Below, piece after piece: positions 1-64,000 of a stretch of 64,000 nucleotides of DNA. The stretch lies in NCBI GenBank assembly GCA_965222115.1, contig CBDCTJ010000007.1, positions 1,932,082 to 1,996,081 on the forward strand, in the 5' to 3' direction. The notes beneath the pieces are model-generated. The model searched no databases. It was given only the letters and a program-made list of their open reading frames with translations, and was not told the origin of the DNA. Made by a program: the position numbers and the translations under genes. Source of the stretch: Planctomycetota bacterium. Its GTDB lineage: Bacteria > Planctomycetota > PLA2 > JAEUHO01. The first letter of the stretch is position 1; the number at the start of each line of letters is the position of its first letter.

Positions 1-1
1 G

Positions 2-1174
2 CCGGAAGAGAGTGCGCTCGCCAAAGGCATCTACGTCACGCGCAACACCATCAAGGGCCAGGGCTCGGCCGCCGCCATTCTCAAGTTCATGAACATGGTG
101 GAGAACGATCCCCGTCTGGTGGCGGTCAAGGGCTTTGAAGTGCACGCCGGAAAGCGTGATGACGAAGCACCCAACCTTCCGATTGAACACTCATGCGAAG
201 TGATGCTCGAGACCTACTTCTACCGTCCCGCCGACGCGAAGTTTGAAGCCGTCCACATTCCGGGTGCCCTCAAGCGCCTGCAGCAGCCCGACGTGCGTCA
301 ACAGATTGCATCATTCCAGCCCGAGCGGCCCGATACCTATGTGTTGCGCCCCATGTCCTCGCGCCGCGATCCGTTGGTGGATCCCCGGCAGTATGCAACC
401 AAGGATGATCCCGCCGAGTACGAGGAGGAATTCAAGAAGCAGGAAGAACTCATTCTTCCCATCGAAGGACGCCACAGCGAGCTTGCGGAGATGATTGTTC
501 TTGAGCGTGAGTTGATCGACAAACACGACATCTTTCGCGCCAATCAGATGGGACTTCAGATTGCCGAGCGCGTTTCGGCATTGCAGTCGGAAATCGCCTC
601 GCTTGAGGACATGAAAACCATCACGATTCCGGAACTCGCCAAGCGCCTGAGTGTGGTCAAAGACGCTGTGACGCGAATCAGTCGTAGCCGGCCCAAGACC
701 GAGTTGGTGGTCACCCGATTGGTCGCCGAGCGGGTCCACGGAGATATCAATACGAAGTTCAACGAGGGCCAGCACGAAGAAGTCGCACGACTCGCTCAGC
801 AGTGGGCCACGTTCTTGCGCGGCAAGGAAGTGCGTCCTGGTGCACGCCGATTCTTGGACGAGATTGAGCGCATTCGCGACAAGTCAAAGAACCAAGCCGA
901 CTTCGCGTCGCTGGATTTCAGCGTGAGCGGCGTGATCGTTCATCCGCGTAACCCCCAGCGCAGCTTGGCGATCGTCAACAAGCGCCGCGTAAAGGTGGGC
1001 GATGCGTTGGACGAGGCCGATGAAGTCACGGTGGCGCAGATTACGTCGAAGACGCTCTGGGTTCGGTTCCGCGGCGAGGAACACGAGATCCCGGTTCGCG
1101 CCGTAGGTAAAAAGAACAAGGGTGCCGCGAGCCGCTCTCGCGGGACGCTGATGCGCGGCACTCGTAGACGTTAG
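2..1174 (+). CDS. Type IV pilus assembly protein, PilO/PilP-like (5' end truncated by window edge)
   Basis: Frame 2 is open from position 2 (PEESALAKGIYV...), so the gene starts upstream of the window. The C-terminal beta-rich segment (SVSGVIVHPRNPQRSLAIVNKRRVKVGDALDEADEVTVAQI) resembles the PilP secretin-binding domain. It sits directly upstream of a secretin gene. The family assignment is pattern-based only. Confidence 0.4.
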   Translation, partial: PEESALAKGIYVTRNTIKGQGSAAAILKFMNMVENDPRLVAVKGFEVHAGKRDDEAPNLPIEHSCEVMLETYFYRPADAKFEAVHIPGALKRLQQPDVRQQIASFQPERPDTYVLRPMSSRRDPLVDPRQYATKDDPAEYEEEFKKQEELILPIEGRHSELAEMIVLERELIDKHDIFRANQMGLQIAERVSALQSEIASLEDMKTITIPELAKRLSVVKDAVTRISRSRPKTELVVTRLVAERVHGDINTKFNEGQHEEVARLAQQWATFLRGKEVRPGARRFLDEIERIRDKSKNQADFASLDFSVSGVIVHPRNPQRSLAIVNKRRVKVGDALDEADEVTVAQITSKTLWVRFRGEEHEIPVRAVGKKNKGAASRSRGTLMRGTRRR

Positions 1175-1468
1175 GACGAGCGGCTTAGGCATGCCGCGAG
1201 AACGGGTTGGAGGCCCACGCAGGAGGACGCACGACATCGGGCGGATGCACCGTCACTAACAAAAGACGAACGCATCCCGCTCGCACGCAAGTGAATGAGG
1301 CACAAGGACTTTGACACGGGCCGGCTTGAGGGGCCAGGCGCCGCGGAATTGGAGTCGTGTCCTCGCCGCGTGACCGACTTGGGGGTCGCGCTTTACTTGG
1401 GCAGTCGAGCAACCGACTGAGGGCTACAGGAGGCAGGTCTTCTCGCGCGTTCCTCTGGAACGCCGAGG

Positions 1469-3562
1469 GTGAGGGTCGTCATGAAGTTTTCTCAGCTCAA
1501 AACCGCTCGATCCGGCACGGATGCGGTACGTCGTGTTCTTTGTGCCGCAACGCTCGCTTTGTTGAGCGTCATTGCGTTTTCTCCGACCACCAGCTTTGCT
1601 GGCGACGGTTCATTGGATCCCGATGCCTACCGCACGCGCGATGTGGGCTCCGGCAAGGTAACCATCGACGTGGATGACCAAGCCTTTGGTCAAGTTGTGC
1701 GCGAGCTCATCTCGCCAGCGACGTCCATGAACATCGTGGTTAGCGCGGCGGCAGAGTCCGAACCCGTCACGTTGCAGGTCCAAGACCTGCATTGGGTTCA
1801 CGCACTCAGCGCGCTCGCCAACAAGATTGGTGGCGTGATCATCGAAGAGGCGGACAATCTCATCAAGATTGAGCGCCCCGAGCCCGTCACGTTTAGTTAC
1901 ACCGACACCGACATTCGTGAAGTGATCGGTTCATTCGGCGATTACGCGGGCGCCAACATCATCGTAAGCCCCAAGGTAAGCGGCAATGTCACCGTCACGC
2001 TCAAGAACGTGCCTTGGCGACATGCGCTTGAGCAAATCGTGCGAACCGTTGGGCCCTATGCCGTGGTCGAAGAGAAGTTCGGCATGCTGCGTGTCGTGCC
2101 GCGAGATGAGCTTGAGCTCACGATGGCCTACCACCGCTTCAAGTTCATTCGTCCACCCGCACCCTATCGCGGTGTGATCGCCGGACAGGGCGGCGGCAGT
2201 GGCGGCGGCAGTGGCGGCGGAAGCGAGACACAGGCCACCGACGCCATCATTTTGGGCAAGCCCAATATTCCTTCCGACGACTACACCACCATCGAGGAGA
2301 CGTTCCCAATTCTCGGCGCACTCAAGCAGATCGTGACCGCGGATGGAGAAGGTGGAAACGTCAAGTATATCCCCTCTCAAAATACGATCGTCTTCACGGG
2401 TACAGCTCCGCGGATCCGCGAAGTGAAGGCCATGCTCAAGCAGCTCGACGTCGAGCCGCCGCAGGTTTTCATTGAGATGAATTTCATCGTGACCAGCAAC
2501 TCGGACGCGATCAACTTGGGCCTGGACGCGGGTGACGCCTCGGGCCTCAACATCGGCATGAGCGGTTCCGACATCATTCACGCCCTGCCCTTCAATACGG
2601 GCGGCGGCGATGGCCTAGCCAAGGCACTAACAGGAACTGCCTTCCCCGCTCCTGCGGCAAGTGCCTTCGGTCACGGTACACTCACCTTTGGTGAAACGCA
2701 GCTCCTCTGGAAATTCCTCCAGCGGGACTCGCGCAGCCGGATCGTTCAAGCTCCGAAGCTCTTGGCCCTGGACAATCAGGAATCCACGATCTTCATTGGC
2801 GAGTCGATCCGATACGCCCGTACGACAGCGGCAACCAACCAGAACGGCGGACTCACGTTCTCCGTAGAAGAAGATCCCAACAGTCCTGTGAGCGTTGGGT
2901 TCCAGCTCCTGGTGATTCCGCACATCATTCCGGGCGAACAGAAGATTCGCATGCTGGTTATTCCCCAGCGCCGCGCCCTTACGGGTACGGGGCCTTTGCC
3001 GGGGTTTGATCGCATCACGGTTTCCGGGCAGAGCATTGATCTGCCGCGTGTTCAGTCGAGTTCGTTGGTTACACACATGATTGTGCGCGATCGTGAGACG
3101 GCCGTCATCGGTGGCCTCATGGAAGAACGCGAAGTTGAACGCGCGGATAAGTGGCCCTTCTTTGGGGATCTCCCCATCATCGGGGCCGCCTTCCAAGGCA
3201 AGGAAAAGTCCATGGTTCGTGAGCACCTCCTCATCACCATCACTCCGCGCATTGTGCGCGGTACCGATGCGGTGAATGCGCGGGTGTCCGACGAACTGGC
3301 CAATCGACCTTATGAGTTGGCCGCCGAGTACGACAGCCTCTATAGCGGATGCGGTACACCCATGTACGGCACGCCTATGGGCGGCGGCGCGGCGACCTAT
3401 AGCACCGAAGTTCCCGGCACCCCGTCAGGTGGTGTCATCATTAAAAACTCCGGTGCTCCCGAAGTTGCTCCCGCCGACGTGGGCACACCTCCGAGCGAAA
3501 TGACCGCTCCCGGGGATGCCCCGCCCGCCGGCGAGCCGATTCCTGTAGCCCCTGGAAGGTAG
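1469..3562 (+). CDS. pilQ: Secretin (PilQ/GspD family) outer-membrane channel
   Basis: N-terminal signal peptide and N0/N1-like domains (VTLKNVPWRHALEQIVRTVGPYAVV). The C-terminal secretin core (NQESTIFIGESIRY..., VIGGLMEEREVERADKWPFFGDLPIIGAAFQGKEKSMVREHLLITITPRIV) is classic. A (GGGS)3 linker is encoded by a 12-bp tandem repeat at about 2189-2224. Confidence 0.85.
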   Translation: MRVVMKFSQLKTARSGTDAVRRVLCAATLALLSVIAFSPTTSFAGDGSLDPDAYRTRDVGSGKVTIDVDDQAFGQVVRELISPATSMNIVVSAAAESEPVTLQVQDLHWVHALSALANKIGGVIIEEADNLIKIERPEPVTFSYTDTDIREVIGSFGDYAGANIIVSPKVSGNVTVTLKNVPWRHALEQIVRTVGPYAVVEEKFGMLRVVPRDELELTMAYHRFKFIRPPAPYRGVIAGQGGGSGGGSGGGSETQATDAIILGKPNIPSDDYTTIEETFPILGALKQIVTADGEGGNVKYIPSQNTIVFTGTAPRIREVKAMLKQLDVEPPQVFIEMNFIVTSNSDAINLGLDAGDASGLNIGMSGSDIIHALPFNTGGGDGLAKALTGTAFPAPAASAFGHGTLTFGETQLLWKFLQRDSRSRIVQAPKLLALDNQESTIFIGESIRYARTTAATNQNGGLTFSVEEDPNSPVSVGFQLLVIPHIIPGEQKIRMLVIPQRRALTGTGPLPGFDRITVSGQSIDLPRVQSSSLVTHMIVRDRETAVIGGLMEEREVERADKWPFFGDLPIIGAAFQGKEKSMVREHLLITITPRIVRGTDAVNARVSDELANRPYELAAEYDSLYSGCGTPMYGTPMGGGAATYSTEVPGTPSGGVIIKNSGAPEVAPADVGTPPSEMTAPGDAPPAGEPIPVAPGR
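2189..2224 (+). repeat. 12-bp tandem repeat (GGCGGCGGCAGT x3) encoding the (GGGS)3 linker inside the secretin gene
   Basis: Direct read: ggcggcggcagt ggcggcggcagt ggcggcggaagc, in frame. Confidence 0.8.
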
Positions 3563-3709
3563 TCAAGCTCTGCTCTGGACCTTTACGTCAGTTTCGGTCC
3601 CGAGTTCCTTCATTACCTATAGCTGATCGTCGATCTGCTTGCGTTCCCACGTATCCGTGGTGCGAGCGTTCGAAGTTGGTTTTGGTGACGAAGTCGATGG
3701 AGCCTTCCA

Positions 3710-6673
3710 TTGGCCTCCGAGAGCAGCAACAGTCCACGCCGTCGACGCGCTCGAAATGGGCGTCGAGGGCGCACGCGGCACACAGATTCTTCCACCACAA
3801 GTGAGCCCGACGCACCAGCGCCGACGCCCGCGCCACCTCCGAAGTCCAGGCCGGCCAGGGGCAATCGAGCGTCTCGCACCCGAGGCGCTCCGGTTCCGCT
3901 GCATGACGCACCCGACGCACCGCCGCGCCTTTCAAATCGGGGCTCAAACCGCGCCAACGGGGAACGCAGTCCACGTCGAAGGGCTCGGCCCACATCACGT
4001 CGGCAGACCACGCGTCGAGCCGCAGAGCCATCCGAGCCAAAGGCGAAGCGCCCGCATCGTGTACGGAAGCGTGCTGTGGTCCGTCGTCGCGTCAAAGCCG
4101 AGCCCGACGTGGTTCCCTCGCGCGACGCGCCCATGCCCCCGACACGCGAAAAGCCCTCACGCCGACGTGAGTCGCGACGTTCCGGGCGCGGAGAACGCGG
4201 TTCGCTCAAGAAGGCACGAAACAAACGATCGCGAACCGATGACAGTCGTGAGCCAACCACCAGCAAGCGCAGTGGATCCCGAAAGAAGAAGAAGGGGGAC
4301 AGTCGGCGCACGCGCGGCGGCCGCGAAGGGCGTGCGCGCGACGCGCGTCGTACAAGTGATCGACGACGCGAGGGCGCACGCGGTCGCGATCGCCATCGAC
4401 GTCGCGACGCCTTTGATGGCAAGGCCATCGACATTGTGCCGCGCGCACCGAGTCCTGAGGACCAGCAACTGGAAAAAGTCTTGTTGGTCAATGCCGCAGA
4501 CCGTGAAGAGGCTCGTATTGCCCTCGTAGTGGGCGGGCGTCTTGAAGAGATCTACGTTGAATCCACACGCGATCGATCCACGGCGGGCCACATTTATCGT
4601 GGGCGCATTCAAAACGTGGAAAAGGGTATCGGCGCAGCATTTGTGGATCTTGGACGCGGCGTAACGGGCTTTCTACACGTGTCGGATATGCCGGTCATTC
4701 GCGACGACGACACAGGCGCCACCACGAAAGACAACTCGCAGGGCACCACAGACAGCGACGCGCAAGAAGCCAACCCGACCGAGCAAGATGCACCGTCTCG
4801 CTCCGAGGCTAACGAGCCACCCGAGCCGTCCGAACCTCTCGCGCTACACGAGCCACTTAGGGCGGGCGATGAGGTCATTGTTCAGATCACGCGGGATGGC
4901 ATCGGTCGCAAAGGGCCTGCGCTTACCGGGCGCATCTCTCTGCCGGGTCGCTATCTCGTCTTGCTTCCCTACGCCGGTCGTTCCGGTATTTCGCGCCGTA
5001 TTCCCCAAGGTCGTGAACGGCAACGCATGCGCAAGCTGTTGCGCAAACTTGATGTGCCGGGAGGCATGGGCGTGATTGTGCGCACCGCAAGCGAATCCAC
5101 CGACCTCGCCGCATTGCAGGCCGACTTGGCGCACTTGGTGGACGAGTGGTCGCGGATTCAAGAACGTGCGGCCGAGCCCGGTCCACCCGGCGTGTTGCGT
5201 GCGGAAAGCAATCTTGCCGAGCGCAGCGTGCGCGACATTATGCCGAGTGACGTGACGCGCATTGTTGTGGACCGCGGCGAAACCGCTGGCCAAATGCATC
5301 GATTATTGCGCACGTGGTACCCGTCGGCCGCCGCGGCGGCGGAAGAGGTGTCAAAGGTCGCTGCGCGCACCGTGTCCGCTTCGGCATTTACACCGCTCGG
5401 TGAGCTATCACCCACCGGCGAAGCCCTGGCGACCTCCGTGGGTGCTGCGCCCGATGCCACCGAAGACGAAACGCTGAGCGAAGTCGAAGGAGAGTGGGAG
5501 GAGGAATCGCATCCAGGTGCGAATGGGCTCGAGCCCATCGAGTTGAAAGACGACGAGCGTGTTGCGGATGAATGGGACGACTCCGAACTCGTGGATGACG
5601 ACGACGATCATCATGAAGATCTCGACGACGATGACGACGAGGATCACGATGTCGATGAGTACGACGAAGATGTCGATGACGACGAAGACGAAGAAGACCT
5701 GGAAGATGATGACGACGACGACCACGACCATGAAGACGAAGACGATCACGTAGCTGAGTCCGAAGAGTCGCCCTCGCTACAATCCGCTCCCGACGGTGAA
5801 GTTGAAGACGAAGAACTTGAGGACGCAGTCCAAATCGATGTCGAGTCTGAGGTCGCGTCCAATGAAGAGGATGAGGAGGATCCGGCCGCCCGCATTGAAC
5901 GCCTTCGCGCATTGGCCCGTTCCATGCCCGACGTTGAGATCCACACCGATCCCATGCCGCTGTTCCATGCCTACAACATCGAGACGCAGTTGGAAGAGGC
6001 CTTCCGTCGCACGGTGCGTCTGCCGTCGGGCGGTTCGCTCGTCTTTGATCCCACCGAGGCGCTCTTTGCCATCGACGTCAACAGCGGTCGTCTGACCGAC
6101 GCTGAAGATCCCGAACGCACCGCGCTCGTTACAAACTTGGAGGCCGTGGCCGAGGTCGCGCGTCAGCTTCGTTTGCGAGACCGCGGGGGGCTTGTGGTGA
6201 TCGACTTTATCGACATGCGCATGCGCAGTTCGCGTCGAAAGGTCGAAGTTGCGCTGCGTGAAGCCCTTTCGAAAGACCGCGCGCGCATTCGCTTGGGTCG
6301 CATGGGCCCCTTCGGCTTAGTGATTTTGTCTCGTCAGCGCATTCGCCAAGCGCTTTCCCGCGTCACGCACACATCGTGTACCGCGTGTCATGGCACCGGT
6401 CGCCGGCGTCATGTATCCGGGCTGGGCTTGCGGATTCTGCGCGAAATGGAAGCGCGTGTGGCACGGGCCCGCGGTCGGGGCGGTCTCGAAGTGCGGGCAC
6501 CGCAGGAAGTCTTGCAATGGCTCAAGAAGCATCGCGCGGGAGCGCTGCGTGCGTTGCGGGCCGAGGCGCGAGGGCCTCTTGAACTTGTGTCGGATAGCCG
6601 ATTGGCCGTGGATGGTTGGGCCATGAAGGGCATTGCCAACACCGAGCCGTCGGGAAAGCCTGACAAAACGTAG
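3710..6673 (+). CDS. rne: Ribonuclease E/G family endoribonuclease with Arg-rich N-terminal tail and internal polyacidic insert
   Basis: S1 domain (HIYRGRIQNVEKGIGAAFVDLGRGVTGFLHVSDM). DNase I-like catalytic subdomain (LVFDPTEALFAIDVNSGR...LVVIDFIDMRMR). Zn-link CTACHGTGRRRHVSG. The first about 250 aa are R/S/P-rich. An about 110-aa D/E/H-rich insert lies between the two catalytic halves. Confidence 0.85.
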   Translation: MASESSNSPRRRRARNGRRGRTRHTDSSTTSEPDAPAPTPAPPPKSRPARGNRASRTRGAPVPLHDAPDAPPRLSNRGSNRANGERSPRRRARPTSRRQTTRRAAEPSEPKAKRPHRVRKRAVVRRRVKAEPDVVPSRDAPMPPTREKPSRRRESRRSGRGERGSLKKARNKRSRTDDSREPTTSKRSGSRKKKKGDSRRTRGGREGRARDARRTSDRRREGARGRDRHRRRDAFDGKAIDIVPRAPSPEDQQLEKVLLVNAADREEARIALVVGGRLEEIYVESTRDRSTAGHIYRGRIQNVEKGIGAAFVDLGRGVTGFLHVSDMPVIRDDDTGATTKDNSQGTTDSDAQEANPTEQDAPSRSEANEPPEPSEPLALHEPLRAGDEVIVQITRDGIGRKGPALTGRISLPGRYLVLLPYAGRSGISRRIPQGRERQRMRKLLRKLDVPGGMGVIVRTASESTDLAALQADLAHLVDEWSRIQERAAEPGPPGVLRAESNLAERSVRDIMPSDVTRIVVDRGETAGQMHRLLRTWYPSAAAAAEEVSKVAARTVSASAFTPLGELSPTGEALATSVGAAPDATEDETLSEVEGEWEEESHPGANGLEPIELKDDERVADEWDDSELVDDDDDHHEDLDDDDDEDHDVDEYDEDVDDDEDEEDLEDDDDDDHDHEDEDDHVAESEESPSLQSAPDGEVEDEELEDAVQIDVESEVASNEEDEEDPAARIERLRALARSMPDVEIHTDPMPLFHAYNIETQLEEAFRRTVRLPSGGSLVFDPTEALFAIDVNSGRLTDAEDPERTALVTNLEAVAEVARQLRLRDRGGLVVIDFIDMRMRSSRRKVEVALREALSKDRARIRLGRMGPFGLVILSRQRIRQALSRVTHTSCTACHGTGRRRHVSGLGLRILREMEARVARARGRGGLEVRAPQEVLQWLKKHRAGALRALRAEARGPLELVSDSRLAVDGWAMKGIANTEPSGKPDKT

Positions 6674-6868
6674 CATTTGGCCCACCCGCCCCCGTGGATC
6701 GGGTGGGTTTCGTTTCTGCCCTTCATTGCGGAGGGCCCGCGGGGCCGCTATGGTCTCGGCCCGTATCTCATGAGTCGCGCGTGCGAAGCTCAGGCGTCGT
6801 GTATGTGCCCTCCGCGTGGCCCGCCCACGAGCAAATCCAGTTTGACCTGTTCCGTAGGAATCCGTCCC

Positions 6869-7177
6869 ATGTATGCGATCGTGAATGACCGAGGCAAGCA
6901 GTACATGGTCCACGAAGGCGATCGCCTTTGGATCGATCGTATTGATGCTGAACCCGGTTCCAGCATTTCCTTTGACCAGGTCATGGTGGTAGGCGGCGAT
7001 AGCGGCGTGCGCGTGGGTCGGCCCACCGTGGACGGCGCGTCCGTCAGTGCGACCGTGGTCGCCGAGCGCAAAGATAAGAAGATTGTCGTCTTCAAGAAGA
7101 AGCGCCGCAAGATGTACCGCCGCAAGCAGGGCCATCGTCAACGATATACAGAAATCGAAGTCGGAACCATCGCGTAG
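6869..7177 (+). CDS. rplU: 50S ribosomal protein L21
   Basis: MYAIVNDRGKQYMVHEGDRLWIDRI...KIVVFKKKRRKMYRRKQGHRQ is a typical L21 sequence. It is an internal ATG of the longer six-frame ORF 6677..7177. Confidence 0.93.
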   Translation: MYAIVNDRGKQYMVHEGDRLWIDRIDAEPGSSISFDQVMVVGGDSGVRVGRPTVDGASVSATVVAERKDKKIVVFKKKRRKMYRRKQGHRQRYTEIEVGTIA

Positions 7178-7250
7178 CCCGGACTCGAACCATTGAGATC
7201 GATGTTCACGAGGCCCACGATTTCCAAGGGGCCCAACAGGAGTACCAGTT

Positions 7251-7496
7251 ATGGCGCATAAGAAGGGTCAAGGTTCGTGTCGCAACGGACGCGACAGCAA
7301 TGCCAAGTCCCGCGGCATCAAGAAGTACGCCGGGGAAACGGTTCGTGCAGGCAATATCTTGGTTCGGCAAGTTGGATCGCGTTTCAAGCCCGGCCACGGT
7401 GTGGGCATGGGCAACGACTATACGCTTTTTGCGCTGCGTGACGGTGTTGTTGAATACCAAACCAACAAGCGCGTTCATATTCGCGAGCTGAGTTAG
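7251..7496 (+). CDS. rpmA: 50S ribosomal protein L27
   Basis: [29 protein letters not shown]...; conserved rplU-rpmA-obg order; RBS-like AGGAG 9 nt upstream. Confidence 0.95.
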
Positions 7497-7523
7497 CCGC
7501 GTCCGTCGATCGACGCGGTTCAT
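7497..7523 (+). terminator. Hairpin just after rpmA (possible attenuator/terminator)
   Basis: CCGCGTC-cgtcgatc-GACGCGG (7-bp perfect stem) followed by TTCAT. No strong U-tract. Confidence 0.25.
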
Positions 7524-7580
7524 AGGCCGTGCGCGTGCGAATCCTCGGTGCGACACACGGTGTTCTTGTAGGCTTGTTTC

Positions 7581-8609
7581 TTGTTTATTGACGAACGACG
7601 CATCCGTGTGCGCTCTGGGAATGGCGGCCACGGCATTGTGGCTTGGCGAAGAGAACGCCGCGTGCCGCGTGGGGGACCCGCCGGTGGCGATGGGGGGCGT
7701 GGGGGCGACGTTGTGCTCGTTGCCGACGTACAGATGACGACCTTTGCCGACATGCAGGACGTGCGTGTGGTCAAGGCGGGAAACGGTGAATCGGGAAGCG
7801 GTAACAAGTGCCACGGGGCCGGTGCAGACGACACCATTCTTCGCGTCCCCGTGGGCACCACGGTTTACGTGGAACCCTCCGGCAACAAACTCGTGGACTT
7901 TGTCGAGGACGGCCAGACGTACGTCGTAGCTCGTGGCGGGCGCGGAGGTCGCGGAAATGCGCGCTTTGCAACAGCGACAGATCAAGCGCCCACGCACCAC
8001 ACGAAGGGTCGACCCGGTCGTGAGCGTACGCTACGACTGGAACTGCGGCTCCTCGCCGACGTGGGATTGGTCGGACTGCCCAACGCGGGCAAGAGCACCT
8101 TGCTTTCGCGCGTGTCGGCGGCCACGCCGCGGGTGGCCGACTATCCGTTTACGACGCTCGTTCCCCATCTCGGCATTGTGGAGATCGACCGCACGCGTTT
8201 TGTGATGGCCGATCTTCCGGGGTTGATTGAAGGCGCCCATGCGGGCAGCGGGTTGGGCGACCGATTTCTGCGGCACATTGAACGCACCCGCGTGCTTCTA
8301 CACCTCGTGGATCCCCTGCCCGGCGATGGATCGAATCCGATTGAGAACTATTTGGCGATTCGAGGCGAACTCTTGGCTTACGACCCCGCGCTCGCGGAGC
8401 GCCCGGAGATCCTCGTGGCCACCAAAATGGACCTCTACCCCGAAATCGTCGCGGGTGGCGGGAAGGGCGATGATCCGATCACGGAGACCTTGAGGGAACT
8501 GGCGGCGCGTGCCGATAGGAGGGTGTTTCCTATTTCGGCCGCGTCTGGAATTGGCGTTCGCGGAATGCTCCGCGAAGTCGCCAAGGTGCTCGCGGCGACA
8601 CGGGAATAG
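7581..8609 (+). CDS. obg: GTPase Obg/CgtA
   Basis: Glycine-rich Obg fold (RVRSGNGGHGIVAWRRERRVPRGGPAGGDGGRGGDV) and G domain (GLVGLPNAGKSTLLS). TTG start in the ORF track. Confidence 0.93.
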   Translation: MFIDERRIRVRSGNGGHGIVAWRRERRVPRGGPAGGDGGRGGDVVLVADVQMTTFADMQDVRVVKAGNGESGSGNKCHGAGADDTILRVPVGTTVYVEPSGNKLVDFVEDGQTYVVARGGRGGRGNARFATATDQAPTHHTKGRPGRERTLRLELRLLADVGLVGLPNAGKSTLLSRVSAATPRVADYPFTTLVPHLGIVEIDRTRFVMADLPGLIEGAHAGSGLGDRFLRHIERTRVLLHLVDPLPGDGSNPIENYLAIRGELLAYDPALAERPEILVATKMDLYPEIVAGGGKGDDPITETLRELAARADRRVFPISAASGIGVRGMLREVAKVLAATRE

Positions 8610-8636
8610 AGGACGCTTCGAGCCGCTGGACCTTCG

Positions 8637-9911
8637 GTGGATTCGACGGGCGACCTCCAATTTTTGCACGTTTCGGGGCCCACCATGCTCGACGAGATCT
8701 TGATCCACTTCAAAGTGATGGTGAAAGAACGCGCGTCCGACCTATTCCTGCGCGCGGGGTACCGTCCCGCGTCGCGCATCGACGGCGTGATTCGGTTTCT
8801 CTCCGATCAGATTGTGACCGAGGAACAGGCCGACGCGTTGCTCAATCACATTCTTGCGCCCAAGGACGTGGATGACTTCGAGCGGAGGAAGGAAAAGGAC
8901 ACCGCGTTCGTGGTGCCCGGCGTGGGTCGCTTCCGTTGCAACATTCTCCGTCAGCGTCAGCGCCTCGCATTCGTCTTTCGCCACGTGCAGGAATCTATTC
9001 CGCCCATGGAGGCCTTGCACCTTCCGGTAAAGCCCATTCAGTCGCTCGCCATGAAAGAACGTGGTCTCATCTTGGTCACCGGCACAACGGGTTCCGGTAA
9101 ATCCACCACGCTCGCGTCGATGATCGACTACATGAATCAGCGCGTGGCACGCCACATTGTGACCGTTGAAGATCCGATGGAGTTTGTGTTCCACGACAAC
9201 AAATGCGCCATCATGCAACGTGAAGTGGGCATCGATACGCTCGATTACCCCTCGGCACTCAAGGGTGTTGTGCGTCAGAGCCCCGACGTGATTCTGATTG
9301 GTGAAATGCGCGATGCCGAGACGGTGTCGGCGGCGCTGAGCGCTGCGGAAACAGGTCATTTGGTCATGTCCACCTTGCACACCATCAATGCGGTGCAGAC
9401 CGTTGAACGTATCATTAGCTTCTTCCCGCCCCATCAACACGACACGATTCGCTTGCAGCTCTCCATGACGTTGCAGGGGGTCGTCAGCCAACGTCTACTC
9501 ACGCGTCGCGCTGCGCCGGGTCGTGTACCTGCGATTGAAATCTTGTTGGGTACGCCCACGGTGCGTGAAATGGTGCTAGAGGGGCGCACCCTTGAGTTGG
9601 CCGATGCACTGGAAGAGGGTCACAAGTATTACGGCAGCCAGAGCTTCAATCAGAGCTTGGTGGCGCTGCTTCGCGAAGGCGTGATTGACATTGACGACGC
9701 TATGGCCGCGGCCGACAGCCCCGACGAACTCAACCTCGTTCTGCGCGGCATCTCCAAGGGAACGAGCAATCTCGACGCCACGCCCACGAGCGGCGCCAAA
9801 CCCGCCGAAGGCGAGTCGAAAATCCGCCACGGGTTTGAGGGTGCGACGAAGACGCCGGCCGCTTCGGGCAGCCGTTCGAGTTCAAAGTCGGGCACCTGGG
9901 GATCCTCGTAA
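8637..9911 (+). CDS. pilT: Type IV pilus retraction ATPase PilT/PilU family, with about 70-aa low-complexity C-terminal extension
   Basis: Walker A GTTGSGKSTTLASMIDYMN; PilT signature HLVMSTLHT; conserved EDPMEF and ILIGEMRD motifs. The likely true start is the internal ATG at 8685 (MLDEILIHF...ASDLFL). Confidence 0.85.
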   Translation: MDSTGDLQFLHVSGPTMLDEILIHFKVMVKERASDLFLRAGYRPASRIDGVIRFLSDQIVTEEQADALLNHILAPKDVDDFERRKEKDTAFVVPGVGRFRCNILRQRQRLAFVFRHVQESIPPMEALHLPVKPIQSLAMKERGLILVTGTTGSGKSTTLASMIDYMNQRVARHIVTVEDPMEFVFHDNKCAIMQREVGIDTLDYPSALKGVVRQSPDVILIGEMRDAETVSAALSAAETGHLVMSTLHTINAVQTVERIISFFPPHQHDTIRLQLSMTLQGVVSQRLLTRRAAPGRVPAIEILLGTPTVREMVLEGRTLELADALEEGHKYYGSQSFNQSLVALLREGVIDIDDAMAAADSPDELNLVLRGISKGTSNLDATPTSGAKPAEGESKIRHGFEGATKTPAASGSRSSSKSGTWGSS

Positions 9912-10158
9912 CACGAGTTCCGCACGGTACGGCCTTCTCATAATGCCTAACGCACTCTCGAATCGTCTGGCGTCCGTCCCACATTTGGAAAGCCGCTGCG
10001 CGTAGAAGTCGTCCAAGGGGAGATTGCGACGACAACCAAGGAAGCGTAGGGATCCCGCCCCCGGTGGTATTCTGCTCCCCGTGACGCGCCGCGCTATACA
10101 TGCTGTTCGGCCCACGTCATGTGACCGCGTGACATGAGGCCAGGAGTGAGTTCACACC

Positions 10159-11499
10159 ATGAGCAAAGCAATCAAGCCCCACACCATGCGACGTGGATTT
10201 TGGTTACTCAACCTCGCACTCATTGCTGGCGTGGGGTACCTCGGCTATCAGTTCTTCACCAAGACGCGACCGGCTGTTGCCAGTGTGATCAACCGCAAGT
10301 CAAAGAAGTTGCCCAAGCCGTATCAGAAGCAGGTCAACGCCTATGCGCGTGCCTCCAAGAGTCTCGACTGGAAGCCGCGTCCACCGGTTATGAATGCTGA
10401 ACTCGAAAAAGTCATTCTTCGCAAGGACTATGAAGAGCGCAATCACTGGATCTTTTCCGGTCCGATGCCTCCGAAGGACAAGCCTGAAGTCATATCGGAT
10501 CCTGTGAAGCCGAAAGGCCCAAGGGGCCTCGCCGCAATCGGTCGCGTTGTGATGGCGACCTACATTCCCGGCAATCACTCGATCGTTTTCAGGTTTGGCA
10601 AAGGTGGTCCGCCCGCCGCAACAAAGTCAGCGCCGGGCAAGGCGCCGAAAGCGCCTCCCGGCAACACCGGCACGTTTACGCAGGGTGAGTTCATTCGCGA
10701 AACTCCGGAAGCCGCAAAGCGCTTCAAGTTTATCGACCTTGTGCGTGTCAACGACAAGCTCGGCGTGTTCAACGTCGTGTACGACGTGCATGACACATCC
10801 AGTGGCGAACGCGTCGAAGAGCGCAAGATGTACCTCTATGACACCAACCCACCGGATGATGACAGCGGTATTATTGTTTTCGCCGGCGACGCAGCAAAGC
10901 GTGCTGCCGCAAAGGTGGCGGCTGAAGGCCAGAATGGTGAGGGCACGGCCGGGGAGGGCGGCACGGGAGAGGCAGGCGAGGGCGAAACTACCGAAGCCGT
11001 TAGCGAAACGCCTACGGATGTCGGCACGACGAAACCCGTTGAGAGCGACACCTATGTTGTGGCCGATTTGCGGCCACAGGATCTGCGACCCAAGCGTCAC
11101 AATCTCGTGGGCGGGCGCAAGGGCATTGCCTTTGACAAGCGCACCTTCGACTATTTCCGCGGCAAGAATGCCAAGAAGGTCGCCGAGTCCATCAAGACCG
11201 AAATTGCACGGGATCCCAAGACGGGTACCACGTTGGGTTTGCGGTTTACGGGCTTCGGCAAAGACTCTCCCGCCGATGTATTCGATGTTAAGCGCGGCGA
11301 CATCTTAGTGTCGATCAATGGCCAGCGCGTGGCCAGCCGGGCCGACGTTATGGGCCTCATTGATCGCCTCAAGAACGCAAAGACTGTTGAAGTCGTACTC
11401 GACCGACTTGGCAAAAGAGTCACCTACATGGTTGACCCCAGCGATCCCCGCACCCGCCGCGAAGCGCGCTATTTGACTCAATTTGCGGAGCAAGAGTAG
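10159..11499 (+). CDS. Bitopic membrane protein with C-terminal PDZ domain, GspC/PilP-like
   Basis: Short basic N-terminus and one TM (FWLLNLALIAGVGYLGYQFF). Low-complexity A/G/E-rich linker. C-terminal PDZ (GLRFTGFGKDSPADVFDVKRGDILVSINGQRVASRADVMGLIDRL). RBS AGGAG upstream. Confidence 0.5.
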   Translation: MSKAIKPHTMRRGFWLLNLALIAGVGYLGYQFFTKTRPAVASVINRKSKKLPKPYQKQVNAYARASKSLDWKPRPPVMNAELEKVILRKDYEERNHWIFSGPMPPKDKPEVISDPVKPKGPRGLAAIGRVVMATYIPGNHSIVFRFGKGGPPAATKSAPGKAPKAPPGNTGTFTQGEFIRETPEAAKRFKFIDLVRVNDKLGVFNVVYDVHDTSSGERVEERKMYLYDTNPPDDDSGIIVFAGDAAKRAAAKVAAEGQNGEGTAGEGGTGEAGEGETTEAVSETPTDVGTTKPVESDTYVVADLRPQDLRPKRHNLVGGRKGIAFDKRTFDYFRGKNAKKVAESIKTEIARDPKTGTTLGLRFTGFGKDSPADVFDVKRGDILVSINGQRVASRADVMGLIDRLKNAKTVEVVLDRLGKRVTYMVDPSDPRTRREARYLTQFAEQE

Positions 11500-11650
11500 A
11501 GTACGAGCTGAGCAAGAATAGCGGACGCGCGCGGAGCACGAGTCGCCAACGCGCGGTCGACGAGCAATACATTTAGGCGAGTAACGCGGTGCGCGAATCT
11601 CGCGTCACGACGTCGGACCATTCCGCGACTCCCTTCCATCTACGGCTACC

Positions 11651-12442
11651 TTGCGCGAGACGAAACGCGCGAGGAACGCCATGGCCGCACCCGATCTCGA
11701 TCTCATTCTGGTCGTCGACGTAGGCAACAGCGGTGCCAAATTGGGGGCTGTGCGCGGTGACACCGTAGCGGGACCTGTACGGCTGCCACGCGCCGATGGT
11801 CGTGCCGTGGGGGATATGGCCAAACCCATGCTGCAGGGACGCAAAGCCGTCGTTGCCATCGCTGGAAGCGATCCCAAGAAAGTCGAAGGTCTTGCCTGGG
11901 AAGTGCGCAAGCTCGCATTGGGTACGTGCGTAAACGTGGATGCCAATCATCCCGGCATTCCCGCGGCGAAGGTCGATCAACCTCACAAGGCGGGCGTGGA
12001 TCGTCGGGTTCAAGCGTTGGCCGCCGTGAACATGGCCGGCGAAGCCAGCGTTGTCTTGTCGTGTGGCACCGCACTCACGATTGACTTGGCCGACGCTGAC
12101 GGCGCCTTGCTCGGGGGCGCGATACTCCCCGGCGTTGGCCTTGGCGCTGTGTCGCTCGCTGAACGTACGGCCGCACTGCCGCGCGTTGATCTCAAAGGCG
12201 AGGTCAGTATGCCGGCAAAGAATACAGAAGAAGCGATTCGCACCGGTTTGTTGCTCGGCGCGGCGGGCGCCGTGGATCGGCTTCTGGCCCATGCTGACAT
12301 CCCCGAATCGATGCCCGTTTACCTGACAGGATTTGATGCGGCGGCTTTGGCCCCCCACCTGAAACGCCCCGTTCGTTCGTCACCGGGGTTGGGTATGTAC
12401 GGCGTGGCTTTGGCCGTGCGTGCGGCACCGCCAAGGCGGTAA
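11651..12442 (+). CDS. coaX: Type III pantothenate kinase
   Basis: LILVVDVGNSGAKLGAV N-terminal ASKHA motif; VVLSCGTALTIDLADADGALLGGAILPGVGL matches CoaX. Confidence 0.85.
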   Translation: MRETKRARNAMAAPDLDLILVVDVGNSGAKLGAVRGDTVAGPVRLPRADGRAVGDMAKPMLQGRKAVVAIAGSDPKKVEGLAWEVRKLALGTCVNVDANHPGIPAAKVDQPHKAGVDRRVQALAAVNMAGEASVVLSCGTALTIDLADADGALLGGAILPGVGLGAVSLAERTAALPRVDLKGEVSMPAKNTEEAIRTGLLLGAAGAVDRLLAHADIPESMPVYLTGFDAAALAPHLKRPVRSSPGLGMYGVALAVRAAPPRR

Positions 12443-12480
12443 AGCCTGATCAGTTCGGATCGAATCTACTCGGAGACAGC

Positions 12481-13872
12481 ATGGCGCGTTGGCACTTGAT
12501 ACAGAATGCAACCCGCGTGCTCGACACCACCCATGCCCTCGATCTCCGTGGTGTAGATCTCTGGATTCGAAACGGCACACTGATCGATGTGATAGCAAGC
12601 GGTTCGGACGCCCCTGCATTGCTCAAGCCCGATGATGAACTTCACATCGTGGACGCACACGGCTTGCTCGTTACGCCGCGGTTTATGGACATTCATGTGC
12701 ATTTTCGTGAGCCGGGAAACGAGGACGCGGAAACGCTGGCGACGGGACGCAGGGCGGGATTGCGCGGCGGCTACGGGTGTGTGTTCACTATGGCGAACAC
12801 CACGCCGGTCTGCGATGAACCGGGCCTTGTGGAACGAACCGTAAACGCACCCATGGGCGACGATCCGTGTGACGTGGTTCCTGTGTCGGCCCTCAGTCGG
12901 GGGCTACGAGGTAGTGAACTCGTTGACTTGGAGGCTATGGCTGCGGCAGGGGCCGGCGCGTTTAGTGATGACGGCACGTGGTTGGCCGATCGAATGTTGG
13001 CGCGCCAGGCCTTTCAGTGGGCGGCGAAGAACAACGTTTTGATCATGCAACACTGCGAGGACTTCGAGGTTACGGGGCCGGGCGTACTGCACGCGTGTTC
13101 ATGTACTCACACTGCGGACATTCCCGGTATTGATCGCCGCGCCGAAGACAAGGCCGTGGCCGCCGATATCGCGTTGGCCGAGGAGACGCACGCAGCGTTT
13201 CATGTGTGCCACATTTCCACCGAAGGCGCCGTGAAGGCGTTGCGGGCCGGTCGTGAACGTGGGCTTTCCGTTACCGGTGAAGTTACGCCGCATCATTTGC
13301 TTTTGACCGCGGACGACGCCGTTGCCGGGGGTGTGGATTTCAAAATGAAGCCACCACTACGTGAATCAAACGATGTAGACGCATTGATTGACGCTTTGCA
13401 AGATGGGACCATTGAGGCGATCGCAACCGATCACGCGCCTCACACCGACGCGAGCAAAGCCGGCGGCCTGCTGCGCGCCCCCTTTGGTGCCATCGGCCTT
13501 GAGACAGCGTTCCCGTCGCTCTATACGGGGCTGGTCAAGACGGGTCGGTTGGATCTTGAACGGCTCGTTTCTGGGCTCACCACAGGTCCCGCGCGCATCG
13601 TGGGTCGTGACGTCCCTCTCATTGCCGTGGGCGAGGCATTCGACGCGAATCTGATCGATCTGGAGCACGAGGAAGCCGTCGATCGCGACCTGCTTGCCTC
13701 AAGGAGCAAAAATTGCCCATTTCATGGCCTGACGCTCATCGGCTGGCCGGTGGCGTCCTTTTGCCGGGCCCAGCTCTTAGTCCATCGGCCCAGAATCAAT
13801 GAGCGAATCCGCACCTACCACAACGCGAACGAGCGTCTTGAGGGCGATTCTGGACCCCCCAAAACGACGTAA
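12481..13872 (+). CDS. pyrC: Dihydroorotase (cyclic amidohydrolase family)
   Basis: Metal-binding HVHFREPG; VTGEVTPHHLLL; IATDHAPH motifs. Confidence 0.8.
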   Translation: MARWHLIQNATRVLDTTHALDLRGVDLWIRNGTLIDVIASGSDAPALLKPDDELHIVDAHGLLVTPRFMDIHVHFREPGNEDAETLATGRRAGLRGGYGCVFTMANTTPVCDEPGLVERTVNAPMGDDPCDVVPVSALSRGLRGSELVDLEAMAAAGAGAFSDDGTWLADRMLARQAFQWAAKNNVLIMQHCEDFEVTGPGVLHACSCTHTADIPGIDRRAEDKAVAADIALAEETHAAFHVCHISTEGAVKALRAGRERGLSVTGEVTPHHLLLTADDAVAGGVDFKMKPPLRESNDVDALIDALQDGTIEAIATDHAPHTDASKAGGLLRAPFGAIGLETAFPSLYTGLVKTGRLDLERLVSGLTTGPARIVGRDVPLIAVGEAFDANLIDLEHEEAVDRDLLASRSKNCPFHGLTLIGWPVASFCRAQLLVHRPRINERIRTYHNANERLEGDSGPPKTT

Positions 13873-14409
13873 GTTCCCTCAAAAAATGGTGTTGGGATCA
13901 ACGACCGCTAAAAATTGTAATGGAATGATGTTTGCGATTCTTCCCTCGCCGGAATCGGTCCCGCCCGCGGCGGGAGACTGCTGCTAGCGAGCGCCGTTTG
14001 TTTGGTGTTCGTCTCGCAAACATATTGATTTCGGTTCGGTGTCGAATTTGAGGCAGTGGCGGTGCCGCTGCTATTTCGGTCGGTTTGTCAGTTAGAGCGG
14101 GTTCGGTCGTGACTGCGTCCAATATCCGCTTTACGGTTGACCGGCGCGTCCGTAAGTTAGGAGCGTTCAAAGGTTAGGAAAGTCCAGCGATCCGGATTCT
14201 TTGCGGTCCAGGGTCGTGGGGCGGGTTTTCGGTTGCGGGACGTTTACAAACACGGATTCACAAAGACAAGGGTTGGCTGAGCGCTGAGAACGAGTTTGTC
14301 GCGCTATCGAGTCAACGCCTTTGATTCACGAGAGTTTTTGGAAAGCAAGATCCCCTAAGAGCACATGCGTATCGCGAGCGCGTGAAGGTTGCGGGGTGAG
14401 GAGCTGCAG

Positions 14410-16707
14410 ATGGTCCGAACAAATCGAGAAGGACGAGTAAGGCAATCTCGCCTTATTCAGCGTGCGGCACGCCTACGTCAGAAGGTGGGCTGTGTACTCG
14501 CACTTTGTGCTTCGATCGGCGTGAGCATGATGGCCGCTTCGTGTGGCGGCGGGGGTACGGGTAGTGCCGCCGCAGAGATGCGTTTGGTCGAATTCCTAAT
14601 TGTGGACCGCGCGTTGAATCCAGCGGCCTCAACAGGAAGTTTGAGCGTTCCGCGCAATGCTCAGTTCTTGATGGTCTTTTCCGAGATTGTTGACCCGGCC
14701 ACGGTGGACCAGCAGACCATTCAGGTGCGCACCGGCCCGGCCTTTCAGAGCGTGCCTACGGGATCCTTCTCGGTGTCCGGTCGTCGCGTGGTCTGGGACC
14801 CAACGGTCGATGTGCAGGGCCAGCCCAATCCACAGGGGTTGCCGTCAATCCAACAGTTCAGCATCAACATTCCGAGCTTTGAAGAGCAGCCGGGTGTCGT
14901 AAACAACTTGGACGCCGACCCCAACTTGAGTGCGTTCTTCACCAACTTCACTACATCCGATGGCTACCTGCGCGAATTGGTTCCGCCGGAGTTTGTCGGG
15001 TTCTACTTCATTCCGGAGCCCGATCCACTTACCGGTCAGATTCCTGGCAATGGTGTCTTGGCACTAGAGTTCTCCGAGGCGATGGACCCCGCCACATTCA
15101 TTCAGTCCCTCGGACCGGAACCCACTGCAGCTTCTGGTGTCGATATCCGCTATTTGGGCGGCACGCCCATCACGCCGCCGCCGGCTGTCAACGCGCCGGT
15201 TGCGGGTAAGTCCATCCCCGGTACGTTCACCAACGACGCAGCCATGAAGACCTTCTTCTTCAAGCCTGCGTTCTCGTTCGGCGATCAGAACTTTGTGTTC
15301 AACTTCAGCGTGTTTCAGGCGCTCAAGGATCTCGCGGGCAACTCGCTGATCAACCCTCAGAGTCGTGGCGATTTCGTTTGCGACGGTCTCGGAAACGCGA
15401 CGGGTTCGTTGCTCATTCAGGATTTTGAAAACACCGGTCCGTTCAAGCCAGACCACGACATCACGGCGGCGCCACCCGCCGACTGGGGTACGGGTGAAGC
15501 GGGCACGTTGCAGGGCGTACTGACTCCGCCGCGTGAGCAGACGATCTACGGGTACTTTGAGGCCGATGGGAATGACGACGGGACTTCAAATCGCGGCCAA
15601 TACTCGGCCACTCCCGATCCATTGGTAGGCGCAGATTTGAATCAGTTCGTTACGCCGGCCGTTCCCACGTCGGAAGGGCGTCGTGTGATGTTGTCCTTTA
15701 GCCATGAGGATATGGGGCCGCGTGGCAGCATTGTGGGCGCCGGCTGGGGGCCCGATTTCAATCGCACGTTTGCGGCGCTGTATCAGAACATTTATCTGCG
15801 CGCTGGCTACCAAGCCAACGACAGCGTGACATTGTCTGCTTCGTTCGCTGCCAACTTCAAGGGCGACCCCGCGCTGCTTTATCAGGGTGACTACACCGTG
15901 GGTAGTAATGCGGACGTTGGCAACAAGGCTACGCCTACCTATAATGGAGAGCCAAACGTCGGTGGTGCGCCAGGTTGCGTTTTTGCGAACTCGACGACCC
16001 AGTTCCTGTTTGACTGGACGGGCTTTTACGACTGGCCGGCATTTACAAACTTCTTTGAATGGGATCCGGCTCCATCCACATCGGGTGCCGACCCGGTGTT
16101 CATATTTGACGCCAGCGTGCCGGAAGGTTCTACGTTCCAGGCCATGCGTCGGTGGTCGGCGACCACGTTCGTGTGCTCGGGATTCCAGATTCCTTCTTAT
16201 CCGCTGCGGCGGTTGATGGGTATCTACGAGCAAGACGTAGTCAAGCCGCCGGAGCAGTTTGGCGTCACGCGCAATCCTGAGAACTCACTTGCCGACACGT
16301 TGTTCACGATCAGGACAGTGCGGAGCCTTGCGCGTTCGAAGTTCTACACGCCCACATTGCCGCTTCCGGGTGATCCCACGTTCCCCAACGGGGTTTCGGG
16401 TGGGTCCGTGTCGCTTGGTGGGACCACGTTCGGTACGAATTCGGATTATCTGACGCCTCAGATTGTTCCGCCCGTACAGGCGGGCGGCGCCAAGGTCGTG
16501 ATTGAGTACCAGGGTGCACAAGCGGTGCTTGCAGATCGCACCACCATCGACGCTGCGTTCCCGTTCACGGACTGGACACAGAATATCGATGACTGCGATG
16601 GCTATGCGTGCATTCGCTGGCGCGCCACGTTGATTGCCAACATTGTGAGCGAAGTTGTTCCCCAGGTCACTTCGATCACCATTCCGGTGCAGTCGTCCGG
16701 CCCCTAG
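14410..16707 (+). CDS. Large secreted lipoprotein with N-terminal SbsA/Big_5-like Ig domain (unknown function)
   Basis: GAGGAG RBS 6 nt before ATG 14410. Signal peptide plus lipobox (MMAASC) then a Gly run. Ig-like motif SLSVPRNAQFLMVFSEIVDPATVDQQTIQV. Paralogous in its N-terminal part to the next gene. Confidence 0.6.
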   Translation: MVRTNREGRVRQSRLIQRAARLRQKVGCVLALCASIGVSMMAASCGGGGTGSAAAEMRLVEFLIVDRALNPAASTGSLSVPRNAQFLMVFSEIVDPATVDQQTIQVRTGPAFQSVPTGSFSVSGRRVVWDPTVDVQGQPNPQGLPSIQQFSINIPSFEEQPGVVNNLDADPNLSAFFTNFTTSDGYLRELVPPEFVGFYFIPEPDPLTGQIPGNGVLALEFSEAMDPATFIQSLGPEPTAASGVDIRYLGGTPITPPPAVNAPVAGKSIPGTFTNDAAMKTFFFKPAFSFGDQNFVFNFSVFQALKDLAGNSLINPQSRGDFVCDGLGNATGSLLIQDFENTGPFKPDHDITAAPPADWGTGEAGTLQGVLTPPREQTIYGYFEADGNDDGTSNRGQYSATPDPLVGADLNQFVTPAVPTSEGRRVMLSFSHEDMGPRGSIVGAGWGPDFNRTFAALYQNIYLRAGYQANDSVTLSASFAANFKGDPALLYQGDYTVGSNADVGNKATPTYNGEPNVGGAPGCVFANSTTQFLFDWTGFYDWPAFTNFFEWDPAPSTSGADPVFIFDASVPEGSTFQAMRRWSATTFVCSGFQIPSYPLRRLMGIYEQDVVKPPEQFGVTRNPENSLADTLFTIRTVRSLARSKFYTPTLPLPGDPTFPNGVSGGSVSLGGTTFGTNSDYLTPQIVPPVQAGGAKVVIEYQGAQAVLADRTTIDAAFPFTDWTQNIDDCDGYACIRWRATLIANIVSEVVPQVTSITIPVQSSGP

Positions 16708-17027
16708 TTCGAAGAGATCGCGCCGAGAGGATTGCGTCGAGATGAACGCGGGATTGTCGGTGGCACGCTCGCGAGTTATGAAGCACGAACCCGGCGGTCA
16801 TGGGACCGCCGGGGGCTCGTTCGACGAGCGACGTATAGATCAAGAGTCGAGAGTCCAAGAGACTTCGAGCGAGCGGCACATGTGTGAGACGTATGCCCAG
16901 AGGGTGCGTTTCAAGCGCACGAGGCGTTTAGGTCAAGGCGTAAGAAACATAGAGAATCGTGAGTCGGTCCGTTCAGTGGCATCTGCGCGCGGCTGACTTG
17001 AAAAGAAATCGTAAGGAGATTCGTTCG

Positions 17028-20000
17028 ATGAATCTTAGTCAAGCAAATACGAATCAGGGCACGGCCTCGCGAGGCGGCTGGATCCGTGCGCGGCTAGCCT
17101 GCATTGCGCTCATGGTGAGTGTCGTCAGTGTCGGCACCAGCATGACTTCATGTGGTGGCGGTGGAGGCGGTGGGGGTGACCCCGACCTCGTGCTGGTGGG
17201 GTTCAACCTGCCAAACATTTCCGGGGTTGCGCTCAACACGCCCATCATCCTCACCTACAGCGCACCGATTGATCCGCAAAGTGTCACGCTCGATACGCTG
17301 CGAATCACCGGGAACCCCAACCCGCAATTTGACCGCACGATTGTTGACGGCGCGGTGATTGCGGTGCTGCCGCAGACCCCCAGCTTCTCCGACTACTCGG
17401 ATGTGGGACTTGCGCCGGGGACGACCTATACGGTCAGCATGCCCACCTTCCCCGCGATCGACACGATTGAATCGACCTCGGGGAAGCCGTTGCTTGAAGC
17501 CGAGACCTACAACTTCACCACGACGCCCACCATTACGTTTGTTGAGCCGCGCCGCGCGTTCTTGTATGGCGTTCCTCCGAGCGCAGGTGGAACCAGCGAC
17601 ACCGAGGGGTGTTTGCAGAACTCGCAAAACGCGCTCTACGTGTCGCCTACCGTGGATCCGTCCGTCGTACAGACCGGGTCGGCGCCGGGTGCGAACTTGA
17701 TTTGTTTGTGGAACCAGGGCGCGCCGCGCGTCATTGAGCCCTCCGCCACACCTCGCCACGACCAGCGCGCGGTTGGCCTGCCTTCCAACGCATTGCCTGG
17801 CTTCGTCGAGATTCCTGCGATTCGTATCCCCATCAATGAGCCGCTCGATCCGCTTACGGTCGCGCAGTACATCCCCACGTCACAGTTGGGCGTGAATGTC
17901 CAGTTGTGGCACGTGGCCGAAAGTGATGGGACCTTCCCGCCCTTCAACGGCATCCGTCAGATTCCGACGAACCAGCCGAGCGCCATTCAGGACAACGGTA
18001 GCTTCGAGATTCTGCTCGTGCCATCAGGTCCTATTCCGCAGGGTACGTTTGTTATCAACATCTCTCCTGCGGTCACGGACCTACCTGGCAATGGTCTCAC
18101 GACGGCCGACGCCCCGTCTCCTGCGATTGGCGGATACGATCAATACACGGGTCAGACCGCGTTCACCGACACGATTCCGGCTGGATACAAGATCTTCTTC
18201 CAGACGTTGCAAGTGCCTGGCGAGTTCTTGTCGTTGGCGGACCAGTTTGATGCCAACACCCATGAGTGGGGCGATCTCGCCAACGGCGACGCGGAAACGA
18301 TCAACGACGAGACGGGTGTGTTCACCATGAGCACGACCCCCGCCGATCCCGATGACGACAACACCGGTGGTACAACGACGCCGAACAAGACCACGACGTT
18401 TACTGCCGCGGATCCCAGTGCCACGTTCATTGGACAGTCAACCACGGCCAACTGGGGTGGCGGCAATCTCGCCACCACCGGTTTCCGATTCATGAATCTG
18501 GACAGCCTGCGCGTCAACGAAGACGCGGACTCGGGCGCAAGTGCTCTTAAGGCGGTGTGGAAGCCCTACTCCGGTTCCGGTGTGGATGGCGTGTTTACGA
18601 CAACCAGTTCGCAGACCATCGACACCACGCCGGGCAGTGCTACCGCGAGTAGCAATGCAGACGCGATCTACGAATTCGAGGAGTTCACCGTCGCTGCTGG
18701 GCACACGCTCACCGTATCGGGTAGCCGCCCGCTCGTGATTCTTTGCCGCGGCGACGTCACGATCAATGGCGAGATTCACGCCAACGGAGCGCAAGGCGGC
18801 CCCGGTCTTAACACGGACGGTTCAGCTACCTATACCAATCCGCCGACGATTCCGTTTGGTGGCGAAGGCGGTGCTGCAAACGCCGGCGGTGGCCGAGGCG
18901 GCAACGGCGCCGACCCCGTGTTGGCCATTGCATCAGGTAACGGAACTGGACCCGAGAGCATCTTCGGCACGTTCCTTGCCGAGAACACCGTGAGTGGTGG
19001 TGGTTCGGGTATATCGGGTGATGACTCCGCAGCAGGCGGCAACGGCAACAACGAAGTGGCCGGTGGTGGCGCCGGTGGCGGCTTCGCGACCGCTGGTGGC
19101 GGAGGCACATTGGCCGATGGCGGCCTTGGTAGCACAGCCGGTGCAGCCTTTGGGAATCCCGAGTTCCATCGCCTCTTGACTCACTTCCAACCCGATCGTG
19201 GCTACAGCCCCATGGCTGATGTTACCGGAGGTACTGGTGGCGGCGGTGGCGGCTTGGACGATGACAATGGCGCCGCTGAGCTTGGCAATGCCACGCCAGA
19301 GAACGGTGACGATGGCGGTGGCGGTGGTGGCGCCGGTGGCGGTGGCATCATGATCATTGCGCACGGCAAGATTACCGTTGCCGGTTCGATTCAGTGCAAC
19401 GGTGGCGCCGGTGGTAATACCTACGCCGAAGCCGATCAGACGGTAGACGGCACGCCCGCGGTTACGGGCGTCAATCTTGCGGCCGCGGCCTCCGGTGACG
19501 GTGGTCCTGGTGGCGGTGGCTCGGGTGGCGGCATCTTGCTTGCCGGTCGTGATGGCGTCGAGGTTACGGCTGCCGGATCAATATCTGCCGTGGGTGGCGC
19601 CGGTGGCGCCTCGGGCGACATCGATTTGGTCGGTGGTACGGGCAGCGATGGCCGCATTATCCTCGCCAAGTTTGCTGGCGCAGGTGGCACGGTAGTCAAT
19701 AGCGGCACCGTCAATCCCGCACCCACGACAACCGTGGACTATGCGCCCACAGTAGATCTTGCCAGTGTTGCGCAGAGCGACTGGTACGACTTGCTAGGAC
19801 CTCCCGTAGTGTTCGCACCCAAGGTTCCGGATACGCCAACGGGTATTCCGCAGTTGCCGGTTTTCAATAGCAACTTCTCGGACCTCACGGCAGCTGGCCT
19901 TGTGCAGGGAACCGACTGGGACGCCGTTTGGGAGTTCCAGGGCGCAGATACGCTCACGCCCGAGCCCAATGCAACTGCAACGGGTACGCCCACGCCCACG

Positions 20001-20177
20001 TCGGCAACGGGTCTCACGAGTTGGGAGCCCGTGTCCAACATTACGGCAATCAACAACAAGCGTTGGGTGCGCTATCGCTGGCGTTTCTTCGTCGCCGATA
20101 CGTACAACGGATGGGGCGTCGGCACCGCCGATCCGCTGCCGCAAGTCACAGACGTAGTAATCCCGTTCCGGAAGTAG
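17028..20177 (+). CDS. Large secreted lipoprotein: Ig-like N-domain plus C-terminal Gly-rich (beta-helix-like) region
   Basis: AAGGAG RBS 8 nt upstream of ATG 17028. Lipobox TSMTSC followed by G8. Ig-like motif NTPIILTYSAPIDPQSVTLDTLRI. About 300 aa of GG(A/S)GG repeats with periodic hydrophobics (IMIIAHGKITVAGSIQCNGGAGG, ILLAGRDGVEVTAAGSISAVGGAGG). Confidence 0.6.
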   Translation: MNLSQANTNQGTASRGGWIRARLACIALMVSVVSVGTSMTSCGGGGGGGGDPDLVLVGFNLPNISGVALNTPIILTYSAPIDPQSVTLDTLRITGNPNPQFDRTIVDGAVIAVLPQTPSFSDYSDVGLAPGTTYTVSMPTFPAIDTIESTSGKPLLEAETYNFTTTPTITFVEPRRAFLYGVPPSAGGTSDTEGCLQNSQNALYVSPTVDPSVVQTGSAPGANLICLWNQGAPRVIEPSATPRHDQRAVGLPSNALPGFVEIPAIRIPINEPLDPLTVAQYIPTSQLGVNVQLWHVAESDGTFPPFNGIRQIPTNQPSAIQDNGSFEILLVPSGPIPQGTFVINISPAVTDLPGNGLTTADAPSPAIGGYDQYTGQTAFTDTIPAGYKIFFQTLQVPGEFLSLADQFDANTHEWGDLANGDAETINDETGVFTMSTTPADPDDDNTGGTTTPNKTTTFTAADPSATFIGQSTTANWGGGNLATTGFRFMNLDSLRVNEDADSGASALKAVWKPYSGSGVDGVFTTTSSQTIDTTPGSATASSNADAIYEFEEFTVAAGHTLTVSGSRPLVILCRGDVTINGEIHANGAQGGPGLNTDGSATYTNPPTIPFGGEGGAANAGGGRGGNGADPVLAIASGNGTGPESIFGTFLAENTVSGGGSGISGDDSAAGGNGNNEVAGGGAGGGFATAGGGGTLADGGLGSTAGAAFGNPEFHRLLTHFQPDRGYSPMADVTGGTGGGGGGLDDDNGAAELGNATPENGDDGGGGGGAGGGGIMIIAHGKITVAGSIQCNGGAGGNTYAEADQTVDGTPAVTGVNLAAAASGDGGPGGGGSGGGILLAGRDGVEVTAAGSISAVGGAGGASGDIDLVGGTGSDGRIILAKFAGAGGTVVNSGTVNPAPTTTVDYAPTVDLASVAQSDWYDLLGPPVVFAPKVPDTPTGIPQLPVFNSNFSDLTAAGLVQGTDWDAVWEFQGADTLTPEPNATATGTPTPTSATGLTSWEPVSNITAINNKRWVRYRWRFFVADTYNGWGVGTADPLPQVTDVVIPFRK

Positions 20178-20435
20178 GTTCCGCAAGCAGACACCTCAAC
20201 CAGCAGACCTCAATTGGCGGGCCGCATTCACGGTTCGGGCCGCCGATTCGATTGGTGGTCACTCGCTGCGAGGCGCGTCGTATCGGCGCGCCTCGTTTGC
20301 GTATGTCGAAGATGCGTTGCGTCGCATTGGAGACGCGGCGTGGCCAGGTCCCGGACCTAGCTCGTCGTACCCCCTTTTCAGCGAGCGCATGAGTCGGTAT
20401 CGTGGGGTCCCCAAGGTCAAAGGACCGAATGCCCT

Positions 20436-20873
20436 ATGCCCGAGAGCCTTCCCGCCGCAGTGAGCCTCCGTGTACCCACGGACCTCGTCTTTGTTCGCCC
20501 CGTGCGAAAGATGATCGAAGGCTTGCTTGGGGGGCAAGGGTGGGGCGAAGACGATGTTGACGATGTGGCGATGATCGTTACCGAGGTCGTGCAGAACGCG
20601 ATTGAGCATGGGTCGCGCGCCGATGGCTCGGAGTGGATCGATGTCTCCATCGGGGTGCACGAGTCGTCGTTTTCGCTGGACGTGGCCGATCCCGGATCCG
20701 GCAAAGATCCTTCGATCGCCGTCACCCATGATGTGAGCGAACCGCCGTCGTTGGAAGCCGAACGCGGTCGCGGTCTTTTCCTCATCCATCGGCTATCCCA
20801 TCGATTTGAGCGCGTCCCCGCCGAGAGTGGTGGCCTACGGGTCCGAGTACTAAAGGAGGCGGGGACACCATGA
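20436..20873 (+). CDS. Anti-sigma regulatory factor, HATPase_c Ser/Thr kinase (RsbW/SpoIIAB-like)
   Basis: VTEVVQNAIEHGSRADGSEWIDVSIGV and ADPGSGKDP (N-box/G-box of GHKL kinases). 145 aa. Its stop overlaps the next start (ATGA). Confidence 0.7.
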   Translation: MPESLPAAVSLRVPTDLVFVRPVRKMIEGLLGGQGWGEDDVDDVAMIVTEVVQNAIEHGSRADGSEWIDVSIGVHESSFSLDVADPGSGKDPSIAVTHDVSEPPSLEAERGRGLFLIHRLSHRFERVPAESGGLRVRVLKEAGTP

Positions 20874-22156
20874 GCGATTCAATGTGGGATGTGCTCACGG
20901 GCAACCAAGAGCACGATCGCAGAAATGTGCGCGCGTTGCTCGAGTCGGTTCGTGAACTTTACGGCCGGCAAGCGCCCGCCGAACTTCAACGCCGTGTCGT
21001 GGATCGCGCCATTTCGGTTACGGGCGCTGAGCGCGGAATGTTGTTTCTCGTAGGTGAGGACGAACAACTCCGCGCGGCGGTTGCGCGCAAGGGCGGTGCG
21101 GATGTTCCCCTGGATATGCCGCACAGCGGAACGGTCGTCAACAAGGTTTGGAGTTCCGGTAAGTCCTTTCACACGGTCGATACGGCCGAGGCAAGTCAGA
21201 GCTCCCTTAGCGCGTCCATCGTAGCGCTCAAGCTTCTATCCGTAATGGCCGTGCCGCTTCCGGTAAAGGGCAAAGTCGCCGGTGTGCTCTACGTTGATAG
21301 TACCGCCCGGTCTCGTGAGTTCACCGACGCCGATATGACGGTGTTCGAAGTGTTGGGCGGCATGGTCGCTGTAGCTGTCGAGAATGCGCGGCTTTTGGGG
21401 GAAGAGGAAAAGAAGCAGCGTTACGAAGAGGAGTTGCGGATTGCGCAGCTCATTCAAACGCAGTTGTTTCCTCGAAAACTGCCACAAGGACCCGATTTCC
21501 AAATCGCAGCTGTGGGGCGGCCCTGCGAAGAGACCAGCGGCGACTACTACGATGTACTGCAACTGAAGAACGGAAACGTCGCTTTGGTGGTCGGCGACGT
21601 AAGCGGCCACGGTGTGGGTCCTGCGCTTCTCACCTCGTCTACACGGGCGTTGCTCCACTCCTATGTACATATGGGCATGGATCTCGTTCAAGTCGTCGAA
21701 AACCTCAACCAGTTCTTCGTGCGCGATGCACCTGACGACAAGTTCATGACGTTTTTCGTCGGTATGTTTGATCCGCGCTCACGCCAACTTCGATTCGTGA
21801 GTGCCGGCCATAACCCGCCGCTGATTTGGGTTGCCGCACGAGACGAGGTCGTCAGTTTGAAGCCTTCGGGGCCCGCGCTTGGCTTCCTTGATGAAGCCGT
21901 GTACGCATTGCAAATGACGGATCCGCTTGAGCCGGGCGACGTTGTTTTGGCCTACACCGACGGCCTCACGGAAGCGCGAAATCAGGCGGGCGACTACTGG
22001 GGCGATGACGCCATGATGCGCGTGTTTGTGGAGCAGGCCAAAGGCGGCGGCACGGCCGACGATATTCTCACGGGCGTCTTGCGCACGGTGGACCAGTACG
22101 TGGGCGACCAGCCCTGGGAAGATGACGTCACGGGCTGGGTCCTGCGCGCGTCGTAG
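20870..22156 (+). CDS. GAF domain plus PP2C-type (SpoIIE/RsbU-like) serine phosphatase
   Basis: N-terminal GAF-like region. PP2C motifs SGDYYDV, ALVVGDVSGHGVGPALL, AYTDGLTEARN. Confidence 0.8.
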   Translation: MSDSMWDVLTGNQEHDRRNVRALLESVRELYGRQAPAELQRRVVDRAISVTGAERGMLFLVGEDEQLRAAVARKGGADVPLDMPHSGTVVNKVWSSGKSFHTVDTAEASQSSLSASIVALKLLSVMAVPLPVKGKVAGVLYVDSTARSREFTDADMTVFEVLGGMVAVAVENARLLGEEEKKQRYEEELRIAQLIQTQLFPRKLPQGPDFQIAAVGRPCEETSGDYYDVLQLKNGNVALVVGDVSGHGVGPALLTSSTRALLHSYVHMGMDLVQVVENLNQFFVRDAPDDKFMTFFVGMFDPRSRQLRFVSAGHNPPLIWVAARDEVVSLKPSGPALGFLDEAVYALQMTDPLEPGDVVLAYTDGLTEARNQAGDYWGDDAMMRVFVEQAKGGGTADDILTGVLRTVDQYVGDQPWEDDVTGWVLRAS

Positions 22157-22324
22157 CCCTTCCAGACCAACCTCGCAGCGCCGTCCAGAGATACGGCCAT
22201 GGGTCCGGTCGTACCGGTTGGTATTCTGCGCGCCATGATGCCCCCGAATCACAACAACCGCGACCACACCAACCGCGCTGCGACGCTAGCCCGCGCCCGA
22301 ACGTCTCCATGGCCCTCGCTAACC

Positions 22325-23950
22325 ATGCTGTTGTCACTGGCCATTGCGAGTTTCGTCTTTGGCTGTGGCGACGACAAGGGCGAGGAATCGACTGTGTCGA
22401 CGTCGTCTTCATTTGTTGTGCCCGATCTGCCCGCCATCGTCCGTGGCAAGGGAGGCATGGAAGCCATCAAGAAGGCGTGGCCCCAGGCGTCGTGGTGGAA
22501 GGAAAAGCACGCGGTCACCCTTATGTTGGTGGGCGGGCAGCGCGGAAAACTCAAACCCTGTGGATGCAGCGCACCACAGCTCGGTGGCGTCACGCGTTTG
22601 GCCACCATTGTGGAGCGCATGCGGCAACGCGCGTCGGCATCGGGCGGGGCCATTGCTGGTTTGGCGCTCGGCGGGTCGTTGGCCGATCATGATGAACCGC
22701 AACGTCGTACCAAAGCGTCCTATGTGCGCGCAATCTACTCGCTACTCAACTTTGCAGGTGTGCTGCTCGACGACGCGGACGTACGCGAACCGGCCATGAC
22801 GCAGCCCTTTGACGACCGCGGCGAACTTGGTCGCCCGCGTCCTCCCGTCAATGTGCGCCTCTTGGCGAACAACTTTGCGTTCGAACAATCCCCCTACTTG
22901 GATCTACATCTAGGCCCTCTCGCCATGCGCGCGGTTCATGTGCTGGAGCCTGCCGATGCGGAAGCATTGACGCGAGGCGGCGCGGCGGAGGGGCACGTTT
23001 CGGTCACCATGGCGTTTCAACACTCGCAACCGACACCTGAAACGCTCTGGCTTGTCGCGCTGGATCGTCGCTTCGACGGCACGTTGGATGAGTTGACGGC
23101 CGCGGTCGGACGACTTGGTCCCGCCATCGTTGTCGACGTCTCGGGTGGCGCGGGCGTAGAGCGTGTGGATGGACACGCCTTGAAACCCGGCCAAGAACCG
23201 CTCGTCGTATCGGTGGACGAACTCGGAAAGACCGTCGGCGTATTGGACTTGGACAAGAACGCAAAGGGAGTATGGGAAGCCAGCTACCGGCGCGTTCCGC
23301 TTCATCCAAGCATTGACAATTGGTCCAGTGCACTTGGGAGCGAAGCCAAATCGCTGCTCGCGCTCTACAACCAAGACGTTAAGAACCAGGGCTATTTGCG
23401 CGACTTTCCCACGTCGCCGGACACCAGCGCGACGTTCGTGGGATCCGCGCGCTGCGCAAGTTGTCACGCAAGCATTCATGCGGCGTGGGCAAAAACCAAA
23501 CACGCCCACGCACTCGACACGCTGACGTCCATTCAGTATGACTACGATCCCGAGTGCATCCGTTGTCATGTCGTGGGGTGGGAGCGTGCCGATCGCGGGG
23601 GATGGATACGGCGTGCCAGTGGATTTCAAGATCCCGAACGCTCGGCGTTCTTGGGCGGTGTGGGGTGCGAAAACTGTCATGGTCCCGGATCGTTACACAT
23701 CGACGACCCATGGAACCCGGCTCATTTCGGCGAAGCAGGTCCCAACACCCGCGCACCCTCGCAGTCCGACTGCATGCGTTGCCACGATATTGAAAACAGT
23801 CACGGATTCGCGGATGCCTACGATCAATTTCGTGCCCACATCGATCATCGGGTCGTCGATCCCGCTACGCGGACCGTGGTGCCCGCCGGCGTTGAAGCCG
23901 AACTACGAGCAGCGGGAAAGCACAAGGGCGCCTACGGCTCAGGCCGATGA
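22325..23950 (+). CDS. Tetra-heme cytochrome c family lipoprotein with large N-terminal non-heme domain
   Basis: Four CxxCH motifs in the last about 150 aa (CASCH, CIRCH, CENCH, CMRCH). Lipoprotein-like signal (LAIASFVFGCGDD) at an internal Met; the ORF track extends it to 22199. Confidence 0.7.
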   Translation: MLLSLAIASFVFGCGDDKGEESTVSTSSSFVVPDLPAIVRGKGGMEAIKKAWPQASWWKEKHAVTLMLVGGQRGKLKPCGCSAPQLGGVTRLATIVERMRQRASASGGAIAGLALGGSLADHDEPQRRTKASYVRAIYSLLNFAGVLLDDADVREPAMTQPFDDRGELGRPRPPVNVRLLANNFAFEQSPYLDLHLGPLAMRAVHVLEPADAEALTRGGAAEGHVSVTMAFQHSQPTPETLWLVALDRRFDGTLDELTAAVGRLGPAIVVDVSGGAGVERVDGHALKPGQEPLVVSVDELGKTVGVLDLDKNAKGVWEASYRRVPLHPSIDNWSSALGSEAKSLLALYNQDVKNQGYLRDFPTSPDTSATFVGSARCASCHASIHAAWAKTKHAHALDTLTSIQYDYDPECIRCHVVGWERADRGGWIRRASGFQDPERSAFLGGVGCENCHGPGSLHIDDPWNPAHFGEAGPNTRAPSQSDCMRCHDIENSHGFADAYDQFRAHIDHRVVDPATRTVVPAGVEAELRAAGKHKGAYGSGR

Positions 23951-23968
23951 TGTGGCCCCTGCCTCGGT

Positions 23969-25297
23969 GTGAGCGAGCGAACCGGTCGCGCGAGACGCCG
24001 TTCTTCCTGTGAGAACCAACGCCCCAAGTACCATGAAGCCATGAGTGAAACCGACGCATCAACCGCAGGCACCGCGCCGACGAAATCGGCGTCGAATACC
24101 ACACCGGTTCTCGTTGTGTCGGCGGTGCTTTGCAGTCTCGTGATGGGTGTTGTTGTGGCATTCGCGCTGCGTGCCCGTTCGTCGTCGGCGGAGGATGGTA
24201 CGGCGCCCCTTGCGGGCGCGGCCTCCACGTACCGCGTTGCTGACGCGGCCGGTAGCGGCCAGGGGCTGTGCGGCGACGCCGATCCCGCGCTTCCGATAAA
24301 GGTCCGCTTTCATCTCGACAAACCTGGCGTATACGACTTTGGCGATGTCAAGCAGGGCATTGTAGAAGAGCGAACGATTGGGTTTACCAACGATGGCGAA
24401 GGCCCGCTCTGTGTTCGAAGCGTCAAGGCCAGTTGCGGATGCATCAAAGCTTCGCTCGCCTCGGAGTCCCAACGCTACGAGCCCGGTGAATCGGGTGCGA
24501 TTAAGATTATCCTCAAGACCGAAGGCAGAGTTGGGGAGCTCAACAAGCGCATTGAAATGCTCACCAACGACGTCAAGCGACCGCGCAAGCACTTCATGGC
24601 GCGGGTCAACATATGCAAAGGCGTGCTGACCAAGCCGTCGTTTCTCAATTTCGGTCGTAGCGCGTTGCGCGCCACTATGAAATCACACCCGCTACGCATC
24701 ATGTCACGGCCCAGCGAGCCCGCGTGGGAGATTACAAAAGTTGTCAAGCTGCCCGATCGTCCCGGGCAGGAACGAACCGACTACACGTTTCAAGTGAAGG
24801 AAAAAGACGATGATCAGTGGCGATCGCGCTACATCACCGTAGAGGCACCGGCGCCAATGAAGAAGGGCGTTGTTAAAGGTCGCGTGGAGATTCACACGAC
24901 CCATCCCGAGCACCCCGTACTAAGCGTCCGCATGAACGCCTATATCGTCGATCGCATTTTGATCATGAACAAGCGCGTAGCACTCGGTTACGTGCGGCGA
25001 GGGGAGGCCACGAAGCCGTCGCCAGCCACCCGCGTTCATCTCTATGCCGCAAGCCCGGCCGTCACATTCAAACTGTTGAGCGCGTCGGTGGAGCCCAAGA
25101 CAGGCGACCCGGTCGATCCCCGAGGCACCGGCTTTGCCGTGAAGACGGGTCGAGATCGCAAAGGCCCCTTTGCCGAGGTGATTTATGACGGGACACCGTT
25201 TGACCCCGGCCTATTGGAAGCGCAACTGGTCCTCAAGACGGATGACCCGCACCAATCCGAGATTCGCATTCCGGTCCTGGCGACTCTACGCGAATAA
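23969..25297 (+). CDS. DUF1573 domain-containing membrane-anchored protein
   Basis: DUF1573 hallmark YDFGDVKQG...FTNDGEGPLCVRSVKASCGCIKASL...YEPGESGAIKIIL. N-terminal TM (VLVVSAVLCSLVMGVVVAFAL). The true start may be an internal Met. Confidence 0.6.
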   Translation: MSERTGRARRRSSCENQRPKYHEAMSETDASTAGTAPTKSASNTTPVLVVSAVLCSLVMGVVVAFALRARSSSAEDGTAPLAGAASTYRVADAAGSGQGLCGDADPALPIKVRFHLDKPGVYDFGDVKQGIVEERTIGFTNDGEGPLCVRSVKASCGCIKASLASESQRYEPGESGAIKIILKTEGRVGELNKRIEMLTNDVKRPRKHFMARVNICKGVLTKPSFLNFGRSALRATMKSHPLRIMSRPSEPAWEITKVVKLPDRPGQERTDYTFQVKEKDDDQWRSRYITVEAPAPMKKGVVKGRVEIHTTHPEHPVLSVRMNAYIVDRILIMNKRVALGYVRRGEATKPSPATRVHLYAASPAVTFKLLSASVEPKTGDPVDPRGTGFAVKTGRDRKGPFAEVIYDGTPFDPGLLEAQLVLKTDDPHQSEIRIPVLATLRE

Positions 25298-25449
25298 CGA
25301 CCTCACAAGCGTCGATCCGGACGCCAATTCGGTGGCGCGTCGATGTCCGGGTGCGAACCGCGAGCGTTTGCGCGTCGATGAGGTAATGTACGCCGTTCGT
25401 TCGGATCGATGGGCTTCATGCCTACGACGCCCCTGGGAGGCCCACCATC

Positions 25450-27276
25450 ATGTGCGGGATCATTGGTTACACCGGATCGTCGCAGGCGCTCCCCATTCTG
25501 ATTCAGGGCATCCGCCTGTTGTCGTATCGCGGCTATGACTCCGCCGGCGTTGCTATTCATCAGGGGGAGACCATCGCGATCGCTAAGGACAAAGGGCGCA
25601 TTGCCGATCTTGCACCTCGTTGGGATCCCAAGGCGCTGGCGGGCACAACCGGCATCGGCCATACGCGTTGGGCCACACACGGCGGCGTCAACCGCAAGAA
25701 TGCGCATCCCCATACCGACGTGCCCACGCATGTTGCGGTTGTACACAATGGCATCATTGAAAACGACCTTGCGCTTCGCGAAGCGCTCGAGGCGGACGGG
25801 GTCACCTTTGCCTCCGACACCGACACAGAGATTGTGGCCCACCTATTTGCCAAACACTTCGAGGGCGACCTGGTAGCCGCCGCCGCCGTGGTCATGAAGG
25901 CATGCCACGGAACGTTCGCCCTTGCGATTCAACATGTTTCCGATCCCACAGCTTTGGTTGCCGTGCGCCGCGGCTCACCGCTTCTGATTGGACTGGGGGT
26001 GCGTGAGAATCTCGTTGCGAGCGACTTGCGCGCGTTGGCCGGTCGTGCGGATTCCGTAGTTGACATGGGCGAAGATCAAATCGCCCTTGTGCGCCCCGAC
26101 GGTGTTGAGCTGTTCCATATGGATGGTTCGCCGGCCGAACTCCGCACACGCGAGTTGGGTGAGCAAGAGCGTGATGTGGATAAGGGCGGCCACGCGCATT
26201 ACATGCTCAAAGAGATTCATGAGCAGCCCGAACGCTTGTACGAGCTAATCGCGGGTCGCTTGGATCATCCAAAGGGCGACGTGCGACTCGACGAAGTACC
26301 ACTCGACGACAAAGCGTGGAACTCGTTAGAACGCATTGATCTTATTGGATGTGGTACATCGTTTCACGCATGCATGTTCGGTGCTTACCTATTGGAAGCC
26401 TTTACCGGCATTCCCTCGCGCGCCATGATGGCCCACGAATACGATGTACGACGACCCCACTTATCCGAACGTGTCTTGGTGGTGGCGGTGTCGCAATCCG
26501 GCGAGACCGCCGATACCAAAGTGGCCATGCAAGTCGCTACCGATGGCGGTGCGCGCACACTCGGTGTGCTGAACGTACGCGACAGCATGATTGGTCGCAA
26601 CGCGGACGGCGTGATCGATATGCACGCCGGTCCCGAGGTTGGCGTAGCGAGTACCAAGGCCTACACGGGGATGCTTGCCGCGCTCTCGCTCTTGGCGATC
26701 CGCGCGGGACGGGCGCGCAATCGAAACGCCGCTGAGATCGACGCCTTTGCCGACGCACTCCGCACGGTGCCCGACTTGATTCGTCAGGTGATTGATCGCG
26801 CCGACCCCATACACGATGTCGTCCGCGAAATCTACCGTGCGGGCAATATGCTGTATTTGGGCCGTGGTGTGGACGCCGCGACAGCTCTCGAAGGCGCCCT
26901 CAAGATGAAGGAAATCTCCTACATCCACGCCGAGGGCTACCCCGCCGGCGAAATGAAGCATGGGCCCATCGCATTGGTTTCCTTCGAAGTGCCTACGGTT
27001 GCGATCGCCACCAGCGGTCCGTGGCGCGAACGCATGCTTGGCAACGTTCGTGAAGTGCGCGCTCGTGATGGTCTGGTGATCCTCGTGGCGTGCGAGGGCG
27101 ACCGCGATGCGGGCAAAGTCGCCGATTTCGTTCTGCGGGTACCGGAGGTCCACCCTTGGCTGGCCCCGCTGATCAACGTCATACCCTTACAAATCCTGGC
27201 CTACGAAACAGCGAAACGACGCGGCTGCGATATCGACCAACCGAGAAACCTCGCCAAGACGGTGACGGTGCAGTGA
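25450..27276 (+). CDS. glmS: Glutamine--fructose-6-phosphate aminotransferase
   Basis: MCGIIGY N-terminal nucleophile; SIS domains; full-length 608 aa. Confidence 0.95.
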   Translation: MCGIIGYTGSSQALPILIQGIRLLSYRGYDSAGVAIHQGETIAIAKDKGRIADLAPRWDPKALAGTTGIGHTRWATHGGVNRKNAHPHTDVPTHVAVVHNGIIENDLALREALEADGVTFASDTDTEIVAHLFAKHFEGDLVAAAAVVMKACHGTFALAIQHVSDPTALVAVRRGSPLLIGLGVRENLVASDLRALAGRADSVVDMGEDQIALVRPDGVELFHMDGSPAELRTRELGEQERDVDKGGHAHYMLKEIHEQPERLYELIAGRLDHPKGDVRLDEVPLDDKAWNSLERIDLIGCGTSFHACMFGAYLLEAFTGIPSRAMMAHEYDVRRPHLSERVLVVAVSQSGETADTKVAMQVATDGGARTLGVLNVRDSMIGRNADGVIDMHAGPEVGVASTKAYTGMLAALSLLAIRAGRARNRNAAEIDAFADALRTVPDLIRQVIDRADPIHDVVREIYRAGNMLYLGRGVDAATALEGALKMKEISYIHAEGYPAGEMKHGPIALVSFEVPTVAIATSGPWRERMLGNVREVRARDGLVILVACEGDRDAGKVADFVLRVPEVHPWLAPLINVIPLQILAYETAKRRGCDIDQPRNLAKTVTVQ

Positions 27277-27330
27277 CCCCCTTTGGCGAAGCTACAGTTG
27301 GTGCTCTGAATCGAACGTACGGCCTAAGGA

Positions 27331-30132
27331 ATGCGGTCGAACCAATGGACGAGGCTACCCATGGATGCAGTTAATCCCCGAACCGGCTCGGGCGAGATTT
27401 CCAGTCTCGGCCTTCGCGATGTGACGGTTGTAACGCCATGCGATACAACCGAGCGCAGCGCGTTTACGACAAGCTCACGCGCGAGATGGGCAGTGACACC
27501 GACGACGCATGAGCGCGCACTGCGTGTGCGCCAACTGTTGCGTACAACGGCCATGGCGAGCGTGGCGGCGCTCATGAGCCTTGCCATGTTCGGTACAGCC
27601 TTTGGTGAAGACTTCCCACTGGGCGATCCACCTGCCGAGAAGATTGTCGAAGAAGCGAAGAAGACTGCGTCGGACGTAGCCAAGAAAGCTGGCGAAGTTG
27701 CGGAAGCCGTTGGTGAAGCCGCCGAGACGGCTGCGAAGCCAATCAAAGACGCTGCAAAGAAGGCGGCCGACGCGCTAGCGAAAGACTCGTCGAGTACGAA
27801 AGATGAGCCCAAGGCCGAGTCCAAAGCCGAAGCGCCTAAGGACAACGGGCAAAAGCAACCCGCGGCTGCGGGGACAACCGGCGCAACCGCACCCTCGCCA
27901 GACGGCGCGAGTGCAGCGTTGGAGCGCGAAAACCCCGGCACACCGATTCCACCCGCGCCGGGAACCTCAACAAACGCACATGCTCCCAACCCGATGGCGC
28001 CGCGTGCCGTTCAGTACCGTTTGGAACAGCGATACGATCCGCGTACCGGGCGGCGTTTCTATGTGCGTGTACCGGTCGTACCGACTGCTGTAAGCGCACG
28101 GGCAACGAATCCGCAAGGCATAGGCGGCCGCCAACCCGCCGCCCAGCCACCCCTTCCAACTCGCGTTGGCCAAGTCGCCACGGCCGACCAACTTGCTGGC
28201 CAAACGTGGGTCGAGGTACTTCCCGACGGTCGCCGCATTTTGCATCGTCCCAAGACGGCGGGCACACGTCCCAACGGCACACCCAATACGGCGGACGCAC
28301 CCGCGTCACCGGGTTCTTCATCGCAACCCGGGCAGCCCGAGCCTGCCATCGGCGACACCGGCGCGCCGCCAACCAGCAATGGTGGCCAGTCACCGAACGG
28401 CACAATTAGTCCTGGAACTACAGGTAGTCCCGGAACTACAGGTAACCCTGGATCCGCCGCCCCCGATTCCGGCATTGGCATGCCGCCCGCAGAGGGCGCA
28501 TTCCCGGAGCCCACGGCCGATCCCGATGGTGCGGAACGTACAGCCGAAGATGCAGAGGAGGACTCGCCCGGAGCTTCTTCTAAGAATGAAACGGATGATG
28601 CCGGCCAGCCCTCGGAAGGGGATGACACCAATCCCTTCAACCCCGGCGAAGACGCTGACGCGACGAATGCTGAAGAATCCGGCGCTACCGATGCCAATGC
28701 GAGCGATCCGGCCTCCGCCGCCCCCGCGGCCAAAAACCTGCCAACGCCCGGCTCAAGTGCCGATCTGGGGACTCTGCCAGGATTGAAAAAACCCCTGGCG
28801 CCGCCAGCCGTGGATCCTGCTAGCAATGACCCCGCAGATTATGGCGACCCTCGCCATGTGGGTTCCGGTGGCTTTGAAGATGTGGGTCCGCCTTCACCTC
28901 CCGCCAGTTCGTCGAAAGAGCCCGCGGCTCCGACGTCCACTGAGACAGACGACGGTGGATCGATTTGGGCACCAGCCGAAGATGACACGACAAGCGAAGA
29001 TGTGCCGGAGGGTGCTGCGCCCACGGGAACGTCAACGCCTGTAGGTAAATCAGGCGAAGATGAAATCTGGGCCCCCGCAGCCGATGCACCGGGTTCCTTT
29101 GAAGATATCGATCGTCCTGCTCGAACCGATTCGGTGCCCGCCTCGACCGCCTCTTCCTCGTTGCAGGCACGGGTTCAAGAACACATTACGCTTCTGCGTG
29201 ATCGACCCGGTAGCGCGGGCGTTACGGCATATCCCGGCAGTCTGATTCAGCGCTCCCCAGCGGATGTGGCATTGGAACCTCGCCGAAAGGCGTGCGTGAT
29301 CGCATTCTTTGATGACACGTCGCGCGGTTCAGCAAACTTCGCCGCCGATGTTCTTCCCGTGCTTGCCAACTACCGCGATGAAATCGAGTTTGTTGCGATT
29401 GAGCAAAACTCCGACGCGAAGCCAAGTCCCACCGAAGAGCGCGTTGTGCGACGCTATTTGCAAGCCGTGCCCGGGTTGGTCGTGTTGCCCCCCAATCGAG
29501 ACGACCCGCGCATTTTCAACAGTCGCTATACCGCGGACGACATTGAAGAGGCGTTGGAACTTGCCGTGCGCGCACCCACGGCGTCTTCGCCATCGCGTCC
29601 CGTCGGCTCAGGGCCCATCGACGACGGTGGAACCGAACCTCCGTGGCATCCCAACGACACGCCACTTGTGCGTGAGCCCAAGAATCCCGCGGGACGCTTG
29701 GCGGGCGATGAGATTCGCACCACGGCCCGTGCACACGCAGACGAACTCCGACGCAATGCTGGTGACCCCGATCTTGTCGGATATCCGCGATCCCTGCTAA
29801 GTACTACGGCCCCGGCCGCCATTCTTGAGCGCGGCCAAAAGCCGCTCGTGATTCTGTTTTATGACGACAGCGCGAAGGCTTCCGACCGACAAGCCGCCGA
29901 ATTCTTGCCACTGCTGATTCGTCGCAGCGACGACATCGACCTCATTTTGATCGATGTGAGCACAAAGGCCGAGTGGAACGCGGTGGAACAGAAGATTGTT
30001 CGAACCTACTACATGTCCTACGTACCCACGACGGTCGTACTCACGTCGCGTCGTGCGCCCGTGCGCTCCTGGTACCACCTGGTTCGCGCCCGTGACTTGG
30101 AACGTGCGATCAACGAGGCCGCGCGAAAGTAG
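27331..30132 (+). CDS. Secreted Ala/Pro/Gly-rich protein with C-terminal tandem duplicated thioredoxin-like (CxxC-less) domains
   Basis: Probable signal peptide at internal Met 27553 (MASVAALMSLAMFGTAFGE). A/K/E-rich amphipathic repeat region, a long P/G/T/S/D-rich disordered region, then two about 130-aa homologous domains (ACVIAFFDDTSRGSANFAADVLPVL... and PLVILFYDDSAKASDRQAAEFLPLL...). Confidence 0.6.
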   Translation: MRSNQWTRLPMDAVNPRTGSGEISSLGLRDVTVVTPCDTTERSAFTTSSRARWAVTPTTHERALRVRQLLRTTAMASVAALMSLAMFGTAFGEDFPLGDPPAEKIVEEAKKTASDVAKKAGEVAEAVGEAAETAAKPIKDAAKKAADALAKDSSSTKDEPKAESKAEAPKDNGQKQPAAAGTTGATAPSPDGASAALERENPGTPIPPAPGTSTNAHAPNPMAPRAVQYRLEQRYDPRTGRRFYVRVPVVPTAVSARATNPQGIGGRQPAAQPPLPTRVGQVATADQLAGQTWVEVLPDGRRILHRPKTAGTRPNGTPNTADAPASPGSSSQPGQPEPAIGDTGAPPTSNGGQSPNGTISPGTTGSPGTTGNPGSAAPDSGIGMPPAEGAFPEPTADPDGAERTAEDAEEDSPGASSKNETDDAGQPSEGDDTNPFNPGEDADATNAEESGATDANASDPASAAPAAKNLPTPGSSADLGTLPGLKKPLAPPAVDPASNDPADYGDPRHVGSGGFEDVGPPSPPASSSKEPAAPTSTETDDGGSIWAPAEDDTTSEDVPEGAAPTGTSTPVGKSGEDEIWAPAADAPGSFEDIDRPARTDSVPASTASSSLQARVQEHITLLRDRPGSAGVTAYPGSLIQRSPADVALEPRRKACVIAFFDDTSRGSANFAADVLPVLANYRDEIEFVAIEQNSDAKPSPTEERVVRRYLQAVPGLVVLPPNRDDPRIFNSRYTADDIEEALELAVRAPTASSPSRPVGSGPIDDGGTEPPWHPNDTPLVREPKNPAGRLAGDEIRTTARAHADELRRNAGDPDLVGYPRSLLSTTAPAAILERGQKPLVILFYDDSAKASDRQAAEFLPLLIRRSDDIDLILIDVSTKAEWNAVEQKIVRTYYMSYVPTTVVLTSRRAPVRSWYHLVRARDLERAINEAARK

Positions 30133-30184
30133 CGCTACTGAGCAGCGCTACTGAATACAAGCAACGGGCGTCGGCTTGGGTCCA

Positions 30185-30838
30185 CTACTGCCACGTATCG
30201 ATGCGGGCTTCCAAGTGAGGTAGGGCCGTCGCCAAGCGTGTCTTGGCGCGGTGGAGCAATTGCCCCACACTCGATGCACTGATGTTCAATACACGCGCAA
30301 TCGTCTTGTAGTCACAGCCATCCAAGTAGCGCATGGTGAGTAGCAACCGATCCCGATCGGGCAACGCTTGCAGGCCCTCCCGGAGTTCCTGTAGTGCTCT
30401 GCGCTTGTCATCTTCACGCAGTAGACGATCCGCTCGGGTGTGGGTGGATACATCCGGTGCTTCAGACGCGCGCTCCAGGGGAAGCGGCGTTCGCCGGCGA
30501 CGTCGGAGCCACCGAATCACTTCGGTACGGATAATGACCCCCAGGTACGTCGAGAGTCGATACTCGGGTTTGTAGGCCTTGAGCAGTGCCCGTTCGCGGC
30601 GAACAAGTGCCAACAAAACGTCGGCCACGATCTCGTCGGTGTCAACGTCGTCGGCCCGTCCGGAATAGTGTCGCAGCAAGCGGCGCACGAGGGCCCGCAG
30701 CAAAGCGCCATAGCGATCTAGAAAGAGCTCCCACGCACCGCGATCCCCCTCGGCGCACCGTCGCGCGAGCTCGGCTTCGGTTACGTCATCGTTCGACGGG
30801 GGGGTGGGCGGATTCATGATTCTGTTAGGGAACACCAC
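30185..30838 (-). CDS. RNA polymerase sigma-70 factor, ECF subfamily
   Basis: Region 2 (ELFLDRYGALLRALVRRLLRH...DEIVADVLLAL) and region 4 HTH (LTMRYLDGCDYKTIARVLNISASSVGQLLHRAKTRL). Confidence 0.85.
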   Translation of the reverse strand: MVFPNRIMNPPTPPSNDDVTEAELARRCAEGDRGAWELFLDRYGALLRALVRRLLRHYSGRADDVDTDEIVADVLLALVRRERALLKAYKPEYRLSTYLGVIIRTEVIRWLRRRRRTPLPLERASEAPDVSTHTRADRLLREDDKRRALQELREGLQALPDRDRLLLTMRYLDGCDYKTIARVLNISASSVGQLLHRAKTRLATALPHLEARIDTWQ

Positions 30839-30996
30839 CCCCGGTGAGCAGGTTTTGTGCCGATGGATGGAGACGCGCTTTCATGTCCAGCCTACCTGGG
30901 TTCGTCTCGGCCTTCGGAAAGTCCGTTGCCGGTAGAACGTGGCCGCCTTACGCAAACAGGGGGCGCCACCATGCGTAGGATAGCCGTGCACGTAGT

Positions 30997-31860
30997 TTGG
31001 AGGACTCCATGAAACGCGCCCGAGGTACGCCTGCCGTCGGACGGTTCAGCTCTCCCGCTGTTGGAAGCCCGGTAGCCGGCTCCCCTCAGGTCGAACTGCA
31101 GACTGGCGTCAAGCTGTCCGTCGAACTATCCGCAGAGGGATCCGTATTGTCTCCTTCGGGGACTTTGGCGGCCGGCTCGTTGAAGTCCGGCACGCCCGCC
31201 GGTCATTCCGCCACTGCCAATGGCAAGCGCGCGGCTCGCCTCGCCAAGCGGCGTGAAGAGCAGGCGCGGGATGTCGTCATCGTGCGTGCCATTCTTGGGG
31301 GCGACCCCGAAGCGTTTCGGCAACTCGTCGATCGCTACCAGCAACCGCTCTTCTGGATCGCGCGCGACATCCTGTTGGATCGCGATGAGGCCTTGGATGT
31401 CGTGCAGGAGTGTTTCGTACGCGTGCACGCGGCGCTCACGCGCTTCGATCAGAGTCGCAGCTTTAAGAATTGGATATTTCGCATCGCGCGCAACCTCGCC
31501 ATCGACATGTATCGACGACGTCGACGGCGGCCCGGATCGGTGGAAGACCCTGCGGTCTATCAGGACGTTGCACCCGAAGCGGAGCGATCGCAATTGGGGG
31601 GACCGAGTGATGGTCGAGCATCGCTGACGGAGATCAAACAGCGTGTACGCGATGTAATGAATGCGCTCCCGCTTGAATACCGTCTCGCGTTGACGCTACG
31701 TGATTTTCACGGCCTTACGCCCCGCGAAGTCGCACGGGTTACCGATTGCAGCTATGCCACCGCGCGTTGGCGACTCCACCGCGCGCGCGCGTTGTTTCGC
31801 GCGTCTTGGCAAGATCGATTTGGCCATGCGATACCCGCGCCTGCAGGAGGTGTGTCATGA
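30997..31860 (+). CDS. RNA polymerase sigma-70 factor, ECF subfamily (with about 90-aa N-terminal extension)
   Basis: FRQLVDRYQQPLFWIARDILLDRDEALDVVQECFVRVH (region 2) and LTLRDFHGLTPREVARVTDCSYATARWRLHRARALF (region 4). Transcribed divergently from the other ECF sigma gene. Confidence 0.8.
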   Translation: MEDSMKRARGTPAVGRFSSPAVGSPVAGSPQVELQTGVKLSVELSAEGSVLSPSGTLAAGSLKSGTPAGHSATANGKRAARLAKRREEQARDVVIVRAILGGDPEAFRQLVDRYQQPLFWIARDILLDRDEALDVVQECFVRVHAALTRFDQSRSFKNWIFRIARNLAIDMYRRRRRRPGSVEDPAVYQDVAPEAERSQLGGPSDGRASLTEIKQRVRDVMNALPLEYRLALTLRDFHGLTPREVARVTDCSYATARWRLHRARALFRASWQDRFGHAIPAPAGGVS

Positions 31861-32846
31861 GTCCTATGCACCACAGGGATAGCATCCAAGACGAACGGGT
31901 TGTGATTGGCGAAGCAACCGGCGATGTGAACCATGAGGGCGTTGACCAGCAGGTTCGGGCACTTGTAAAGCGAGTAGAGCGCGCATTGGATCTTGGGCAA
32001 GACGTTTCGCCCGACGATGTGGATGCGTTACATACGCTTTCGCCCCTGCTTTGTAGGGCGCCGTCCACGCCGCGGCGCGCGCGGTTGCGTTCACGTTTGG
32101 CCGCGGTGGAAGCGCGGTTGGGGCTTAGGGCGCGCACCGAACCCGCGTCATCGTTTGAAGGTCTATATGAACGCGTGGCCACGCGTGTGGTGGAGGAGTC
32201 GGCCACAAGCGTGGATGCCGCGGGCGAAGCCGTGCGCTGGCGCCGCGCTGCGCTCTCAAACTCATTCTTGGATGCTCCGCGTGCGCTCATGTGGTGGCGC
32301 GTTGCGGCGTGCACCGCTGTGGCGTTGCTTGCGGTGGGGGCGTGGGCTTGGCAAGCGTCGAGCGATGGCGACTCACGCGCAACGATTGCGCGTGGGGATT
32401 CTGATGTTCTGCATCGAAGTCGCGTGATAGCCGACGACGATATGCGTCATGGCCTGCTGACCCTACACCCTTATGGCAACGACGCTGAAAACAACGGCGT
32501 CGAAGATTGGGCAGGAGACGTAGAGCCTGTCACGGACCGGCCCTTGCTCGCGCGACCCGTTCGGTTCGGCGCGAATTCCAATCCGGATCCATCGGAAGGT
32601 ATGTATTCAAGTGCACTCGTTAAATCGCGAAAAGACGGCGTAGAGGCACTTACAGGCCGCCAGATACGGTTTTCCAAACATCCCGGTTCGTCGTCCTACT
32701 CGGTGTGGATTGAATCCGATGCGGGTGAGCCAGAGATCATGTTGTTTGTAGACCGCAATCAGACGATTCGCACTCGCGTGAGGTCACGTAGCGGTTCGCG
32801 CGCTGCCATCCATTCAAGTGGCGAGCGAACCGAAGATCGTAAGTAG
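31857..32846 (+). CDS. Putative anti-sigma factor (single-pass membrane protein)
   Basis: ATGA overlap with the sigma gene stop (start taken at MSPMHHRD, 31857). A central TM (WWRVAACTAVALLAVGAWAW). The position is typical for cognate anti-sigma factors. No recognisable family motif. Confidence 0.45.
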   Translation: MSPMHHRDSIQDERVVIGEATGDVNHEGVDQQVRALVKRVERALDLGQDVSPDDVDALHTLSPLLCRAPSTPRRARLRSRLAAVEARLGLRARTEPASSFEGLYERVATRVVEESATSVDAAGEAVRWRRAALSNSFLDAPRALMWWRVAACTAVALLAVGAWAWQASSDGDSRATIARGDSDVLHRSRVIADDDMRHGLLTLHPYGNDAENNGVEDWAGDVEPVTDRPLLARPVRFGANSNPDPSEGMYSSALVKSRKDGVEALTGRQIRFSKHPGSSSYSVWIESDAGEPEIMLFVDRNQTIRTRVRSRSGSRAAIHSSGERTEDRK

Positions 32847-32855
32847 CAGCGACTC

Positions 32856-34100
32856 ATGAATCCATCGTTTGCATCCATTTCGTCGTTGGCGTTTGTAGCT
32901 GGCGTGCTGGCCTTCATGGGTCCGGCCTATGCCGAGGAACAGGCGGCGCCTGCGTCGAAACAACGCGCCCCCGCCAAGCAAACGAGCCCATCCCCGTCCG
33001 CACCGTCTGCACCTACACCGGCTACATCTACACCCGTTTCGATCGATGTATTGAGGCGCGTAAAGCAAAGTACAGCGCGCGTTGTGTGGCGAGATCGTGT
33101 ACGCCCCGCGGTGGTCACGCGGCGCAATGCAATCGCCATCGATGCCGATCAATACCTTTTGATGGCAGGTCCACCGCCGGAAGTTACGGCGGGCGCCATT
33201 ACCGTGACGCACGCAAATGGACTATCGGGCCGTGCCAGGGTGATTGCAGGCGACACGGAAGCAGCGTTGACACTTTTGCGCCTACCGGGTCATGGACTAC
33301 CTGCAGTTGCGCTTCGAAACGAAACTTCGGCGACGCTGGCGCATCGAGGTGAGCGCGTTGCCATGGTAAATGCCGCTGGCGCGATTGCGCGCGGCGCGCT
33401 GCGATCGTTCGGCACGCGCGTCACGGTGCGTCGAGGGCGTTTCCGTAGCCAGTCGTTGGGACTGTTGGAAGCGGGGCTTGCCACCGTGGCGGATGACGTC
33501 GGCAGTCCGTTTGCGGACGTGAATGGACGGGTTATTGGATTGTTCTTGGCCCATCGCGTGGCCAATACGACGAGTCGTGAAAGGGGCGCAACGCGCACCG
33601 GTGTAACGCTTCGCCCGCATGTCGTTTCGTCGTATGCGATTCCCGCATCGACGATTGCGGTGGTGTGGCCACTGCTTCGCGATCGCGGACGTGTACCGCG
33701 CGCCATACTTGGGTCTCACGTGAAAGCCAGGCCCGCACCTGCCGAGTTGCGTGAGCATCTTTGTGCCGGTTGCCCATCCTTCGTGATTACTCAGGCTGCC
33801 ACGATTGGGCTCGGCAACGACGATGTGTTGCGCTCCAACGATGTCATTGTTTCGTTCAATGATCTTCGGTTGCCCGAGGGGGCTAGCTTGGACGAGGCAC
33901 TGCTTCCCTATCGCCCTGGCGATTCGATTCGTGTGCGCGTGTTGCGCGGCGGAAAACCAACGGAAGTGGTCGTCAAGCTGAAAGAGCGCCGACAGACCGC
34001 CATTTCGATAGGCGGGGGCGGAATTCAGATTCGTCAGCAGGTTCGTTCGAAGGCTCGCTCCGGCGCTGCGGCAAGTACCGAATCGCCCGACGAGCGGTAG
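32856..34100 (+). CDS. HtrA/DegP-like trypsin-fold protein with C-terminal PDZ; catalytic Ser apparently substituted
   Basis: Signal peptide. Trypsin-like core with a His candidate (ITVTHANG) and an Asp candidate (GDTEAALTLLRL), but the Ser motif reads DDVGSPFADVNGRVIGLF instead of GNSGGPLxNxxGxVIGI. PDZ-like C-terminus (VIVSFNDLRLPEGASLDEALLPYRPGDSIRVRVLRGGKPTEV). Confidence 0.55.
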   Translation: MNPSFASISSLAFVAGVLAFMGPAYAEEQAAPASKQRAPAKQTSPSPSAPSAPTPATSTPVSIDVLRRVKQSTARVVWRDRVRPAVVTRRNAIAIDADQYLLMAGPPPEVTAGAITVTHANGLSGRARVIAGDTEAALTLLRLPGHGLPAVALRNETSATLAHRGERVAMVNAAGAIARGALRSFGTRVTVRRGRFRSQSLGLLEAGLATVADDVGSPFADVNGRVIGLFLAHRVANTTSRERGATRTGVTLRPHVVSSYAIPASTIAVVWPLLRDRGRVPRAILGSHVKARPAPAELREHLCAGCPSFVITQAATIGLGNDDVLRSNDVIVSFNDLRLPEGASLDEALLPYRPGDSIRVRVLRGGKPTEVVVKLKERRQTAISIGGGGIQIRQQVRSKARSGAAASTESPDER

Positions 34101-34227
34101 TATCAGGGTTGCCCAATACGGGGACAATGAAGTGTTTTGTTTGTATTGAGCCAAGTATGGTCAAGGGGCCCTGAAATCCCCATTATTTAGCGTCCCACGT
34201 CGATCTCGGGCTGTCTATACCCTCTCG

Positions 34228-36261
34228 ATGCCTACGGATCGACCCCAAGACTCCCGCTTTCCCCGCGATCCCCGCCTAATGGGTCGTGCCGGGGAGCCGC
34301 ACGCAAGAGCCGACGACGCCAACAAATGGATCTTTGAGGCGAATGAATGCCTTGAGATTCCCGAGCAGCGTTCTTCGTGGCGAGATTCGTCTTCGCAGAC
34401 TGGAGAAGACGTAGGAGTTGATCCGAGCCTCGTATCGACATTGCTAGCCGACGAGGCGCTTCGCCGGCTCGTGATCGAGGTGGCTCGCGTGGAATTGGAA
34501 GAGGAATATTCGGCCGGGTCCGATTCGGTGGCTCACGTTGGTGGTCCCACCGCCGATCGACTCGCAGAGAATGGACTCGCAAGCGTTGGTGCGGGGAGCC
34601 CTGGATTGGCGCCCACCATTCGCCAGGCGGCCATTCGTGCCTTTAGTGAGTCGTTGGCTTTTGATGAGTCATCGAATGTTCTAAATGGTGCTGGCTCAAA
34701 TGGTGTCTCGCCTTCGCTCAGGCTCGTAACAGTGTCCAATCGAAAGGCCGAGTCCAATCGAGAGGCCGATGAGAAGCAGTCGTCGGCTGCTGCTTCTGAA
34801 CGTTCTGCGGGGAAGGCCAACACGTCGTTTCCTTGGATCCGCATTGCGGCGTTGGTGTTGGTCGCCGTGGGTACCGCCGCGTTGTGGGTCGGGTCCACGC
34901 CCACGAAAGCCGAGGCGGGGTTGTCGCTCCAACGCATTGGTCGTCTCAGCCATCGTGGTGCGGTGTGGTCCCTTCCCAGCATTGAGCCCGCGCGCATTGC
35001 GCATAAGGGCGAGTCGTTTACGCCTCGTGAAGATGAATGGGTGTCGGTCGGACTCACGCATGAGTCGATGGTGGTCGTCGGCACCGGCGATCGCGTGCGC
35101 GTCGTTCCCGCGGAGGAGGTTTTCGCTTCGTTTGATGTCGACTCGATTGAAGCCAATCGCCACACAAAAGCACTTGGCGCATCGATCCGTCCAGGTCAGG
35201 GCATGCTTCGCTTGGAAGCGGGCGAAGCACGTATTGCGTGCAAGCCCGGTGAACCGGTGGTGTTGGCCATAGGTACCGCTGGTGTGCTCGTCGTGGACTA
35301 CGGCGCGGTCCATGTCGTCTTGGAGAGCGGGCTTGCGCATCCGATTGAGTCGGGACGATCGACGGCACGAATCGCAAGTGATGTGAGCGCGCCTCTCATT
35401 GCGCTCGCGCCTCGCAGTCGCGCCGAGTTTTATCCATCCGGCCGATCGAACACGGACTCGAGCACTGCATCGAGCGAGGTGTCGTCAACAAACGATGCAA
35501 CATATGAGAGTTTTGTTTTGTGCGCCGGCGCGCGCGCATTGGTTGGCGACGGCTTTGTTGAGCCCGTAGGGGCGGCCGATCTTTCGCTGTTTCGTGAGCT
35601 TCGATTCTTCGGCGGTCATGTGCCGCGTCCCTTGGCACAGCCACGTGTTCATCCGCGTCGATTCCGCGTGGGCGGTGTAGTGGCTCGCACGGGACGGCAC
35701 GAAGTCTCTTTAGGCTATCGTCGATCGACGAAGCGCGATAGTGAGCGCAAGCAACCGGAAACCCATGCGGCCTATTACATTGCCCGACTCTCCTATCGGC
35801 CGCCGCCGGCATTGGCGGATGCACAGTCGATTCGTGTAGAACTGCGGGCGCCGAAGGGCGCGGCCGCTTGGCTCTTGCGTGAGCCCATCGCGTTGAAAGA
35901 CCTTCGCGTTCTCAAATCACCGCCTGCGTCGGCGGTAGTGAACGATGCGAATACGGCGTCGCATGAACCGAGCACGGCTCATTTCGAGCTCGCGCTTCCC
36001 CGCGGTTGGTATGCCGCGCTGAACGGTCGCCCACTCGAAATTGCGCTCTGGTTGCCCGTGTCTCGGGCGGTGCAGAATCAAGGATCCGGTACGCCGTCGT
36101 CGCGACCGTCGCGTTTTGGTCGGCTCGGCGTCTTTGACGGCGTAACGTTTGTTCTTGAGGAAGGCGACGGCGTGTACGACACGCCGCGTAACGATTCAAA
36201 TCCTTGCTCCATTCCTTCTGGAAATGAACCTGCTTCCACGACGAAGCGGAGGAATTCATGA
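34228..36261 (+). CDS. FecR-like domain membrane protein (anti-sigma/sensor-like)
   Basis: A TM near aa 200 (WIRIAALVLVAVGTAALWV), followed by a FecR-like beta-rich region (RLEAGEARIACKPGEPVVLAIGTAGVLVVDYGAVHVVLESG). Its stop overlaps the start of the giant gene. Confidence 0.45.
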   Translation: MPTDRPQDSRFPRDPRLMGRAGEPHARADDANKWIFEANECLEIPEQRSSWRDSSSQTGEDVGVDPSLVSTLLADEALRRLVIEVARVELEEEYSAGSDSVAHVGGPTADRLAENGLASVGAGSPGLAPTIRQAAIRAFSESLAFDESSNVLNGAGSNGVSPSLRLVTVSNRKAESNREADEKQSSAAASERSAGKANTSFPWIRIAALVLVAVGTAALWVGSTPTKAEAGLSLQRIGRLSHRGAVWSLPSIEPARIAHKGESFTPREDEWVSVGLTHESMVVVGTGDRVRVVPAEEVFASFDVDSIEANRHTKALGASIRPGQGMLRLEAGEARIACKPGEPVVLAIGTAGVLVVDYGAVHVVLESGLAHPIESGRSTARIASDVSAPLIALAPRSRAEFYPSGRSNTDSSTASSEVSSTNDATYESFVLCAGARALVGDGFVEPVGAADLSLFRELRFFGGHVPRPLAQPRVHPRRFRVGGVVARTGRHEVSLGYRRSTKRDSERKQPETHAAYYIARLSYRPPPALADAQSIRVELRAPKGAAAWLLREPIALKDLRVLKSPPASAVVNDANTASHEPSTAHFELALPRGWYAALNGRPLEIALWLPVSRAVQNQGSGTPSSRPSRFGRLGVFDGVTFVLEEGDGVYDTPRNDSNPCSIPSGNEPASTTKRRNS

Positions 36262-39200
36262 TGCAACGAAATCTTCGAACGCCTGCCGAACACGGCGTGG
36301 CCATGATCATCGTCATCTCCATTTTGGTGACCATGCTGCTCATTGCCGTGCCGTTTGCGATGAGCATGCGCCAAGGTGAAGAGCGCACCGAAGCCGTGGC
36401 CGCTAAGCATCGCGCCATTACGGATGCTCAGGTGTTGAGCGATTTGGTGAAGGCGTTCTTGCAAGGGACGCGTCCCGAGCAAGAGGCCGCGCTGCGCACG
36501 CGTGGGGGCGGGGCGCTCGGCGTTGACGCCGATCCCAATGTGGACTCGCTTGCCGAGATTACGCCCGATGAGCGATTTCGTTCAAAGGCTGCGGAGATCA
36601 TTACCGAGCAGTGGATCACCGATCCCGCCATGGCGGCGCGCGCACAGAGTTTGAAGGCACGTGGGCTCTCGCCCCTTAACGATGATCGTGGTTCGATTTG
36701 GACCGTGCGTGTGCAAGATGCACAGGCGCGCATCAATGTGAATAGCGGCGCCGTATGGTTGCTCGCCAATGTCATGGGTGCGGCCACACTCTCAGAAGAT
36801 GTGGACGGCGGCGCCACCGACATTCCCGTCAGCAACGTTGTGGCACCCCTCGCAGGGTTCCCCGGGTTCCCCAGAGAGAACGGCTTCATTCGCATTGGTC
36901 GTGAGGTCATTAGCTACGAACAGTTCGATGGCTCGGCATTTCGCAATTGCACTCGAAGTGCACTGCAAGATTCACCGCTTGGCGACAATGGTACGGCCGA
37001 AGAGTACGAGCAGGGCACACCGGTCATCGATTACGTGGCCTACAAAGTGGCGACCCATCTTTTTGCAAGCAAGCCTGGCGAAATCAACCGCTTCCGCACG
37101 GTGGAAGAACTCAAGAACATCGCCACCTGGGGTGGTGGCGGCACCATGCTCTCCGATCGCCTTGAACAGTTGGAGCCATTCCTCACAGCCTTTAGCCGGC
37201 GGGAAACTGCCGGGGGCTGGATGGCGGAACAACTCGTCACCAATCAGTTGCCCGAGTCCCTGGAAACGGGTAGCGCCGATGTAGTGAAGGTGCGTGACCT
37301 CGTCAATCCCGCGGGGAACTCGTGGTACGTAAATCCCGGTACGCCCGTACGCATTTCAAATGGCGTGCACACGGCCTACCAGATGGTCGCCAACTTGGGT
37401 GATCTAGACGGCCGTCAACGAGGTCGCCAGTTCGCTTTGGCGGGTACGGTGGGCAGTCTCGGTGGTGACATCACCTTCGAAGGTGGCGAAACGCGCGTCG
37501 CTGCGTTTGCACCCTATCCCATCAACATCAATACGGCGTCGCGGGAAGTCCTGTATGCCGTCATGGCCAACGTGCAGCTATGGCGCGCGAAATCGGACGA
37601 ACAGATTGTCACGCCCAAGTTGGCGTGGATGTTGGCGGAGATGATTGAGCGCGAGCGCAAGGGCGCATTGTCCGTCGATGCCGAGTCCGGCGAGCGCCGC
37701 AGTGGTCCGTTTCGCCATGCTGAGGATTTCGGCCGCTTTCTCGGCAAGCTTGTGGATGCGGGCACGCTCAAGCTCGCACAGCAAGCGGCGCTGTATTTGA
37801 ACGCCACCAATCCACACTGCTCAGAACTGCGTTTTGGTACCGCGCCGTGGAACTATCGCACGTTGGATGTCTATCACGTGGAGACGCGTGTTGCGCTCAA
37901 TAATCGCGTGGGTGAACAGATTGCGGTTGCGGGCACGCGCGAAGTTGTTGAAATCGGTAGCGATAGCACCTGTGTATGGAGCATCGACTCGCAGAGTGAG
38001 TTCGAGCAGCGCTTGGAGCAGGGCCACGGCGCCAAGTGGACCACCACGTTTCCCTACAACGTGACGTTTAAAAATGAGGGATTGGCCCACATTCAGCCCG
38101 GGATTCGCGGGCCGCAGCAGTTTATTCGTGAGATTTATCCAAGCGACGACCGCGAGGAAGACCTCGGGGACGTTCGTATGGAGCCGGCGCGCATGCGTTT
38201 GCCCGGTGCGCAGGTCATCGACAACTTTGATTCGCGTTATTACGCCTACGGCCATTACACCGTGTACGACGGCGTCTATCGCAAGCGCACCAACCAGACG
38301 TTGATGGGTCGTCGCGACAAGGTCGTGCGTCCGTTCAAAATGTCGTTCTGGTGGCGCCCCTATTCCAGCGCCAACTGGACAGCGTTTGATTGCGCGCGCG
38401 AAAAGTTCGAAGATCGTTTTGCGATCTTTGTGACCGACAGCGAAAACGGTGGGCAAGAGCTGGTATTCCGTTGTTGCGCGAGCACGCTTGAGCAGCGCGG
38501 TGCGGAAGTCTATGTTCCCCTGGAGCGCATCGGCTACGAACCCGGTACGTGGTACCACATCGACGTGAGTTGCCGAGGGGAAGATCCCTCCACCATGCAA
38601 CTGCTAGTTGATGGTGTGGATGTTGGTATTCGCCGCTCGTTTACCTATTTGCGATCTTCGATTTCACAATCCGACGAGGAGATCGGCGTGGAGTCCACTG
38701 CGGGTTTCCCACCGCGCGGTGCACTGCGTATTGGCAACGAGATCATTGAGTACGATCTACTTGCAGGCGATACGGGATTTAGTGAGCTACTGCGCGGCGC
38801 ACGCGGCACCACGGCGGGGGATTGGGCCGAGGGCACACCGGTGCACTTGCTTGGCTATTCACTGCCCATTACCGTGGATGTCATGAAGGGTGGCGCCACG
38901 CTCGAGGACGGGCTCGGCAAATGGCGCGCAGTTCGCATTGTGAGCGATGAAGACTCGTTGACGGTCAATGTGGGACCCAATGGCGACATGCCCATTGTGA
39001 TTTTCGGGTATGCCCCCGAGAACACAGAGCCCACGCTTGAGATCACGGGTATGTGGAATTATGACGACACCGAGTGTACCGATGCGTTTCAGTCAGAAGG
39101 ATTTGCGCTCCTCGGTTGCCCCAAGCCAACGTTTTCCGATGGTGTTAATGCAGAAGAAGAGCCGGAGGTCATTCTCGGTGGCCATGAGGTTGTCTACTAC

Positions 39201-41846
39201 ACGAAGAACGGGAACTCCTTCACCGTTGAGCGCTTTCAAAAGACCGCGTGGCAAGGGGCCGCAGAGCCCTACTTCTTGATTTCGGGGGCGGATGCGGGTG
39301 CGGGGAAGTTCAACTTTCCCTGTTACATGTTGCCCATATCGATCTTAGCAAGCGGCGGGCAGGATCCCGATGCTTATCTCAATCCAGCGGTTGTGGAACA
39401 TCGAGAGATTCTTGGTCGGTATTACAACAATAGTGAGTCTGCGCGCATCTTGATTGGAACCGACGATCCTGTGGATCAACATGAAGTGATTCGATATGAC
39501 TCCATCGATACGCAACGTGCGCAGACGGGCGCGTTGTTTCTTCGCGACCGTGCGTTGGGCAGAATAACGCGACATTTCTTTGGAAACTCTGAGACGATTG
39601 AAGGTGGTTCATCCACCAATCCAGATCCCGACCCTGACCCCGATCCGGATCCAGATCCCGATCCCACGCCAGATCCCGGTCCTGGTTCAGGGGGTGGTAG
39701 TGGCGGAGGTGTCATCGATCCGGTGCCGGGCGATGGTGACGCGCCCCAACCCAATGGTGAGATTCCTCCTGGTTTGAGAGATCCGGAAGACACGCCCAGC
39801 ACGGAAGATCCAGATGAGGGTGAGACACCGACGGAACCCGGTACGGGCGAGCCTGATGAGGGAGAGGGCGAAGGCGGTAGCGAAGAACCAGATGAGCCCA
39901 CTGGCGAGACGCAAGAAGAGGAAGAGAGTGGAGATAGTCTTCTCGATGGAGAGGGGGAAGGCGTCGAAGAAGATGACGTGGACGACAACGGAAGCGATAC
40001 AGGGGGTGACAACGGGGAGGGTACGGGTGGTGCCAAGCCCACGCCCGAAGAGCCCACAGAAGACGAGAGTGGTGGTGGTGAATCTGAGTCATCACCCGAA
40101 CCTGATCGGGAAGACGAGATCATTCCCAATCAAGTTCTGCAGGATGACGTCGAGGTTGATGAAGACGTGCCACAGGAGGACACCGAGTTCGGTCTGGGCC
40201 GAAATGTGTACTACGAGCCGTTGGGGCCGAGAACCGCGATCGATGAATTGGGGTTCCGTGGCGTGAACGGAACAGTTCACCGTGATCACGCTTCCGGAGG
40301 TGAAGAACGCAACAGCCGCGTGATTCCTTGTTTCCGCGTATGGCAAGGTGGCTCGGGCATCACCGCTCGTGTGGGTCGCAACGACCGCATCACTTTGACG
40401 AGCGGGAGCCTGGAGGATCCAGTCGAGTATGAAGTCGGCATCCGTTGGGCCAGTAGCGATTGGGTCGCGCCGGAAGACTTTCCGCCTGAACGTATTAAGG
40501 CGGCCGTACAGGGCGCGCGTACGATTCGTACGGATTGGCGTGAGTTTCCTCGGGCACTTAAGTTCCCCTCGGGCGAACTACCGAGTCGTTTAGGCCGAGA
40601 GATTGAGTTTGGCCAGAGTACGGTGTCGGACAGCGGCATTGCTACGGCCTTCATGGATGACCTGCATATATGGCGACAAGATCTCGATCCACCGCTGCGT
40701 GTGGTGAATGAAGAAGAGATCACGCCCACGACGCCCGAGATCGCCGTAGTCAATACCGTCAATTTGCGTGAAGTATCGGACTTTGATGGGTTCCGCGCCA
40801 GCGGCGGCCTGATCATGGTTGAAAGCGAGATCATTTACTACCGCGGATACCGCGTGGACGGTGAGCGCACCTACGTCTTTGAAAACTGCATTCGTGGCGT
40901 GATGGGCACGCGCGCACGTGCCCATGCCATTGGTGCCAAGGCGCGCTTGCTGGCCGACATTCCCGCATCAACGCTGCAAGGGGGGCTCGCACCCGAGTCG
41001 TCGTCGATTCCTATTGCGGATGCACGCAACTGGCCCAGCGAGGGTCTTGTGCGCATCGTTGGCGAGGAAACGGTCGAGTTGGCCCACTACACCCGTAAGA
41101 GTGGCGCCGACCTGATTATGCCCGAGTCGCTGGATGCCGATCGGCGTTCCCGTGGACGCGGGTTATTCCGCGGTCGCTTTGGCACCGAAGCCATGTCGCA
41201 TGACTCCGATCAGGTCGTGTTCTTCCATCCCTACCGTTTCTGGGATCGCTTTGCGCCGCGTGCGGCGGAAGACGGGGACGCGTTCCCCGGTGTACACGAT
41301 CATCCCGAGACGTCCTACCTTGAGCTCGGCACCAAGGTGCACTCGGCCTATTGGCGTGGATTTACATGGCAAGAGAACCTGATCGCCAACTCGCGAGGTG
41401 CTGGAAACACGTTCGACAGCAGTGTCGGTGATGGCAGTGGCGCGCTTGATGTGATTGTGCTGGCGCGCTTCAATCCCAACGTCCCGTGGGACAGTACGCG
41501 CGTCATGGATATGCGCGATGCGTCAAGCGGGCTCGGGCAGACGTCGGGCGACAAGCGGGATGCCATGGATGCCCTGTTCGTGTTTGACGCACCGGGCGAA
41601 GGCGTGATCGGGTCTGGACTGAACGGTCATCACTTGGGTGTTGAATCCGACACGGCCGAATTCCGGGTCTACTTTGACTACAAGCCAAATGCCTATGAGG
41701 CCATGGACTTCCCGTCTACATCGGGCACGGTCTTTGATGATGAGCGCGTGTTCGTCAATGACTGGAAGTCCACGCCGTGGCTTCAGGCGCTCCGCGCGTC
41801 CTATGTGAGCCGAACGAAGACGCGTTACCGCGTGCCGTTGCGATAG
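36258..41846 (+). CDS. Giant (1862 aa) protein with GspK/PilX-like pseudopilin N-terminus, internal repeats and acidic PD/E-rich linker
   Basis: GGAGGA RBS. The N-terminus RTPAEHG|VAMIIVISILVTMLLIAVPFAMSMRQGEERTEAVAAKHRAITDAQ matches the GspK-type prepilin-like pattern (Gly at -1, no Glu5). Three copies of the motif (I/L)RIGxE(I/V)IxY...RGxxGTxAxxxxxGTPV. (PD)8 and Asp/Glu-rich block at about aa 1120-1290. Confidence 0.7.
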   Translation: MMQRNLRTPAEHGVAMIIVISILVTMLLIAVPFAMSMRQGEERTEAVAAKHRAITDAQVLSDLVKAFLQGTRPEQEAALRTRGGGALGVDADPNVDSLAEITPDERFRSKAAEIITEQWITDPAMAARAQSLKARGLSPLNDDRGSIWTVRVQDAQARINVNSGAVWLLANVMGAATLSEDVDGGATDIPVSNVVAPLAGFPGFPRENGFIRIGREVISYEQFDGSAFRNCTRSALQDSPLGDNGTAEEYEQGTPVIDYVAYKVATHLFASKPGEINRFRTVEELKNIATWGGGGTMLSDRLEQLEPFLTAFSRRETAGGWMAEQLVTNQLPESLETGSADVVKVRDLVNPAGNSWYVNPGTPVRISNGVHTAYQMVANLGDLDGRQRGRQFALAGTVGSLGGDITFEGGETRVAAFAPYPININTASREVLYAVMANVQLWRAKSDEQIVTPKLAWMLAEMIERERKGALSVDAESGERRSGPFRHAEDFGRFLGKLVDAGTLKLAQQAALYLNATNPHCSELRFGTAPWNYRTLDVYHVETRVALNNRVGEQIAVAGTREVVEIGSDSTCVWSIDSQSEFEQRLEQGHGAKWTTTFPYNVTFKNEGLAHIQPGIRGPQQFIREIYPSDDREEDLGDVRMEPARMRLPGAQVIDNFDSRYYAYGHYTVYDGVYRKRTNQTLMGRRDKVVRPFKMSFWWRPYSSANWTAFDCAREKFEDRFAIFVTDSENGGQELVFRCCASTLEQRGAEVYVPLERIGYEPGTWYHIDVSCRGEDPSTMQLLVDGVDVGIRRSFTYLRSSISQSDEEIGVESTAGFPPRGALRIGNEIIEYDLLAGDTGFSELLRGARGTTAGDWAEGTPVHLLGYSLPITVDVMKGGATLEDGLGKWRAVRIVSDEDSLTVNVGPNGDMPIVIFGYAPENTEPTLEITGMWNYDDTECTDAFQSEGFALLGCPKPTFSDGVNAEEEPEVILGGHEVVYYTKNGNSFTVERFQKTAWQGAAEPYFLISGADAGAGKFNFPCYMLPISILASGGQDPDAYLNPAVVEHREILGRYYNNSESARILIGTDDPVDQHEVIRYDSIDTQRAQTGALFLRDRALGRITRHFFGNSETIEGGSSTNPDPDPDPDPDPDPDPTPDPGPGSGGGSGGGVIDPVPGDGDAPQPNGEIPPGLRDPEDTPSTEDPDEGETPTEPGTGEPDEGEGEGGSEEPDEPTGETQEEEESGDSLLDGEGEGVEEDDVDDNGSDTGGDNGEGTGGAKPTPEEPTEDESGGGESESSPEPDREDEIIPNQVLQDDVEVDEDVPQEDTEFGLGRNVYYEPLGPRTAIDELGFRGVNGTVHRDHASGGEERNSRVIPCFRVWQGGSGITARVGRNDRITLTSGSLEDPVEYEVGIRWASSDWVAPEDFPPERIKAAVQGARTIRTDWREFPRALKFPSGELPSRLGREIEFGQSTVSDSGIATAFMDDLHIWRQDLDPPLRVVNEEEITPTTPEIAVVNTVNLREVSDFDGFRASGGLIMVESEIIYYRGYRVDGERTYVFENCIRGVMGTRARAHAIGAKARLLADIPASTLQGGLAPESSSIPIADARNWPSEGLVRIVGEETVELAHYTRKSGADLIMPESLDADRRSRGRGLFRGRFGTEAMSHDSDQVVFFHPYRFWDRFAPRAAEDGDAFPGVHDHPETSYLELGTKVHSAYWRGFTWQENLIANSRGAGNTFDSSVGDGSGALDVIVLARFNPNVPWDSTRVMDMRDASSGLGQTSGDKRDAMDALFVFDAPGEGVIGSGLNGHHLGVESDTAEFRVYFDYKPNAYEAMDFPSTSGTVFDDERVFVNDWKSTPWLQALRASYVSRTKTRYRVPLR

Positions 41847-41906
41847 CGACTACCGCAATCGCTCGTTCAGGCGGGCAAAGCACCCTGTAACGGGCGATCG
41901 CCAGCA

Positions 41907-41943
41907 AGGGACGTCTCCATTTGGGGGCGTCCCTTCTCAATTG
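41907..41943 (+). terminator. Putative rho-independent terminator after the giant gene
   Basis: AGGGACG...CGTCCCT inverted repeat (7-bp stem, long loop) followed by TTCTCAATT, 60 nt after the stop at 41846. Confidence 0.3.
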
Positions 41944-42036
41944 CGTCGATGATCCGTCCGTCCATAGCAAAGAATCTCTCGCCGAGGCCACCGGGGCGGA
42001 TAGCCTGCGTGCGTTCGAGTACCGGAGACCTCACTG

Positions 42037-42600
42037 ATGGACGCCACTGGAATACGTAAGGGCACCTACCTGACCCACAAGGGCGCGCTCTGGCAGGCGG
42101 TGGAAGTGACCCACCGAACGCCCGGCAACAAGCGCGGCTTTGTGCAGGTCAAGCTGCGCAATGTCCAAAGTGGCACGCATATCACCGAGCGATTTTCGTC
42201 CAACGAAGACGTCGAACGGGCGTGGCTTGACTCGCGCAAAGCTCAATACCTCTACGACGACGCGCAAACGGGCCCGGTCTTCATGGATTCGGAGACCTAC
42301 GAACAGTTCGGTTTGAGTCGCGAGGTGCTTGGCGATGCCATGAATTACGTACTTGAAAATGCCGAGGTCGAACTCACCTTTTATGAGGGCCAAGCAATCG
42401 GGTTGGATCTCCCTGCCAAAGTGGACCTCGTGGTGGTCGAAACCGAGCCCGCGGTCAAGGGCGATACGGTCAGCGGCGTCTCCAAGCCCGCAACGTGTGA
42501 AACCGGCGTTGTCGTCAAGGTCCCCGGACACATCAAGGTGGGGGATAAGATTCGCGTAAGCACGTCCACCGGGGAGTTTCAGGAACGCGTCAATAAGTAG
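42037..42600 (+). CDS. efp: Elongation factor P
   Basis: KGTYLTHKGALWQAVEVTHRTPGNKRGFVQVKLRNVQSG... is a typical EF-P (187 aa, KOW-like N-domain). Confidence 0.93.
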   Translation: MDATGIRKGTYLTHKGALWQAVEVTHRTPGNKRGFVQVKLRNVQSGTHITERFSSNEDVERAWLDSRKAQYLYDDAQTGPVFMDSETYEQFGLSREVLGDAMNYVLENAEVELTFYEGQAIGLDLPAKVDLVVVETEPAVKGDTVSGVSKPATCETGVVVKVPGHIKVGDKIRVSTSTGEFQERVNK

Positions 42601-42638
42601 GGCGTCGAGAAGTAAGGCGTCAATGCGAAGACGTAGGG

Positions 42639-43367
42639 GTGGCAATCCGCATGAGCAGGCCTCTCCGCAAGCGTCTTGTGAAGAAGTTGCTCGCCTCACG
42701 CGCGACACTCGCGGTGGCGTCGCCCTTGTTGCGGCTCTATCGCATGGTGGCGTATGGCGGCTTTCTGTGGCGTCATGATCCCACTCTGCTTCGGCTGATG
42801 CGCAGTCAAGAGCCCGTTATCTTCGCCGTCTGGCATCAGGACTTTGTCCACACGCTTGGCTACATCTCTCGCTGGAACACAAGGCGGCGAACCTATGCGC
42901 TTGCCAGTGCAAGCCGAGACGGATCGATTGCCGCGACCGCCGCGGAGTCGGTAGGGTTTCGTGCACCGGTGAGAGGCTCGTCGGCCAAGGGCGCTGCGCG
43001 CGCTCTGCGTGGATTGCGGCGCTTGAGTCGTGACGATCCGCGCGCATCGATCACCATTGTGTGCGATGGCCCGCGCCCACCGGCGCGCGTGCTACAGCCC
43101 GGCGTCTTGCATATGGCCCAGGCCTCCGGTCATCCTCTATGGCTCCTGCGAACGTCATTTCATCAACGTAAGGAACTGTCGAGAAGTTGGGCACGGTTTC
43201 ATCTGCCCTTGCCGTGGTCGCGCGGTGTGGTTGCCTGCGATGGACCCATTCACGTGCCCGCTTCCCTGTCGCGAAGTGAACTTGATGCGCTCCGCACGCA
43301 TATCGAACAGCGCCTCAACGCATTGGCCGGGGCTGCTGATCGCGTGGCGCAAGCGCTTGATTCATGA
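42639..43367 (+). CDS. DUF374 domain protein (lysophospholipid acyltransferase-like, lipid A/Kdo-associated)
   Basis: VIFAVWHQDFVHTLGY...ASASRDGSIAA...CDGPRPPARVLQPGVLHMAQASGHPLWLL pattern of the DUF374 family. Adjacent to a lipid A acyltransferase gene. Confidence 0.55.
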   Translation: MAIRMSRPLRKRLVKKLLASRATLAVASPLLRLYRMVAYGGFLWRHDPTLLRLMRSQEPVIFAVWHQDFVHTLGYISRWNTRRRTYALASASRDGSIAATAAESVGFRAPVRGSSAKGAARALRGLRRLSRDDPRASITIVCDGPRPPARVLQPGVLHMAQASGHPLWLLRTSFHQRKELSRSWARFHLPLPWSRGVVACDGPIHVPASLSRSELDALRTHIEQRLNALAGAADRVAQALDS

Positions 43368-43580
43368 TTTGTGGGGCGTCGCTGAGGCGCGTCGATCATA
43401 GAGTGCCAGCCCAGCGGGGAGTAGGAGCAGATCACCGACGAGTGCTGCCAGCATCATCGCACTCATGAGTTCCGCAGATCGACGAGTCGGCAAGAACGTG
43501 GACGTCATCATCAGGGCCATGCCGAGGAGTATGATCCGTGTGGTCAACATCATGGCGCGACCGGTTGTCTTCAGTGACAC
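43362..43580 (-). CDS. Small two-helix membrane ORF (72 aa), possibly a remnant of a transporter C-terminus
   Basis: Hydrophobic segments IILLGMALMMTSTFL and LMSAMMLAALVGDLLLLPAGLAL. GC3 about 65 %. Lies 12 nt downstream of the lpxL-like gene on the same strand. Confidence 0.25.
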   Translation of the reverse strand: MSLKTTGRAMMLTTRIILLGMALMMTSTFLPTRRSAELMSAMMLAALVGDLLLLPAGLALYDRRASATPHKS

Positions 43581-43591
43581 ATCGAGTGCGT

Positions 43592-44590
43592 CTACGCGTG
43601 CTCCGGGTCAAACGATGAGTAGGCCGGGTAGGTCTTGAGCTCGGGATGGGGGCGCGACTTGAAGCGTTTCATGCGCCAATTCCAGAGTTCCGGTTGGGCT
43701 CGAATGACGTCACTGAGCACGTCGTTGATGCGCGTTGTGAGTTCGAGCACCATCTCCGACGGCACATCACTTGTAAGACCTTGATTGAGGTCGGGGCCAA
43801 TCCACACCCGGTAGCGCCCGTTTGGCTTGGGAAAACAGAACACGGGCAGGAGCGGCACGCGCGTATGGACTGCGAGCCACGCCGGGAGGGGCGTTGTGCG
43901 TGAGGGATGACTGAGGAAAGGCGAATAGATCCCGCCATACTTCTTGCGCACATTGCGGTCCACGAGGAGTGCAGCAATGCCGCCACGTCGAACGACCTTT
44001 GCAACCGCCGCAGCGCCGCCCTTGCGAAACACATTGACGAGATCGGCGTGGCTGCGCAGCTCTTCCATGATGACGTTTAGTGCGGGGTGAGTGCTCGGCT
44101 CGGCGAGAAACACAGTGGGCGGAAAGTCTTCAAAGGCGGTGCGCATACCCAGGAGCAATTCCCAGTTTCCCACGTGGCCTGAGACAAGCACGCCCCCTCG
44201 GGCGCGAAGGGCTTCAACCGTGGCGCCTTCGCTCGCGTCGGCAGGCAACTCGACCCAATCCAGAAACGACTTCTTGGTGAGGGGTTGCAAATGGAGCAAG
44301 AGCGCCACGGCACGTGTGGCCTGCCGATAGCTCGCCTTGTGAATGCGCTTCGCCTCGTTCTCGGGCAGTGACTCGCCGAGTACCGTGCGCATATTGACGC
44401 GTGCGATGTGCCACGCGCGGCGATCGAGCACGGATAGCGCGCTGCCCACACCATCGCCGGTTGCCAAAATCCAATGCGACGGGAGTGCGGTGACGATTTT
44501 GATGATGCCGCGAAAGATCCAGGTCATCGAGGTCCGCACCATGGGGTGGGCAAAGATGCGGTGGCGAAGCGGGAGACGATCGGAGGGCAT
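43592..44590 (-). CDS. Lipid A biosynthesis lauroyl/myristoyl acyltransferase family (LpxL/HtrB-like LPLAT)
   Basis: HxxxxD-type region (VSGHVGNWELL) and overall LpxL-family pattern. 332 aa. Confidence 0.7.
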   Translation of the reverse strand: MPSDRLPLRHRIFAHPMVRTSMTWIFRGIIKIVTALPSHWILATGDGVGSALSVLDRRAWHIARVNMRTVLGESLPENEAKRIHKASYRQATRAVALLLHLQPLTKKSFLDWVELPADASEGATVEALRARGGVLVSGHVGNWELLLGMRTAFEDFPPTVFLAEPSTHPALNVIMEELRSHADLVNVFRKGGAAAVAKVVRRGGIAALLVDRNVRKKYGGIYSPFLSHPSRTTPLPAWLAVHTRVPLLPVFCFPKPNGRYRVWIGPDLNQGLTSDVPSEMVLELTTRINDVLSDVIRAQPELWNWRMKRFKSRPHPELKTYPAYSSFDPEHA

Positions 44591-44743
44591 GAGCGCGCAT
44601 CCTACGGAGGGCAGACGCTCGATCGACGGGAAAGCCCGATGACGAATCTCACCGCGCTACCCGACGCGAATCGTGCGTTGACCGCGCGGCTGTGAATAAT
44701 CAGGCCGCCGACCGTCTCGCGATCTACCGGAGCCGCATCGCCC

Positions 44744-45601
44744 ATGGCCACACCCACCGTGCGTCTCCAATTCGACGATCTAGCGCCCTACCTCCTACTC
44801 AAGAATGGGAACTTTCTCTACAAGGTTCCGTATCAAAATGGGCACGCAGTCATCAAGGTCTACGTCGGAAGTCGCGGGCGCTGGGGTCGCTTCACGAAGA
44901 GTATCGCCAACGTCTGGTTGTATGGGCAGACCTCCTATTTTGTTGGGACGCGCCTGCGGATTGAGCGCGAATGCATGGAGCTTTGGCAGTCGCATGGCTT
45001 TCGAACATTTGAACTCTACGATCACGTAACCGTGGACGCGCCGAACTGTCCCGAAGGTGCATACCTGGTGATGGAATATGTGGCGCGCCCGAAGCTCTTT
45101 GAAATCCTCTGCGACACATCGCGGAGCGTGGAGAAACGGTTCGAAATCTACCGTCGCTTCTTGGCCGAGTGGAGTCGCCGGCACGAGTTGGCCATTGAAC
45201 TCCAGGAACCCAAGTTGGTGCATGAGAACGGCGACGGCAAACACGCCATGTTGATGGAAGACGGTTCGTTTCTGTGGTTCGACTTCGAAATGATTTATCG
45301 CTCGCGCCGCCACACCGATCGTCATGTGTCGCACGAAATTATGCAGTACATTTGGCAGATGCTTCGCAAGGTTCCCGCCGACATTCAAGCGGCGTTCTTG
45401 GAAGAGACGGTGACGCACTATCCCGTGCCAAAGCGCCTCGAAGCAGCGCACGATCTCTTCTTGCGCCATCCGAATCTGTTCATGCGTATGGCGCGAGGGC
45501 TGGACCGACGTTTGACCAAGCGGGGGAAGAAACTCACCAGCAAGTACAACGTCGCGCGCAAACTTCGCGACGTTCTGCGTGAGTCGGGAAGGTGCTCGTA
45601 G
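44744..45601 (+). CDS. Lipopolysaccharide kinase (Kdo/WaaP/InaA)-like protein kinase fold, paralog 1
   Basis: N-lobe-like AVIKVY...; catalytic-loop-like LVHENGDGKHAMLMEDGSFLWFDFEM. Resembles Kdo kinase/RIO-like kinases. Tandem with a paralog. Confidence 0.45.
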   Translation: MATPTVRLQFDDLAPYLLLKNGNFLYKVPYQNGHAVIKVYVGSRGRWGRFTKSIANVWLYGQTSYFVGTRLRIERECMELWQSHGFRTFELYDHVTVDAPNCPEGAYLVMEYVARPKLFEILCDTSRSVEKRFEIYRRFLAEWSRRHELAIELQEPKLVHENGDGKHAMLMEDGSFLWFDFEMIYRSRRHTDRHVSHEIMQYIWQMLRKVPADIQAAFLEETVTHYPVPKRLEAAHDLFLRHPNLFMRMARGLDRRLTKRGKKLTSKYNVARKLRDVLRESGRCS

Positions 45602-45605
45602 GCCC

Positions 45606-46421
45606 ATGAACACACTCCCGATGATTCCGGGGGGCACACTGGTCCAAGGTCCCAATGCGCGCGGCGGCAACATGCTCTATCGAGTTGCCACGCCCGACGG
45701 CGATCTCGCGCTCAAGCTCTATCGACAACGCAAGGCGGCTTGGCGTGCACCGTTTCGTCGGCTTGCACATGCGATCGAAGGTAAGCGGGGCACATCGCCA
45801 AGCGCCCGATGCGAAACCGAACGAAGGACGCTCGAATGTTGGCAGCGTCATGGCTTTTCGGCACCGCGGTGGATGGATCGTCCATGCCCCGACGATGTGA
45901 ATCCTCCGTTTCTTTGGATGACGTGGTTGGCCGGCGTCGTGCTTCGAACAGCGTTGGAAGATCCCGACGTGGGGTCGCAGCAAAAGTCGCGATGGATGGA
46001 AGCGCTTGCCGATTCGATGTCGGCGCGCCACACGTGTGCTCTGGCAGAACGCGAGCCGTTGCTGATTCCCGAACATCCTCACGTACAACACGTGATCGTG
46101 CATGAAGACAGCGTGTCCGTGTTCGATCACGAGGGGGGATACGCACCGCGTTATCCAATTCGCCAGGCCATTGCTGCCGAGTTGGCGGGAACCGTTCGCT
46201 CCGCCTTGCGCGCGGCGCCGAACATGGAACGCGAGCTAGTGACGTCGTTCGTGATGGGCTACAAGGAACGAGACCGGGCAGTGACCATTTGCAAAGAGGC
46301 CCTCGAAGGGCGCGGAATCACACGGCGCGTTCACCGTTGGGACGACGAACGTAGACGTCCCGACTTCAGCAAAGCGAAAGCACTGCGTATGCTGCTCGGC
46401 GCGTTTCGTACAGCAACGTAG
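45606..46421 (+). CDS. Lipopolysaccharide kinase-like protein kinase fold, paralog 2
   Basis: Start at ATG 45606, 5 nt after the paralog 1 stop. LALKLYRQRKAAW...ERRTLECWQRHGFSAP parallels paralog 1 (VIKVYVGSRGRW...ERECMELWQSHGFRTF). Confidence 0.45.
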   Translation: MNTLPMIPGGTLVQGPNARGGNMLYRVATPDGDLALKLYRQRKAAWRAPFRRLAHAIEGKRGTSPSARCETERRTLECWQRHGFSAPRWMDRPCPDDVNPPFLWMTWLAGVVLRTALEDPDVGSQQKSRWMEALADSMSARHTCALAEREPLLIPEHPHVQHVIVHEDSVSVFDHEGGYAPRYPIRQAIAAELAGTVRSALRAAPNMERELVTSFVMGYKERDRAVTICKEALEGRGITRRVHRWDDERRRPDFSKAKALRMLLGAFRTAT

Positions 46422-46445
46422 CCCAGCACATTGACGTCGCGTTCC

Positions 46446-46607
46446 TTATGCGACGACCGCCAGTAGCACGGCGAGCATCACCATGACGGCGGCCCAGCCT
46501 TCGCCGGCGCATTCGCCGACGAGTCGCTGCAATGCGTCCGAGAAACGAGAGTCGTTTCTGTCTTCCAGGTTGACGCTTCGGTAGTAGGCGGTTCGGTTTG
46601 TGGACAT
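46446..46607 (-). CDS. Small tail-anchored membrane protein (53 aa), hypothetical
   Basis: GGAGG 7 nt upstream of ATG. GC3 about 75 %. MSTNRTAYYRSVNLEDRNDSRFSDALQRLVGECAGEGWAAVMVMLAVLLAVVA ends in a hydrophobic helix. Missing from the ORF track because it is under 60 aa. Confidence 0.4.
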   Translation of the reverse strand: MSTNRTAYYRSVNLEDRNDSRFSDALQRLVGECAGEGWAAVMVMLAVLLAVVA

Positions 46608-46780
46608 GGCAGATCCCTCCTGCTGGGACCGAAAGTAGTGTTAGTGTCGGACAGCTCCCGCGCGGCCGCCCTAAGTTGCGTGTTTTCATGTGGTTGCGGC
46701 GTTTTGGGTGCGAGTGGAGGCGCTCACGGCGTTGCGCTCGGACTCCACTGCCGGCGCTGACGCGCGCTCGGTAGGCTCGG

Positions 46781-48565
46781 GTGATGCGGAATTCAGCTCT
46801 TTCGGATCTCACCAGGACGTCGGTGTGGATCCTTCTCGTGTTGGTAGGCGTTGCCATTGTTGGGGGCGGGCGCGGCGAACTCGCGCGGGCGGACGGCGAA
46901 TCTGAGAACAAGGCGGCGCCAGCCTTGCGCTACCTCACATCGAGCGACGTGATGCAAACGCTCAAGCAGTTGAAGCTAGATCACACGATGCCCGAAGGCA
47001 TGGATTGCCTCGTGCTCAAGTACGGCAAGAGCGCACTCGATCGACCACTTGCTGCGATATTCATAGGCCGTAAACAGGCGCCCACCGTCTTGGTGCACGG
47101 TGGACTCATGGACCGAGATTGTGCTGGTACCGTCGCTTGCGTGGAATTGGCGCGTCGCATCCTCGCCAATATTGACACCCATACGAAGTCTGTCTCGTGG
47201 CTCATCATTCCCGCGCCGCATCCCGATGCGCTCGATGCGTTTCTGGCGGGAAGACCTAGTAGAACGCACAAGTCCTACTTGGTGGATCGCGACTTGGATG
47301 GCACACGCGGGGAGGACGGACCGCACGATATCAATGGCGACGGTGTGGTTGCCGAGATGCGAATACGAGATGCATCCGGTACCTGGGTTCCCAGCGAAAA
47401 GGACAACGAGTCTTCAAAGAAAGACGAATCAGAGGCATCGCCGAGTTCAGGCCGGGAAGAAATGGAAGACGCCGGTGTGGATGCGCGCCGTGCCGTGTCA
47501 TACCGGCTGTTGGACGAAGGTGCGGACCTCGATGGGGATGGTGAAATCGGGGAAGACCCACCGTCGCTCGACCTCAGTCGCAACATGACCGGTTATTGGA
47601 CGCACGCGGGTCCGTGGGGTGGCGAAGGGCCTTTTCCTGGGTGGGCGCCCGAGACGAAGGCGCTCATGGATCTCACGTACGGCATCACAAATTTGGTGGC
47701 CTGGTACAGCTTCACCAGTTCGGGCGATGAAATCCTCCGCGCGAATGCCAATGGAAAGATCAACGATGCCGATGGCGCCCTCTACAAGCGCATTGCCGCC
47801 GCTTTGAAAGAACGCGTCGGCCTCAAGACCATCAAAGCATCCGACTCCTACGAAGCGGGCAATCCTGGTTGCGATCTCGACTGGGCGGGTGTTCACCTCA
47901 CTGTGCCGGCGTTTCGCGTTCCCATTTGGCGCTTGCCGATGATGCCTATGAAGAAAGCGGCGAAGGACTCTTCTAACGATGAGGAGGTCAAGAAGAGCAA
48001 GGCAAAGGATGAGGCGAAACCAAAGCCATACGCCTCTTGGCTGGCGTGGGATGAAGCCGAAAACGGCGGGGAAGGGTTCATGCCTTGGACTGCACACAAG
48101 CATCCAACGTTGGGTGACGTGGAACTAGGAGGCTGGAAACCCTTCTATCGCTATGAGCCCCCCGAGTCTTATCTCTCCGCGGCAGTTGCGGCAGTCGTCG
48201 AAGCGCCACTTGTTCACAGCGAGTTTGCGCCGGCGTTGAAGCTTACGTTTGAAACCAAGTCGCTCGGGGTAGGCATTGTTGAAGTCACCGCACGAGTCAT
48301 GAACGTTGGCCACGTGCCTACCAGCACAGCGAGTGCCCGTAAGCGCAAGCGCTCCATGAGCGTGCGCGTGGAATGGGACCTAGCGGGTGACGTCACGCTT
48401 GTTGGCGGAAAGCGTCACGTGCGGGTTGGACACTTGGACGCAGGCAAGGCGTCCAAAGAACTGCGTTGGCTTCTCAGGAAGAATGATGGGGCGGCGCTTC
48501 TGGGCACGCTCAAAGCTCGGCATCGTGTCGCGGGATCGGTTTCGGAGGAGGTTCGGGTTCCATGA
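46781..48565 (+). CDS. M14 carboxypeptidase-like protein, probably catalytically degenerate (paralog of next gene)
   Basis: Signal/TM. The region aligned to the HxxE Zn motif of the downstream paralog reads VHGGLMDRD. Shared D-rich module (DRDLDGTRGEDGPHDINGDGVVAEMRIRD vs DNDRDGLIDEDGPDDLDGDGHILQMRIKD). Its stop overlaps the next start. Confidence 0.55.
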   Translation: MMRNSALSDLTRTSVWILLVLVGVAIVGGGRGELARADGESENKAAPALRYLTSSDVMQTLKQLKLDHTMPEGMDCLVLKYGKSALDRPLAAIFIGRKQAPTVLVHGGLMDRDCAGTVACVELARRILANIDTHTKSVSWLIIPAPHPDALDAFLAGRPSRTHKSYLVDRDLDGTRGEDGPHDINGDGVVAEMRIRDASGTWVPSEKDNESSKKDESEASPSSGREEMEDAGVDARRAVSYRLLDEGADLDGDGEIGEDPPSLDLSRNMTGYWTHAGPWGGEGPFPGWAPETKALMDLTYGITNLVAWYSFTSSGDEILRANANGKINDADGALYKRIAAALKERVGLKTIKASDSYEAGNPGCDLDWAGVHLTVPAFRVPIWRLPMMPMKKAAKDSSNDEEVKKSKAKDEAKPKPYASWLAWDEAENGGEGFMPWTAHKHPTLGDVELGGWKPFYRYEPPESYLSAAVAAVVEAPLVHSEFAPALKLTFETKSLGVGIVEVTARVMNVGHVPTSTASARKRKRSMSVRVEWDLAGDVTLVGGKRHVRVGHLDAGKASKELRWLLRKNDGAALLGTLKARHRVAGSVSEEVRVP

Positions 48566-51500
48566 AGCTGTTACGCCTATTGGCATTGGCATGTGTAGTT
48601 GCCGTACTTGCACCGTCGTCTGAAGCCAAAGACGCAGGTTACAGCACGCTGCCGAAGACGGTGAGAGACATTCACTTCGAGCGCTACTACGACGTGGAGG
48701 CGCTTTATGCTGCGATGAAGGTGTTGCATGCGGCTTATCCCAAGGCGTCTACGCTTGAATCCATGGGCAAGAGCCGAGAAGGCCGTGAGCTCTTGGTGAT
48801 GACCATCTTTGATCCCGCGACGGGCGATCCCCACAGAAAGCCGGCCATGTACGTGGACGGGAATACGCATGGCAACGAGGTCCAAGCGTCCGAAGTGTGC
48901 CTCTGGATTGTCAAGACATTGCTTACGAGAAACGATGCGTGGACCAAGTCCCTCCTGCGTCATGTCACATTTTACGTAGCGCCCTGCGTCAATCCGGATA
49001 GCCGCCACCGTTTTTTTCACACGCCTCAAACGCCACACTCTCCGCGCGGTGTCATGCGTCCGGTAGACAACGACCGCGACGGCTTGATTGATGAAGATGG
49101 GCCCGACGACTTGGACGGCGATGGCCACATCTTGCAGATGCGCATCAAAGATCCCGATGGCGATCGCGTCGTTGATGAACACGATGACCGACTGATGCGA
49201 CGTACGAAGGCTGGCGAGAAGGGCACCTATCGCATGCTGGGCCGCGAGGGTCGCGACGACGACCAAGACGGTCTGTTCAACGAGGACGGCGAAGGCAGTG
49301 TGGATCCCAATCGCAACTGGCCCGGACATTGGCGACCCAATGCGGAACAGCGCGGGGCAGGACCGTATCCACTTTCGGAGCCGGAGACGCGTGCCACGGC
49401 GCTATGGATGTTGGGTCGTCCGCACATTGCGGGCGTTCAGAGTTTCCACAACGCGGGCCGCATGATTCTGAGGCCCCCAGCGGCGTTTACCGACAAGGAA
49501 GCCGGCCTGTTGGGTGCCGACAAGAAGCTCTACGAAGAACTTCAGCAACGCGGCCTCCACATTCTGCCTACCTATCGCGCCCTGCAGATTCGCGAGGATC
49601 TCTACCGCGTGTATGGCGGCTTCGTCGATTGGACTTACTTCGATCTAGGCATCTTTTCGTTTACCAATGAACTGTGGGGCGATCTCGACTACGAGCGGCC
49701 CTATGACGACAACGAGAGTTCGGTTGAGAAGCAGCGCGCGCGCTTGAAGTGGAACGACCACGCACTTCACGGCGGCGGCTTTGAGCGATGGCGTGAAATC
49801 GATCATCCCGATCTTGGCAAAGTCGAGGTGGGCGGTTGGAAGCGATTTACAGTCCGCTCCAACCCGGTGGATTATCTGCAGAATACGTGTGCTCGAAACG
49901 GGCGCTTCGCTTTGGAGCACGCCGCGTCGCTGCCTCGCGTGTCGATGACTATCGCTGCGGTCAAAGACGACCCCACGGCATGGGATGTCACGCTCACCAA
50001 CGATGGGTTGTTGCCCACCATTGGTGCCATGGCCAAGAAGCACGGTGTCTTGCCGCCGGATCGCATACGTATGAGTGGAGCCAAGATTGTTGCGGCCGTT
50101 CGTCGGAAGACTGCCGCGCCCAGCACGCCTCTTCCCGTGGAGAGAGGCGTCGTGGAGCTTGAAGGGGGCGTGCCGAGTAAAGGCCGCGTTATGCTGCGCG
50201 TGTTTGTGGAGGGCGACGTTACCGGTGCATCGCTTTCGAGTCGCTTGGGCGGTGAGATTGACGCTGCAGTTGATAAGTCCACGCCAGCCGACAAGGGCGC
50301 GAACGAAGGCGACAAAGGCGACGGAAGTAGCGCCGGGAGCGACGATCGAGTTGAGCGCAGCGAGCGCCCGCAGCCCCTCCCCAAGAACCCTGTTCCCAAT
50401 CCGAACAAACCAGTTGGTGAACTCGTTGACACAGACGAAGAGTCCGGCGACAGCCCTTGGTTTACGAACATCGCCGCAGACGTTGGACTCGGTGACGCTC
50501 AGGCGAAAGGATGCGTACTCACCGATTTGAATGGCGACGGCTACTGGGACCTCTGCCTCGACAAACAGCGCTTTTATCTAAGCAAGAAGGGCGAGAAATT
50601 TACACCCCATGAGAAACACGGAATCGAGTTTCCGGTTGTAAACCATGTGCCTCTTGGCAAAGATGGCAAGGGCAATATGGCCAAGGCCAAGGAGAGGCCT
50701 CACGTTCCGCAGTATCTCTACTTCGCCGACGTCAACAATGACGGTAATCAGGACGCGCTTTGGGGCGTGCACAGTTCATGGGACGTGTTCACTGGACGCG
50801 CTTGGAAACGCGTGCCCGAGTGCGACCACGGGTTACGCAGTCGTGTGTATCTGGGCGATGGCAATGGCGGCTTCAAAGCCGGACCCACGTCAGAGTACAC
50901 AAGTGACGAGAAAGCAGGCCCTGCGATGGCATTGGCCATTGTTGACGTCGACGGCGACGGTGTGCTCGATTTGTATGAAGGGCGCGAGTACCGACAGTAC
51001 GGTGTGCTTTACGGATGTGGCGTAGACCGGCTTTTTGCCGGTGATGGGAAAGGCGGATTCAAGGACCGTACAAACCAAGCCAATCTTGAAACGCGGCCCG
51101 AACCCGGAACAAAGACCAGCTCACGGCCCAGCTATGGCGTGACGCACTGCGACTACAACAATGATGGGCACCAGGATCTGCTGCAACTTGCGTATGGCCG
51201 TCAATGGAATTACCTGTGGAAGAATAATGGAGATGGCACGTTTACAGATGTTGGCCACGAGACCAACTTTGCCGGTGACGCCATCACTCATGGCAAGTAC
51301 CCGCGTGGAAACAAACGGCGTCCCGAGCAACCGTTTCGAAGCAATGGCAATACGTTTGATTGCGCGGTGGGCGACGTGGACAACGACGGCGACATGGACT
51401 TGTTCCTTGGATGCATCTGCCACCGTTGGGCGGGTGAAGCTTCGGATCTGCCGTCGATGCTCTGGAACGAGGGCGAAAAGAACCACTTCAAGTTTCGACG

Positions 51501-52191
51501 CGAAACGGTGGTGGATCTCTTGCCGAAGCGCGAGTTCCGAAGTCCGAACTGGAACTACGGCGATCTTCATGTGGCCTTCGCCGACATAGACAACGATACG
51601 CGTTTGGATCTACTGATTGGCAGCGGCGACTATCCCGATGGGCAGTTCCTGCGTTGCTACCGGCAAAAGGAAGACGGCAAATTCGAAGAAGTCACCGTGG
51701 CGTGCGGATTCAACTGGGAAGGCTGTGGTGCTCTGTCCATCGGAGATATCGACCGTGATGGCGACGTGGACATCGTTGCCGGGCGTTCGCTACAACGACT
51801 CAATAAGGCCCATCGCGAGAAATATATGGGCGGCCTTGAGAAGGGTGTCGTTGGCATATTCCGCAATGACATCAACAATGGAAACCATTGGCTCAATGTG
51901 CGCCTACGCGGCAAAGGCAAAGGCGGCAGCAATCGCAGTGGTATTGGCGCGCGCATCCTCGTCACCACCGGCGAGGTCACGCAAATGCGCGAAATCCGCT
52001 GCGGTAGCGGTCTTAGCAATCATCAAGACCCGCCCGAAGCCTGCTTCGGCCTTGGTAAAGCTACGAAAATCGACAAACTAGAAGTTCGTTGGCCCGGGAA
52101 GAAGTCTAAGTCTCAGGTGTTTAAGAATGTTCCTGTGGATCGGTTCTTGGAGATTGCGGAAGGATCGGGGAAGTACAAAGTGATGAAATAG
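48562..52191 (+). CDS. M14 metallocarboxypeptidase domain plus FG-GAP repeat beta-propeller plus ASPIC/UnbV C-terminal domain protein
   Basis: Signal peptide. M14 motif NTHGNEVQASEV. At least seven FG-GAP-like repeats (DLNGDGYWDL, DVNNDGNQDAL, DVDGDGVLDL, DYNNDGHQDLL, DVDNDGDMDLF, DIDNDTRLDLL, DIDRDGDVDIV). C-terminal ASPIC/UnbV signature (GIGARILVTTGEVTQMREIRCGSGLSNHQDPPEACFGLGKATKIDKLEVRWPGK). Confidence 0.8.
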   Translation: MKLLRLLALACVVAVLAPSSEAKDAGYSTLPKTVRDIHFERYYDVEALYAAMKVLHAAYPKASTLESMGKSREGRELLVMTIFDPATGDPHRKPAMYVDGNTHGNEVQASEVCLWIVKTLLTRNDAWTKSLLRHVTFYVAPCVNPDSRHRFFHTPQTPHSPRGVMRPVDNDRDGLIDEDGPDDLDGDGHILQMRIKDPDGDRVVDEHDDRLMRRTKAGEKGTYRMLGREGRDDDQDGLFNEDGEGSVDPNRNWPGHWRPNAEQRGAGPYPLSEPETRATALWMLGRPHIAGVQSFHNAGRMILRPPAAFTDKEAGLLGADKKLYEELQQRGLHILPTYRALQIREDLYRVYGGFVDWTYFDLGIFSFTNELWGDLDYERPYDDNESSVEKQRARLKWNDHALHGGGFERWREIDHPDLGKVEVGGWKRFTVRSNPVDYLQNTCARNGRFALEHAASLPRVSMTIAAVKDDPTAWDVTLTNDGLLPTIGAMAKKHGVLPPDRIRMSGAKIVAAVRRKTAAPSTPLPVERGVVELEGGVPSKGRVMLRVFVEGDVTGASLSSRLGGEIDAAVDKSTPADKGANEGDKGDGSSAGSDDRVERSERPQPLPKNPVPNPNKPVGELVDTDEESGDSPWFTNIAADVGLGDAQAKGCVLTDLNGDGYWDLCLDKQRFYLSKKGEKFTPHEKHGIEFPVVNHVPLGKDGKGNMAKAKERPHVPQYLYFADVNNDGNQDALWGVHSSWDVFTGRAWKRVPECDHGLRSRVYLGDGNGGFKAGPTSEYTSDEKAGPAMALAIVDVDGDGVLDLYEGREYRQYGVLYGCGVDRLFAGDGKGGFKDRTNQANLETRPEPGTKTSSRPSYGVTHCDYNNDGHQDLLQLAYGRQWNYLWKNNGDGTFTDVGHETNFAGDAITHGKYPRGNKRRPEQPFRSNGNTFDCAVGDVDNDGDMDLFLGCICHRWAGEASDLPSMLWNEGEKNHFKFRRETVVDLLPKREFRSPNWNYGDLHVAFADIDNDTRLDLLIGSGDYPDGQFLRCYRQKEDGKFEEVTVACGFNWEGCGALSIGDIDRDGDVDIVAGRSLQRLNKAHREKYMGGLEKGVVGIFRNDINNGNHWLNVRLRGKGKGGSNRSGIGARILVTTGEVTQMREIRCGSGLSNHQDPPEACFGLGKATKIDKLEVRWPGKKSKSQVFKNVPVDRFLEIAEGSGKYKVMK

Positions 52192-52463
52192 GTGGGGCTC
52201 TTGTGGAGTCGTTCCGTGTTGTCTGCGAGAGGGCGACGCTCATCTCACGCAGAGGCGCAAAGGACGCGGGGGCGCAGAGGGCGGCCTGTTTAGGAGCGCG
52301 GCCTTGCGGAAGTGGGCACTGCTTGGTGGGGGAGGGGACTTGAAGAAAAAGCTCACACGAAGAGCGCCAAGGAACGAAGCGCAGGCGTGGCGGAGCAGTG
52401 TTCGAGAATGTGGAGGAGTGTCTGGTGGCGGGACGGTTTTTTGGAGAAGAAGGCTCTGTCGCG

Positions 52464-54381
52464 GTAGGGACTCCGGTTTCCCGGAGCCCCCCGCACAGAT
52501 CCCGGCGTGCGGATTTCCCGCACCGGGCTCCTGCCTTAGGTAATGACGCGCAAGTTCATGTAGGGACGTTTGTGACGGATGCGAAGGCTTGGGAAGTAGC
52601 GTTTTTCCAAGGCATACATGCGACACCAGGAACACCGTGAGCGTTGGCTACGCCGCCGTAGGTGGTTGCGCCAGATGCGCAGGAGCCGCCTCCGAAAGAG
52701 CTGGAGCGCTGTGCCGTTATCGGGGATGGCATGATAGTTCAGCCAGCCCCGCATAACAGACGCGAGCCATTTAGCCACACGTACGGGTTTCCAGTGGAGT
52801 CGTTTTCGGAGCGCATCACGGATGGCTCGTAGCGTGGCTACCAGTCGATCCGCACGCGTTCTGCGTACAACCTTGAAACGGCCTTTCCGGGTAGTTGCGC
52901 ATATGTGCGTAAAGCCCAGAAACTTGAATGTGGGCGGCTTCCCTTCACCGCGTTCCGCTCGGTTTACCGCTGCAAAGCGGCCAAACTCAATCAGACGCGT
53001 CTTGTCGGGATGCAGTTCCAGCTTGAACGTGTTGAGGCGTTCGCGAAGTTCCCGTAGGAATCGCTCAGCCTCGTTCTTGTACTTGAATCCCACCACAAAG
53101 TCGTCAGCGTAGCGCACGATGATGATGTCACCGCGCGCATGGCGCCGCCGCCACTGGTGGGCCCACAGATCAAAGGCGTAGTGCAGGTACACGTTGGCAA
53201 GCAGCGGACTAATGCCGCCCCCTTGCGGGGTGCCTGCCTTCGTCGGCCTGCGCACGCCATCTTCCATAACGCCCGCGTGCAACCACTTCTTGATAAAGCG
53301 ATGCACACGTTTGTCCGCAATCCGGTGCGAGATGAACTTCATTAGCCACTCATGGTCGATGGCATCGAAAAACCCACGAATGTCTGCATCAAGCACCCAG
53401 TTCACCTTCTTGCGCTCGATTCCCACGCATAGGGCGTCCAGCGCGTTGTGCTGGCTGCGCCCGGGGCGGAAGCCGTAGCTGAACCCGAGAAATTCCTCCT
53501 CGTACACCGTGCCAATCACCTCCGAAGCTGCGCGTTGGACCACGCGGTCCTCAATCGCAGGCACACCGAGTGGACGCTGCCGTCCATCGGCCTTCGGGAT
53601 GTACACACGTCGCACCGGAGGCGCTCGGTACGCGCCGCGCTTGAGGCGATCGGACAAGTCCACGAGATTATTCTCAAGGTTCTTGCCGTAGGCCTCCCAC
53701 GTAACCCCATCAACGCCGGCTGCGCCTTTGCGCTTGAGGCTGAAGTACGCCTCTCGAAGTCGGTCCACGGAGTACACGTGGTGCCAGAGCGTGGTGAACT
53801 TCTCATCTTTTCGTTCCACAGCAACTTGCCGTACCCGATCCATCTTCTGGTTCAGAACATTCCGTATCTGCGCACGGGTTCTGCTTCGTCGGATCGAGTT
53901 CCCCTTGGCCAAACCCCTTCCCTTCACGTCCTCCGCAGACCGGGACGCATCCCGACCCTTGTTCGGTCGCTTCTTCGGTACTACGGGTTTGTCCGACTGC
54001 CTGCGTTCGTTCATCGTCGGCGTGACCTCATTGAGGTTCCCGACGCGGACCCGTTGCCAAAGGCGGGCCAAACGTAGGCTCTCTCAGGTTCCGTATGGAA
54101 ATCTATTGGGGCATGCACCGGGTCTAAGACCGCGCAGGAGCAACTGGACGCTCGCCAAGGACGCACCCAGCCGTGTTGCCTTCTCACGTTGGTGATCGTG
54201 TCGGCCTCCTGGAATTTCATCGTGGTTTCGCGGCTCAATACCGGGCCTACCTCCCCTCTGTCTACGCTTCGCAGCGCGCCCTTACGAGCGCCCACGCAAG
54301 ACACGAGGCCGGCGTGAGTGGCTAGCTCTTCGCCGTAAGACTCTTTCATTCTCTGATCTCCATCGGCTTATCCTGACGCAC
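52464..54381 (-). mobile_element. Group II intron (bacterial, ORF in domain IV), approximate boundaries
   Basis: RT/maturase ORF. Domain V candidate at 52497-52530 (RNA GAGCCCGGUGCGGGAAAUCCGCACGCCGGG: AGC triad, GAAA tetraloop, 2-nt bulge). A following GAAA hairpin ending ...UAC is a domain VI candidate. GUGCG at 54381-54377 (minus sense) as a 5' end candidate gives about 1.9 kb total. Confidence 0.6.
52536..54071 (-). CDS. Group II intron-encoded reverse transcriptase/maturase
   Basis: RT motifs GFRPGRSQHNALDAL, DADIRGFFDAIDH, TPQGGGISPLLANVYL, YADDFVV. Maturase X-domain RGWLNYHAI. The functional start is probably an internal Met near 53843, with the upstream open frame running through domains I-IVa. 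Confidence 0.88.
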   Translation of the reverse strand: MARLWQRVRVGNLNEVTPTMNERRQSDKPVVPKKRPNKGRDASRSAEDVKGRGLAKGNSIRRSRTRAQIRNVLNQKMDRVRQVAVERKDEKFTTLWHHVYSVDRLREAYFSLKRKGAAGVDGVTWEAYGKNLENNLVDLSDRLKRGAYRAPPVRRVYIPKADGRQRPLGVPAIEDRVVQRAASEVIGTVYEEEFLGFSYGFRPGRSQHNALDALCVGIERKKVNWVLDADIRGFFDAIDHEWLMKFISHRIADKRVHRFIKKWLHAGVMEDGVRRPTKAGTPQGGGISPLLANVYLHYAFDLWAHQWRRRHARGDIIIVRYADDFVVGFKYKNEAERFLRELRERLNTFKLELHPDKTRLIEFGRFAAVNRAERGEGKPPTFKFLGFTHICATTRKGRFKVVRRTRADRLVATLRAIRDALRKRLHWKPVRVAKWLASVMRGWLNYHAIPDNGTALQLFRRRLLRIWRNHLRRRSQRSRCSWCRMYALEKRYFPSLRIRHKRPYMNLRVIT

Positions 54382-55022
54382 CACCAAGGACACGAAGGCC
54401 ACCAAGCGCGGCTCGATATGTGGACACTGCGTTCCATGAGGACGATCAAGGGGCGCAAGCGTCGCAGAATGCGGGTCGTGAAGATGGGGAATGGGCTTCA
54501 AGCAGTGCGTTGTTTGAATGGGCACGCTAAGAAACAAAGCAACGAAGGCGCAAGCGTCGGAGAGCGCCTCTTGACGGGGGCGTGCGCATTCGGGGCGGAA
54601 CGCTCTTTGAAGAAGAGAGTCTCTCCCAGGGCAGACGTGAGCTAGCGCTACTGATGAAGTAGTAATTTTGCTCGGAGCGGCGGCGCGGGCTTTAGGTGGG
54701 GTCGTGTCGCTTTGATGGTGGGAGAATGCTAGTTAATTCGCGGTCAACGTTCTTCATGACCCTACGACGGATGATCATTGTCTTCGCCGATAGTAGGCCG
54801 CAACATGGTCAACGGCCCCTTAGGGCCTTGGGTCAATAGCCTTATATGAACAGAGGCCGCCCTGAAAGGGCGCCGGAAGCGCGCATAACGCCAAGGGCTT
54901 GCATATTTCAATTCGATGCATCCGCAAGTCAAACACATTCATTGGAATTGCGGTCAAGAAACGCAGTGCCGTATTCGTCACTCGGGTGCGTCGAATGCGT
55001 TACGTGTGCTATACCTAACGTG

Positions 55023-56285
55023 ATGAGTTTCCCATTCTCACTAACGCACTTCAAACGGCCCGGCTTGCCTGAGTTGGAGATGGTAAAGATTGACGCATCG
55101 GTGATGCGGTCTGTTGCGGCAGGCAATATGGCAGTTGATAGCGCGATTCATGTATTTGTTGGCGACCATGAAGTTTCGCCGGCGGACATTGATGCGATCC
55201 GGAACGCTTGGCCTATCGATGGAGCAAGTTTTTCCGGCGCTCGTGCTTGCGGCCCCAGCGTGTTGAAGGCGATCCTGGCGATTCCATCGCTGAAGGTGTT
55301 GCATGTGCGGGCGCTTGGCGAGGAGTTCAACACGGTCCTCGAGCAGCTTAGTAAGGCCTCGAGTCTAGAAGTGCTGACAACGGACAACTGTTGGGGGATG
55401 ACAGAAAAGGGGTATTCGGAACTCACGAAGTTGTTCAATCTTAACTACCTCTACCTTGAAGAATACAACATGGGGGCGGATGACTTTGCGCAACTGGCGT
55501 CAATACCGTCCCTTGCGAGAATTCGGCTCATCGGCGCGGGTTTCGAGGATCTGTGGCCTCTCTTTGGAAGCAGGAGCATTCAAGAAATTTGGCTGAACGG
55601 AAGAGGAAGGATTTCTGACTCTGAGGTCCTCAAATCTCGCGTGGAGGCCTTGAAGCTAGAGGGCGTGGAGCTGTTCCCCGATGAAGTCGACATGCATTGT
55701 GCCAAACCTCGCCTCGAGCACCTACAAGTTTGGGCGCCCACCTTGTTTGCGGGCGGTCGCCTCAGGCACGTCGCCAAGAATCTTCGCGTCGTCCTTATTC
55801 AGTGTGTTGGAACCGCTTTGCACGATGTGCTGACCGCATTGCAGGCGGCCCCCATCCGCGCCTTGTCGATGAGCAAAATCGATCCATCGGTTGCAGGTAC
55901 GCTGTCAAGCGTGACGGAGTTGCACTCGATGGAGGCGCTTGCGCTCTCCTGCGATTACCTCGACGCTTTGCCGCTGGATGTACTGTCTCGAATGCCGACA
56001 TTGCGTGTGCTCAGGCTAAATGGCACCGCTGGGCGTACAACGATCAGGAACATTCGGGAGATCGTGGACCGTTCGTCGATTCGAATCTTGGATCTTATGC
56101 ACGTCAAGTCATCAGAGGAACTCATTGAGCTTCCCGGACATTCTATGACAACCCTCGTGCGCCATCCGAACGCAACGTGGAGCTTGAGCGATGTGGAGGC
56201 AGCGCTTCATGTAGCCCGTTGGCGGCCTACACATGCCGCCACGCTCAGACAATTTCGGTACTACCCATGGGAAAGCACTGTCTAG
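55023..56285 (+). CDS. Leucine-rich repeat (RNI-like) protein in AT-richer island, unknown function
   Basis: Repeated LxxLxLxxC/N-type segments (SLKVLHVRALG, LEVLTTDNCWGMTEKG, LNYLYLEEYNMG, LARIRLIGAGFEDL, LRVLRLNGTAG). GC visibly lower than the flanking genome. The six-frame ORF extends to 54846; the start was chosen at MSFPFSL. Confidence 0.45.
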   Translation: MSFPFSLTHFKRPGLPELEMVKIDASVMRSVAAGNMAVDSAIHVFVGDHEVSPADIDAIRNAWPIDGASFSGARACGPSVLKAILAIPSLKVLHVRALGEEFNTVLEQLSKASSLEVLTTDNCWGMTEKGYSELTKLFNLNYLYLEEYNMGADDFAQLASIPSLARIRLIGAGFEDLWPLFGSRSIQEIWLNGRGRISDSEVLKSRVEALKLEGVELFPDEVDMHCAKPRLEHLQVWAPTLFAGGRLRHVAKNLRVVLIQCVGTALHDVLTALQAAPIRALSMSKIDPSVAGTLSSVTELHSMEALALSCDYLDALPLDVLSRMPTLRVLRLNGTAGRTTIRNIREIVDRSSIRILDLMHVKSSEELIELPGHSMTTLVRHPNATWSLSDVEAALHVARWRPTHAATLRQFRYYPWESTV

Positions 56286-56611
56286 CCAGAAGTTGCGGTC
56301 AGGCGCGTGTCGCAGTGCGCCAAGGCTAGGCCCAGCGAAACGGGTCGCTGCTCGGGGTTGCGCTTCTTCCCATAGGTTTCGCCCTCAAAAGGTGGCGGAA
56401 TTGTGACGGGATGGGGTTTCGAGGCAATGGGCGGCAGGGTGCCTTATGCGTAGCAGCCTATTCGCCTACGTTGCTTTCTGATGACCCGAATTGCTTGCTA
56501 TGGTGAGGTCTGTCATGGCGTCGATCGATGGGTTGCCGAGGTAGCTCGGTTGCTCGTGTGCACGAAGTTTGGCACCAATGTGAGTCGTCGACCCACGACC
56601 GCTGGAGGAAC

Positions 56612-58315
56612 ATGGGTACCTCAAACCTTCTGAATACGAGCACGCCGAATCTCAAGGCACTCTTAAGTAACGGGCGAGTGTATCGCGTACCTCCGTTTCA
56701 GAGAGACTATTCGTGGCGACGGGAGAATTGGGAAGACCTGTGGTTGGACCTTCTTGAGCTTACGAAGGGGGCCACTCGTCAGCATTACATGGGGGCTGTA
56801 GTCTTGCGCCAGGAAGGGGCCGAGGAGTTTCAAGTAATCGATGGACAGCAGCGCCTCGCAACTTTAAGCCTCGTGGTGCTTGCCGTCGTAAAGCGCTTAC
56901 TTGTGCTTGCTGACGATGGAATTGAGCCGGATCAGAATCGTGAGCGAGCAACTCTTCTTCGAAGCGCATTTATCGGAACTAAGCAGGCAGGATCATTGAT
57001 CGAAGCCAGCAAGTTAACTCTTAATCGAAACGATAAGGGGTTTTATGAGGGAACGTTGGTGCAGCTACGTGATCCCGTTAGTGTTCGGACGCTCAGCGCA
57101 TCCGAGAGGTTCCTGTGGGGTGCATTTTGTTATTTCCGCGATCGCGTTACGGAAGAATTTTCAGAATATAGCGGCCAGCAGCTCGCCGAATGGATCGAGT
57201 CACTTGTTTCCGTACGCCTACTTTTTATTCAGGTCACCGTCGAAGATGAAGTTGGGGCATACACAGTTTTCGAAACACTAAACGCGCGTGGTCTTGACTT
57301 GACCGCTGGAGACCTAATAAAGAACTACTTGATGTCGAAAGTAGAACAATCGGGAGAAGGAGATTTGGCATTCGTGCTGGACAAGTGGAGCCGAATCTCG
57401 GCGCACGTTCGCGCTGGAAGGCTGCCCGAATTCTTGCGACATTACTACAATTCCCGGTATCCGTTTGTAAGAAAGGACCGTCTGTTTCGCGGTATCCGAA
57501 ACCGCGTAGCTACTGCGGACCAAGCAATCGCGTTGGTGGAGGACCTGGAACGAGCAGCGGTGCGTTACGGCGCCTTGTCGGCGGGCGATAACGAGTTCTG
57601 GTTGGACTTTGACGGTGCCGCACGTCATGTGAGGGCGCTCGTCTTGTTTGGCGTTGGGCAATATCGGCCGCTTGCGCTAGCGGCGCTGGACAAGATGGAC
57701 GGAAATGAGGTCGTAACCGTTCTGCGAGATTGTGTCACTCTATCGATGCGCTTCAACATGGTTGCGCGACGCGGGACGCATGAACTGGAAAAGCGATACA
57801 ATTTGGCAGCTATTGCTGTGACGGAGGGGAGAGCCGAAACTGCGGCGGAGATTAGAAAATTCTTACTACCCGCATACGTTGACGATGAAGAGTTTCGTTC
57901 TGACTTTGAACGGTATCAACTCCCACGCAGCCCTAAGGGGAAGAAATTGGTGCGCTACGTCCTTTGCGAACTGGAGCACCAGAACTCTGGCCAAGACCTG
58001 AGTTGGGGCAGCCTGAGAGCGACCATAGAGCACATTGTGCCCGAAAGTTTGACTGCGGAATGGGAGGAGTGCTTTCCGTCGACTAGGCATGCTGAACTTG
58101 TCGATCGGCTTGGAAACTTCGCTCTGCTTGAGTCGGGACTAAACAATCAGATAGGGCAAGAGCCCTTTTCAGAGAAAGTCCTCGCTTTTCGGAAAAGCCA
58201 GTATCAACTCACTCAGGAACTCGGTCAACTGAGTGAATGGACGCCCGCTGCATTGACGGAGCGCCAGAAAGGACTCGCCAAAATGGCTACTGCCATTTGG
58301 CGATTTCCGTCTTAG
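56612..58315 (+). CDS. GmrSD-family type IV (modification-dependent) restriction enzyme-like protein, DUF262 plus DUF1524
   Basis: N-terminal DUF262/ParB-like nuclease (YRVPPFQRDYSWRRENWEDLWLDL...VIDGQQRL). C-terminal DUF1524/HNH-like (IEHIVPESL...LGNFALLESGLNNQIG). AT-richer than the genome. Start chosen at MGTSNLL (the ORF track gives 56528). Confidence 0.75.
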   Translation: MGTSNLLNTSTPNLKALLSNGRVYRVPPFQRDYSWRRENWEDLWLDLLELTKGATRQHYMGAVVLRQEGAEEFQVIDGQQRLATLSLVVLAVVKRLLVLADDGIEPDQNRERATLLRSAFIGTKQAGSLIEASKLTLNRNDKGFYEGTLVQLRDPVSVRTLSASERFLWGAFCYFRDRVTEEFSEYSGQQLAEWIESLVSVRLLFIQVTVEDEVGAYTVFETLNARGLDLTAGDLIKNYLMSKVEQSGEGDLAFVLDKWSRISAHVRAGRLPEFLRHYYNSRYPFVRKDRLFRGIRNRVATADQAIALVEDLERAAVRYGALSAGDNEFWLDFDGAARHVRALVLFGVGQYRPLALAALDKMDGNEVVTVLRDCVTLSMRFNMVARRGTHELEKRYNLAAIAVTEGRAETAAEIRKFLLPAYVDDEEFRSDFERYQLPRSPKGKKLVRYVLCELEHQNSGQDLSWGSLRATIEHIVPESLTAEWEECFPSTRHAELVDRLGNFALLESGLNNQIGQEPFSEKVLAFRKSQYQLTQELGQLSEWTPAALTERQKGLAKMATAIWRFPS

Positions 58316-58411
58316 CGCTCACACGGGCAGCAGAAGGCTCGAATTGACTTTACGCGGCTCATGCAAGGGGATGGGAACTCGGTGTCTCCCTCGATCCGCA
58401 TTCGAGGCAAT

Positions 58412-59701
58412 TCATGCCTTTCCGTTCGAACTATCGGCTAGGCCCGCGGCTGACCTGTCGCTGCCGTCATTGCGCGCATACACACGTACCGCCATGCGCT
58501 CATCGGCCTGACGTACGCGGAGGTACATCCCCCCTTCGAGCTCAAGCACGTCGGCCGAAACGGGAATGCGATCGAGGCGCGCTTGCAGAATGCCGGTGAC
58601 GGTCGTGTTCTCTTCCTCTTCGTCCGCGAAGACAACATCGCAGTTGAGGAAACGAGCCACGTCACGGATGCGGGTGAGGCCGTGGACCAAGGCTTCGGTG
58701 CGCGACAGTCGCTTAACAAGTCCTTCGGTGACGTCGAGCTCGTCGATGGCTTCGCCCACGAGTTCTTCCACGAGGTCGTCCATCGTGACGATGCCTTCGG
58801 TGACGCCGTACTCGTCAATGACTACGGCCATACGGCCGTGGGCGCGTTGCACATCGCGCAAAACGTCGTCGACCTTTTTGCTGGTTGGAACAAACAACGC
58901 TTTGCGCTTGAATTCGCCGACCGTTTTCTCCTCGCCGCCTGTTGCGAGGGCCACCAGTGCATCGCGGCGCGCCAAGATTCCCGTCACGGCATCGAGGTCG
59001 TCGTCATAGATCGGAAACTGTGCGTGATTGGCACTCAACAGAATCTCGCGAATGCTTGCAAGTGGTGTGTCGGCCTTGAAACCACGAATGAGGCGTCGCG
59101 GCGTCATAACGTCTTCGGCCGTAATGTCGTCGAGTCGAAACACGCGCTGAATTAGTTCGACCTCGCGCGAGGCGATGTGGCCGCCCTCTTCGCCGAGCCG
59201 CGCGAGCTCCTTAATCTCCGATTCGCCGCCCGCGAGCACGCGTGACGACGGTTTGGCCCAACCCACGATCAGATCCACCAGCAACACGAGCGGGCGCAAT
59301 GCCATGCTGACCCACTGCAATAGGGGCGCAACGAGCATGGCAATCGGTTCGGGAAGCGCTTCACCGAGCACCTTGGGGACGATTTCACCAAAGGCGATGA
59401 TGGCCAATGTCTGCGCGGCGATAAAGGCGAACATGCCGCCCGTGCTGTCGATCACGGTGGTGGCGTAGGCCGAGATTGCCGCGGTGCCGGCAATGGCGAA
59501 GATGTTATTGAGGATCACAATGGAAGCGAGCGTGCGTCCGGGCTCGCGCTTGAGCGCCAGCAACCGGTCGGCGCCCTTTTCACCATTCTCCACGCGCACC
59601 CGTATGCGCGCTTCGCTCGTGGAGAGGAGCGCCGCCTCGCTAAGGGAGCAGAAAAAGGAGCCGGCCAGATTTCCGACAACGTAAAGGATGAGTTGCAACA
59701 T
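58412..59701 (-). CDS. HlyC/CorC (CNNM) family transporter: DUF21 membrane domain, CBS pair and CorC_HlyC domain
   Basis: N-terminal DUF21 TM region (SEAALLSTSEARIRV...), tandem CBS-like segments and a transporter-associated C-terminal domain. 429 aa. Confidence 0.8.
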   Translation of the reverse strand: MLQLILYVVGNLAGSFFCSLSEAALLSTSEARIRVRVENGEKGADRLLALKREPGRTLASIVILNNIFAIAGTAAISAYATTVIDSTGGMFAFIAAQTLAIIAFGEIVPKVLGEALPEPIAMLVAPLLQWVSMALRPLVLLVDLIVGWAKPSSRVLAGGESEIKELARLGEEGGHIASREVELIQRVFRLDDITAEDVMTPRRLIRGFKADTPLASIREILLSANHAQFPIYDDDLDAVTGILARRDALVALATGGEEKTVGEFKRKALFVPTSKKVDDVLRDVQRAHGRMAVVIDEYGVTEGIVTMDDLVEELVGEAIDELDVTEGLVKRLSRTEALVHGLTRIRDVARFLNCDVVFADEEEENTTVTGILQARLDRIPVSADVLELEGGMYLRVRQADERMAVRVYARNDGSDRSAAGLADSSNGKA

Positions 59702-59968
59702 GGGTTTGCCTGCCTACGCAGGAGCCGCAGAGCCGAGGCTCAGTTCGAAAACTCCTCTACTACGCGATCCGATCCACTCGCTGCGAGTTGCGTCCCATTG
59801 AAATTGTCATCCTCGACGTGAACAGATCACGTCTGCGGGTCAATTTCTCGGTCCATCAACTCTCGCGTCGGTCTCGAACCGCTCGCTACGAGGCTTTTCA
59901 AACAGAGCCTATACGCCCCCGCGTGAATTGCATAGATTCCATGGCATTTCCCGCAAATGGTGACCCAG

Positions 59969-60733
59969 CTAAAAGGTGTGCAAGGCTCCCTGAGCGGCCA
60001 TGCGAATGCGGGTATCGCCCAGCGCCGCCAGCTCGTTTCGAATTTCGGCGGCATAGCCAGGCTTGACATGAATGACGAAAATGGGGACGTCCTTGTTTAG
60101 CGAGGCCAGGTCGTTGGCCAGAAGCTGAGGTGTCATATGGCCGCTGCGCGTTGCCAAAGCCTCGTGGTGATTGGGGAAACTGCACTCCACGAATACGGCT
60201 CGCAGATCATCCGTCGCCGCGGCAAGATTCCACACCGCCGTGGTGGACGTCGTGTCGCCGGCAATGATGATTGACGCATCGCCGGAACGGATGCGAAAGC
60301 CCAAGCACGGCACACTGTGATTCATCTCGCACGCGGTGAGCTCGTAGCCGTCGATCCATGTGGATGACTCACCTGCTTCAACAAATTGCCAATCGAGTAC
60401 ATCGGCACCATTGTGTTGAAGGTGCGTCAGGTCTGGCCACACCACATCGTTGAATATGTGCTCTTTCAAAGCCTTTTGGGTGAGGCGGGTCGTCAATAGC
60501 TTCAGCGTATCGGGTTTGCCCATGAATCGATTGGCCACAAAGAGCGGTAGCGACCAGATGTGATCCACATGGGTATGCGTGATGGCGATTCCACGAATCT
60601 TCAGTTGCGCCGCAAGTGGCAGGCTGTCGGTGAGCGCCCCTGCGTCGACCGCCACGACGTCGTCGATGAGGTAGCACGACAGCCGCGTATTCGGCGCACT
60701 TCCCCCCCCGCAACCTAGGACTCGAATCTGCAT
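59969..60733 (-). CDS. MBL-fold metallo-hydrolase, class II 3',5'-cyclic-nucleotide phosphodiesterase-like
   Basis: MQIRVLGCGGG...; IAITHTHVDHIWSLPLF (HxHxDH); layout resembles class II cAMP PDEs (PF02112). Confidence 0.55.
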   Translation of the reverse strand: MQIRVLGCGGGSAPNTRLSCYLIDDVVAVDAGALTDSLPLAAQLKIRGIAITHTHVDHIWSLPLFVANRFMGKPDTLKLLTTRLTQKALKEHIFNDVVWPDLTHLQHNGADVLDWQFVEAGESSTWIDGYELTACEMNHSVPCLGFRIRSGDASIIIAGDTTSTTAVWNLAAATDDLRAVFVECSFPNHHEALATRSGHMTPQLLANDLASLNKDVPIFVIHVKPGYAAEIRNELAALGDTRIRMAAQGALHTF

Positions 60734-60930
60734 GTGGGCCGTAGCCTACCGCCGACGGCCTCATTGCACAGAAACACGGTGCGCGGAATCCCGCGAACCC
60801 ATCGACGCCGTGGGGTCCGGTGGAGTTGACCGATTTTGTTGGCGACGGCTAGCATATGGGCGCAACGCCGCAGCTCATGAGGGTCCGCTAGGACGAGCCT
60901 TCGTACGGCGATTGCAAAAATAGCCCGCGT

Positions 60931-63027
60931 ATGTCGGCGCGTACCACTCTCGGGAGAGCATCGGTGCAACAGAGCCCGCTAATTGGCGTCATGAAGATCT
61001 TGGCCTTCATCGCACTTGCATTCATGGTTTGGCTCACATGGTGGCAGGCCGATCGACGCGAGCAGCGCCTCGACGAAACCCGCAAACAGATCTCCGGTAT
61101 CAAAAACGACATTACGAAGATGCGCGGTGCCGTAGACAAACTCACTTCGTCGATTCGATCCGGCATCGTAGTTACCGGGCAGTCTTCAGTTTCGCCAGGC
61201 TCGTCCGGATCGTCGGGCGTAGCGAAGAAGAACATCCCTCCGCCTCCTGCGTACCTGAGTGAGAAGGCAAAGGCGCTTTGGGGGCGCTACGAGAACTACT
61301 TCACGCCCGAAGACGATCCGATTGAGATTCCCCCGCTCGACACGAAGGGCGCGGACGTCGATGGCCGAATCAACTGCTGGTTCCTCGGGAAACCCGCTGC
61401 CAAGGTCAACTGGGTCACCGGCAACGACAGCAATATGACCACGCAGGTTAGGGAGTATTGCGAGAGCAGGCTTGGCCGTGTACACGATCGAAACCCTTCC
61501 CTTTGGAAACCTGAGTCTGCTGTTCGTGTAGAGGTGAATCGCGAAGATGTTGGGGATACTCCTAAGTTCTGCGAGTGGGTCGTCTTCTTGCGCGACGACA
61601 TGTACTGGCACACACCCCAGGTAGACCTCACGAAATATCCGCATCTGGCCGGCGAACACAAGGTGACCTCGCGCGATTTCAAGTTTCGCCTCGATCTCAT
61701 TCTTAATGAGGACGTTGACTGCGCCAGCTTGCGCAACTACTACAGCGAGTGTGCAGGCATCGAGATCGTTGATGACTACTGTTTCATTGTTCGTTGGAAG
61801 AAGCCGCAGTACAACGCGATTACGTTCACCCTTGATCATAGACCGGCGCCCTACTTCGTATTCGCATTTGATGAAAAGGGACGCGAGTACGACGACAGCG
61901 AAGTGGGTGCGGCCTTCAACACCCATTGGATGTATCGAGACTTCAAATTCGTAGGCCACGGACCCTATTACGTGGCTGAGTTCAACCCATCAAGTCACGT
62001 GCTGTTGCGCCGATTCGATCGCTACTTTGGTGAGACGAGCCTCCCTAAGGAGATTCGCCAAGAGATGTTTCCAGCGGCGAAGATGGCCGTAGACAAGATG
62101 GAAAGCGGTGATTTTGACTACGTGCGTATGTCTGCAAAGGACTGGGACAAGAAGGTCAACAGCGGGAAGGAGACGCCGTTCAATGACGGTTCCATGGAAG
62201 AGGAGTGGGCATGGGACACCGGCTACTATTTCATCGCGTGGAAAACGACGCACAAGATCTTTCGAGACGTTCGCGTACGTCGCGCCATGACCATGGCGTG
62301 TGACCGCAATCGCGTGCGCGACGTGATTCAGCACGGAAAGTCGAAGGTTCTCACGGGGCCGCAGCACGTGAACTCGCCCTTCAATCCGCCTGATTTGGAG
62401 CCGTTGCCCTTCGACCTCGAAGCGTCAGCGGCGTTGCTCAAAGAGGCGGGTTGGGAAGACACCGATGGCGATGGCGTACTCGACAAACAGTTGGAGAAGG
62501 GCGCGGAGCGGACGGATTTTCGCTTCGTTGCAACGTTACCGAGCGGCAGTGAGCGCGCCGATGCAATCTTCAAGATGTTCAAAGAAGACCTGCGCAAGAT
62601 TGGCGTCGAAATGACCATCACACGCATGGCGTGGGCGCAGTTTGGCGAAGAGGCACTCGATGGCCGCAGCTTTGAGTGTACGACGCTCGGATGGAACGGC
62701 AGTGGTTGGGAGAGTGACCTCTATCAGATCTGGCACAGCAGTCAGATCAAGTCGGCGCGATCGAGTAATTTTATCGAGTTCAATGACAAGGTGACGGACG
62801 AGCTCATTGAACGGCTCCGCGCTACATTCGATGTAGATGAGCGCGTCCGTCTCCAGCGTAAAGCACACAAACGAATCGCAGAACTTCAGCCGTATACGTT
62901 TCTGACCACGCGGCGCATTCCTTGGTTTTCCTGGAAACACCGCGTTGGCAATTTCGCTGCAGGTACGCGATACGCCGTGCGTCCTGCCGTTCGCATGACG
63001 CCTATGTTTGTGAAGTCGCCCGACTAA
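60931..63027 (+). CDS. ABC transporter substrate-binding protein, family 5 (oligopeptide/dipeptide/nickel type)
   Basis: Signal/TM anchor; SBP_bac_5-like core (FKMFKEDLRKIGVEMTITRMAWAQF, TLGWNGSG). Followed by an OppB-like permease gene. Confidence 0.8.
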   Translation: MSARTTLGRASVQQSPLIGVMKILAFIALAFMVWLTWWQADRREQRLDETRKQISGIKNDITKMRGAVDKLTSSIRSGIVVTGQSSVSPGSSGSSGVAKKNIPPPPAYLSEKAKALWGRYENYFTPEDDPIEIPPLDTKGADVDGRINCWFLGKPAAKVNWVTGNDSNMTTQVREYCESRLGRVHDRNPSLWKPESAVRVEVNREDVGDTPKFCEWVVFLRDDMYWHTPQVDLTKYPHLAGEHKVTSRDFKFRLDLILNEDVDCASLRNYYSECAGIEIVDDYCFIVRWKKPQYNAITFTLDHRPAPYFVFAFDEKGREYDDSEVGAAFNTHWMYRDFKFVGHGPYYVAEFNPSSHVLLRRFDRYFGETSLPKEIRQEMFPAAKMAVDKMESGDFDYVRMSAKDWDKKVNSGKETPFNDGSMEEEWAWDTGYYFIAWKTTHKIFRDVRVRRAMTMACDRNRVRDVIQHGKSKVLTGPQHVNSPFNPPDLEPLPFDLEASAALLKEAGWEDTDGDGVLDKQLEKGAERTDFRFVATLPSGSERADAIFKMFKEDLRKIGVEMTITRMAWAQFGEEALDGRSFECTTLGWNGSGWESDLYQIWHSSQIKSARSSNFIEFNDKVTDELIERLRATFDVDERVRLQRKAHKRIAELQPYTFLTTRRIPWFSWKHRVGNFAAGTRYAVRPAVRMTPMFVKSPD

Positions 63028-63081
63028 GGTGCATGTGCGAACCCCGACGCCCCCGGTTGCGCCCTGCGATGGAGAAGCCAA

Positions 63082-64000
63082 GTGCTTGAGTACATCGTAA
63101 AGCGAGTGCTGCTTATGATCCCGACGTTCATCGGGATCTCGTTTTTGGTGTGGCTTATCATGACACTTGCACCCGGTGAACCTGCAGGTGCATCACAGCA
63201 GTCCAGCGACGGACAGGCCGATGCCAAAGACGCCGAGTCGGGCGACAAGAGTCAGCGCAATTTTCGTCGGCAGTTTGGACTCGATCGACCGCGCTTCATT
63301 AACACATGGACCACGCTCGACAAGAAGGAGGTACTTGAAGCATTGGACGCCGATTTGCGGGGTGCCGGAAGCGGCCCCGATGCAGTCTCGCCAAGCGCGC
63401 TCAAAGACGCCAAACGCAAGCTGCTCGACTGGCAACGCTACGCCATTCCGCCACTCCTAGAGATCGTGAAGGAATCGGGCGACAACCCACGACTCCAAGA
63501 TCGCGCGCTCTCGTACCTGCGCCGGTCGGCCTATACCATTCGCACACCGTATCCTGCCAGCTACGTTCCCACGGAAGCCGAATCCAAACGTGATCGCAAG
63601 ATTGAAGCCTTCAATCGGGAACTTGATACGGCTACTTACCGCTGGAGCGACGAATCAACTGCGCAAGAACGGCAAGCGGTACTCGACAACTGGAACACGT
63701 GGTTCGAAACGCACAAGCATGAGTTTGACTACTCCACCTGGGAAGTGTTCAAAATCGGAGTCACCGACACACAGTTCGGTAAGTACTGGGGTGGATTGCT
63801 AAAGCTCGATTTCGGGCTGAGTCTGCGCACCCGAGAGCCGGTGCTTAAGATGATTCTTAGCAAGCTCAAGTACAGTCTGTCGCTCGCCGTGCCGTCCTTC
63901 ATTATCGCGTGGATTTTGGCGGTGTTCTTGGGCGTATTTAGCGCCACGCACCCGAACACACCTACCGACCAAACGCTCAGCGTATCGCTCTATATGCTCT
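63082..64000 (+). CDS. ABC transporter permease, OppB/DppB-like (3' end truncated by window edge)
   Basis: GTG start with GGAGAAG RBS 5 nt upstream. N-terminus VLEYIVKRVLLMIPTFIGISFLVWLIMTLAPGEP is the canonical OppB start. Frame open to the window end, with a long periplasmic insert before the next TM (SLSLAVPSFIIAWILAVFLGVF). Absent from the ORF track because it runs off the window. Confidence 0.75.
   Translation, partial: MLEYIVKRVLLMIPTFIGISFLVWLIMTLAPGEPAGASQQSSDGQADAKDAESGDKSQRNFRRQFGLDRPRFINTWTTLDKKEVLEALDADLRGAGSGPDAVSPSALKDAKRKLLDWQRYAIPPLLEIVKESGDNPRLQDRALSYLRRSAYTIRTPYPASYVPTEAESKRDRKIEAFNRELDTATYRWSDESTAQERQAVLDNWNTWFETHKHEFDYSTWEVFKIGVTDTQFGKYWGGLLKLDFGLSLRTREPVLKMILSKLKYSLSLAVPSFIIAWILAVFLGVFSATHPNTPTDQTLSVSLYML

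Follow-up and report, generated by a model that had tools for sequence, protein, structure and literature searches.

In many bacteria, mRNA decay is governed globally by RNase E, whose disordered regions are the model on which the understanding of degradosome scaffolding and RNA-decay condensates in bacteria is based. Such knowledge comes almost entirely from enzymes with a C-terminal tail. The E. coli enzyme (PDB 2BX2, 2VRT, and 6G63) is built from an RNase H-like subdomain, S1, 5′ sensor, DNase I-like subdomain, Zn-link, and small domain, followed by a C-terminal scaffold of about 530 aa, and duplex RNA is bound on a surface made up of its RNase H and small domains (PMC6202311). In Caulobacter, the C-terminal domain is disordered and bears Arg-rich patches and blocks of opposite charge, which alternate in units of 10-30 residues within the one tail and drive the assembly of BR-bodies (bioRxiv 10.1101/272286). 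The alpha-proteobacterial (Caulobacter, PDB 4OXP) and plant enzymes also have a charged, mostly disordered insertion of variable length in the S1 domain, described as the one point at which the catalytic domain deviates significantly; RNA mimicry was proposed for the acidic side chains of the Caulobacter insert (PMC4245959). N-terminal noncatalytic regions have already been described for RNase E of Actinobacteria and plant plastids (bioRxiv 10.64898/2025.12.24.696391; PMC8682795). The actinobacterial enzymes (Mycobacterium; Streptomyces RNase ES) have a large Arg-rich and acidic disordered region at the N terminus as well as a disordered region at the C terminus, and the mycobacterial N-terminal regions have a role in RNA binding and mRNA decay (bioRxiv 10.64898/2025.12.24.696391). 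An N-terminal disordered tail is thus not new in itself, being known in other phyla, as are S1 insertions.

Identity and catalytic core of a Planctomycetota RNase E

An open reading frame at 3710..6673 (+ strand, as for all features below; stop codon included) was analyzed in its 64-kb window, the whole stretch of DNA that was under study, and encodes a protein of 987 aa from a TTG start codon. Judged by its sequence, it is a real gene for an Rne/Rng-family ribonuclease, as the earlier note had claimed: the protein matches the Pfam models RNase_E_G (PF10150; E-value 1.8e-83, 280.5 bits versus a cut-off of 25.5), S1, and RNase_E_G_Thio (PF20833), and scores above the cut-off of TIGR00757 (417.6 versus 325.95 bits). 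It scored below the cut-offs of the equivalog models for proteobacterial RNase E (NF008074; 321 versus 908 bits), RNase G (NF008689; 290 versus 594 bits), and actinobacterial/mycobacterial RNase E (NF052588; 207 versus 1400 bits). Assignment to these types was rejected on architecture as well, as (i) RNase G is a compact form of about 490 aa, versus 987 aa with three extra disordered regions here; (ii) the long C-terminal scaffold of the proteobacterial type is absent; and (iii) of the disordered regions of the actinobacterial type, the N-terminal one is present and the C-terminal one is not.

Residue-level alignment to E. coli RNase E (Ec; PDB 2vrt) recovered the same order of domains. Residues 256-326 (4475..4687), covering the opening portion of the RNase H-like subdomain together with the first half of S1, align with Ec 2-72; residues 380-524 (4847..5281), with the remainder of S1, the 5′ sensor, and a portion of the RNase H-like subdomain, align with Ec 91-235; and residues 740-953 align with Ec 254-466, within a segment (residues 740-987; 5927..6670) that encodes the end of the RNase H-like subdomain, the DNase I-like catalytic subdomain, the Zn-link, and the small domain. 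Retained in this alignment were (i) the Mg-binding aspartates D789 (Ec D303; codon at nt 6074-6076) and D832 (Ec D346; nt 6203-6205); (ii) the S1 residues F311, F321, and K401 (Ec F57, F67, and K112); (iii) the 5′-monophosphate sensor residues V417 (Ec V128) and R458/T459 (Ec R169/T170); and (iv) the Zn-link cysteines C890/C893 (Ec C404/C407; nt 6377-6388), whose motif reads CTACHGTG (CxxCxGxG) and not CPxCxGxG as first noted. The key catalytic, sensor, S1, and Zn-link residues were invariant in a 40-sequence alignment of the clade, and an AF2 model of the protein matched 2bx2 and 6g63 (E about 1e-36, TM 0.65-0.66). By this sequence evidence, the CxxC Zn-link and the small (thioredoxin-like) domain for tetramer assembly are present. 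The gene lies in an rne-rplU-rpmA-obg cluster, a housekeeping context in which the downstream genes occupy 6863..8609 (rplU, 6863-7177; rpmA, 7251-7496; obg, 7581-8609). We regard the identity and architecture of this RNase E as close to certain, and the protein is the intact, and probably active, housekeeping enzyme of this Planctomycetota bacterium. The differences from E. coli lie outside the aligned blocks: the C-terminal scaffold is lacking, with about 34 residues beyond the small domain in the alignment to the E. coli reference, an N-terminal tail of 255 aa is added, and 53 and 215 aa stand at the S1 site and at Ec 236-253, respectively, where E. coli has 18 at each.

Charged disordered regions ahead of and within the catalytic domain

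The N-terminal extension (residues 1-255; 3710..4474) is polycationic, with 26% Arg, 32% Arg plus Lys, a net charge of +51, and eight positive charge blocks. No secondary structure was predicted for it, and pLDDT was below 50 over residues 1-243 of the AF2 model; the original description of an Arg-rich disordered region at the N terminus and none at the C terminus is borne out. Comparison with relatives revealed no significant sequence similarity in the tail beyond the motif AIDIVPRAP (residues 239-247; 4424..4450), which marks the boundary of tail and core and is conserved in the closest subclade (P0002-P0027). The tails of relatives are typically 160-300 aa with the same layout, a short acidic or neutral lead and then an R patch, and a motif recurrent in them, AGAFLDPPP, is not clearly present in the 987-aa protein. 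The start codon of rne is uncertain, and the first 122 residues of the tail hinge on the TTG, which has a GGAG 7 nt on its 5′ side. The public gene call (P0001) begins at residue 123 (GTG at 4076) to give 865 aa, and codon-position GC did not discriminate coding from noncoding sequence for residues 1-122; the shortest plausible start, an ATG at residue 142, still leaves an Arg-rich tail of at least 114 aa. An extension at the N terminus only was found in 72 of 260 sampled RNase E/G relatives. Long open reading frames are also present in other frames across this region.

The insertion at the classical S1 site (residues 327-379; 4688..4846), unmentioned in the earlier note, is 53 aa long with a net charge of −10, compared with 18 aa in E. 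coli and 10-19 aa in the closest relatives. It includes a 9-nt repeat (4813-4856) encoding EPPEPSEP, and pLDDT was below 50 over residues 335-365. This insertion is of the known S1-insertion type (charged, disordered, about 50-150 aa, Ec 72-91). Since the closest relatives are without an S1 insert, it was gained independently, and its likeness to the alpha-proteobacterial and plant type is architectural only.

The largest insertion (residues 525-739; 5282..5926) is 215 aa long, has 40% Asp plus Glu, and carries a net charge of −76. It had been placed between the S1/5′-sensor half and the DNase I half of the protein; it does immediately precede the DNase I subdomain, but it interrupts the RNase H-like subdomain, in that subdomain's second half (Ec 236-253). 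In the AF2 model, confident helices at residues 523-560 and 725-736 enclose a loop, residues 575-718 (5432..5863), with pLDDT below 50, in agreement with the claim that the catalytic domain is split by a disordered polyacidic segment. The outgoing helix (residues 538-560; 5321..5389; pLDDT about 90) has a flank, WYPSAAAAAEE..VR, that is conserved in the closest subclade, as is the pattern ERLxRLxxxAR in the return helix (residues 725-736, ARIERLRALAR; 5882..5917; pLDDT about 88). The insertion is thus modeled as a two-helix stalk that bears a polyanionic loop, disordered and about 145 aa long, and the view that the low-complexity regions are not alignable applies to the loop but not to its flanks, which are alignable, predicted to be helical, and conserved. 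Near-pure Asp/Glu had been estimated at about 110 residues with regularly spaced His. The tract is in fact 52 aa (residues 629-680; 5594..5749; 79% Asp/Glu) inside a 143-aa region of 56% Asp/Glu, and its six His (residues 634, 635, 646, 672, 674, and 680) are irregularly spaced. All of the His codons are CAY (CAC/CAT) and are interleaved with Asp codons of the type GAY (GAC/GAT), one nucleotide step away. The tract is a degenerate GAY/GAR codon repeat with a period of 3, 9, or 27 nt, in which synonymous codons are mixed and exact DNA repeats reach 14 nt at most. Among 116 long stop-to-stop open reading frames of the window, both the most acidic 40-aa stretch (82.5% Asp/Glu) and the most basic one (50% Arg/Lys) lie in rne, so these charge extremes are outliers and not the result of a genome-wide composition bias. 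The main insert differs from that of the alpha-proteobacterial and plant enzymes in its location, at a second site, in the conserved helical stalk that it possesses, and in its far greater acidity. The disordered regions resemble the Caulobacter BR-body scaffold in their blocks of opposite charge and Arg-rich patches, but the charge blocks, though strong, lie in two distant regions, the N-terminal tail (+51) and the internal loop (−76), rather than alternating in one tail.

Distribution and divergence of the insertion

The site in the RNase H-like subdomain was found to carry an insert of 20-229 aa in all 58 close Planctomycetota relatives (P0002-P0059), a clade of five clusters at 50% identity among 5532 RNase E/G representatives (E up to 1e-30). 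Elsewhere, the same site spans 17 aa in P0060-P0120, and of 142 other representatives, 138 have 16-19 aa there. Our literature search returned no description of an insertion at this site. Alignment with related enzymes, suggested in the earlier note as a check, thus shows the insert to be lineage-wide, and orthologs share both unusual features; the contrary case given there, orthologs devoid of the two and a tract produced by misassembly, does not hold. Within the clade, the Asp plus Glu content of the inserts ranges from 5% to 40%, and some members have 20-40 aa with almost no net charge. In the closest subclade, the helical flanks are conserved and the acidic loop between them is hypervariable. 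The 52-aa tract of near-pure Asp/Glu with His is specific to the present genome, whose layout is the most extreme among the relatives compared. Very probably, then, the insert is a lineage-wide feature with a species-specific extreme tract. Its length and sequence drift fast by in-frame gain and loss of codon repeats and by GAY to CAY (Asp to His) changes: in a pair of proteins that are 98.6% identical (P0005 and P0264), the 12 differences comprise 8 in the insert, 4 in the N-terminal tail, and none in the core, and the sole indel, which lies in the acidic tract, is one DDA unit of 3 aa.

The sign of the charge is preserved at each location in the clade: when the tail is at least 90 aa long (n = 36), its net charge is positive in 29 of 36 proteins and that of the loop is negative in 35 of 36. 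Tail and insert are not obligatorily coupled, however, as a tail-less subclade (P0043-P0059) retains the insert. RNase E proteins of other Planctomycetota clades (such as P0071, P0114, and L023) resemble the present one: they have a tail at the N terminus, lack the C-terminal scaffold, and contain a disordered internal insert that is acidic and often rich in His; theirs is at the S1 site, the RNase H-like site being of the canonical 17 aa, and core identity is about 40-48%. In the sample, 91 of the 132 proteins that lack a C-terminal tail had an internal insert of at least 40 aa, compared with 4 of the 112 that have one; though the sample is biased, this suggests that the disordered module was relocated rather than lost. 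This Planctomycetota lineage shows that insertions in the catalytic domain are permitted at a second site beside that of S1, and that charged disordered material can lie ahead of as well as within this domain.

Possible roles of the charged regions

The explanation that we favor, by a modest degree of belief, is a housekeeping RNase E whose disordered parts are split and act by an electrostatic mechanism. The Arg-rich tail would play the part that arginine-rich segments for RNA binding and scaffolding have in other RNase E proteins. In sequence, about 15 residues separate the tether of the polyanionic loop from a segment that contributes to the duplex-RNA surface in E. coli (H268-Q270), and the loop could be a built-in polyanion, either an RNA mimic or a counter-ion, with which RNA would have to compete for the tail and the RNA-binding surfaces, both of them basic. 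Such competition may damp nonspecific RNA capture or aggregation, and the loop could also supply the opposite-charge blocks needed for reversible self-association. The role itself, electrostatic gating or condensate formation, is tentative and falls somewhat short of probable in our analysis. The condensate idea, raised when the gene was first noted, is plausible by analogy to the Caulobacter charge blocks, but the comparative test applied to it, for phylogenetically corrected co-variation of charge, does not support it. Across the clade, the raw charges of tail and insert were correlated (rho −0.36, p 0.03); after phylogenetic contrasts, the co-variation was not significant (r −0.21, p 0.21), and r was −0.06 when the 987-aa protein was omitted. 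A fuller version of the electrostatic mechanism is improbable as a whole. It would have the electrostatic module of the C-terminal tail relocated and split, such that (i) the cationic N-terminal tail captures RNA; (ii) the stalk-mounted anionic RNA-mimic loop in the RNase H-like subdomain, part of the E. coli duplex-RNA surface, gates the substrate; (iii) the loop pairs in trans with tails of other tetramers to give RNA-tunable self-coacervation, a planctomycete counterpart of BR-bodies; and (iv) the scattered His, and the richer Asp/Glu/His inserts of sister clades, provide a pH or metal response.

A rather unlikely alternative is that the tract and much of the tail are near-neutral low-complexity expansions arising by GAY/GAR replication slippage in a permissive loop, where the sole constraint is to stay soluble and not basic and no specific RNA, condensate, or metal role exists. 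The wide ranges of insert length (20 to 229 aa) and Asp plus Glu content (5% to 40%), the confinement of conservation to the flanks, the repeat-unit indel of the 98.6%-identical pair, the degenerate repeat period, the unconserved His one step from Asp codons, the missing charge coupling after phylogenetic correction, and the S1 loop of the same genome, likewise expanded with an EPP/EPS repeat, are all consistent with such drift. Set against it are the location-specific sign of the charge in loop (35 of 36) and tail (29 of 36), which goes beyond mutational bias alone, the conserved two-helix stalk around the loop, and the independent rise of acidic S1-site inserts in other Planctomycetota RNase E clades; in addition, removal of the S1 insert from Arabidopsis RNase E greatly reduced activity, as cited in PMC4245959. 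If access of RNA is gated by the loop, or if loop and tail pair, as the electrostatic mechanism proposes, the enzyme would be a natural and genetically separable system for the tuning of a central ribonuclease by disordered regions of opposite charge; if not, it would be a clean case of runaway codon-repeat expansion tolerated in an essential enzyme.

A docking role, in which short linear motifs of the insertion, its stalk, and/or the N-terminal tail would recruit a helicase, PNPase, or another partner of the degradosome, has a low probability. Partners of an enzyme without a C-terminal scaffold would have to bind elsewhere, and Caulobacter RhlB binds a catalytic-domain fragment that holds the S1 insert (PMC4245959). 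The closest subclade conserves both the stalk helices and AIDIVPRAP at the junction, and AGAFLDPPP recurs in the tails of relatives, yet the acidic loop itself has no conserved motif and AGAFLDPPP cannot be clearly discerned in the 987-aa protein.

Lower still is the probability of a metal-binding module, in which the Asp/Glu/His tract would bind Zn, Ni, or Cu, or hold a Mg/Mn reservoir, and make activity or assembly responsive to metal or pH. Divalent-metal binding had been proposed from the His spacing, and six His do lie in a 52-aa tract of 79% Asp/Glu; moreover, far richer Asp/Glu/His tracts occur in the S1 inserts of Planctomycetota P0071, P0084, and P0114, the S1 insert of L023 reads HHGPHDDHHGHDEHGHHHDEHHDEHEE, and Caulobacter RNase E binds Cu2+ through His sites (PMC12510024). 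The proposal is weakened by the irregular spacing, by orthologous inserts with 0-5% His and no conserved position, by the derivation of every His from a single GAY to CAY change, and by the absence of HxxxH or CxxC-type motifs from the tract; cation binding by polyacidic tracts is nonspecific anyway.

That the acidic tract came from collapse or expansion of a repeat in the assembly, or that the tail is an untranslated 5′ leader, is scarcely credible despite the low complexity of the region, the later public gene call (by 122 codons), the nondiscriminating codon-position GC of residues 1-122, and the long open reading frames in other frames, given that exact repeats of at most 14 nt with mixed synonymous codons allow reads to be placed uniquely, the frame runs on unbroken from the tract to conserved helices and then the DNase I subdomain, an insert occupies the same site in all relatives, even the ATG at residue 142 leaves an Arg-rich tail, the tails of relatives (160-300 aa) share the lead and R-patch layout, and the TTG is preceded by GGAG.

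Conserved core and N-terminal tail of the window RNase E

The ORF at window 3710-6673 (+), which opens with TTG and encodes 987 aa, was confirmed to specify an RNase E/G, as the earlier note had proposed, by a match to Pfam RNase_E_G (E 1.8e-83) together with matches to the S1 and RNase E/G thioredoxin-like small domains. The protein scored 417.6 bits with the Rne/Rng subfamily model TIGR00757, above the curated cut-off of 326, and was far under the equivalog cut-offs of proteobacterial RNase E, RNase G, cyanobacterial RNase E, and mycobacterial RNase E. Residue-level alignment to E. coli RNase E structures (numbering prefixed Ec) identified three colinear core pieces: (i) residues 256-326 (Ec 2-72); (ii) residues 380-524 (Ec 91-235); and (iii) residues 740-953 (Ec 254-466). 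A search of 5.8 billion proteins retrieved 58 close relatives (P0002-P0059) of 58-77% core identity, with all source-named members labelled Planctomycetota or Planctomycetia. In a 40-sequence alignment of this clade, the counterparts of Ec D303 and D346 (D789, D832), Ec R169, T170, and V128 (R458, T459, V417), Ec K112, F57, and F67 (K401, F311, F321), and Ec C404 and C407 (C890, C893) were invariant; the Zn-link around the two Cys, previously given as CPxCxGxG, reads CTACHGTG. An AlphaFold2 model built from the clade alignment matched E. coli RNase E structures by Foldseek (E ~1e-36; target-normalised TM 0.65-0.66). Based on the complete residue conservation, catalysis and 5′-end sensing should be like those of E. 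coli.

The Arg-rich, disordered N-terminal region noted earlier was also upheld, with residues 1-255 composed of 26% Arg (32% R+K; net charge +51) and residues 1-243 predicted by AlphaFold2 to be disordered; the C-terminal extension is essentially nil. Which start codon this gene uses is genuinely uncertain: in the public gene call (P0001, 865 aa, 100% identical), the protein begins at GTG 4076, which corresponds to residue 123 of the ORF. Because TTG 3710 has a GGAG 7 nt upstream and yields a tail of a length typical of relatives (160-300 aa, opening with a short lead and then an Arg patch, as in the TTG version), the deposited annotation may be 122 codons short. Codon-position GC, used to choose the start codon, was not discriminating at ~60% GC. 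Whichever plausible start is used, among them TTG 3710, GTG 4076, and ATG 4133, at least 114 Arg-rich residues are ahead of the core.

Tails of 100-420 aa, with Arg patches and acidic/Ala/Gly spacers between them, were found in most of P0002-P0042, none of which has a C-terminal scaffold, while P0043-P0059 keep the insert described below and have no tail. No significant similarity was detected by BLAST between the window tail and those of its relatives, and acidic residues account for 12% of the former vs 15-24% of most P0003-P0027 tails. A junction motif, RDPRAIDIVPRAP, is conserved and common to the closest subclade (P0002-P0027). Many tails among P0006-P0023 have the motif (E)AGAF(L/E/Y)DPPP after the first Arg patch and before the second; it is a candidate linear motif for partner binding, and no more than a degenerate remnant of it is seen in the window protein (GAPVPLHDAPDAPP, residues ~59-72).

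Insertions at two sites of the catalytic domain

The large insert (residues 525-739) takes the place of Ec 236-253, within the latter half of the RNase H-like subdomain, and is 215 aa vs 18 in E. coli, with 40% D+E and a net charge of −76. Its acidic core is smaller than the ~110 residues of almost pure Asp/Glu first reported: the tract is 52 aa (residues 629-680; 79% D/E) and sits within a 143-aa region of 56% D/E. The same reading had called the insert not alignable, which applies to the loop and not to its flanks. In P0002-P0027 the N-terminal flank AGxIHRLLRVWYPSAAAAA(D/E)E..H..VR....PLGEL and the C-terminal flank ERLxRLxxxARxM are conserved and correspond to predicted helices, and the Ala/Glu/Asp/Pro-rich loop between them is hypervariable. 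AlphaFold2 predicted confident helices at 523-536, 538-560, and 725-736 (pLDDT ~88-94), which we refer to as the stalk, and a disordered loop at 575-718 (pLDDT <50). Within its subclade, the window loop is the longest and most acidic.

An S1-domain insert (residues 327-379), overlooked in the first reading, is 53 aa vs 18 in E. coli (net charge −10) and is predicted by AlphaFold2 to be disordered at residues 335-365. It includes a 9-nt tandem repeat at window 4813-4856 (CGAGCCACC, ~4.9 copies, 62% matches) that encodes EPPEPSEP. This site is 10-19 aa in the closest relatives (P0002-P0042), with the long form restricted to the window protein within its subclade; the repeat is a second species-specific low-complexity expansion within rne.

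Distribution of the insertions among RNase E/G proteins

Lineage-wide occurrence of the large insert was borne out for the relatives compared, as the RNase H-like site contains extra sequence (20-229 aa) in all 58, compared with the canonical 17 aa in every one of the more distant RNase E/G proteins P0060-P0120. When 1.84 billion cluster representatives were searched exhaustively with HMMER, 5532 RNase E/G representatives had E values no higher than 1e-30. The clade made up five of the 50%-identity clusters, after which the score fell from 525 to 372 bits; 138 of 142 further representatives have 16-19 aa at the RNase H-like site. A genome-contig profile search with universal RNase E motifs identified 80 loci, mostly of Gammaproteobacteria, of which only a few distant Planctomycetota loci (L023, L045, L073, and L078) were informative. 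Clade-specific flank patterns, when searched against metagenome contigs, detected only three loci, all weak or partial.

Other Planctomycetota RNase E clades were found to have an N-terminal tail, no C-terminal tail, and an acidic, often His-rich insert at the S1 site. For example, locus L023 (JAPKHC010000009.1, ORF 2312-6181), whose S1 insert includes HHGPHDDHHGHDEHGHHHDEHHDEHEE, and proteins P0071, P0084, P0114, and P0077 have S1-domain inserts that span 200-290 aa and contain dense runs of Asp/Glu/His, together with long N-terminal tails and the canonical 17-aa RNase H-like site. Across 260 RNase E/G proteins (P0002-P0263), a biased and redundant sample, an internal insert of 40 aa or more, at either the S1 or the RNase H-like site, was present in 91 of the 132 proteins that lack a C-terminal tail vs 4 of the 112 that have one, which suggests that disordered material may have been relocated rather than lost.

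Origin and possible roles of the charged regions

When all 116 long stop-to-stop ORFs of the window were compared, the rne ORF was found to contain both extremes among 40-residue stretches, the most acidic one and the most basic one. The enzyme core is free of acid bias, so the charged regions are not a genome-wide composition effect. A halophile-style acidic proteome was ruled out, as neither the enzyme core nor the other window ORFs are acid-biased. A tail of at least 90 aa is present in 36 proteins, of which 29 have a net positive tail and 35 a net negative loop; members of the closest subclade show no exception to either sign. Lengths and sequences drift; the sign of the charge is location-specific. 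Judged from these sequences, rne maintains two oppositely charged disordered regions, for which mutational bias alone is an insufficient explanation.

An electrostatic model of the disordered parts is a possible, though tentative, explanation. The Arg-rich tail would be the counterpart of the arginine-rich RNA-binding/scaffold segments of other RNase E proteins, and the polyanionic loop would serve as an internal polyanion in competition with RNA, both for the tail and for basic surfaces that bind RNA; the loop could also provide opposite-charge blocks for reversible self-association. In E. coli, the duplex-RNA recognition surface is formed by the RNase H-like subdomain and small domain, and includes R3, Q22, H268-Q270, K433, R488, and R490 (PMC6202311). 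In sequence, ~15 residues separate the end of the insert's return helix from the H268-Q270 counterpart that follows. Acidic residues of the Caulobacter S1 insert have been proposed as RNA mimics (PMC4245959), Caulobacter BR-body assembly requires alternating charge blocks (bioRxiv 10.1101/272286), and the disordered N-terminal regions of the mycobacterial enzyme influence RNA binding and decay as well as condensate-like bodies (bioRxiv 10.64898/2025.12.24.696391). The model is weakened by two results: (i) tail and insert charge correlated weakly in the raw data (Spearman rho −0.36, p 0.03), yet charge compensation was not detected by independent contrasts (r −0.21, p 0.21; r −0.06 without the window protein); and (ii) the tail-less subclade P0043-P0059 still has the insert.

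The main rival, near-neutral expansion of a permissive loop, is itself rather doubtful. It accounts for the variability, the failed co-variation test, and a signature of slippage in the tract. The tract DNA is a degenerate GAY/GAR codon repeat (TRF periods of 3, 9, 24, and 27 nt; 63-68% matches). P0005 and P0264 are 98.6% identical and differ at 12 positions: 8 in the insert, among them their sole indel (a DDA unit of the acidic tract), 4 in the N-terminal tail, and 0 in the ~480-residue core. Every tract His in the window is encoded by CAY among GAY Asp codons, and His makes up 0-5% of orthologous inserts with no conserved position. Based on these tract differences, codons, and unconserved His, the poly-Asp/Glu core with its interspersed His is best interpreted as recent, species-specific codon-repeat slippage with single-nucleotide changes, apparently superimposed on an older, conserved insertion of stalk plus acidic loop. 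The most striking element of the protein, this His-containing run, looks like species-specific repeat drift. Near-neutral expansion leaves unexplained, however, why the charge signs are consistent, why the stalk is conserved, and why acidic inserts recur at another site.

Partner docking by the stalk and tail motifs is conceivable because the C-terminal scaffold is absent, and is considered improbable. A dedicated metal-binding role for the tract His is more doubtful still at the RNase H-like site. Caulobacter RNase E binds Cu2+ through His (PMC12510024); however, the six His that the earlier note had described as regularly spaced are irregular (residues 634, 635, 646, 672, 674, and 680), and none is at a position conserved in orthologous inserts. 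The D/E/H-rich S1 inserts of sister clades are the better metal-binding candidates. An assembly or annotation artefact is highly improbable, and collapse or expansion of the tract appears unlikely because synonymous codons are mixed and the longest exact repeat is 14 nt, with the reading frame continuous through the tract into the conserved helices and catalytic subdomain. An exact 51-mer adjoining the tract had no match in metagenome contigs, which thus offered no population variants of tract length.

Relationship to known RNase E architectures

An N-terminal noncatalytic region, as in the window protein, is known for plant plastid RNase E, whereas actinobacterial enzymes have a C-terminal region in addition to the N-terminal one (PMC8682795; bioRxiv 10.64898/2025.12.24.696391). 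Charged disordered S1 insertions of alpha-proteobacteria and plants have been called the sole significant deviation of the catalytic domain (PMC4245959), and a 2011 survey listed Planctomycetes RNase E/G of 509-588 aa with scaffold features absent (PMC3071783). Among the papers searched, none was found to describe the architecture of RNase E in Planctomycetota, and those on RNase E that were examined report no insertion at the RNase H-like site. As far as the compared sequences can tell, the architecture is real and lineage-specific, with an N-terminal tail only, a second insertion site with a predicted helical stalk, and a loop of extreme acidity. For RNase E specialists, this second site and the split-charge layout would be of note.

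Gene neighborhood and other features of the window

The rne gene is in a housekeeping setting, with a secretin gene on one side and rplU-rpmA-obg on the other. Rfam at gathering threshold detected no rne 5′-UTR element and no other RNA close to rne, and a promoter scan found nothing close to the rne start. A weak terminator-like hairpin at window 6691-6707 (5 pairs followed by a T-rich tail), 18 nt past the rne stop codon and ahead of rplU, was not above chance when compared with shuffles. Secretion or pilus genes are on both sides of the rne-rplU-rpmA-obg block: upstream, at window 1469-3562, a secretin (PF00263) whose C-terminal tail is rich in Gly/Thr/Pro, and downstream, at 8637-9911, a T2SSE/PilT-like ATPase (PF00437), followed by a PDZ-domain protein (10159-11499). 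Farther along, Rfam matches identified a group II intron at window 52458-54344 on the minus strand, with domains 1-4 (RF02005, 169 bits) at 54120-54344 and domains 5-6 (RF00029, 44.6 bits) at 52458-52532; these two matches are expected to flank an intron-encoded reverse transcriptase/maturase ORF. Two very long stop-to-stop ORFs were also observed on the plus strand, one of 1234 aa at window ~48487 and one of 1872 aa at window ~36228 that includes a 40-aa stretch with 50% D/E.

Follow-up and report, generated by a model that had tools for sequence, protein, structure and literature searches.

What do two adjacent genes for large lipoproteins contribute to the envelope of an uncultured planctomycete? 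The genes, here called A and B, lie in a 64,000-nucleotide stretch of Planctomycetota DNA (the window), and the original prediction had described their products as tandem paralogous giant lipoproteins forming a surface adhesin pair, possibly under partner-switching control. The reading that we favour, with belief and doubt about evenly balanced, is that A and B are two subunits of a conserved, lipid-anchored envelope complex of this uncultured Planctomycetota lineage.

Gene structure and lipid anchoring

Two same-strand open reading frames are present at the predicted coordinates, and the pair is single-copy within the 64-kb window. At 765 and 1049 aa the products are large, not giant. The strong ribosome-binding sites that had been claimed were found before both start codons, and each signal peptide ends, as predicted, in a lipobox cysteine followed by poly-Gly (MMAAS followed by CGGGG in A; SMTS followed by CGGGGGGGG in B).

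14398-14403, forward strand: Shine-Dalgarno sequence of A, GAGGAG, by direct sequence reading, 6 nt before the ATG at 14410
14410-16707, forward strand: gene A, lipoprotein of 765 aa; mature form 77 kDa, pI 4.3
14410-14544, forward strand: signal peptide and lipobox of A; Cys45 at 14542-14544, then GGGG
17013-17018, forward strand: Shine-Dalgarno sequence of B, AAGGAG, by direct sequence reading, 9 nt before the ATG at 17028
17028-20177, forward strand: gene B, lipoprotein of 1049 aa; mature form 101 kDa, pI 4.05
17028-17177, forward strand: signal peptide and lipobox of B; Cys42 at 17151-17153, then a Gly8 tether

The lipobox was defined by a PROSITE-type rule, [LIVMFWSTAG]2-[LIVMFYSTAGCQ]-[AGS]-C near the N-terminus, after a positively charged n-region and a hydrophobic h-region. 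The pattern is present in 50 of 51 A-family members and in 46 of 47 B-family members, the lone exception being N-terminally truncated; the cysteine column is invariant in the A family and at least 90% conserved in the B family. Sequence conservation thus supports the assignment of A and B as predicted lipoproteins of the signal peptidase II type, lipid-anchored in the envelope, where they may be located in the outer membrane or at the cell surface. Both mature proteins are acidic. Codon usage of the pair is ordinary (ENC 46-48) and so gives no hint that the pair is expressed at the very high level usual for S-layer genes.

Ig-like and middle domains

The mature proteins begin with Ig-like domains, in agreement with the Big_5-like motif predicted near the N-terminus: two motifs of the xFSExxDPxTV type occur in each protein, together with Big_5 HMM matches.

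14578-15423, forward strand: two tandem Big_5-type Ig-like domains of A, aa 57-183 and 194-338 (Pfam, AF2 strands, Foldseek)
17181-18065, forward strand: Big_5 Ig-like domain and second Ig-like domain of B, aa 52-166 and aa 174-346 (Pfam, Foldseek)

Against a gathering threshold of 23.6 bits for Big_5 (PF13205), A scores 29.3 bits, its second Ig domain being a weak match, and B scores 21.5 bits at full length and 28.1 bits with aa 48-524 scanned alone; Big_5 was matched in 45 of 47 B-family members (E<=1). The AF2 models are confident for both proteins (pLDDT 86.2 and 83.8), and the structure predictions support Ig folds in both. Foldseek matched the Ig region of B to the Ig domain of LdtMt2 (probability 1.0, rmsd 2.5-3.2 Å over 114-119 columns) and to SbsC, and the Ig domains of A to LdtMt5, SbsC and ECAM MG domains; the LdtMt2 and SbsC matches identify the Big_5 Ig-like β-sandwich fold.

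The best solved-structure Ig matches are spacer domains of mycobacterial L,D-transpeptidases, and A and B might accordingly be periplasm-facing spacer or scaffold lipoproteins in envelope biogenesis (assembly of peptidoglycan or of an LPS-like glycan), likened to L,D-transpeptidase Ig spacers or Lpo activators. The setting of the pair among housekeeping genes, mostly directly before GT9 and membrane/TPR genes of glycopolymer type in relatives, would suit such a role, as would a conservation near that of housekeeping genes. However, the Ig match reflects a generic fold that also occurs in S-layer proteins, Pfam, NCBIfam and PDB profile scans revealed neither a catalytic domain nor a known regulatory one in A or B, and relatives of the Gly-rich module of B reach 1000 to 7400 aa and carry carbohydrate-binding modules, which is typical of extracellular proteins. 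We regard the periplasmic role as quite unlikely.

Beyond the Ig-like domains the two subunits of the proposed envelope complex part company.

15424-16425, forward strand: central β-rich domain of A, aa 339-672; AF2 pLDDT mostly above 85
18066-18662, forward strand: linker or third domain of B, aa 347-545; lower-confidence AF2 model

The central domain of A has no Pfam, NCBIfam or PDB sequence match, and no family match was found for the linker of B, in which the block means of pLDDT lie between 57 and 97, the lowest around aa 410-470. As judged by their sequences, the middles of A and B are unrelated to each other.

The Gly-rich domain of B

The tail of B had been predicted to consist of GG(A/S)GG repeats at about 18750-19700, reminiscent of β-helix or ice-binding folds. 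A Gly-rich stretch does lie close to that position, but it is not terminal, being followed by a non-Gly domain of about 150 aa (aa 898-1049).

18663-19718, forward strand: Gly-rich β-solenoid-like domain of B, aa 546-897, about 350 aa (repeats, AF2, Foldseek)

Between aa 601 and 900, glycine makes up 26-40% of every 50-aa block, against 18% in block 551-600. In place of a simple tandem repeat, about four rung units are found, split by long Gly/Asp-rich insertions. The unit, of about 40 aa, consists of poly-Gly followed by three short strands, with the consensus poly-Gly then hhIhAxGxhxVxGxIxAxGGxGG, and is placed at about aa 567, 773, 834 and 875. Internal-repeat comparison by hhalign relates R2 to R3 with 97.8% probability (E 8e-13) and R1 to R2 with 93%. 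In the AF2 model, DSSP assigns triplets of 3-5-residue strands (pLDDT 86), while long stretches of high model confidence have neither helix nor strand; runs of 6-11 consecutive Gly precede the hydrophobic strands.

The modelled short periodic strands are consistent with a β-solenoid, and to this extent the predicted β-helix likeness may hold. It does not extend to family membership: aa 525-911 of B gave no HMM match at E<=10 to the AIDA, pertactin, Chlam_PMP/Pmp, haemagglutinin-repeat or Beta_helix families, none of the β-helix family HMMs matched across the 47 B-family members at E<=1, and the ice-binding family (DUF3494) had no Pfam match in B or its family members. Likewise, the region has no Pfam, NCBIfam, PHROGs or PDB sequence-family match, and a PDB profile search with it returned only Gly linkers. 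Foldseek against BFVD aligned it over about 400 columns with Gly-rich viral proteins (E 4e-12 to 2e-7). Misassembly, which had been raised as a possible source of the Gly tract, is discounted, because TRF detects only micro-repeats of 15-43 bp and because dozens of invariant Gly columns are common to 47 independently assembled B homologues.

Since β-helix folds are often enzymes, B could be a polysaccharide lyase or hydrolase with A as its accessory binding subunit. The solenoid-like repeat architecture, and the invariant Asp, Arg and Glu columns of the Gly-rich domain (e.g., the F-x-P-D-R and DTDG motifs), would be in keeping with this; yet no pectate-lyase, Beta_helix or glycoside-hydrolase model and no solved enzyme sequence was matched, and the conserved acidic residues could equally well serve metal binding or structure. 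An enzymatic role is judged very unlikely; in the proposed envelope complex the pair would have a structural or binding role.

Shared ends and the C-terminal domain

The term "tandem paralogous" applies to the ends of A and B: it holds for the N-terminal 135-200 aa or so and for the final 75 aa or so, but not for the unrelated middles. The N-terminal signal and first Ig domain are common to both proteins (hhalign 98.4%, E 8e-15), as are the last 75 or so residues (98.0%, E 1.6e-13), and the C-terminal domains (CTDs) gave reciprocal HMM cross-matches with E values of 4e-6 to 1e-4.

16426-16704, forward strand: CTD of A, homologous to that of B (hhalign, reciprocal HMM)
19719-20174, forward strand: C-terminal β domain of B, aa 898-1049, about 150 aa, ending in VVIPFRK

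The predicted last residues of B, VVIPFRK, were confirmed in the translation. The CTD of B is modelled as β-strands plus a single helix (pLDDT about 90); in related proteins the CTD is invariably placed at the far C-terminal end (median distance 3 residues, 66 proteins). Together, the Gly-rich module and the CTD define a superfamily of 1021 clusters, which is large and uncharacterised. Most of its members also bear a Big_5, TIG or CBM_5_12 domain, and many have a lipobox, a predicted domain make-up that is that of extracytoplasmic surface proteins.

The suggested check for a PEP-CTERM-like sorting signal gave a negative answer. PEP-CTERM/exosortase and LPXTG/sortase signals consist of a short motif, a C-terminal transmembrane helix and a basic tail, whereas no hydrophobic helix is found in the final 30 residues here (...YNGWGVGTADPLPQVTDVVIPFRK), which AF2 models as the closing strand of a folded domain; no NCBIfam C-terminal sorting-signal family matched A or B. 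The type IX secretion CTD was similarly rejected, with no NCBIfam match to models of the Por_Secre_tail type and only the C-terminal position alike.

Noncoding elements

The AT-richer gap predicted upstream of the pair is borne out by its base composition, and every related locus has a comparable gap of 420-650 bp before its A homologue.

13873-14409, forward strand: intergenic region upstream of A, 537 bp, 54.2% GC against 59.4% for the window
13921-13935, forward strand: conserved sigma-54-like -24/-12 motif, TGGAATGATGTTTGC, with GG-N10-GC spacing
14130-14158, forward strand: sigma-70-like element, TTTACG-17 nt-TAAGTT, conserved in relatives
16790-16813, forward strand: perfect 10-bp GC-rich hairpin after A, CCCGGCGGTC-ATGG-GACCGCCGGG, with no T-tract

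Six records of related loci, which represent five distinct loci because L002 duplicates L001, each contain GGAATGNNGTTTGC exactly once, always upstream of A; L008 has a one-mismatch copy, GGAATGGGGATTGC, at 7178, one such match being expected there by chance. The motif is invariant in alignment A7, and 13921-13935 is a putative sigma-54-like promoter. The element at 14130-14158, which matches the relatives' conserved block CCCTTTACC-N17-TAGAGT, is similarly a putative sigma-70-like promoter element.

The hairpin after A is the longest perfect stem found 3' of any of 27 genes of the window. Of the related loci that were folded, most likewise have a hairpin of comparable strength just after the A stop codon, in the same position but different in sequence. 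It may act as a terminator, attenuator or mRNA stabiliser, and its strength suggests that A and B may not be strictly co-transcribed.

Genomic context and conservation

All ten complete loci examined, including relatives only 25-26% identical, have A next to B in this order and at the same core-genome position; in the L009/L010 record the A-like gene runs into the contig end. Across genomes, A is 45-48% and B 42-50% identical, compared with 55-69% for Obg, CoaX and PyrC and 27-36% for a neighbouring PDZ protein. The even 42-50% identity, single copy number and core position appear more in line with a conserved structural role than with a rapidly evolving adhesin.

In seven of the ten loci, a cluster of GT9 heptosyltransferase-like, membrane/TPR and radical-SAM genes directly follows B, with a carbamoyltransferase also following in six of them. 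In the PDB, the LPS heptosyltransferases WaaF/WaaC come closest to the GT9 protein, TibC not being among its matches, and the membrane/TPR protein weakly resembles a family of cell-surface glycopolymer formation. It is possible that A and B are glycosylated by such neighbouring genes in relatives. Both this window and two close relatives lack the cluster beside the pair, so any dependence on the glycan genes is optional here. The conserved syntenic block to which the pair belongs includes a secretin (1469-3562) and an ATPase of the T2SSE family (8637-9911); this ATPase, of 424 aa, has the size of the PilT type, and unrelated housekeeping genes are found in the block as well.

20436-22156, forward strand: RsbW-like kinase (20436-20873) and GAF-PP2C phosphatase (20870-22156), by Pfam; context only

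The kinase/phosphatase module predicted downstream of the pair is present, with an RsbW-like HATPase_c_2 kinase starting 258 bp after B, followed by a GAF and SpoIIE/PP2C phosphatase. In six of the nine other complete loci it stands behind six intervening genes, one of them on the opposite strand, and in L004 and L012 behind one or two genes; the most distant relative has a Ser/Thr kinase in its place. The adjacency of the module to B is thus specific to this genome, a search of the scanned ORFs turned up no STAS antagonist, and the proposed partner-switching control is unsupported.

These observations bear on the reading of A and B as classical adhesins, in which an Ig stalk would display a β-helix head that binds a substrate or cell and the RsbW/PP2C module would switch expression. 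An Ig stalk with a β-solenoid-like head does resemble many adhesins, related proteins bear CBM_5_12 and TIG domains, and the module does lie nearby in this window. Typical adhesins, however, are variable, whereas the pair is single-copy, belongs to the core genome and is evenly conserved; the adhesin-type HMMs found no match even at E<=10, the module is displaced by one to six genes in eight other loci and missing from the most distant one, and the ORFs scanned yielded no STAS partner. The adhesin reading is on balance unlikely.

A model for the pair

In the proposed envelope complex, A and B would each be exported by Sec, lipidated at the lipobox cysteine, and hang from the membrane by a flexible poly-Gly tether. 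The two Ig-like spacers would keep a distinct distal domain off the membrane: the β-rich domain of about 330 aa in A, and in B the Gly-rich β-solenoid of poly-Gly/three-strand rungs. The two shared modules, the first Ig domain and the CTD, would most likely dock A to B, or both to a common partner, at both ends, and the two proteins may thereby associate. The outcome would be a fixed two-component surface structure, coat or S-layer-like, that may bind ligands, and not a variable adhesin.

A more specific version is a long shot: that the shared CTD of about 100-150 aa is an unrecognised sorting or anchoring module and that A and B together form a two-component, lipid-anchored S-layer, possibly glycosylated. 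Two co-located genes with a shared end module, the gene arrangement of a two-component S-layer, were found by hhalign, HMM and synteny. If this version were true, the CTD would be functionally analogous, outside Bacteroidota, to the CTD of type IX secretion and would mark more than 1000 clusters of Gly-rich β-solenoid surface proteins, whose Gly-rich fold, possibly with polyglycine-II helices, has no solved representative.

Comparison with known systems

Proteins of the Big_5/SbsA type (PF13205), such as SbsC and the LdtMt2 spacers, share with A and B the Big_5 Ig domain, by HMM and by fold; in A or B, however, Big_5 accounts for only about 15-35% of the protein, and the remainder has no family.

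Polyglycine-II Gly-rich domains occur in the extracellular region of ALK/LTK and in the gp38 adhesin of phage S16. B resembles them in its 6-11-Gly runs followed by hydrophobic strands, in its confident stretches without DSSP helix or strand, and in having Gly-rich viral proteins as structural matches, but hhalign of the ALK domain against the Gly-rich region of B gave a probability of only 2.9%.

The autotransporter adhesins AIDA-I and TibA are accompanied by the cognate heptosyltransferases Aah and TibC (PMC4358343). A repetitive, putatively β-solenoid surface protein beside a GT9-type heptosyltransferase-like gene is likewise seen in 7 of the 10 related loci. In contrast to these adhesins, B has no autotransporter barrel and no AIDA HMM match, and the GT9 protein is nearest to WaaF/WaaC, its gene being absent from this window.

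Pullulanase PulA is a surface lipoprotein exported by type II secretion. A and B, too, are lipidated and may reach the surface, and a secretin and a T2SSE-family ATPase share their syntenic block; any functional link to these genes would be hypothetical, the ATPase being PilT-sized and the block holding unrelated housekeeping genes.

Type IX secretion is not known from planctomycetes. TfsA and TfsB of Tannerella forsythia are two large, Ig-rich S-layer proteins with genes side by side, which both end in the same conserved CTD and are linked with glycosylation (PMC4175972, PMC8869499). The CTD of A and B differs in having no NCBIfam match, in a scan whose models would cover the CTDs of type IX secretion, and A and B are N-terminally lipidated instead. 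The likeness lies in the adjacent genes, the Ig-like domains, a common CTD and, in relatives, glycan genes nearby.

Architecture of the two lipoproteins

A and B are a real, conserved and uncharacterised pair of envelope lipoproteins, encoded by neighbouring genes in a record that is a 3.07-Mb contig. The two have Ig-like stalks and share their first and last modules; B also contains a repeated Gly-rich, solenoid-like domain, and the pair is deeply conserved. Its main elements are:

14410 (ATG) to 16707, same strand as B: gene A, 765 aa, with GAGGAG 6 nt before the start
17028 (ATG) to 20177, same strand as A: gene B, 1049 aa, with AAGGAG 9 nt before the start
18663 to 19718 (aa 546-897 of B): Gly-rich region of repeated poly-Gly/strand units
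aa 898-1049 of B: C-terminal domain (CTD), a separate beta domain in the AlphaFold2 model, with VVIPFRK as its last strand

Both N-termini consist of an Arg-rich n-region, a hydrophobic stretch and a lipobox, which reads ...MMAAS/C45-GGGG in A and ...SMTS/C42-GGGGGGGG in B. The lipobox pattern is present in 50 of 51 A homologues and 46 of 47 B homologues; its cysteine column is invariant in the A family and at least 90% conserved in the B family. The mature proteins are acidic, with a mass of 77 kDa and a pI of 4.3 for A and 101 kDa and 4.05 for B. Codon usage was uninformative as a gauge of high expression. Sorting signals of the sortase or exosortase type, raised earlier as a possibility for the C-termini, are absent and can be excluded from the sequence of A and B itself.

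The Ig-like heads of the original prediction are borne out by both Pfam and structural comparison. Big_5 is matched in A with 29.3 bits (cut-off 23.6) and in B with 21.5 bits over the full length, or 28.1 bits in a scan restricted to aa 48-524; the match recurs in 45 of 47 B-family members, and each protein has two Big_5-type signature motifs. AlphaFold2, given the family alignments, produced confident models of B (pLDDT 86.2) and of A (83.8). Foldseek matches to the PDB were limited to the N-terminal tandem Ig domains and included the spacer domains of LdtMt2/LdtMt5, the S-layer protein SbsC and the MG domains of ECAM; these full-length searches were ranked by the N-terminal Ig domains and are uninformative on the C-terminal halves. 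Sequence searches of solved structures, run with the two proteins and with the profiles of their families, returned Gly linkers alone. A periplasmic scaffold is a less well supported reading of the pair than a lipid-anchored complex on the envelope surface.

The C-terminal domain and the relationship of A and B

Since aa 898-1049 form a beta domain of their own, B does not end in a Gly-rich tail, as had been proposed. Related sequence is found at the C-terminus of A. BLASTP aligns A and B over the first ~200 residues only (25% identity, E 2e-4). Profile-profile comparison relates the signal peptide and first Ig domain (98.4%, E 8e-15, 135 columns) and, between C-terminal sub-alignments, the last ~75 residues (98.0%, E 1.6e-13, 30% identity), where both proteins have the motif EFQGA...T-W...DG..(I/F)RWR...P.V..I.IP. 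The CTD HMM of one family also matches proteins of the other (E 4e-6 to 1e-4). Judged by this homology, the two ends of A and B are paralogous and their middles unrelated, so that the paralogy originally proposed for the two proteins applies to the end modules.

Of 155 fetched proteins, 66 were found to carry the CTD, and the median distance from it to the C-terminus is 3 residues. Its last strand is usually an alternation of polar and hydrophobic residues that closes with F, Y or K. Lipoboxes are present in about 20 of the 66 CTD-bearing proteins. Neither the CTD nor the Gly-rich domain was found in other ORFs of the window, and a word-indexed homology search with the CTD alignment gave five fragments only.

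The Gly-rich region of B

Glycine makes up 26-40% of each 50-aa block across aa 601-900 of B, and 18% of aa 551-600. The region is not a tandem repeat at the DNA level (TRF reports micro-repeats of 15-43 bp only); each of its repeat units opens with a run of Gly and continues as hhIhAxGxhxVxGxIxAxGGxGG, and the units lie near aa 567, 773, 834 and 875. Family-wide profile comparison of the units denoted R1 to R3 relates R2 to R3 (97.8%, E 8e-13) and R1 to R2 (93%, E 3.6e-7). In the model, the unit is a triplet of strands of 3-5 residues. Between units, aa 596-773 are Gly/Asp-rich and nearly devoid of DSSP helix or strand, with pLDDT mostly about 85-95, falling to 64-79 around aa 640-680.

The modelled region is compatible with a beta-solenoid that makes large Gly-rich excursions, perhaps including polyglycine-II helices. 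The strand triplets would agree with the beta-helix-like character proposed for it; no Pfam family corresponds to it, even at E<=10, nor does any PHROGs family, and neither the Gly-rich domain nor the CTD had a match in Pfam, NCBIfam or PHROGs. A PDB sequence search with the region gave Gly linkers only. Against predicted viral structures, Foldseek gave alignments of ~400 columns (18-21% identity, E 4e-12 to 2e-7) to proteins of giant viruses and phages whose labels are collagen-like or PA14; lower in the list, at E 2e-3, stood a phage protein labelled "glycine-rich domain". Homology to the Gly-rich domain of ALK/LTK was rejected (hhalign probability 2.9%). The original prediction saw in the pair probable surface adhesins; a classical adhesin is less well supported than a surface complex with a structural or binding role.

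Distribution of the families

Besides the window's own proteins, the A family has 66 homologues and the B family 57, all from metagenomes or MAGs; the few that are named are Planctomycetota or Planctomycetes. None carries a functional name. An enzyme is likewise among the less well supported readings of the pair. When 1.84 billion representative proteins were searched with a profile of B aa 541-1049, 1021 clusters (50% identity) scored E<=1e-3, 286 of them E<=1e-10. Pfam scans of ten cluster proteins found Big_5, TIG or CBM_5_12 in eight and no match in two. Two domain families without Pfam or NCBIfam coverage are delimited, a poly-Gly/three-strand rung and a strictly C-terminal beta domain, both widespread and confidently modelled. 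A genome-collection scan with the B alignment was saturated by poly-Gly and gave one weak deltaproteobacterial match (L006).

Among the cluster proteins, a giant Ig-like-domain protein of Desulfopila sp. IMCC35008 (WP_304511247.1, 7437 aa) matches the B profile in 17 stretches, the best-scoring of which falls on the Gly-rich rung unit. This suggests that the unit may iterate many times in other phyla.

Gene neighbourhood

Gene order is identical in ten complete A-B loci: (secretin)-RNase E/G-L21-L27-Obg-T2SSE-type ATPase-PDZ protein-CoaX-(PyrB)-(PyrC)-long gap-A-B. The order is kept in the related locus L011, where A and B share just 25-26% identity with the window's proteins, and upstream of A in L009 and L010, where the contigs stop just past the A-like gene. 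In related genomes, identity to the window's copies is 45-48% for A, 42-50% for B, 55-69% for Obg, CoaX and PyrC, and 27-36% for the PDZ protein; purifying selection on the pair is fairly strong. The same syntenic block holds a GspD-type secretin (1469-3562) and a 424-aa, PilT-sized ATPase of the T2SSE family (8637-9911), for which a role in lipoprotein export is possible.

Downstream, the loci differ in the following elements:

L001 13099-21190, with equivalents in L003, L005, L007, L008, L011 and L013: radical-SAM/GT9/membrane-TPR cluster
window 20436-20873: RsbW-like kinase
window 20870-22156: GAF-PP2C phosphatase

In 7 of 10 loci B is directly followed by two radical-SAM genes (mostly SPASM-type), a GT9 heptosyltransferase-like gene, a gene for a membrane/TPR protein of ~580-730 aa (two split genes in L007) and a third radical-SAM gene. 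A divergent carbamoyltransferase comes next in six of these seven; L011 has a Ser/Thr kinase instead. The cluster is missing after B in the window. Only its membrane/TPR gene is left in L004 (29% identity, E 5e-15), and unannotated genes fill its position in L012. The nearest solved relatives of the GT9 protein are WaaF and WaaC; TibC is not among its PDB matches, and a TibC/Aah-type protein heptosyltransferase is not supported. The membrane/TPR protein (~670 aa) has no PDB match, and its similarity to a family for cell-surface glycopolymer formation is weak (E 2.4e-4); with GtrII at E 0.029, support for a GT-C glycosyltransferase is weak.

The kinase and phosphatase directly follow B in the window only; they lie 1-6 genes further on in other loci and are absent from L011. 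Their adjacency to B therefore reflects lineage-specific gene loss in the window genome and is not evidence of regulation; the proposed partner-switching control is unsupported.

Upstream region and intergenic hairpin

The gap before A is AT-richer, as first observed, and its length is conserved (420-650 bp), as are two sequence blocks within it. The following elements were located in it and between the genes:

13873-14409: gap upstream of A, 54.2% GC against 59.4% for the window
13921-13935: sigma-54-like motif TGGAATGnnGTTTGC with GG-N10-GC spacing, upstream of A
L001 7437-7450, L003 7462-7475, L004 7042-7055, L005 7395-7408, L007 7576-7589: the same motif in relatives
14130-14158: putative sigma-70-like block, TTTACG-17-TAAGTT (TTTACC-17-TAGAGT in relatives)
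16790-16813: perfect 10-bp GC hairpin with no T-tract, between A and B, just past the stop of A

Six related locus records, representing five distinct loci, each contain a single copy of the TGGAATGnnGTTTGC core, in every case upstream of A; the motif lies 220-490 bp before the gene. L008 has a one-mismatch match, at chance level there. No gene for a sigma-54 activator or enhancer-binding protein was found among the window ORFs scanned. The sigma-70-like block, if a promoter, would imply a 5' UTR of ~250 nt for A. Consensus promoter and terminator scans and Rfam gave nothing significant in the intergenic regions around A and B.

Across 27 window genes, no other perfect downstream stem was found to be as long as that of this hairpin. 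Of the related loci that were folded, most have an equal or stronger hairpin of unrelated sequence at the same position; transcription of A may therefore end or be attenuated independently of B.

Other features of the window

The genes at 22199-23950 and 23969-25297 adjoin each other and encode a multihaem cytochrome-like protein matching a UshA-like (seleno)protein model and a DUF1573 protein matching an OS_HP2 (seleno)protein model. ORFs of 1862, 933, 677 and 594 aa (36258-41846, 27331-30132, 34228-36261 and 46781-48565) had no or marginal Pfam matches (Rcc01698_C in the 1862-aa ORF). A group II intron lies at 52458-54344 on the minus strand (Rfam D1-D4 169 bits, gpII domain V/VI 44.6 bits), its domains flanking a 511-aa reverse transcriptase ORF (52536-54071). 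Near it, in a stretch of lower GC3 (0.55), is a gene for a GmrSD-type restriction endonuclease (56528-58315); this part of the window may represent a small island of mobile or defence genes.

Interpretation and comparison with known systems

The sequence observations of the original prediction largely stand, and its terms "tail", "paralogous" and "partner-switching" need the revisions described here. A and B would make up a lipid-anchored complex of two subunits at the envelope surface, with a structural (coat) or binding role, and may carry glycosylation in most relatives. Little is understood about the cell envelope of uncultured Planctomycetota; as a conserved core-genome component of one lineage, the pair gives proteomic and imaging studies of the planctomycete envelope a well-defined target.

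The closest functional analogy is TfsA/TfsB of Tannerella, an S-layer pair encoded by tandem genes with a shared CTD (PMC4175972); A and B are likewise tandem genes with a CTD in common. By NCBIfam, the CTD of A and B falls outside the type IX CTD family. The pair remains an uncharacterised surface-protein pair rather than a new kind of system.

Follow-up and report, generated by a model that had tools for sequence, protein, structure and literature searches.

An HtrA-fold protein devoid of the catalytic triad in a conserved ECF sigma factor gene cassette of a Planctomycetota bacterium

A stretch of 64,000 nucleotides from a Planctomycetota bacterium, referred to as the window below, contains a gene for an HtrA-like protein that has lost all three residues of the catalytic triad and lies directly downstream of genes for a stress-type ECF sigma factor and a putative anti-sigma factor. 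As this three-gene unit is conserved and all triad residues are lost, the former protease probably works by binding instead of cutting. Operons combining a sigma factor, an anti-sigma factor and an active HtrA are already known, namely algU-mucABCD (PMC13608001) and sigE-htrA (PMC6538288); what is new here is that the HtrA of such an operon is triad-less, and the literature searched contained no account of a bacterial HtrA family without the triad. We tentatively interpret the region 30953–34100 as an autoregulated envelope-signalling cassette in which the dead HtrA acts non-catalytically on the tail of the anti-sigma factor, a reading to which we give slightly less than an even chance. The features of the locus are compiled in Table 1.

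Table 1. Features of the sigma factor locus and its downstream genes (positions refer to the window)
Feature	Position	Strand	Basis
Divergent ECF sigma factor sigM, 210 aa	30185..30817	-	TIGR02937, Sigma70_r4_2, Sigma70_r2
ECF-type promoter candidate	30953..30979	+	Motif common to 6/6 loci
ECF sigma factor sigP, 283 aa	31009..31860	+	Sigma70_r2, r4_2, TIGR02937
Anti-sigma candidate, 329 aa	31857..32846	+	ATGA overlap, one TM, position kept in relatives
Pseudo-HtrA, secreted triad-less HtrA-fold protein, 414 aa	32856..34100	+	phmmer, hhalign, AF2/Foldseek
Single-pass membrane protein, 677 aa (ATG 34228), with upstream box	34214..36261	+	TM, neighbour in relatives
1862-aa protein	36258..41846	+	ORF; counterparts in L046, L043

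The third gene of the cassette encodes a protein, designated pseudo-HtrA, with a cleavable-looking signal peptide (32856–32933, cleavage between AYA and EE), a protease-like domain (~33039–33641) and a PDZ domain (~33693–33989). The PDZ_2 profile scored above its cut-off (31.1 versus 27 bits) and the carboxylate-binding loop of the PDZ domain is conserved; Trypsin_2 scored below (25.8 versus 27.6 bits), and the thresholds of the NCBIfam DegP/DegS/DegQ models were not reached (TIGR02037, 43.4 versus 416; TIGR02038, 27.2 versus 423). Foldseek searches with an AF2 model (pLDDT 79.8) retrieved DegQ, DegP, AlgW, DegS, Mtb HtrA and MucD as best matches, with E-values from 9e-20 for the best to ~1e-16 and TM-scores to the target of 0.6–0.83. 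Judged by this model, pseudo-HtrA is a protein of the chymotrypsin-like two-barrel HtrA fold, and together with the PDZ_2 match this supports the original prediction of an HtrA/DegP-like protein with a PDZ domain.

Alignment with true HtrAs by hhalign (99.95% probability) placed proline at the position of the catalytic histidine, alanine at that of the aspartate and valine at that of the serine. The residues were mapped by phmmer against DegQ structures, by profile–profile comparison and by an alignment of 19 family members, so that the assignment rests on sequence and profile alignment together with the secondary-structure positions of the predicted model. The equivalents are Pro106 (codon 33171–33173) for His, Ala137 (33264–33266) for Asp and Val215 (33498–33500) for Ser. 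None of the 19 family members carries His, Asp or Ser at the triad columns, the nucleophile column being occupied by L, V, I, M, A, T, R or Q, and the same alignment contains no other conserved His, Ser, Cys or Lys in the protease-like domain. The motif DDVGSPF, previously noted at the serine position, indeed aligns to GN(S/A)GGP with Val215 as the nucleophile equivalent. The histidine and aspartate, which had been considered retained, are occupied by Pro106 and Ala137 in every alignment. The earlier assignment as a pseudo-protease was correct but understated, since all three positions are gone. Two other candidate residues were rejected: His119 varies among family members, and Asp133 corresponds to the conserved non-catalytic aspartate of the GxDxxxD(L/I)A motif. 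Judged from its sequence, pseudo-HtrA cannot be a serine protease, nor can it be a site-1 protease of the DegS type.

Homologues of pseudo-HtrA form a small and discrete family of ~22 clusters among 1.84 billion representatives. Searches yielded 18 representatives at E <= 1e-30, with ordinary HtrAs appearing only from ~1e-11, and 22 proteins were positive for the family motif and negative for GNSGG; 19 positions are invariant in the family. The order sigma factor, membrane protein, pseudo-HtrA was found in each of the five other loci long enough to judge gene order (L001, L043, L045, L046 and L047). Within the protease-like domain, pN was 0.25 and pS 0.71, which points to purifying selection; as a pS of ~0.7 means a dS near saturation, such estimates are rough.

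Two ECF sigma factor genes are arranged divergently upstream, as originally predicted; the longest ORFs span 30185–30838 (minus strand) and 30997–31860 (plus strand), and both products score above the TIGR02937 cut-off of 42.9 bits. Public gene calls place the likely starts at ATG 30817 for the minus-strand sigma and ATG 31009 for the plus-strand sigma, so that the spacer comprises 191 bp (30818–31008) instead of the 158 bp assumed before. Profile searches against Pfam and NCBIfam gave no region 3 or region 1 match in either protein, and with regions 2 and 4 only and scores above the family threshold both are classified by sequence as ECF (group 4) sigma-70 factors.

The plus-strand sigma factor, sigP, scored 103.3 bits with TIGR02937, 63 bits with Sigma70_r2 and 48 bits with r4_2; the best specific models, PRK11922 (120.9 bits) and SigW (105.5 bits), both remained below their cut-offs. 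Its orthologues comprise 219–283 aa and are 50–69% identical. A low-complexity extension forms the N-terminus, and a conserved basic segment, GKRAARLAKRREEQARD, lies between it and region 2. The existence of this extension, proposed to measure about 90 aa, is real; its length is uncertain. It amounts to ~70–85 aa if translation starts at ATG 31009, the start of the publicly called 283-aa form, which is preceded at a distance of 5 nt by the Shine-Dalgarno sequence GGAGGA (both sequence and ATG are kept in L001), and to ~40 aa if the in-frame TTG 31147 behind GAGGGA is used. The first ~70 codons evolve fast (pN 0.46) compared with the core (pN 0.15, pS 0.71).

A promoter candidate with the -35 element CAAAC (AAC 30955–30957), a 16-nt spacer and the -10 element CGTAGG (CGTA 30974–30977) is located 31 nt upstream of the sigP start codon. 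The pattern [AC]AAC-N16/17-CGTA precedes the orthologous sigP genes in 6/6 loci, a conservation at the level of the motif only. The copy upstream of sigP is the sole intergenic one in the 64-kb window, and the related loci, with ~100 kb of strand-sequence, contain ~5 further ones. These observations suggest an autoregulated promoter of the AAC(-35)/CGT(-10) type, predicted for the plus-strand sigma only.

The stop codon of sigP (TGA 31858–31860) overlaps the start codon of the translationally coupled membrane protein gene (ATG 31857) in the predicted ATGA arrangement, with GGAGG located 6 nt upstream of this ATG; the pseudo-HtrA gene begins 9 nt, not 10 nt, behind the TAG of the membrane protein gene. 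The 329-aa product contains one hydrophobic segment (~aa 143–166, ~32283–32354), in agreement with the proposed single-TM protein, and is organised as an N-in single-pass protein, whose N-terminal part is cytoplasmic and helical and whose periplasmic tail shows little conservation. A juxtamembrane motif, LSxxFLDAPRxLxxWR (32253–32300), is conserved. Counterparts in 5 other loci keep the position, with starts overlapping the sigma stop (6/6 with the window). In the otherwise variable tail the short motifs DxRxxLL and GLRxxPL are common, and the C-termini are neither conserved nor of the hydrophobic type usual for binding to HtrA PDZ domains. Searches of Pfam, NCBIfam and PDB sequences gave no match for the protein of the window, which has no detectable anti-sigma domain or HxxxCxxC motif; one of the six orthologues contains HAETCPAC, which fits HxxxCxxC, and a zf-HC2 match at E = 0.064. 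The AF2 model is helical and of low confidence (pLDDT 60.5), with no Foldseek match at E < 0.7. By its position and topology only, the protein is most likely the anti-sigma factor of sigP.

The divergent sigma factor, sigM, presumably does not belong to this cassette. It scored 88.2 bits with TIGR02937, 58 bits with Sigma70_r4_2 and 25.3 bits with Sigma70_r2, and TIGR02989, its nearest specific NCBIfam model, scored below cut-off. The 210-aa form corresponds to the public call, which a 217-aa form starting at GTG 30838 does not. Orthologues with 49–80% identity adjoin the cassette in 5 other loci, and comparison with L001 gave pN 0.13 and pS 0.67. In one relative, L043, the sigM orthologue forms an operon with counterparts of the 677-aa and 1862-aa genes found downstream of pseudo-HtrA in the window, an association missed by the original prediction. 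This arrangement indicates that the likely partners of sigM lie outside 30185–34100, and sigM is likely a separate module served by these two downstream genes.

The 677-aa protein, which matched no family or structure, has a TM segment at ~aa 203–225, and a -10-like box, CTATACC, is located just upstream of its gene in the window, L001 and L044. Homologues follow pseudo-HtrA in L001, L044 and L046; in L043, a 459-aa TM protein encoded directly after the sigM orthologue shows weak similarity around the TM segment (E = 0.18). A role of the 677-aa protein as a partner of sigM is thus possible. The 1862-aa gene overlaps the stop codon of the 677-aa gene, and its sole Pfam match is Rcc01698_C (31.5 bits). 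Counterparts in L046 and L043 are 48–55% identical, the L043 copy being co-oriented and downstream of sigM.

The original prediction combined a non-catalytic sensor or scaffold with regulated proteolysis according to the RseA/DegS paradigm. The former is the best reading, strengthened by the triad loss across the family and the fixed gene order. The latter does not fit, as DegS is active and membrane-anchored and pseudo-HtrA is triad-less and carries a signal peptide. Pseudo-HtrA therefore provides no evidence for regulated proteolysis of the membrane protein, and another protease would be needed. The cassette encodes no active site-1 protease, its sole HtrA-like protein being triad-less and not membrane-anchored, and no gene for a site-1 or site-2 (M50) protease was detected among the window ORFs scanned.

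HtrAs inactivated by engineering still bind substrates and act as chaperones (PMC11642142), and RseB shields RseA from DegS (PMC8103513). By analogy, the dead HtrA might serve in the periplasm as a binding module, using the substrate cleft, the PDZ groove or both, and might hold the poorly conserved, probably disordered tail of the anti-sigma candidate as a pseudo-substrate, functionally resembling the shielding of RseA/MucA by RseB/MucB. Unfolded envelope proteins or exposed C-termini would compete for the dead HtrA, and the released tail would become open to a genuine protease encoded elsewhere, which would lead to release of the sigma factor. As the pseudo-HtrA gene lies in the operon of sigP itself, induction would replenish the shield and cause negative feedback. 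Points against this reading are that the anti-sigma candidate shows no anti-sigma domain, that its C-termini do not resemble the usual PDZ ligands of HtrAs, and that the window ORFs scanned yielded no site-1 or site-2 protease gene. More specifically, a pseudoenzyme could have replaced a co-anti-sigma factor of the RseB/MucB type. The dead HtrA would then hold the disordered tail as its permanent pseudo-substrate, and unfolded envelope proteins would titrate the HtrA away; we regard this specific version as unlikely. If it were true, an ECF pathway would be switched by competition for the substrate cleft of a dead protease and not through the allosteric activation of a functional enzyme, and a linked two-sigma circuit would arise from the adjacent second ECF sigma factor and the giant secreted protein.

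Co-transcription of pseudo-HtrA from the promoter of sigP would be equally expected if the protein were a mere effector of the regulon. It could be an output, a sigma-induced, protease-free periplasmic holdase or chaperone without direct contact to the anti-sigma factor, comparable to DegP S210A protecting cells. HtrA variants that have lost proteolytic activity suppress aggregation and also rescue stress phenotypes (PMC11642142), htrA/degP is a classic member of the sigmaE regulon (PMC8103513), mucD and mycobacterial htrA are located in sigma operons, and the carboxylate-binding loop R-x-x-L-G of the PDZ domain is retained in pseudo-HtrA (R282, L285, G286). An effector, however, need not stay with its sigma and anti-sigma factors, yet the gene order is fixed at 30–40% protein identity; moreover, the family is very small and found only in the sigma context, whereas a general chaperone would more likely have spread. 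We consider this explanation somewhat unlikely, yet compatible with all the observations.

It is improbable that the dead HtrA serves as a non-catalytic subunit which assembles into hetero-oligomers together with an active HtrA whose gene lies elsewhere, and tunes or targets this enzyme, for instance to the anti-sigma tail. HtrAs are obligate trimers assembled through the protease domain, the fold of which is preserved here, and in AtDeg7 it is an inactive protease domain that brings about trimerisation (PMC3473262), but neither the window nor the related loci examined yielded a gene for an active HtrA. A hydrolase with a non-canonical active site is very improbable: the protease-like domain contains three invariant aspartates (133, 214 and 221), but it lacks any conserved His, Ser, Cys or Lys and its nucleophile column is variable, and Asp214 and Asp221 occupy Asn and Asn/Asp positions of normal HtrA L1 loops, so that they look like inherited scaffold. 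Finally, a decaying pseudogene or lineage-specific accident, which the Trypsin_2 score below the Pfam cut-off and the few relatives might suggest, is in practice refuted by the invariant positions, the family alignment and a pN far below pS, to which the intact ORF with its signal peptide, the number of related clusters and the confident model can be added.

In the mycobacterial Rv1221–Rv1223 locus, rseA presumably adjoins sigE and htrA. This sigE-(rseA)-htrA locus resembles the cassette described here in that an htrA gene shares its operon with the gene of an ECF sigma factor; its HtrA, unlike pseudo-HtrA, is an active, essential and membrane-anchored protease (PMC6538288). Inactive Deg proteins of plants and algae (AtDeg16, the second domain of AtDeg7) share the HtrA fold, a mutated triad and supposed non-proteolytic roles, but they are eukaryotic, have no link to sigma factors and have usually lost one residue (PMC3473262), whereas pseudo-HtrA has lost three. 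The RpoE-RseA-RseB system of E. coli likewise comprises an ECF sigma factor with a single-pass anti-sigma factor (a candidate in our case) and an HtrA-fold protein with a PDZ domain, the sensor DegS (PMC8103513). DegS, however, is active, membrane-anchored and encoded elsewhere (PMC8103513), in contrast to the soluble dead HtrA in the operon. A soluble periplasmic partner guards the periplasmic part of RseA, to which the cassette bears a proposed likeness; the fold of this partner, RseB, is unrelated to HtrA (PMC8103513). The operon algU-mucA-mucB-mucC-mucD of P. aeruginosa is also autoregulated and encodes an ECF sigma factor, a single-pass anti-sigma factor (again matched by a candidate) and, downstream, a periplasmic HtrA-family protein, MucD, which feeds back on the pathway (PMC13608001). 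Whereas MucD retains the triad, carries two PDZ domains and needs proteolysis for its regulatory effect (PMC13608001), pseudo-HtrA has no triad and one PDZ domain. Unlike the algU operon, the cassette of the window contains no MucB/RseB or MucC genes, and by analogy the dead HtrA may fill a MucB-like role.

The ORF map contains two divergent ECF sigma factor genes exactly where the original prediction had placed them, and both products carry the Sigma70_r2 and r4_2 domains and no others. Against TIGR02937 (cut-off 42.9 bits), the minus-strand sigma factor (sigM) scored 88.2 bits and the plus-strand sigma factor (sigP) 103.3 bits; the model nearest to sigM was TIGR02989 'Rhodopirellula/Verrucomicrobium'. 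Public gene calls, obtained by exact look-up, start sigM at ATG 30817 (210 aa) and sigP at ATG 31009 (283 aa). The latter start is preceded by GGAGGA at a distance of 5 nt, and both the ATG and the Shine-Dalgarno sequence are kept in a related locus. Because of these starts, the intergenic spacer measures 191 bp instead of the 158 bp first given. The sigP stop overlaps the start of the membrane protein gene (ATGA), as had been noticed, and GGAGG lies 6 nt upstream of this 329-aa ORF. The HtrA-like ORF is indeed the next gene, separated from the preceding stop by 9 rather than 10 nt. Its product (pseudo-HtrA) gave a PDZ_2 match above threshold and a Trypsin_2 match just under it (25.8 versus 27.6 bits).

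Features of the divergent sigma factor locus (positions in the window)
Feature	Position	Strand	Description
minus-strand ORF	30185-30838	-	217 aa, ECF sigma
candidate ECF promoter	30953-30979	+	[AC]AAC-N16/17-CGTA motif upstream of sigP
plus-strand ORF	30997-31860	+	287 aa, ECF sigma
anti-sigma candidate	31857-32846	+	329 aa, membrane protein
pseudo-HtrA	32856-34100	+	414 aa
677-aa membrane protein	from ATG 34228
1862-aa protein	36258-41846	+

An N-terminal extension of about 90 aa had been ascribed to sigP. Some extension is present in all orthologues (219-283 aa in length), and its extent in the window is uncertain: from ATG 31009, about 70-85 residues precede the alignment start of full-length ECF models, and an in-frame TTG at 31147, with GAGGGA before it, would yield a shorter protein of 237 aa. 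The first ~70 residues are of low complexity and fast-evolving (pN 0.46) and are followed by the conserved basic stretch GKRAARLAKRREEQARD; GC content by codon position, used as a check of translation across the extension, was flat and uninformative. N-terminal extensions of ECF sigma factors are known but uncommon (PMC7826278).

The catalytic positions of the pseudo-HtrA were mapped by phmmer against Legionella DegQ structures, by a MAFFT alignment including one bona fide HtrA, and by hhalign of two profiles, one built from 19 family members and the other from 21 ordinary HtrAs (probability 99.95%). All three independent alignments gave the same result. The nucleophile position is occupied by Val215 (DDVGSP versus GNSGGP), in agreement with the predicted loss of the Ser motif. 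The His and Asp residues, which had been thought to be retained, are replaced by Pro106 (MAGPPP versus TNnHVV) and Ala137 (aALTLLRL versus tDlAlLKI), respectively. His119 is not conserved among relatives, and Asp133 corresponds to a conserved non-catalytic Asp ahead of the catalytic-Asp position. All 19 family sequences lack His, Asp and Ser in the three triad columns, the nucleophile column containing L, V, I, M, A, T, R or Q. The assignment as a pseudo-protease also held when a nucleophile was sought elsewhere, as the 19-sequence alignment has no conserved Ser in the protease-like domain.

The structure predicted from the family alignment was confident (pLDDT 79.8), and its best PDB matches were all HtrA proteases, namely DegQ, DegP, AlgW, DegS, M. 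tuberculosis HtrA and MucD, with E-values of 9e-20 for the best match and up to about 1e-16 for the others, and TM-scores to the target of up to 0.83. In the predicted secondary structure, the triad-equivalent positions lie where expected, after strand 100-104, before 138-142 and before 218-220, and the carboxylate-binding loop of the PDZ domain is conserved (Arg282, Leu285, Gly286). The protein starts with a signal peptide that ends in AYA and is followed by EE; it is therefore read as soluble in the periplasm, unlike DegS. The pseudo-HtrA cannot serve as the DegS-type site-1 protease on which the RseA/DegS paradigm originally proposed for this locus depends.

When 1.84 billion representatives were searched exhaustively with HMMER, 18 proteins reached E ≤ 1e-30; the next matches, separated by a gap, were ordinary HtrA and PDZ proteins at ~1e-11. 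The family motif D-x-G-[ASG]-P-[WFLV]-x-D occurs in 22 retrieved sequences, none of which contains GNSGG. This is a rare family, with 30-63% identity between its members and the window protein. Word-indexed protein searches, whether started from the pseudo-HtrA or from the anti-sigma candidate, returned only the query itself and one relative, to which a family-profile search added little, and family peptides searched against genome and metagenome contig collections found ordinary HtrA genes only and no orthologue. Another group of HtrA-like proteins, P0064, P0066 and P0075 from outside the window, is also divergent: its members have PGS[AP]C where GNSGG would be expected, and ALHPRAD close to the His position.

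Gene order was compared on contigs of five other family members and of the closest relative; L001, L043, L045, L046 and L047 were long enough to be judged. The order ECF sigma, membrane protein, pseudo-HtrA was found in all five, with plus-sigma orthologues 50-69% identical to sigP and membrane proteins of 229-319 aa whose start overlaps the sigma stop. The window protein has one hydrophobic segment (aa 143-166). Common to the membrane proteins are a helical N-terminal part and a juxtamembrane motif, LSxxFLDAPRxLxxWR, before the transmembrane segment, while the periplasmic tails are poorly conserved, vary in length and share short motifs only. One orthologue contains HAETCPAC, which fits the zinc anti-sigma signature HxxxCxxC, together with a weak zf-HC2 match (E = 0.064); the window protein has neither. 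It gave no family match and no match in a PDB profile search, and a low-confidence two-sequence model (pLDDT 60.5) gave no meaningful Foldseek match. Its assignment as an anti-sigma factor is well supported by position and topology, not by homology.

The tabulated promoter motif recurs upstream of the plus sigma in 6/6 loci, 31-79 nt before the start codon and mostly extended to CCAAC...GCGTAGG. ECF promoters generally have AAC at -35 and CGT at -10, for example TGAAAC-N16-CGTA for sigmaW, and the motif implies that the plus-sigma operon is probably autoregulated. Its weight lies in recurrence at the orthologous position in all six loci and not in rarity: the window contains three matches, a number also obtained from shuffled sequence, and ~100 kb of related sequence contains about five others. 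No further members of the sigP regulon were found in the 64-kb window, where the other copies are chance matches in coding regions at the shuffle rate. Upstream of the divergent sigma gene (30818-30952), a GGTAGGAT-like box is common to the loci; it reads TAGGCT in the window and TAGGAT or TAGAAT elsewhere. This box looks like a housekeeping-type -10 element and not like an ECF promoter, and for this reason sigM does not appear to be autoregulated.

Orthologues of sigM (49-80% identity) adjoin the three-gene cassette in 5/5 loci. In L043, the second sigma is neither divergent nor alone and belongs to an operon encoding a 425-aa protein, the sigma factor, a 459-aa single-pass protein and an 1846-aa protein. 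The last is 48% identical to the 1862-aa protein of the window, and the 459-aa protein weakly resembles the 677-aa protein around the transmembrane segment (E = 0.18). In the window, the genes of the 677-aa and 1862-aa proteins come after the pseudo-HtrA gene and a gap of 127 nt, and together with sigM they may form a separate module. A -10-like box, CTATACC, is conserved upstream of the 677-aa gene, 6 nt from its ATG (34214-34230 in the window, ~11396-11412 in L001, and in L044), within a spacer that is otherwise well conserved; the gene may thus have a promoter of its own and possibly a leaderless mRNA. The spacer (34101-34227) contains no terminator-like site and folds no better than shuffled sequences. 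The RNA search gave no Rfam match beyond SECIS_2 at 32523-32572 within the anti-sigma candidate gene (27.1 bits, gathering score 70, E = 0.05), which was treated as chance. A FecR-like identity of the 677-aa protein, guessed from its beta-rich periplasmic part, was dropped, as Pfam and PDB profile searches returned nothing. The gene of the 1862-aa protein overlaps the stop of its 677-aa neighbour and has counterparts in L043 and L046 (48-55% identity), that of L043 being co-oriented and downstream of the second sigma. Its product combines a pseudopilin/GspK-like hydrophobic N-terminus with a low-complexity core rich in Asp, Pro and Glu, and its sole match was Rcc01698_C.

Several other genes of the window were annotated. 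A 933-aa protein (27331-30132) contains an extended region rich in Ala, Pro, Ser and Glu and, at its C-terminus, two repeats similar to the thioredoxin-like slr1796 family (31.7 bits against NF038096, under the cut-off); homologues of it border the cassette in L001, L043, L046 and L047. A GAF-SpoIIE (PP2C) phosphatase is encoded at 20870-22156, and its L043 counterpart (11828-13113) is preceded by a HATPase_c_2 protein, so that both genomes have a sigma-regulatory module of the partner-switching type in the vicinity of the ECF cassette. Type II secretion-like genes (1469-3562, 8637-9911, 10159-11499) encode a secretin (Secretin, GspD N0), a T2SSE ATPase and a 446-aa protein that looks GspC-like, with an N-terminal transmembrane segment and a C-terminal PDZ domain; this protein was ruled out as another HtrA, as only its PDZ domain aligns to HtrA profiles. 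The genes at 52536-54071 (-) and 56528-58315 (+), for a reverse transcriptase (RVT_1, 137.7 bits) and a restriction endonuclease of the GmrSD type, lie where GC content falls to 0.54-0.56 and may represent a mobile or defence islet. A DUF1573 match is also present among the window proteins and, with the TIGR02989 result for sigM, prompted a tentative guess at a PVC/Planctomycetota-like origin.

The plus-strand sigma factor, the membrane protein and the secreted dead HtrA form a fixed and probably autoregulated unit. Any function beyond sequence and predicted fold is proposed as a candidate only. We tentatively favour a non-catalytic regulatory role of the dead HtrA: it would bind the disordered periplasmic tail of the anti-sigma factor via its vestigial cleft and/or PDZ domain and shield it as RseB shields RseA (PMC8103513), and unfolded envelope proteins would compete it off the tail. 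The main rival, unlikely yet to be taken seriously, is a protease-free holdase merely induced by the sigma factor, in keeping with the chaperone function that engineered inactive HtrAs retain (PMC11642142). It is improbable that the dead HtrA serves as the non-catalytic subunit of a mixed HtrA oligomer, comparable to AtDeg7 (PMC3473262). A non-canonical hydrolase is very improbable; the 19-sequence family alignment shows no conserved His, Ser, Cys or Lys across the protease-like domain. A dead gene is the least credible reading, since the protease-like domain compared with the closest relative (63% identity) gave pN 0.25 and pS 0.71, a ratio that is rough as dS is near saturation, and 19 positions are invariant in the family; judged from its sequence, the pseudo-HtrA is a maintained pseudoenzyme and not a decaying gene.

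Operons of an ECF sigma factor, an anti-sigma factor and an HtrA are textbook envelope-stress circuits, and the HtrA is a working protease in the known cases. Such an operon is algU-mucABCD (PMC13608001), and an HtrA is likewise joined to an ECF sigma factor in the mycobacterial sigE-htrA operon (PMC6538288); the HtrAs of both are active, whereas the pseudo-HtrA is triad-less. The regulatory effect of MucD requires its protease activity (PMC13608001). Inactive Deg paralogues are known from plants (PMC3473262); in the literature searched, of which coverage was incomplete, we came across no bacterial family of triad-less HtrAs linked to an ECF sigma/anti-sigma pair. The impact is limited for now, as the family is rare and its hosts are uncultured or little-studied bacteria. 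The pseudo-HtrA is nevertheless a candidate for a bacterial pseudoenzyme recruited into signal transduction, and a natural experiment in which the binding or sensing function of an HtrA has been separated from cutting. With three genes and one promoter motif, the cassette is a clean small system in which one can probe whether occupancy of the substrate cleft alone gates an ECF pathway. What distinguishes it from the known systems is an entire small family that lacks all three catalytic residues and yet keeps the fold, the PDZ loop, secretion and a fixed place behind the sigma/anti-sigma pair.
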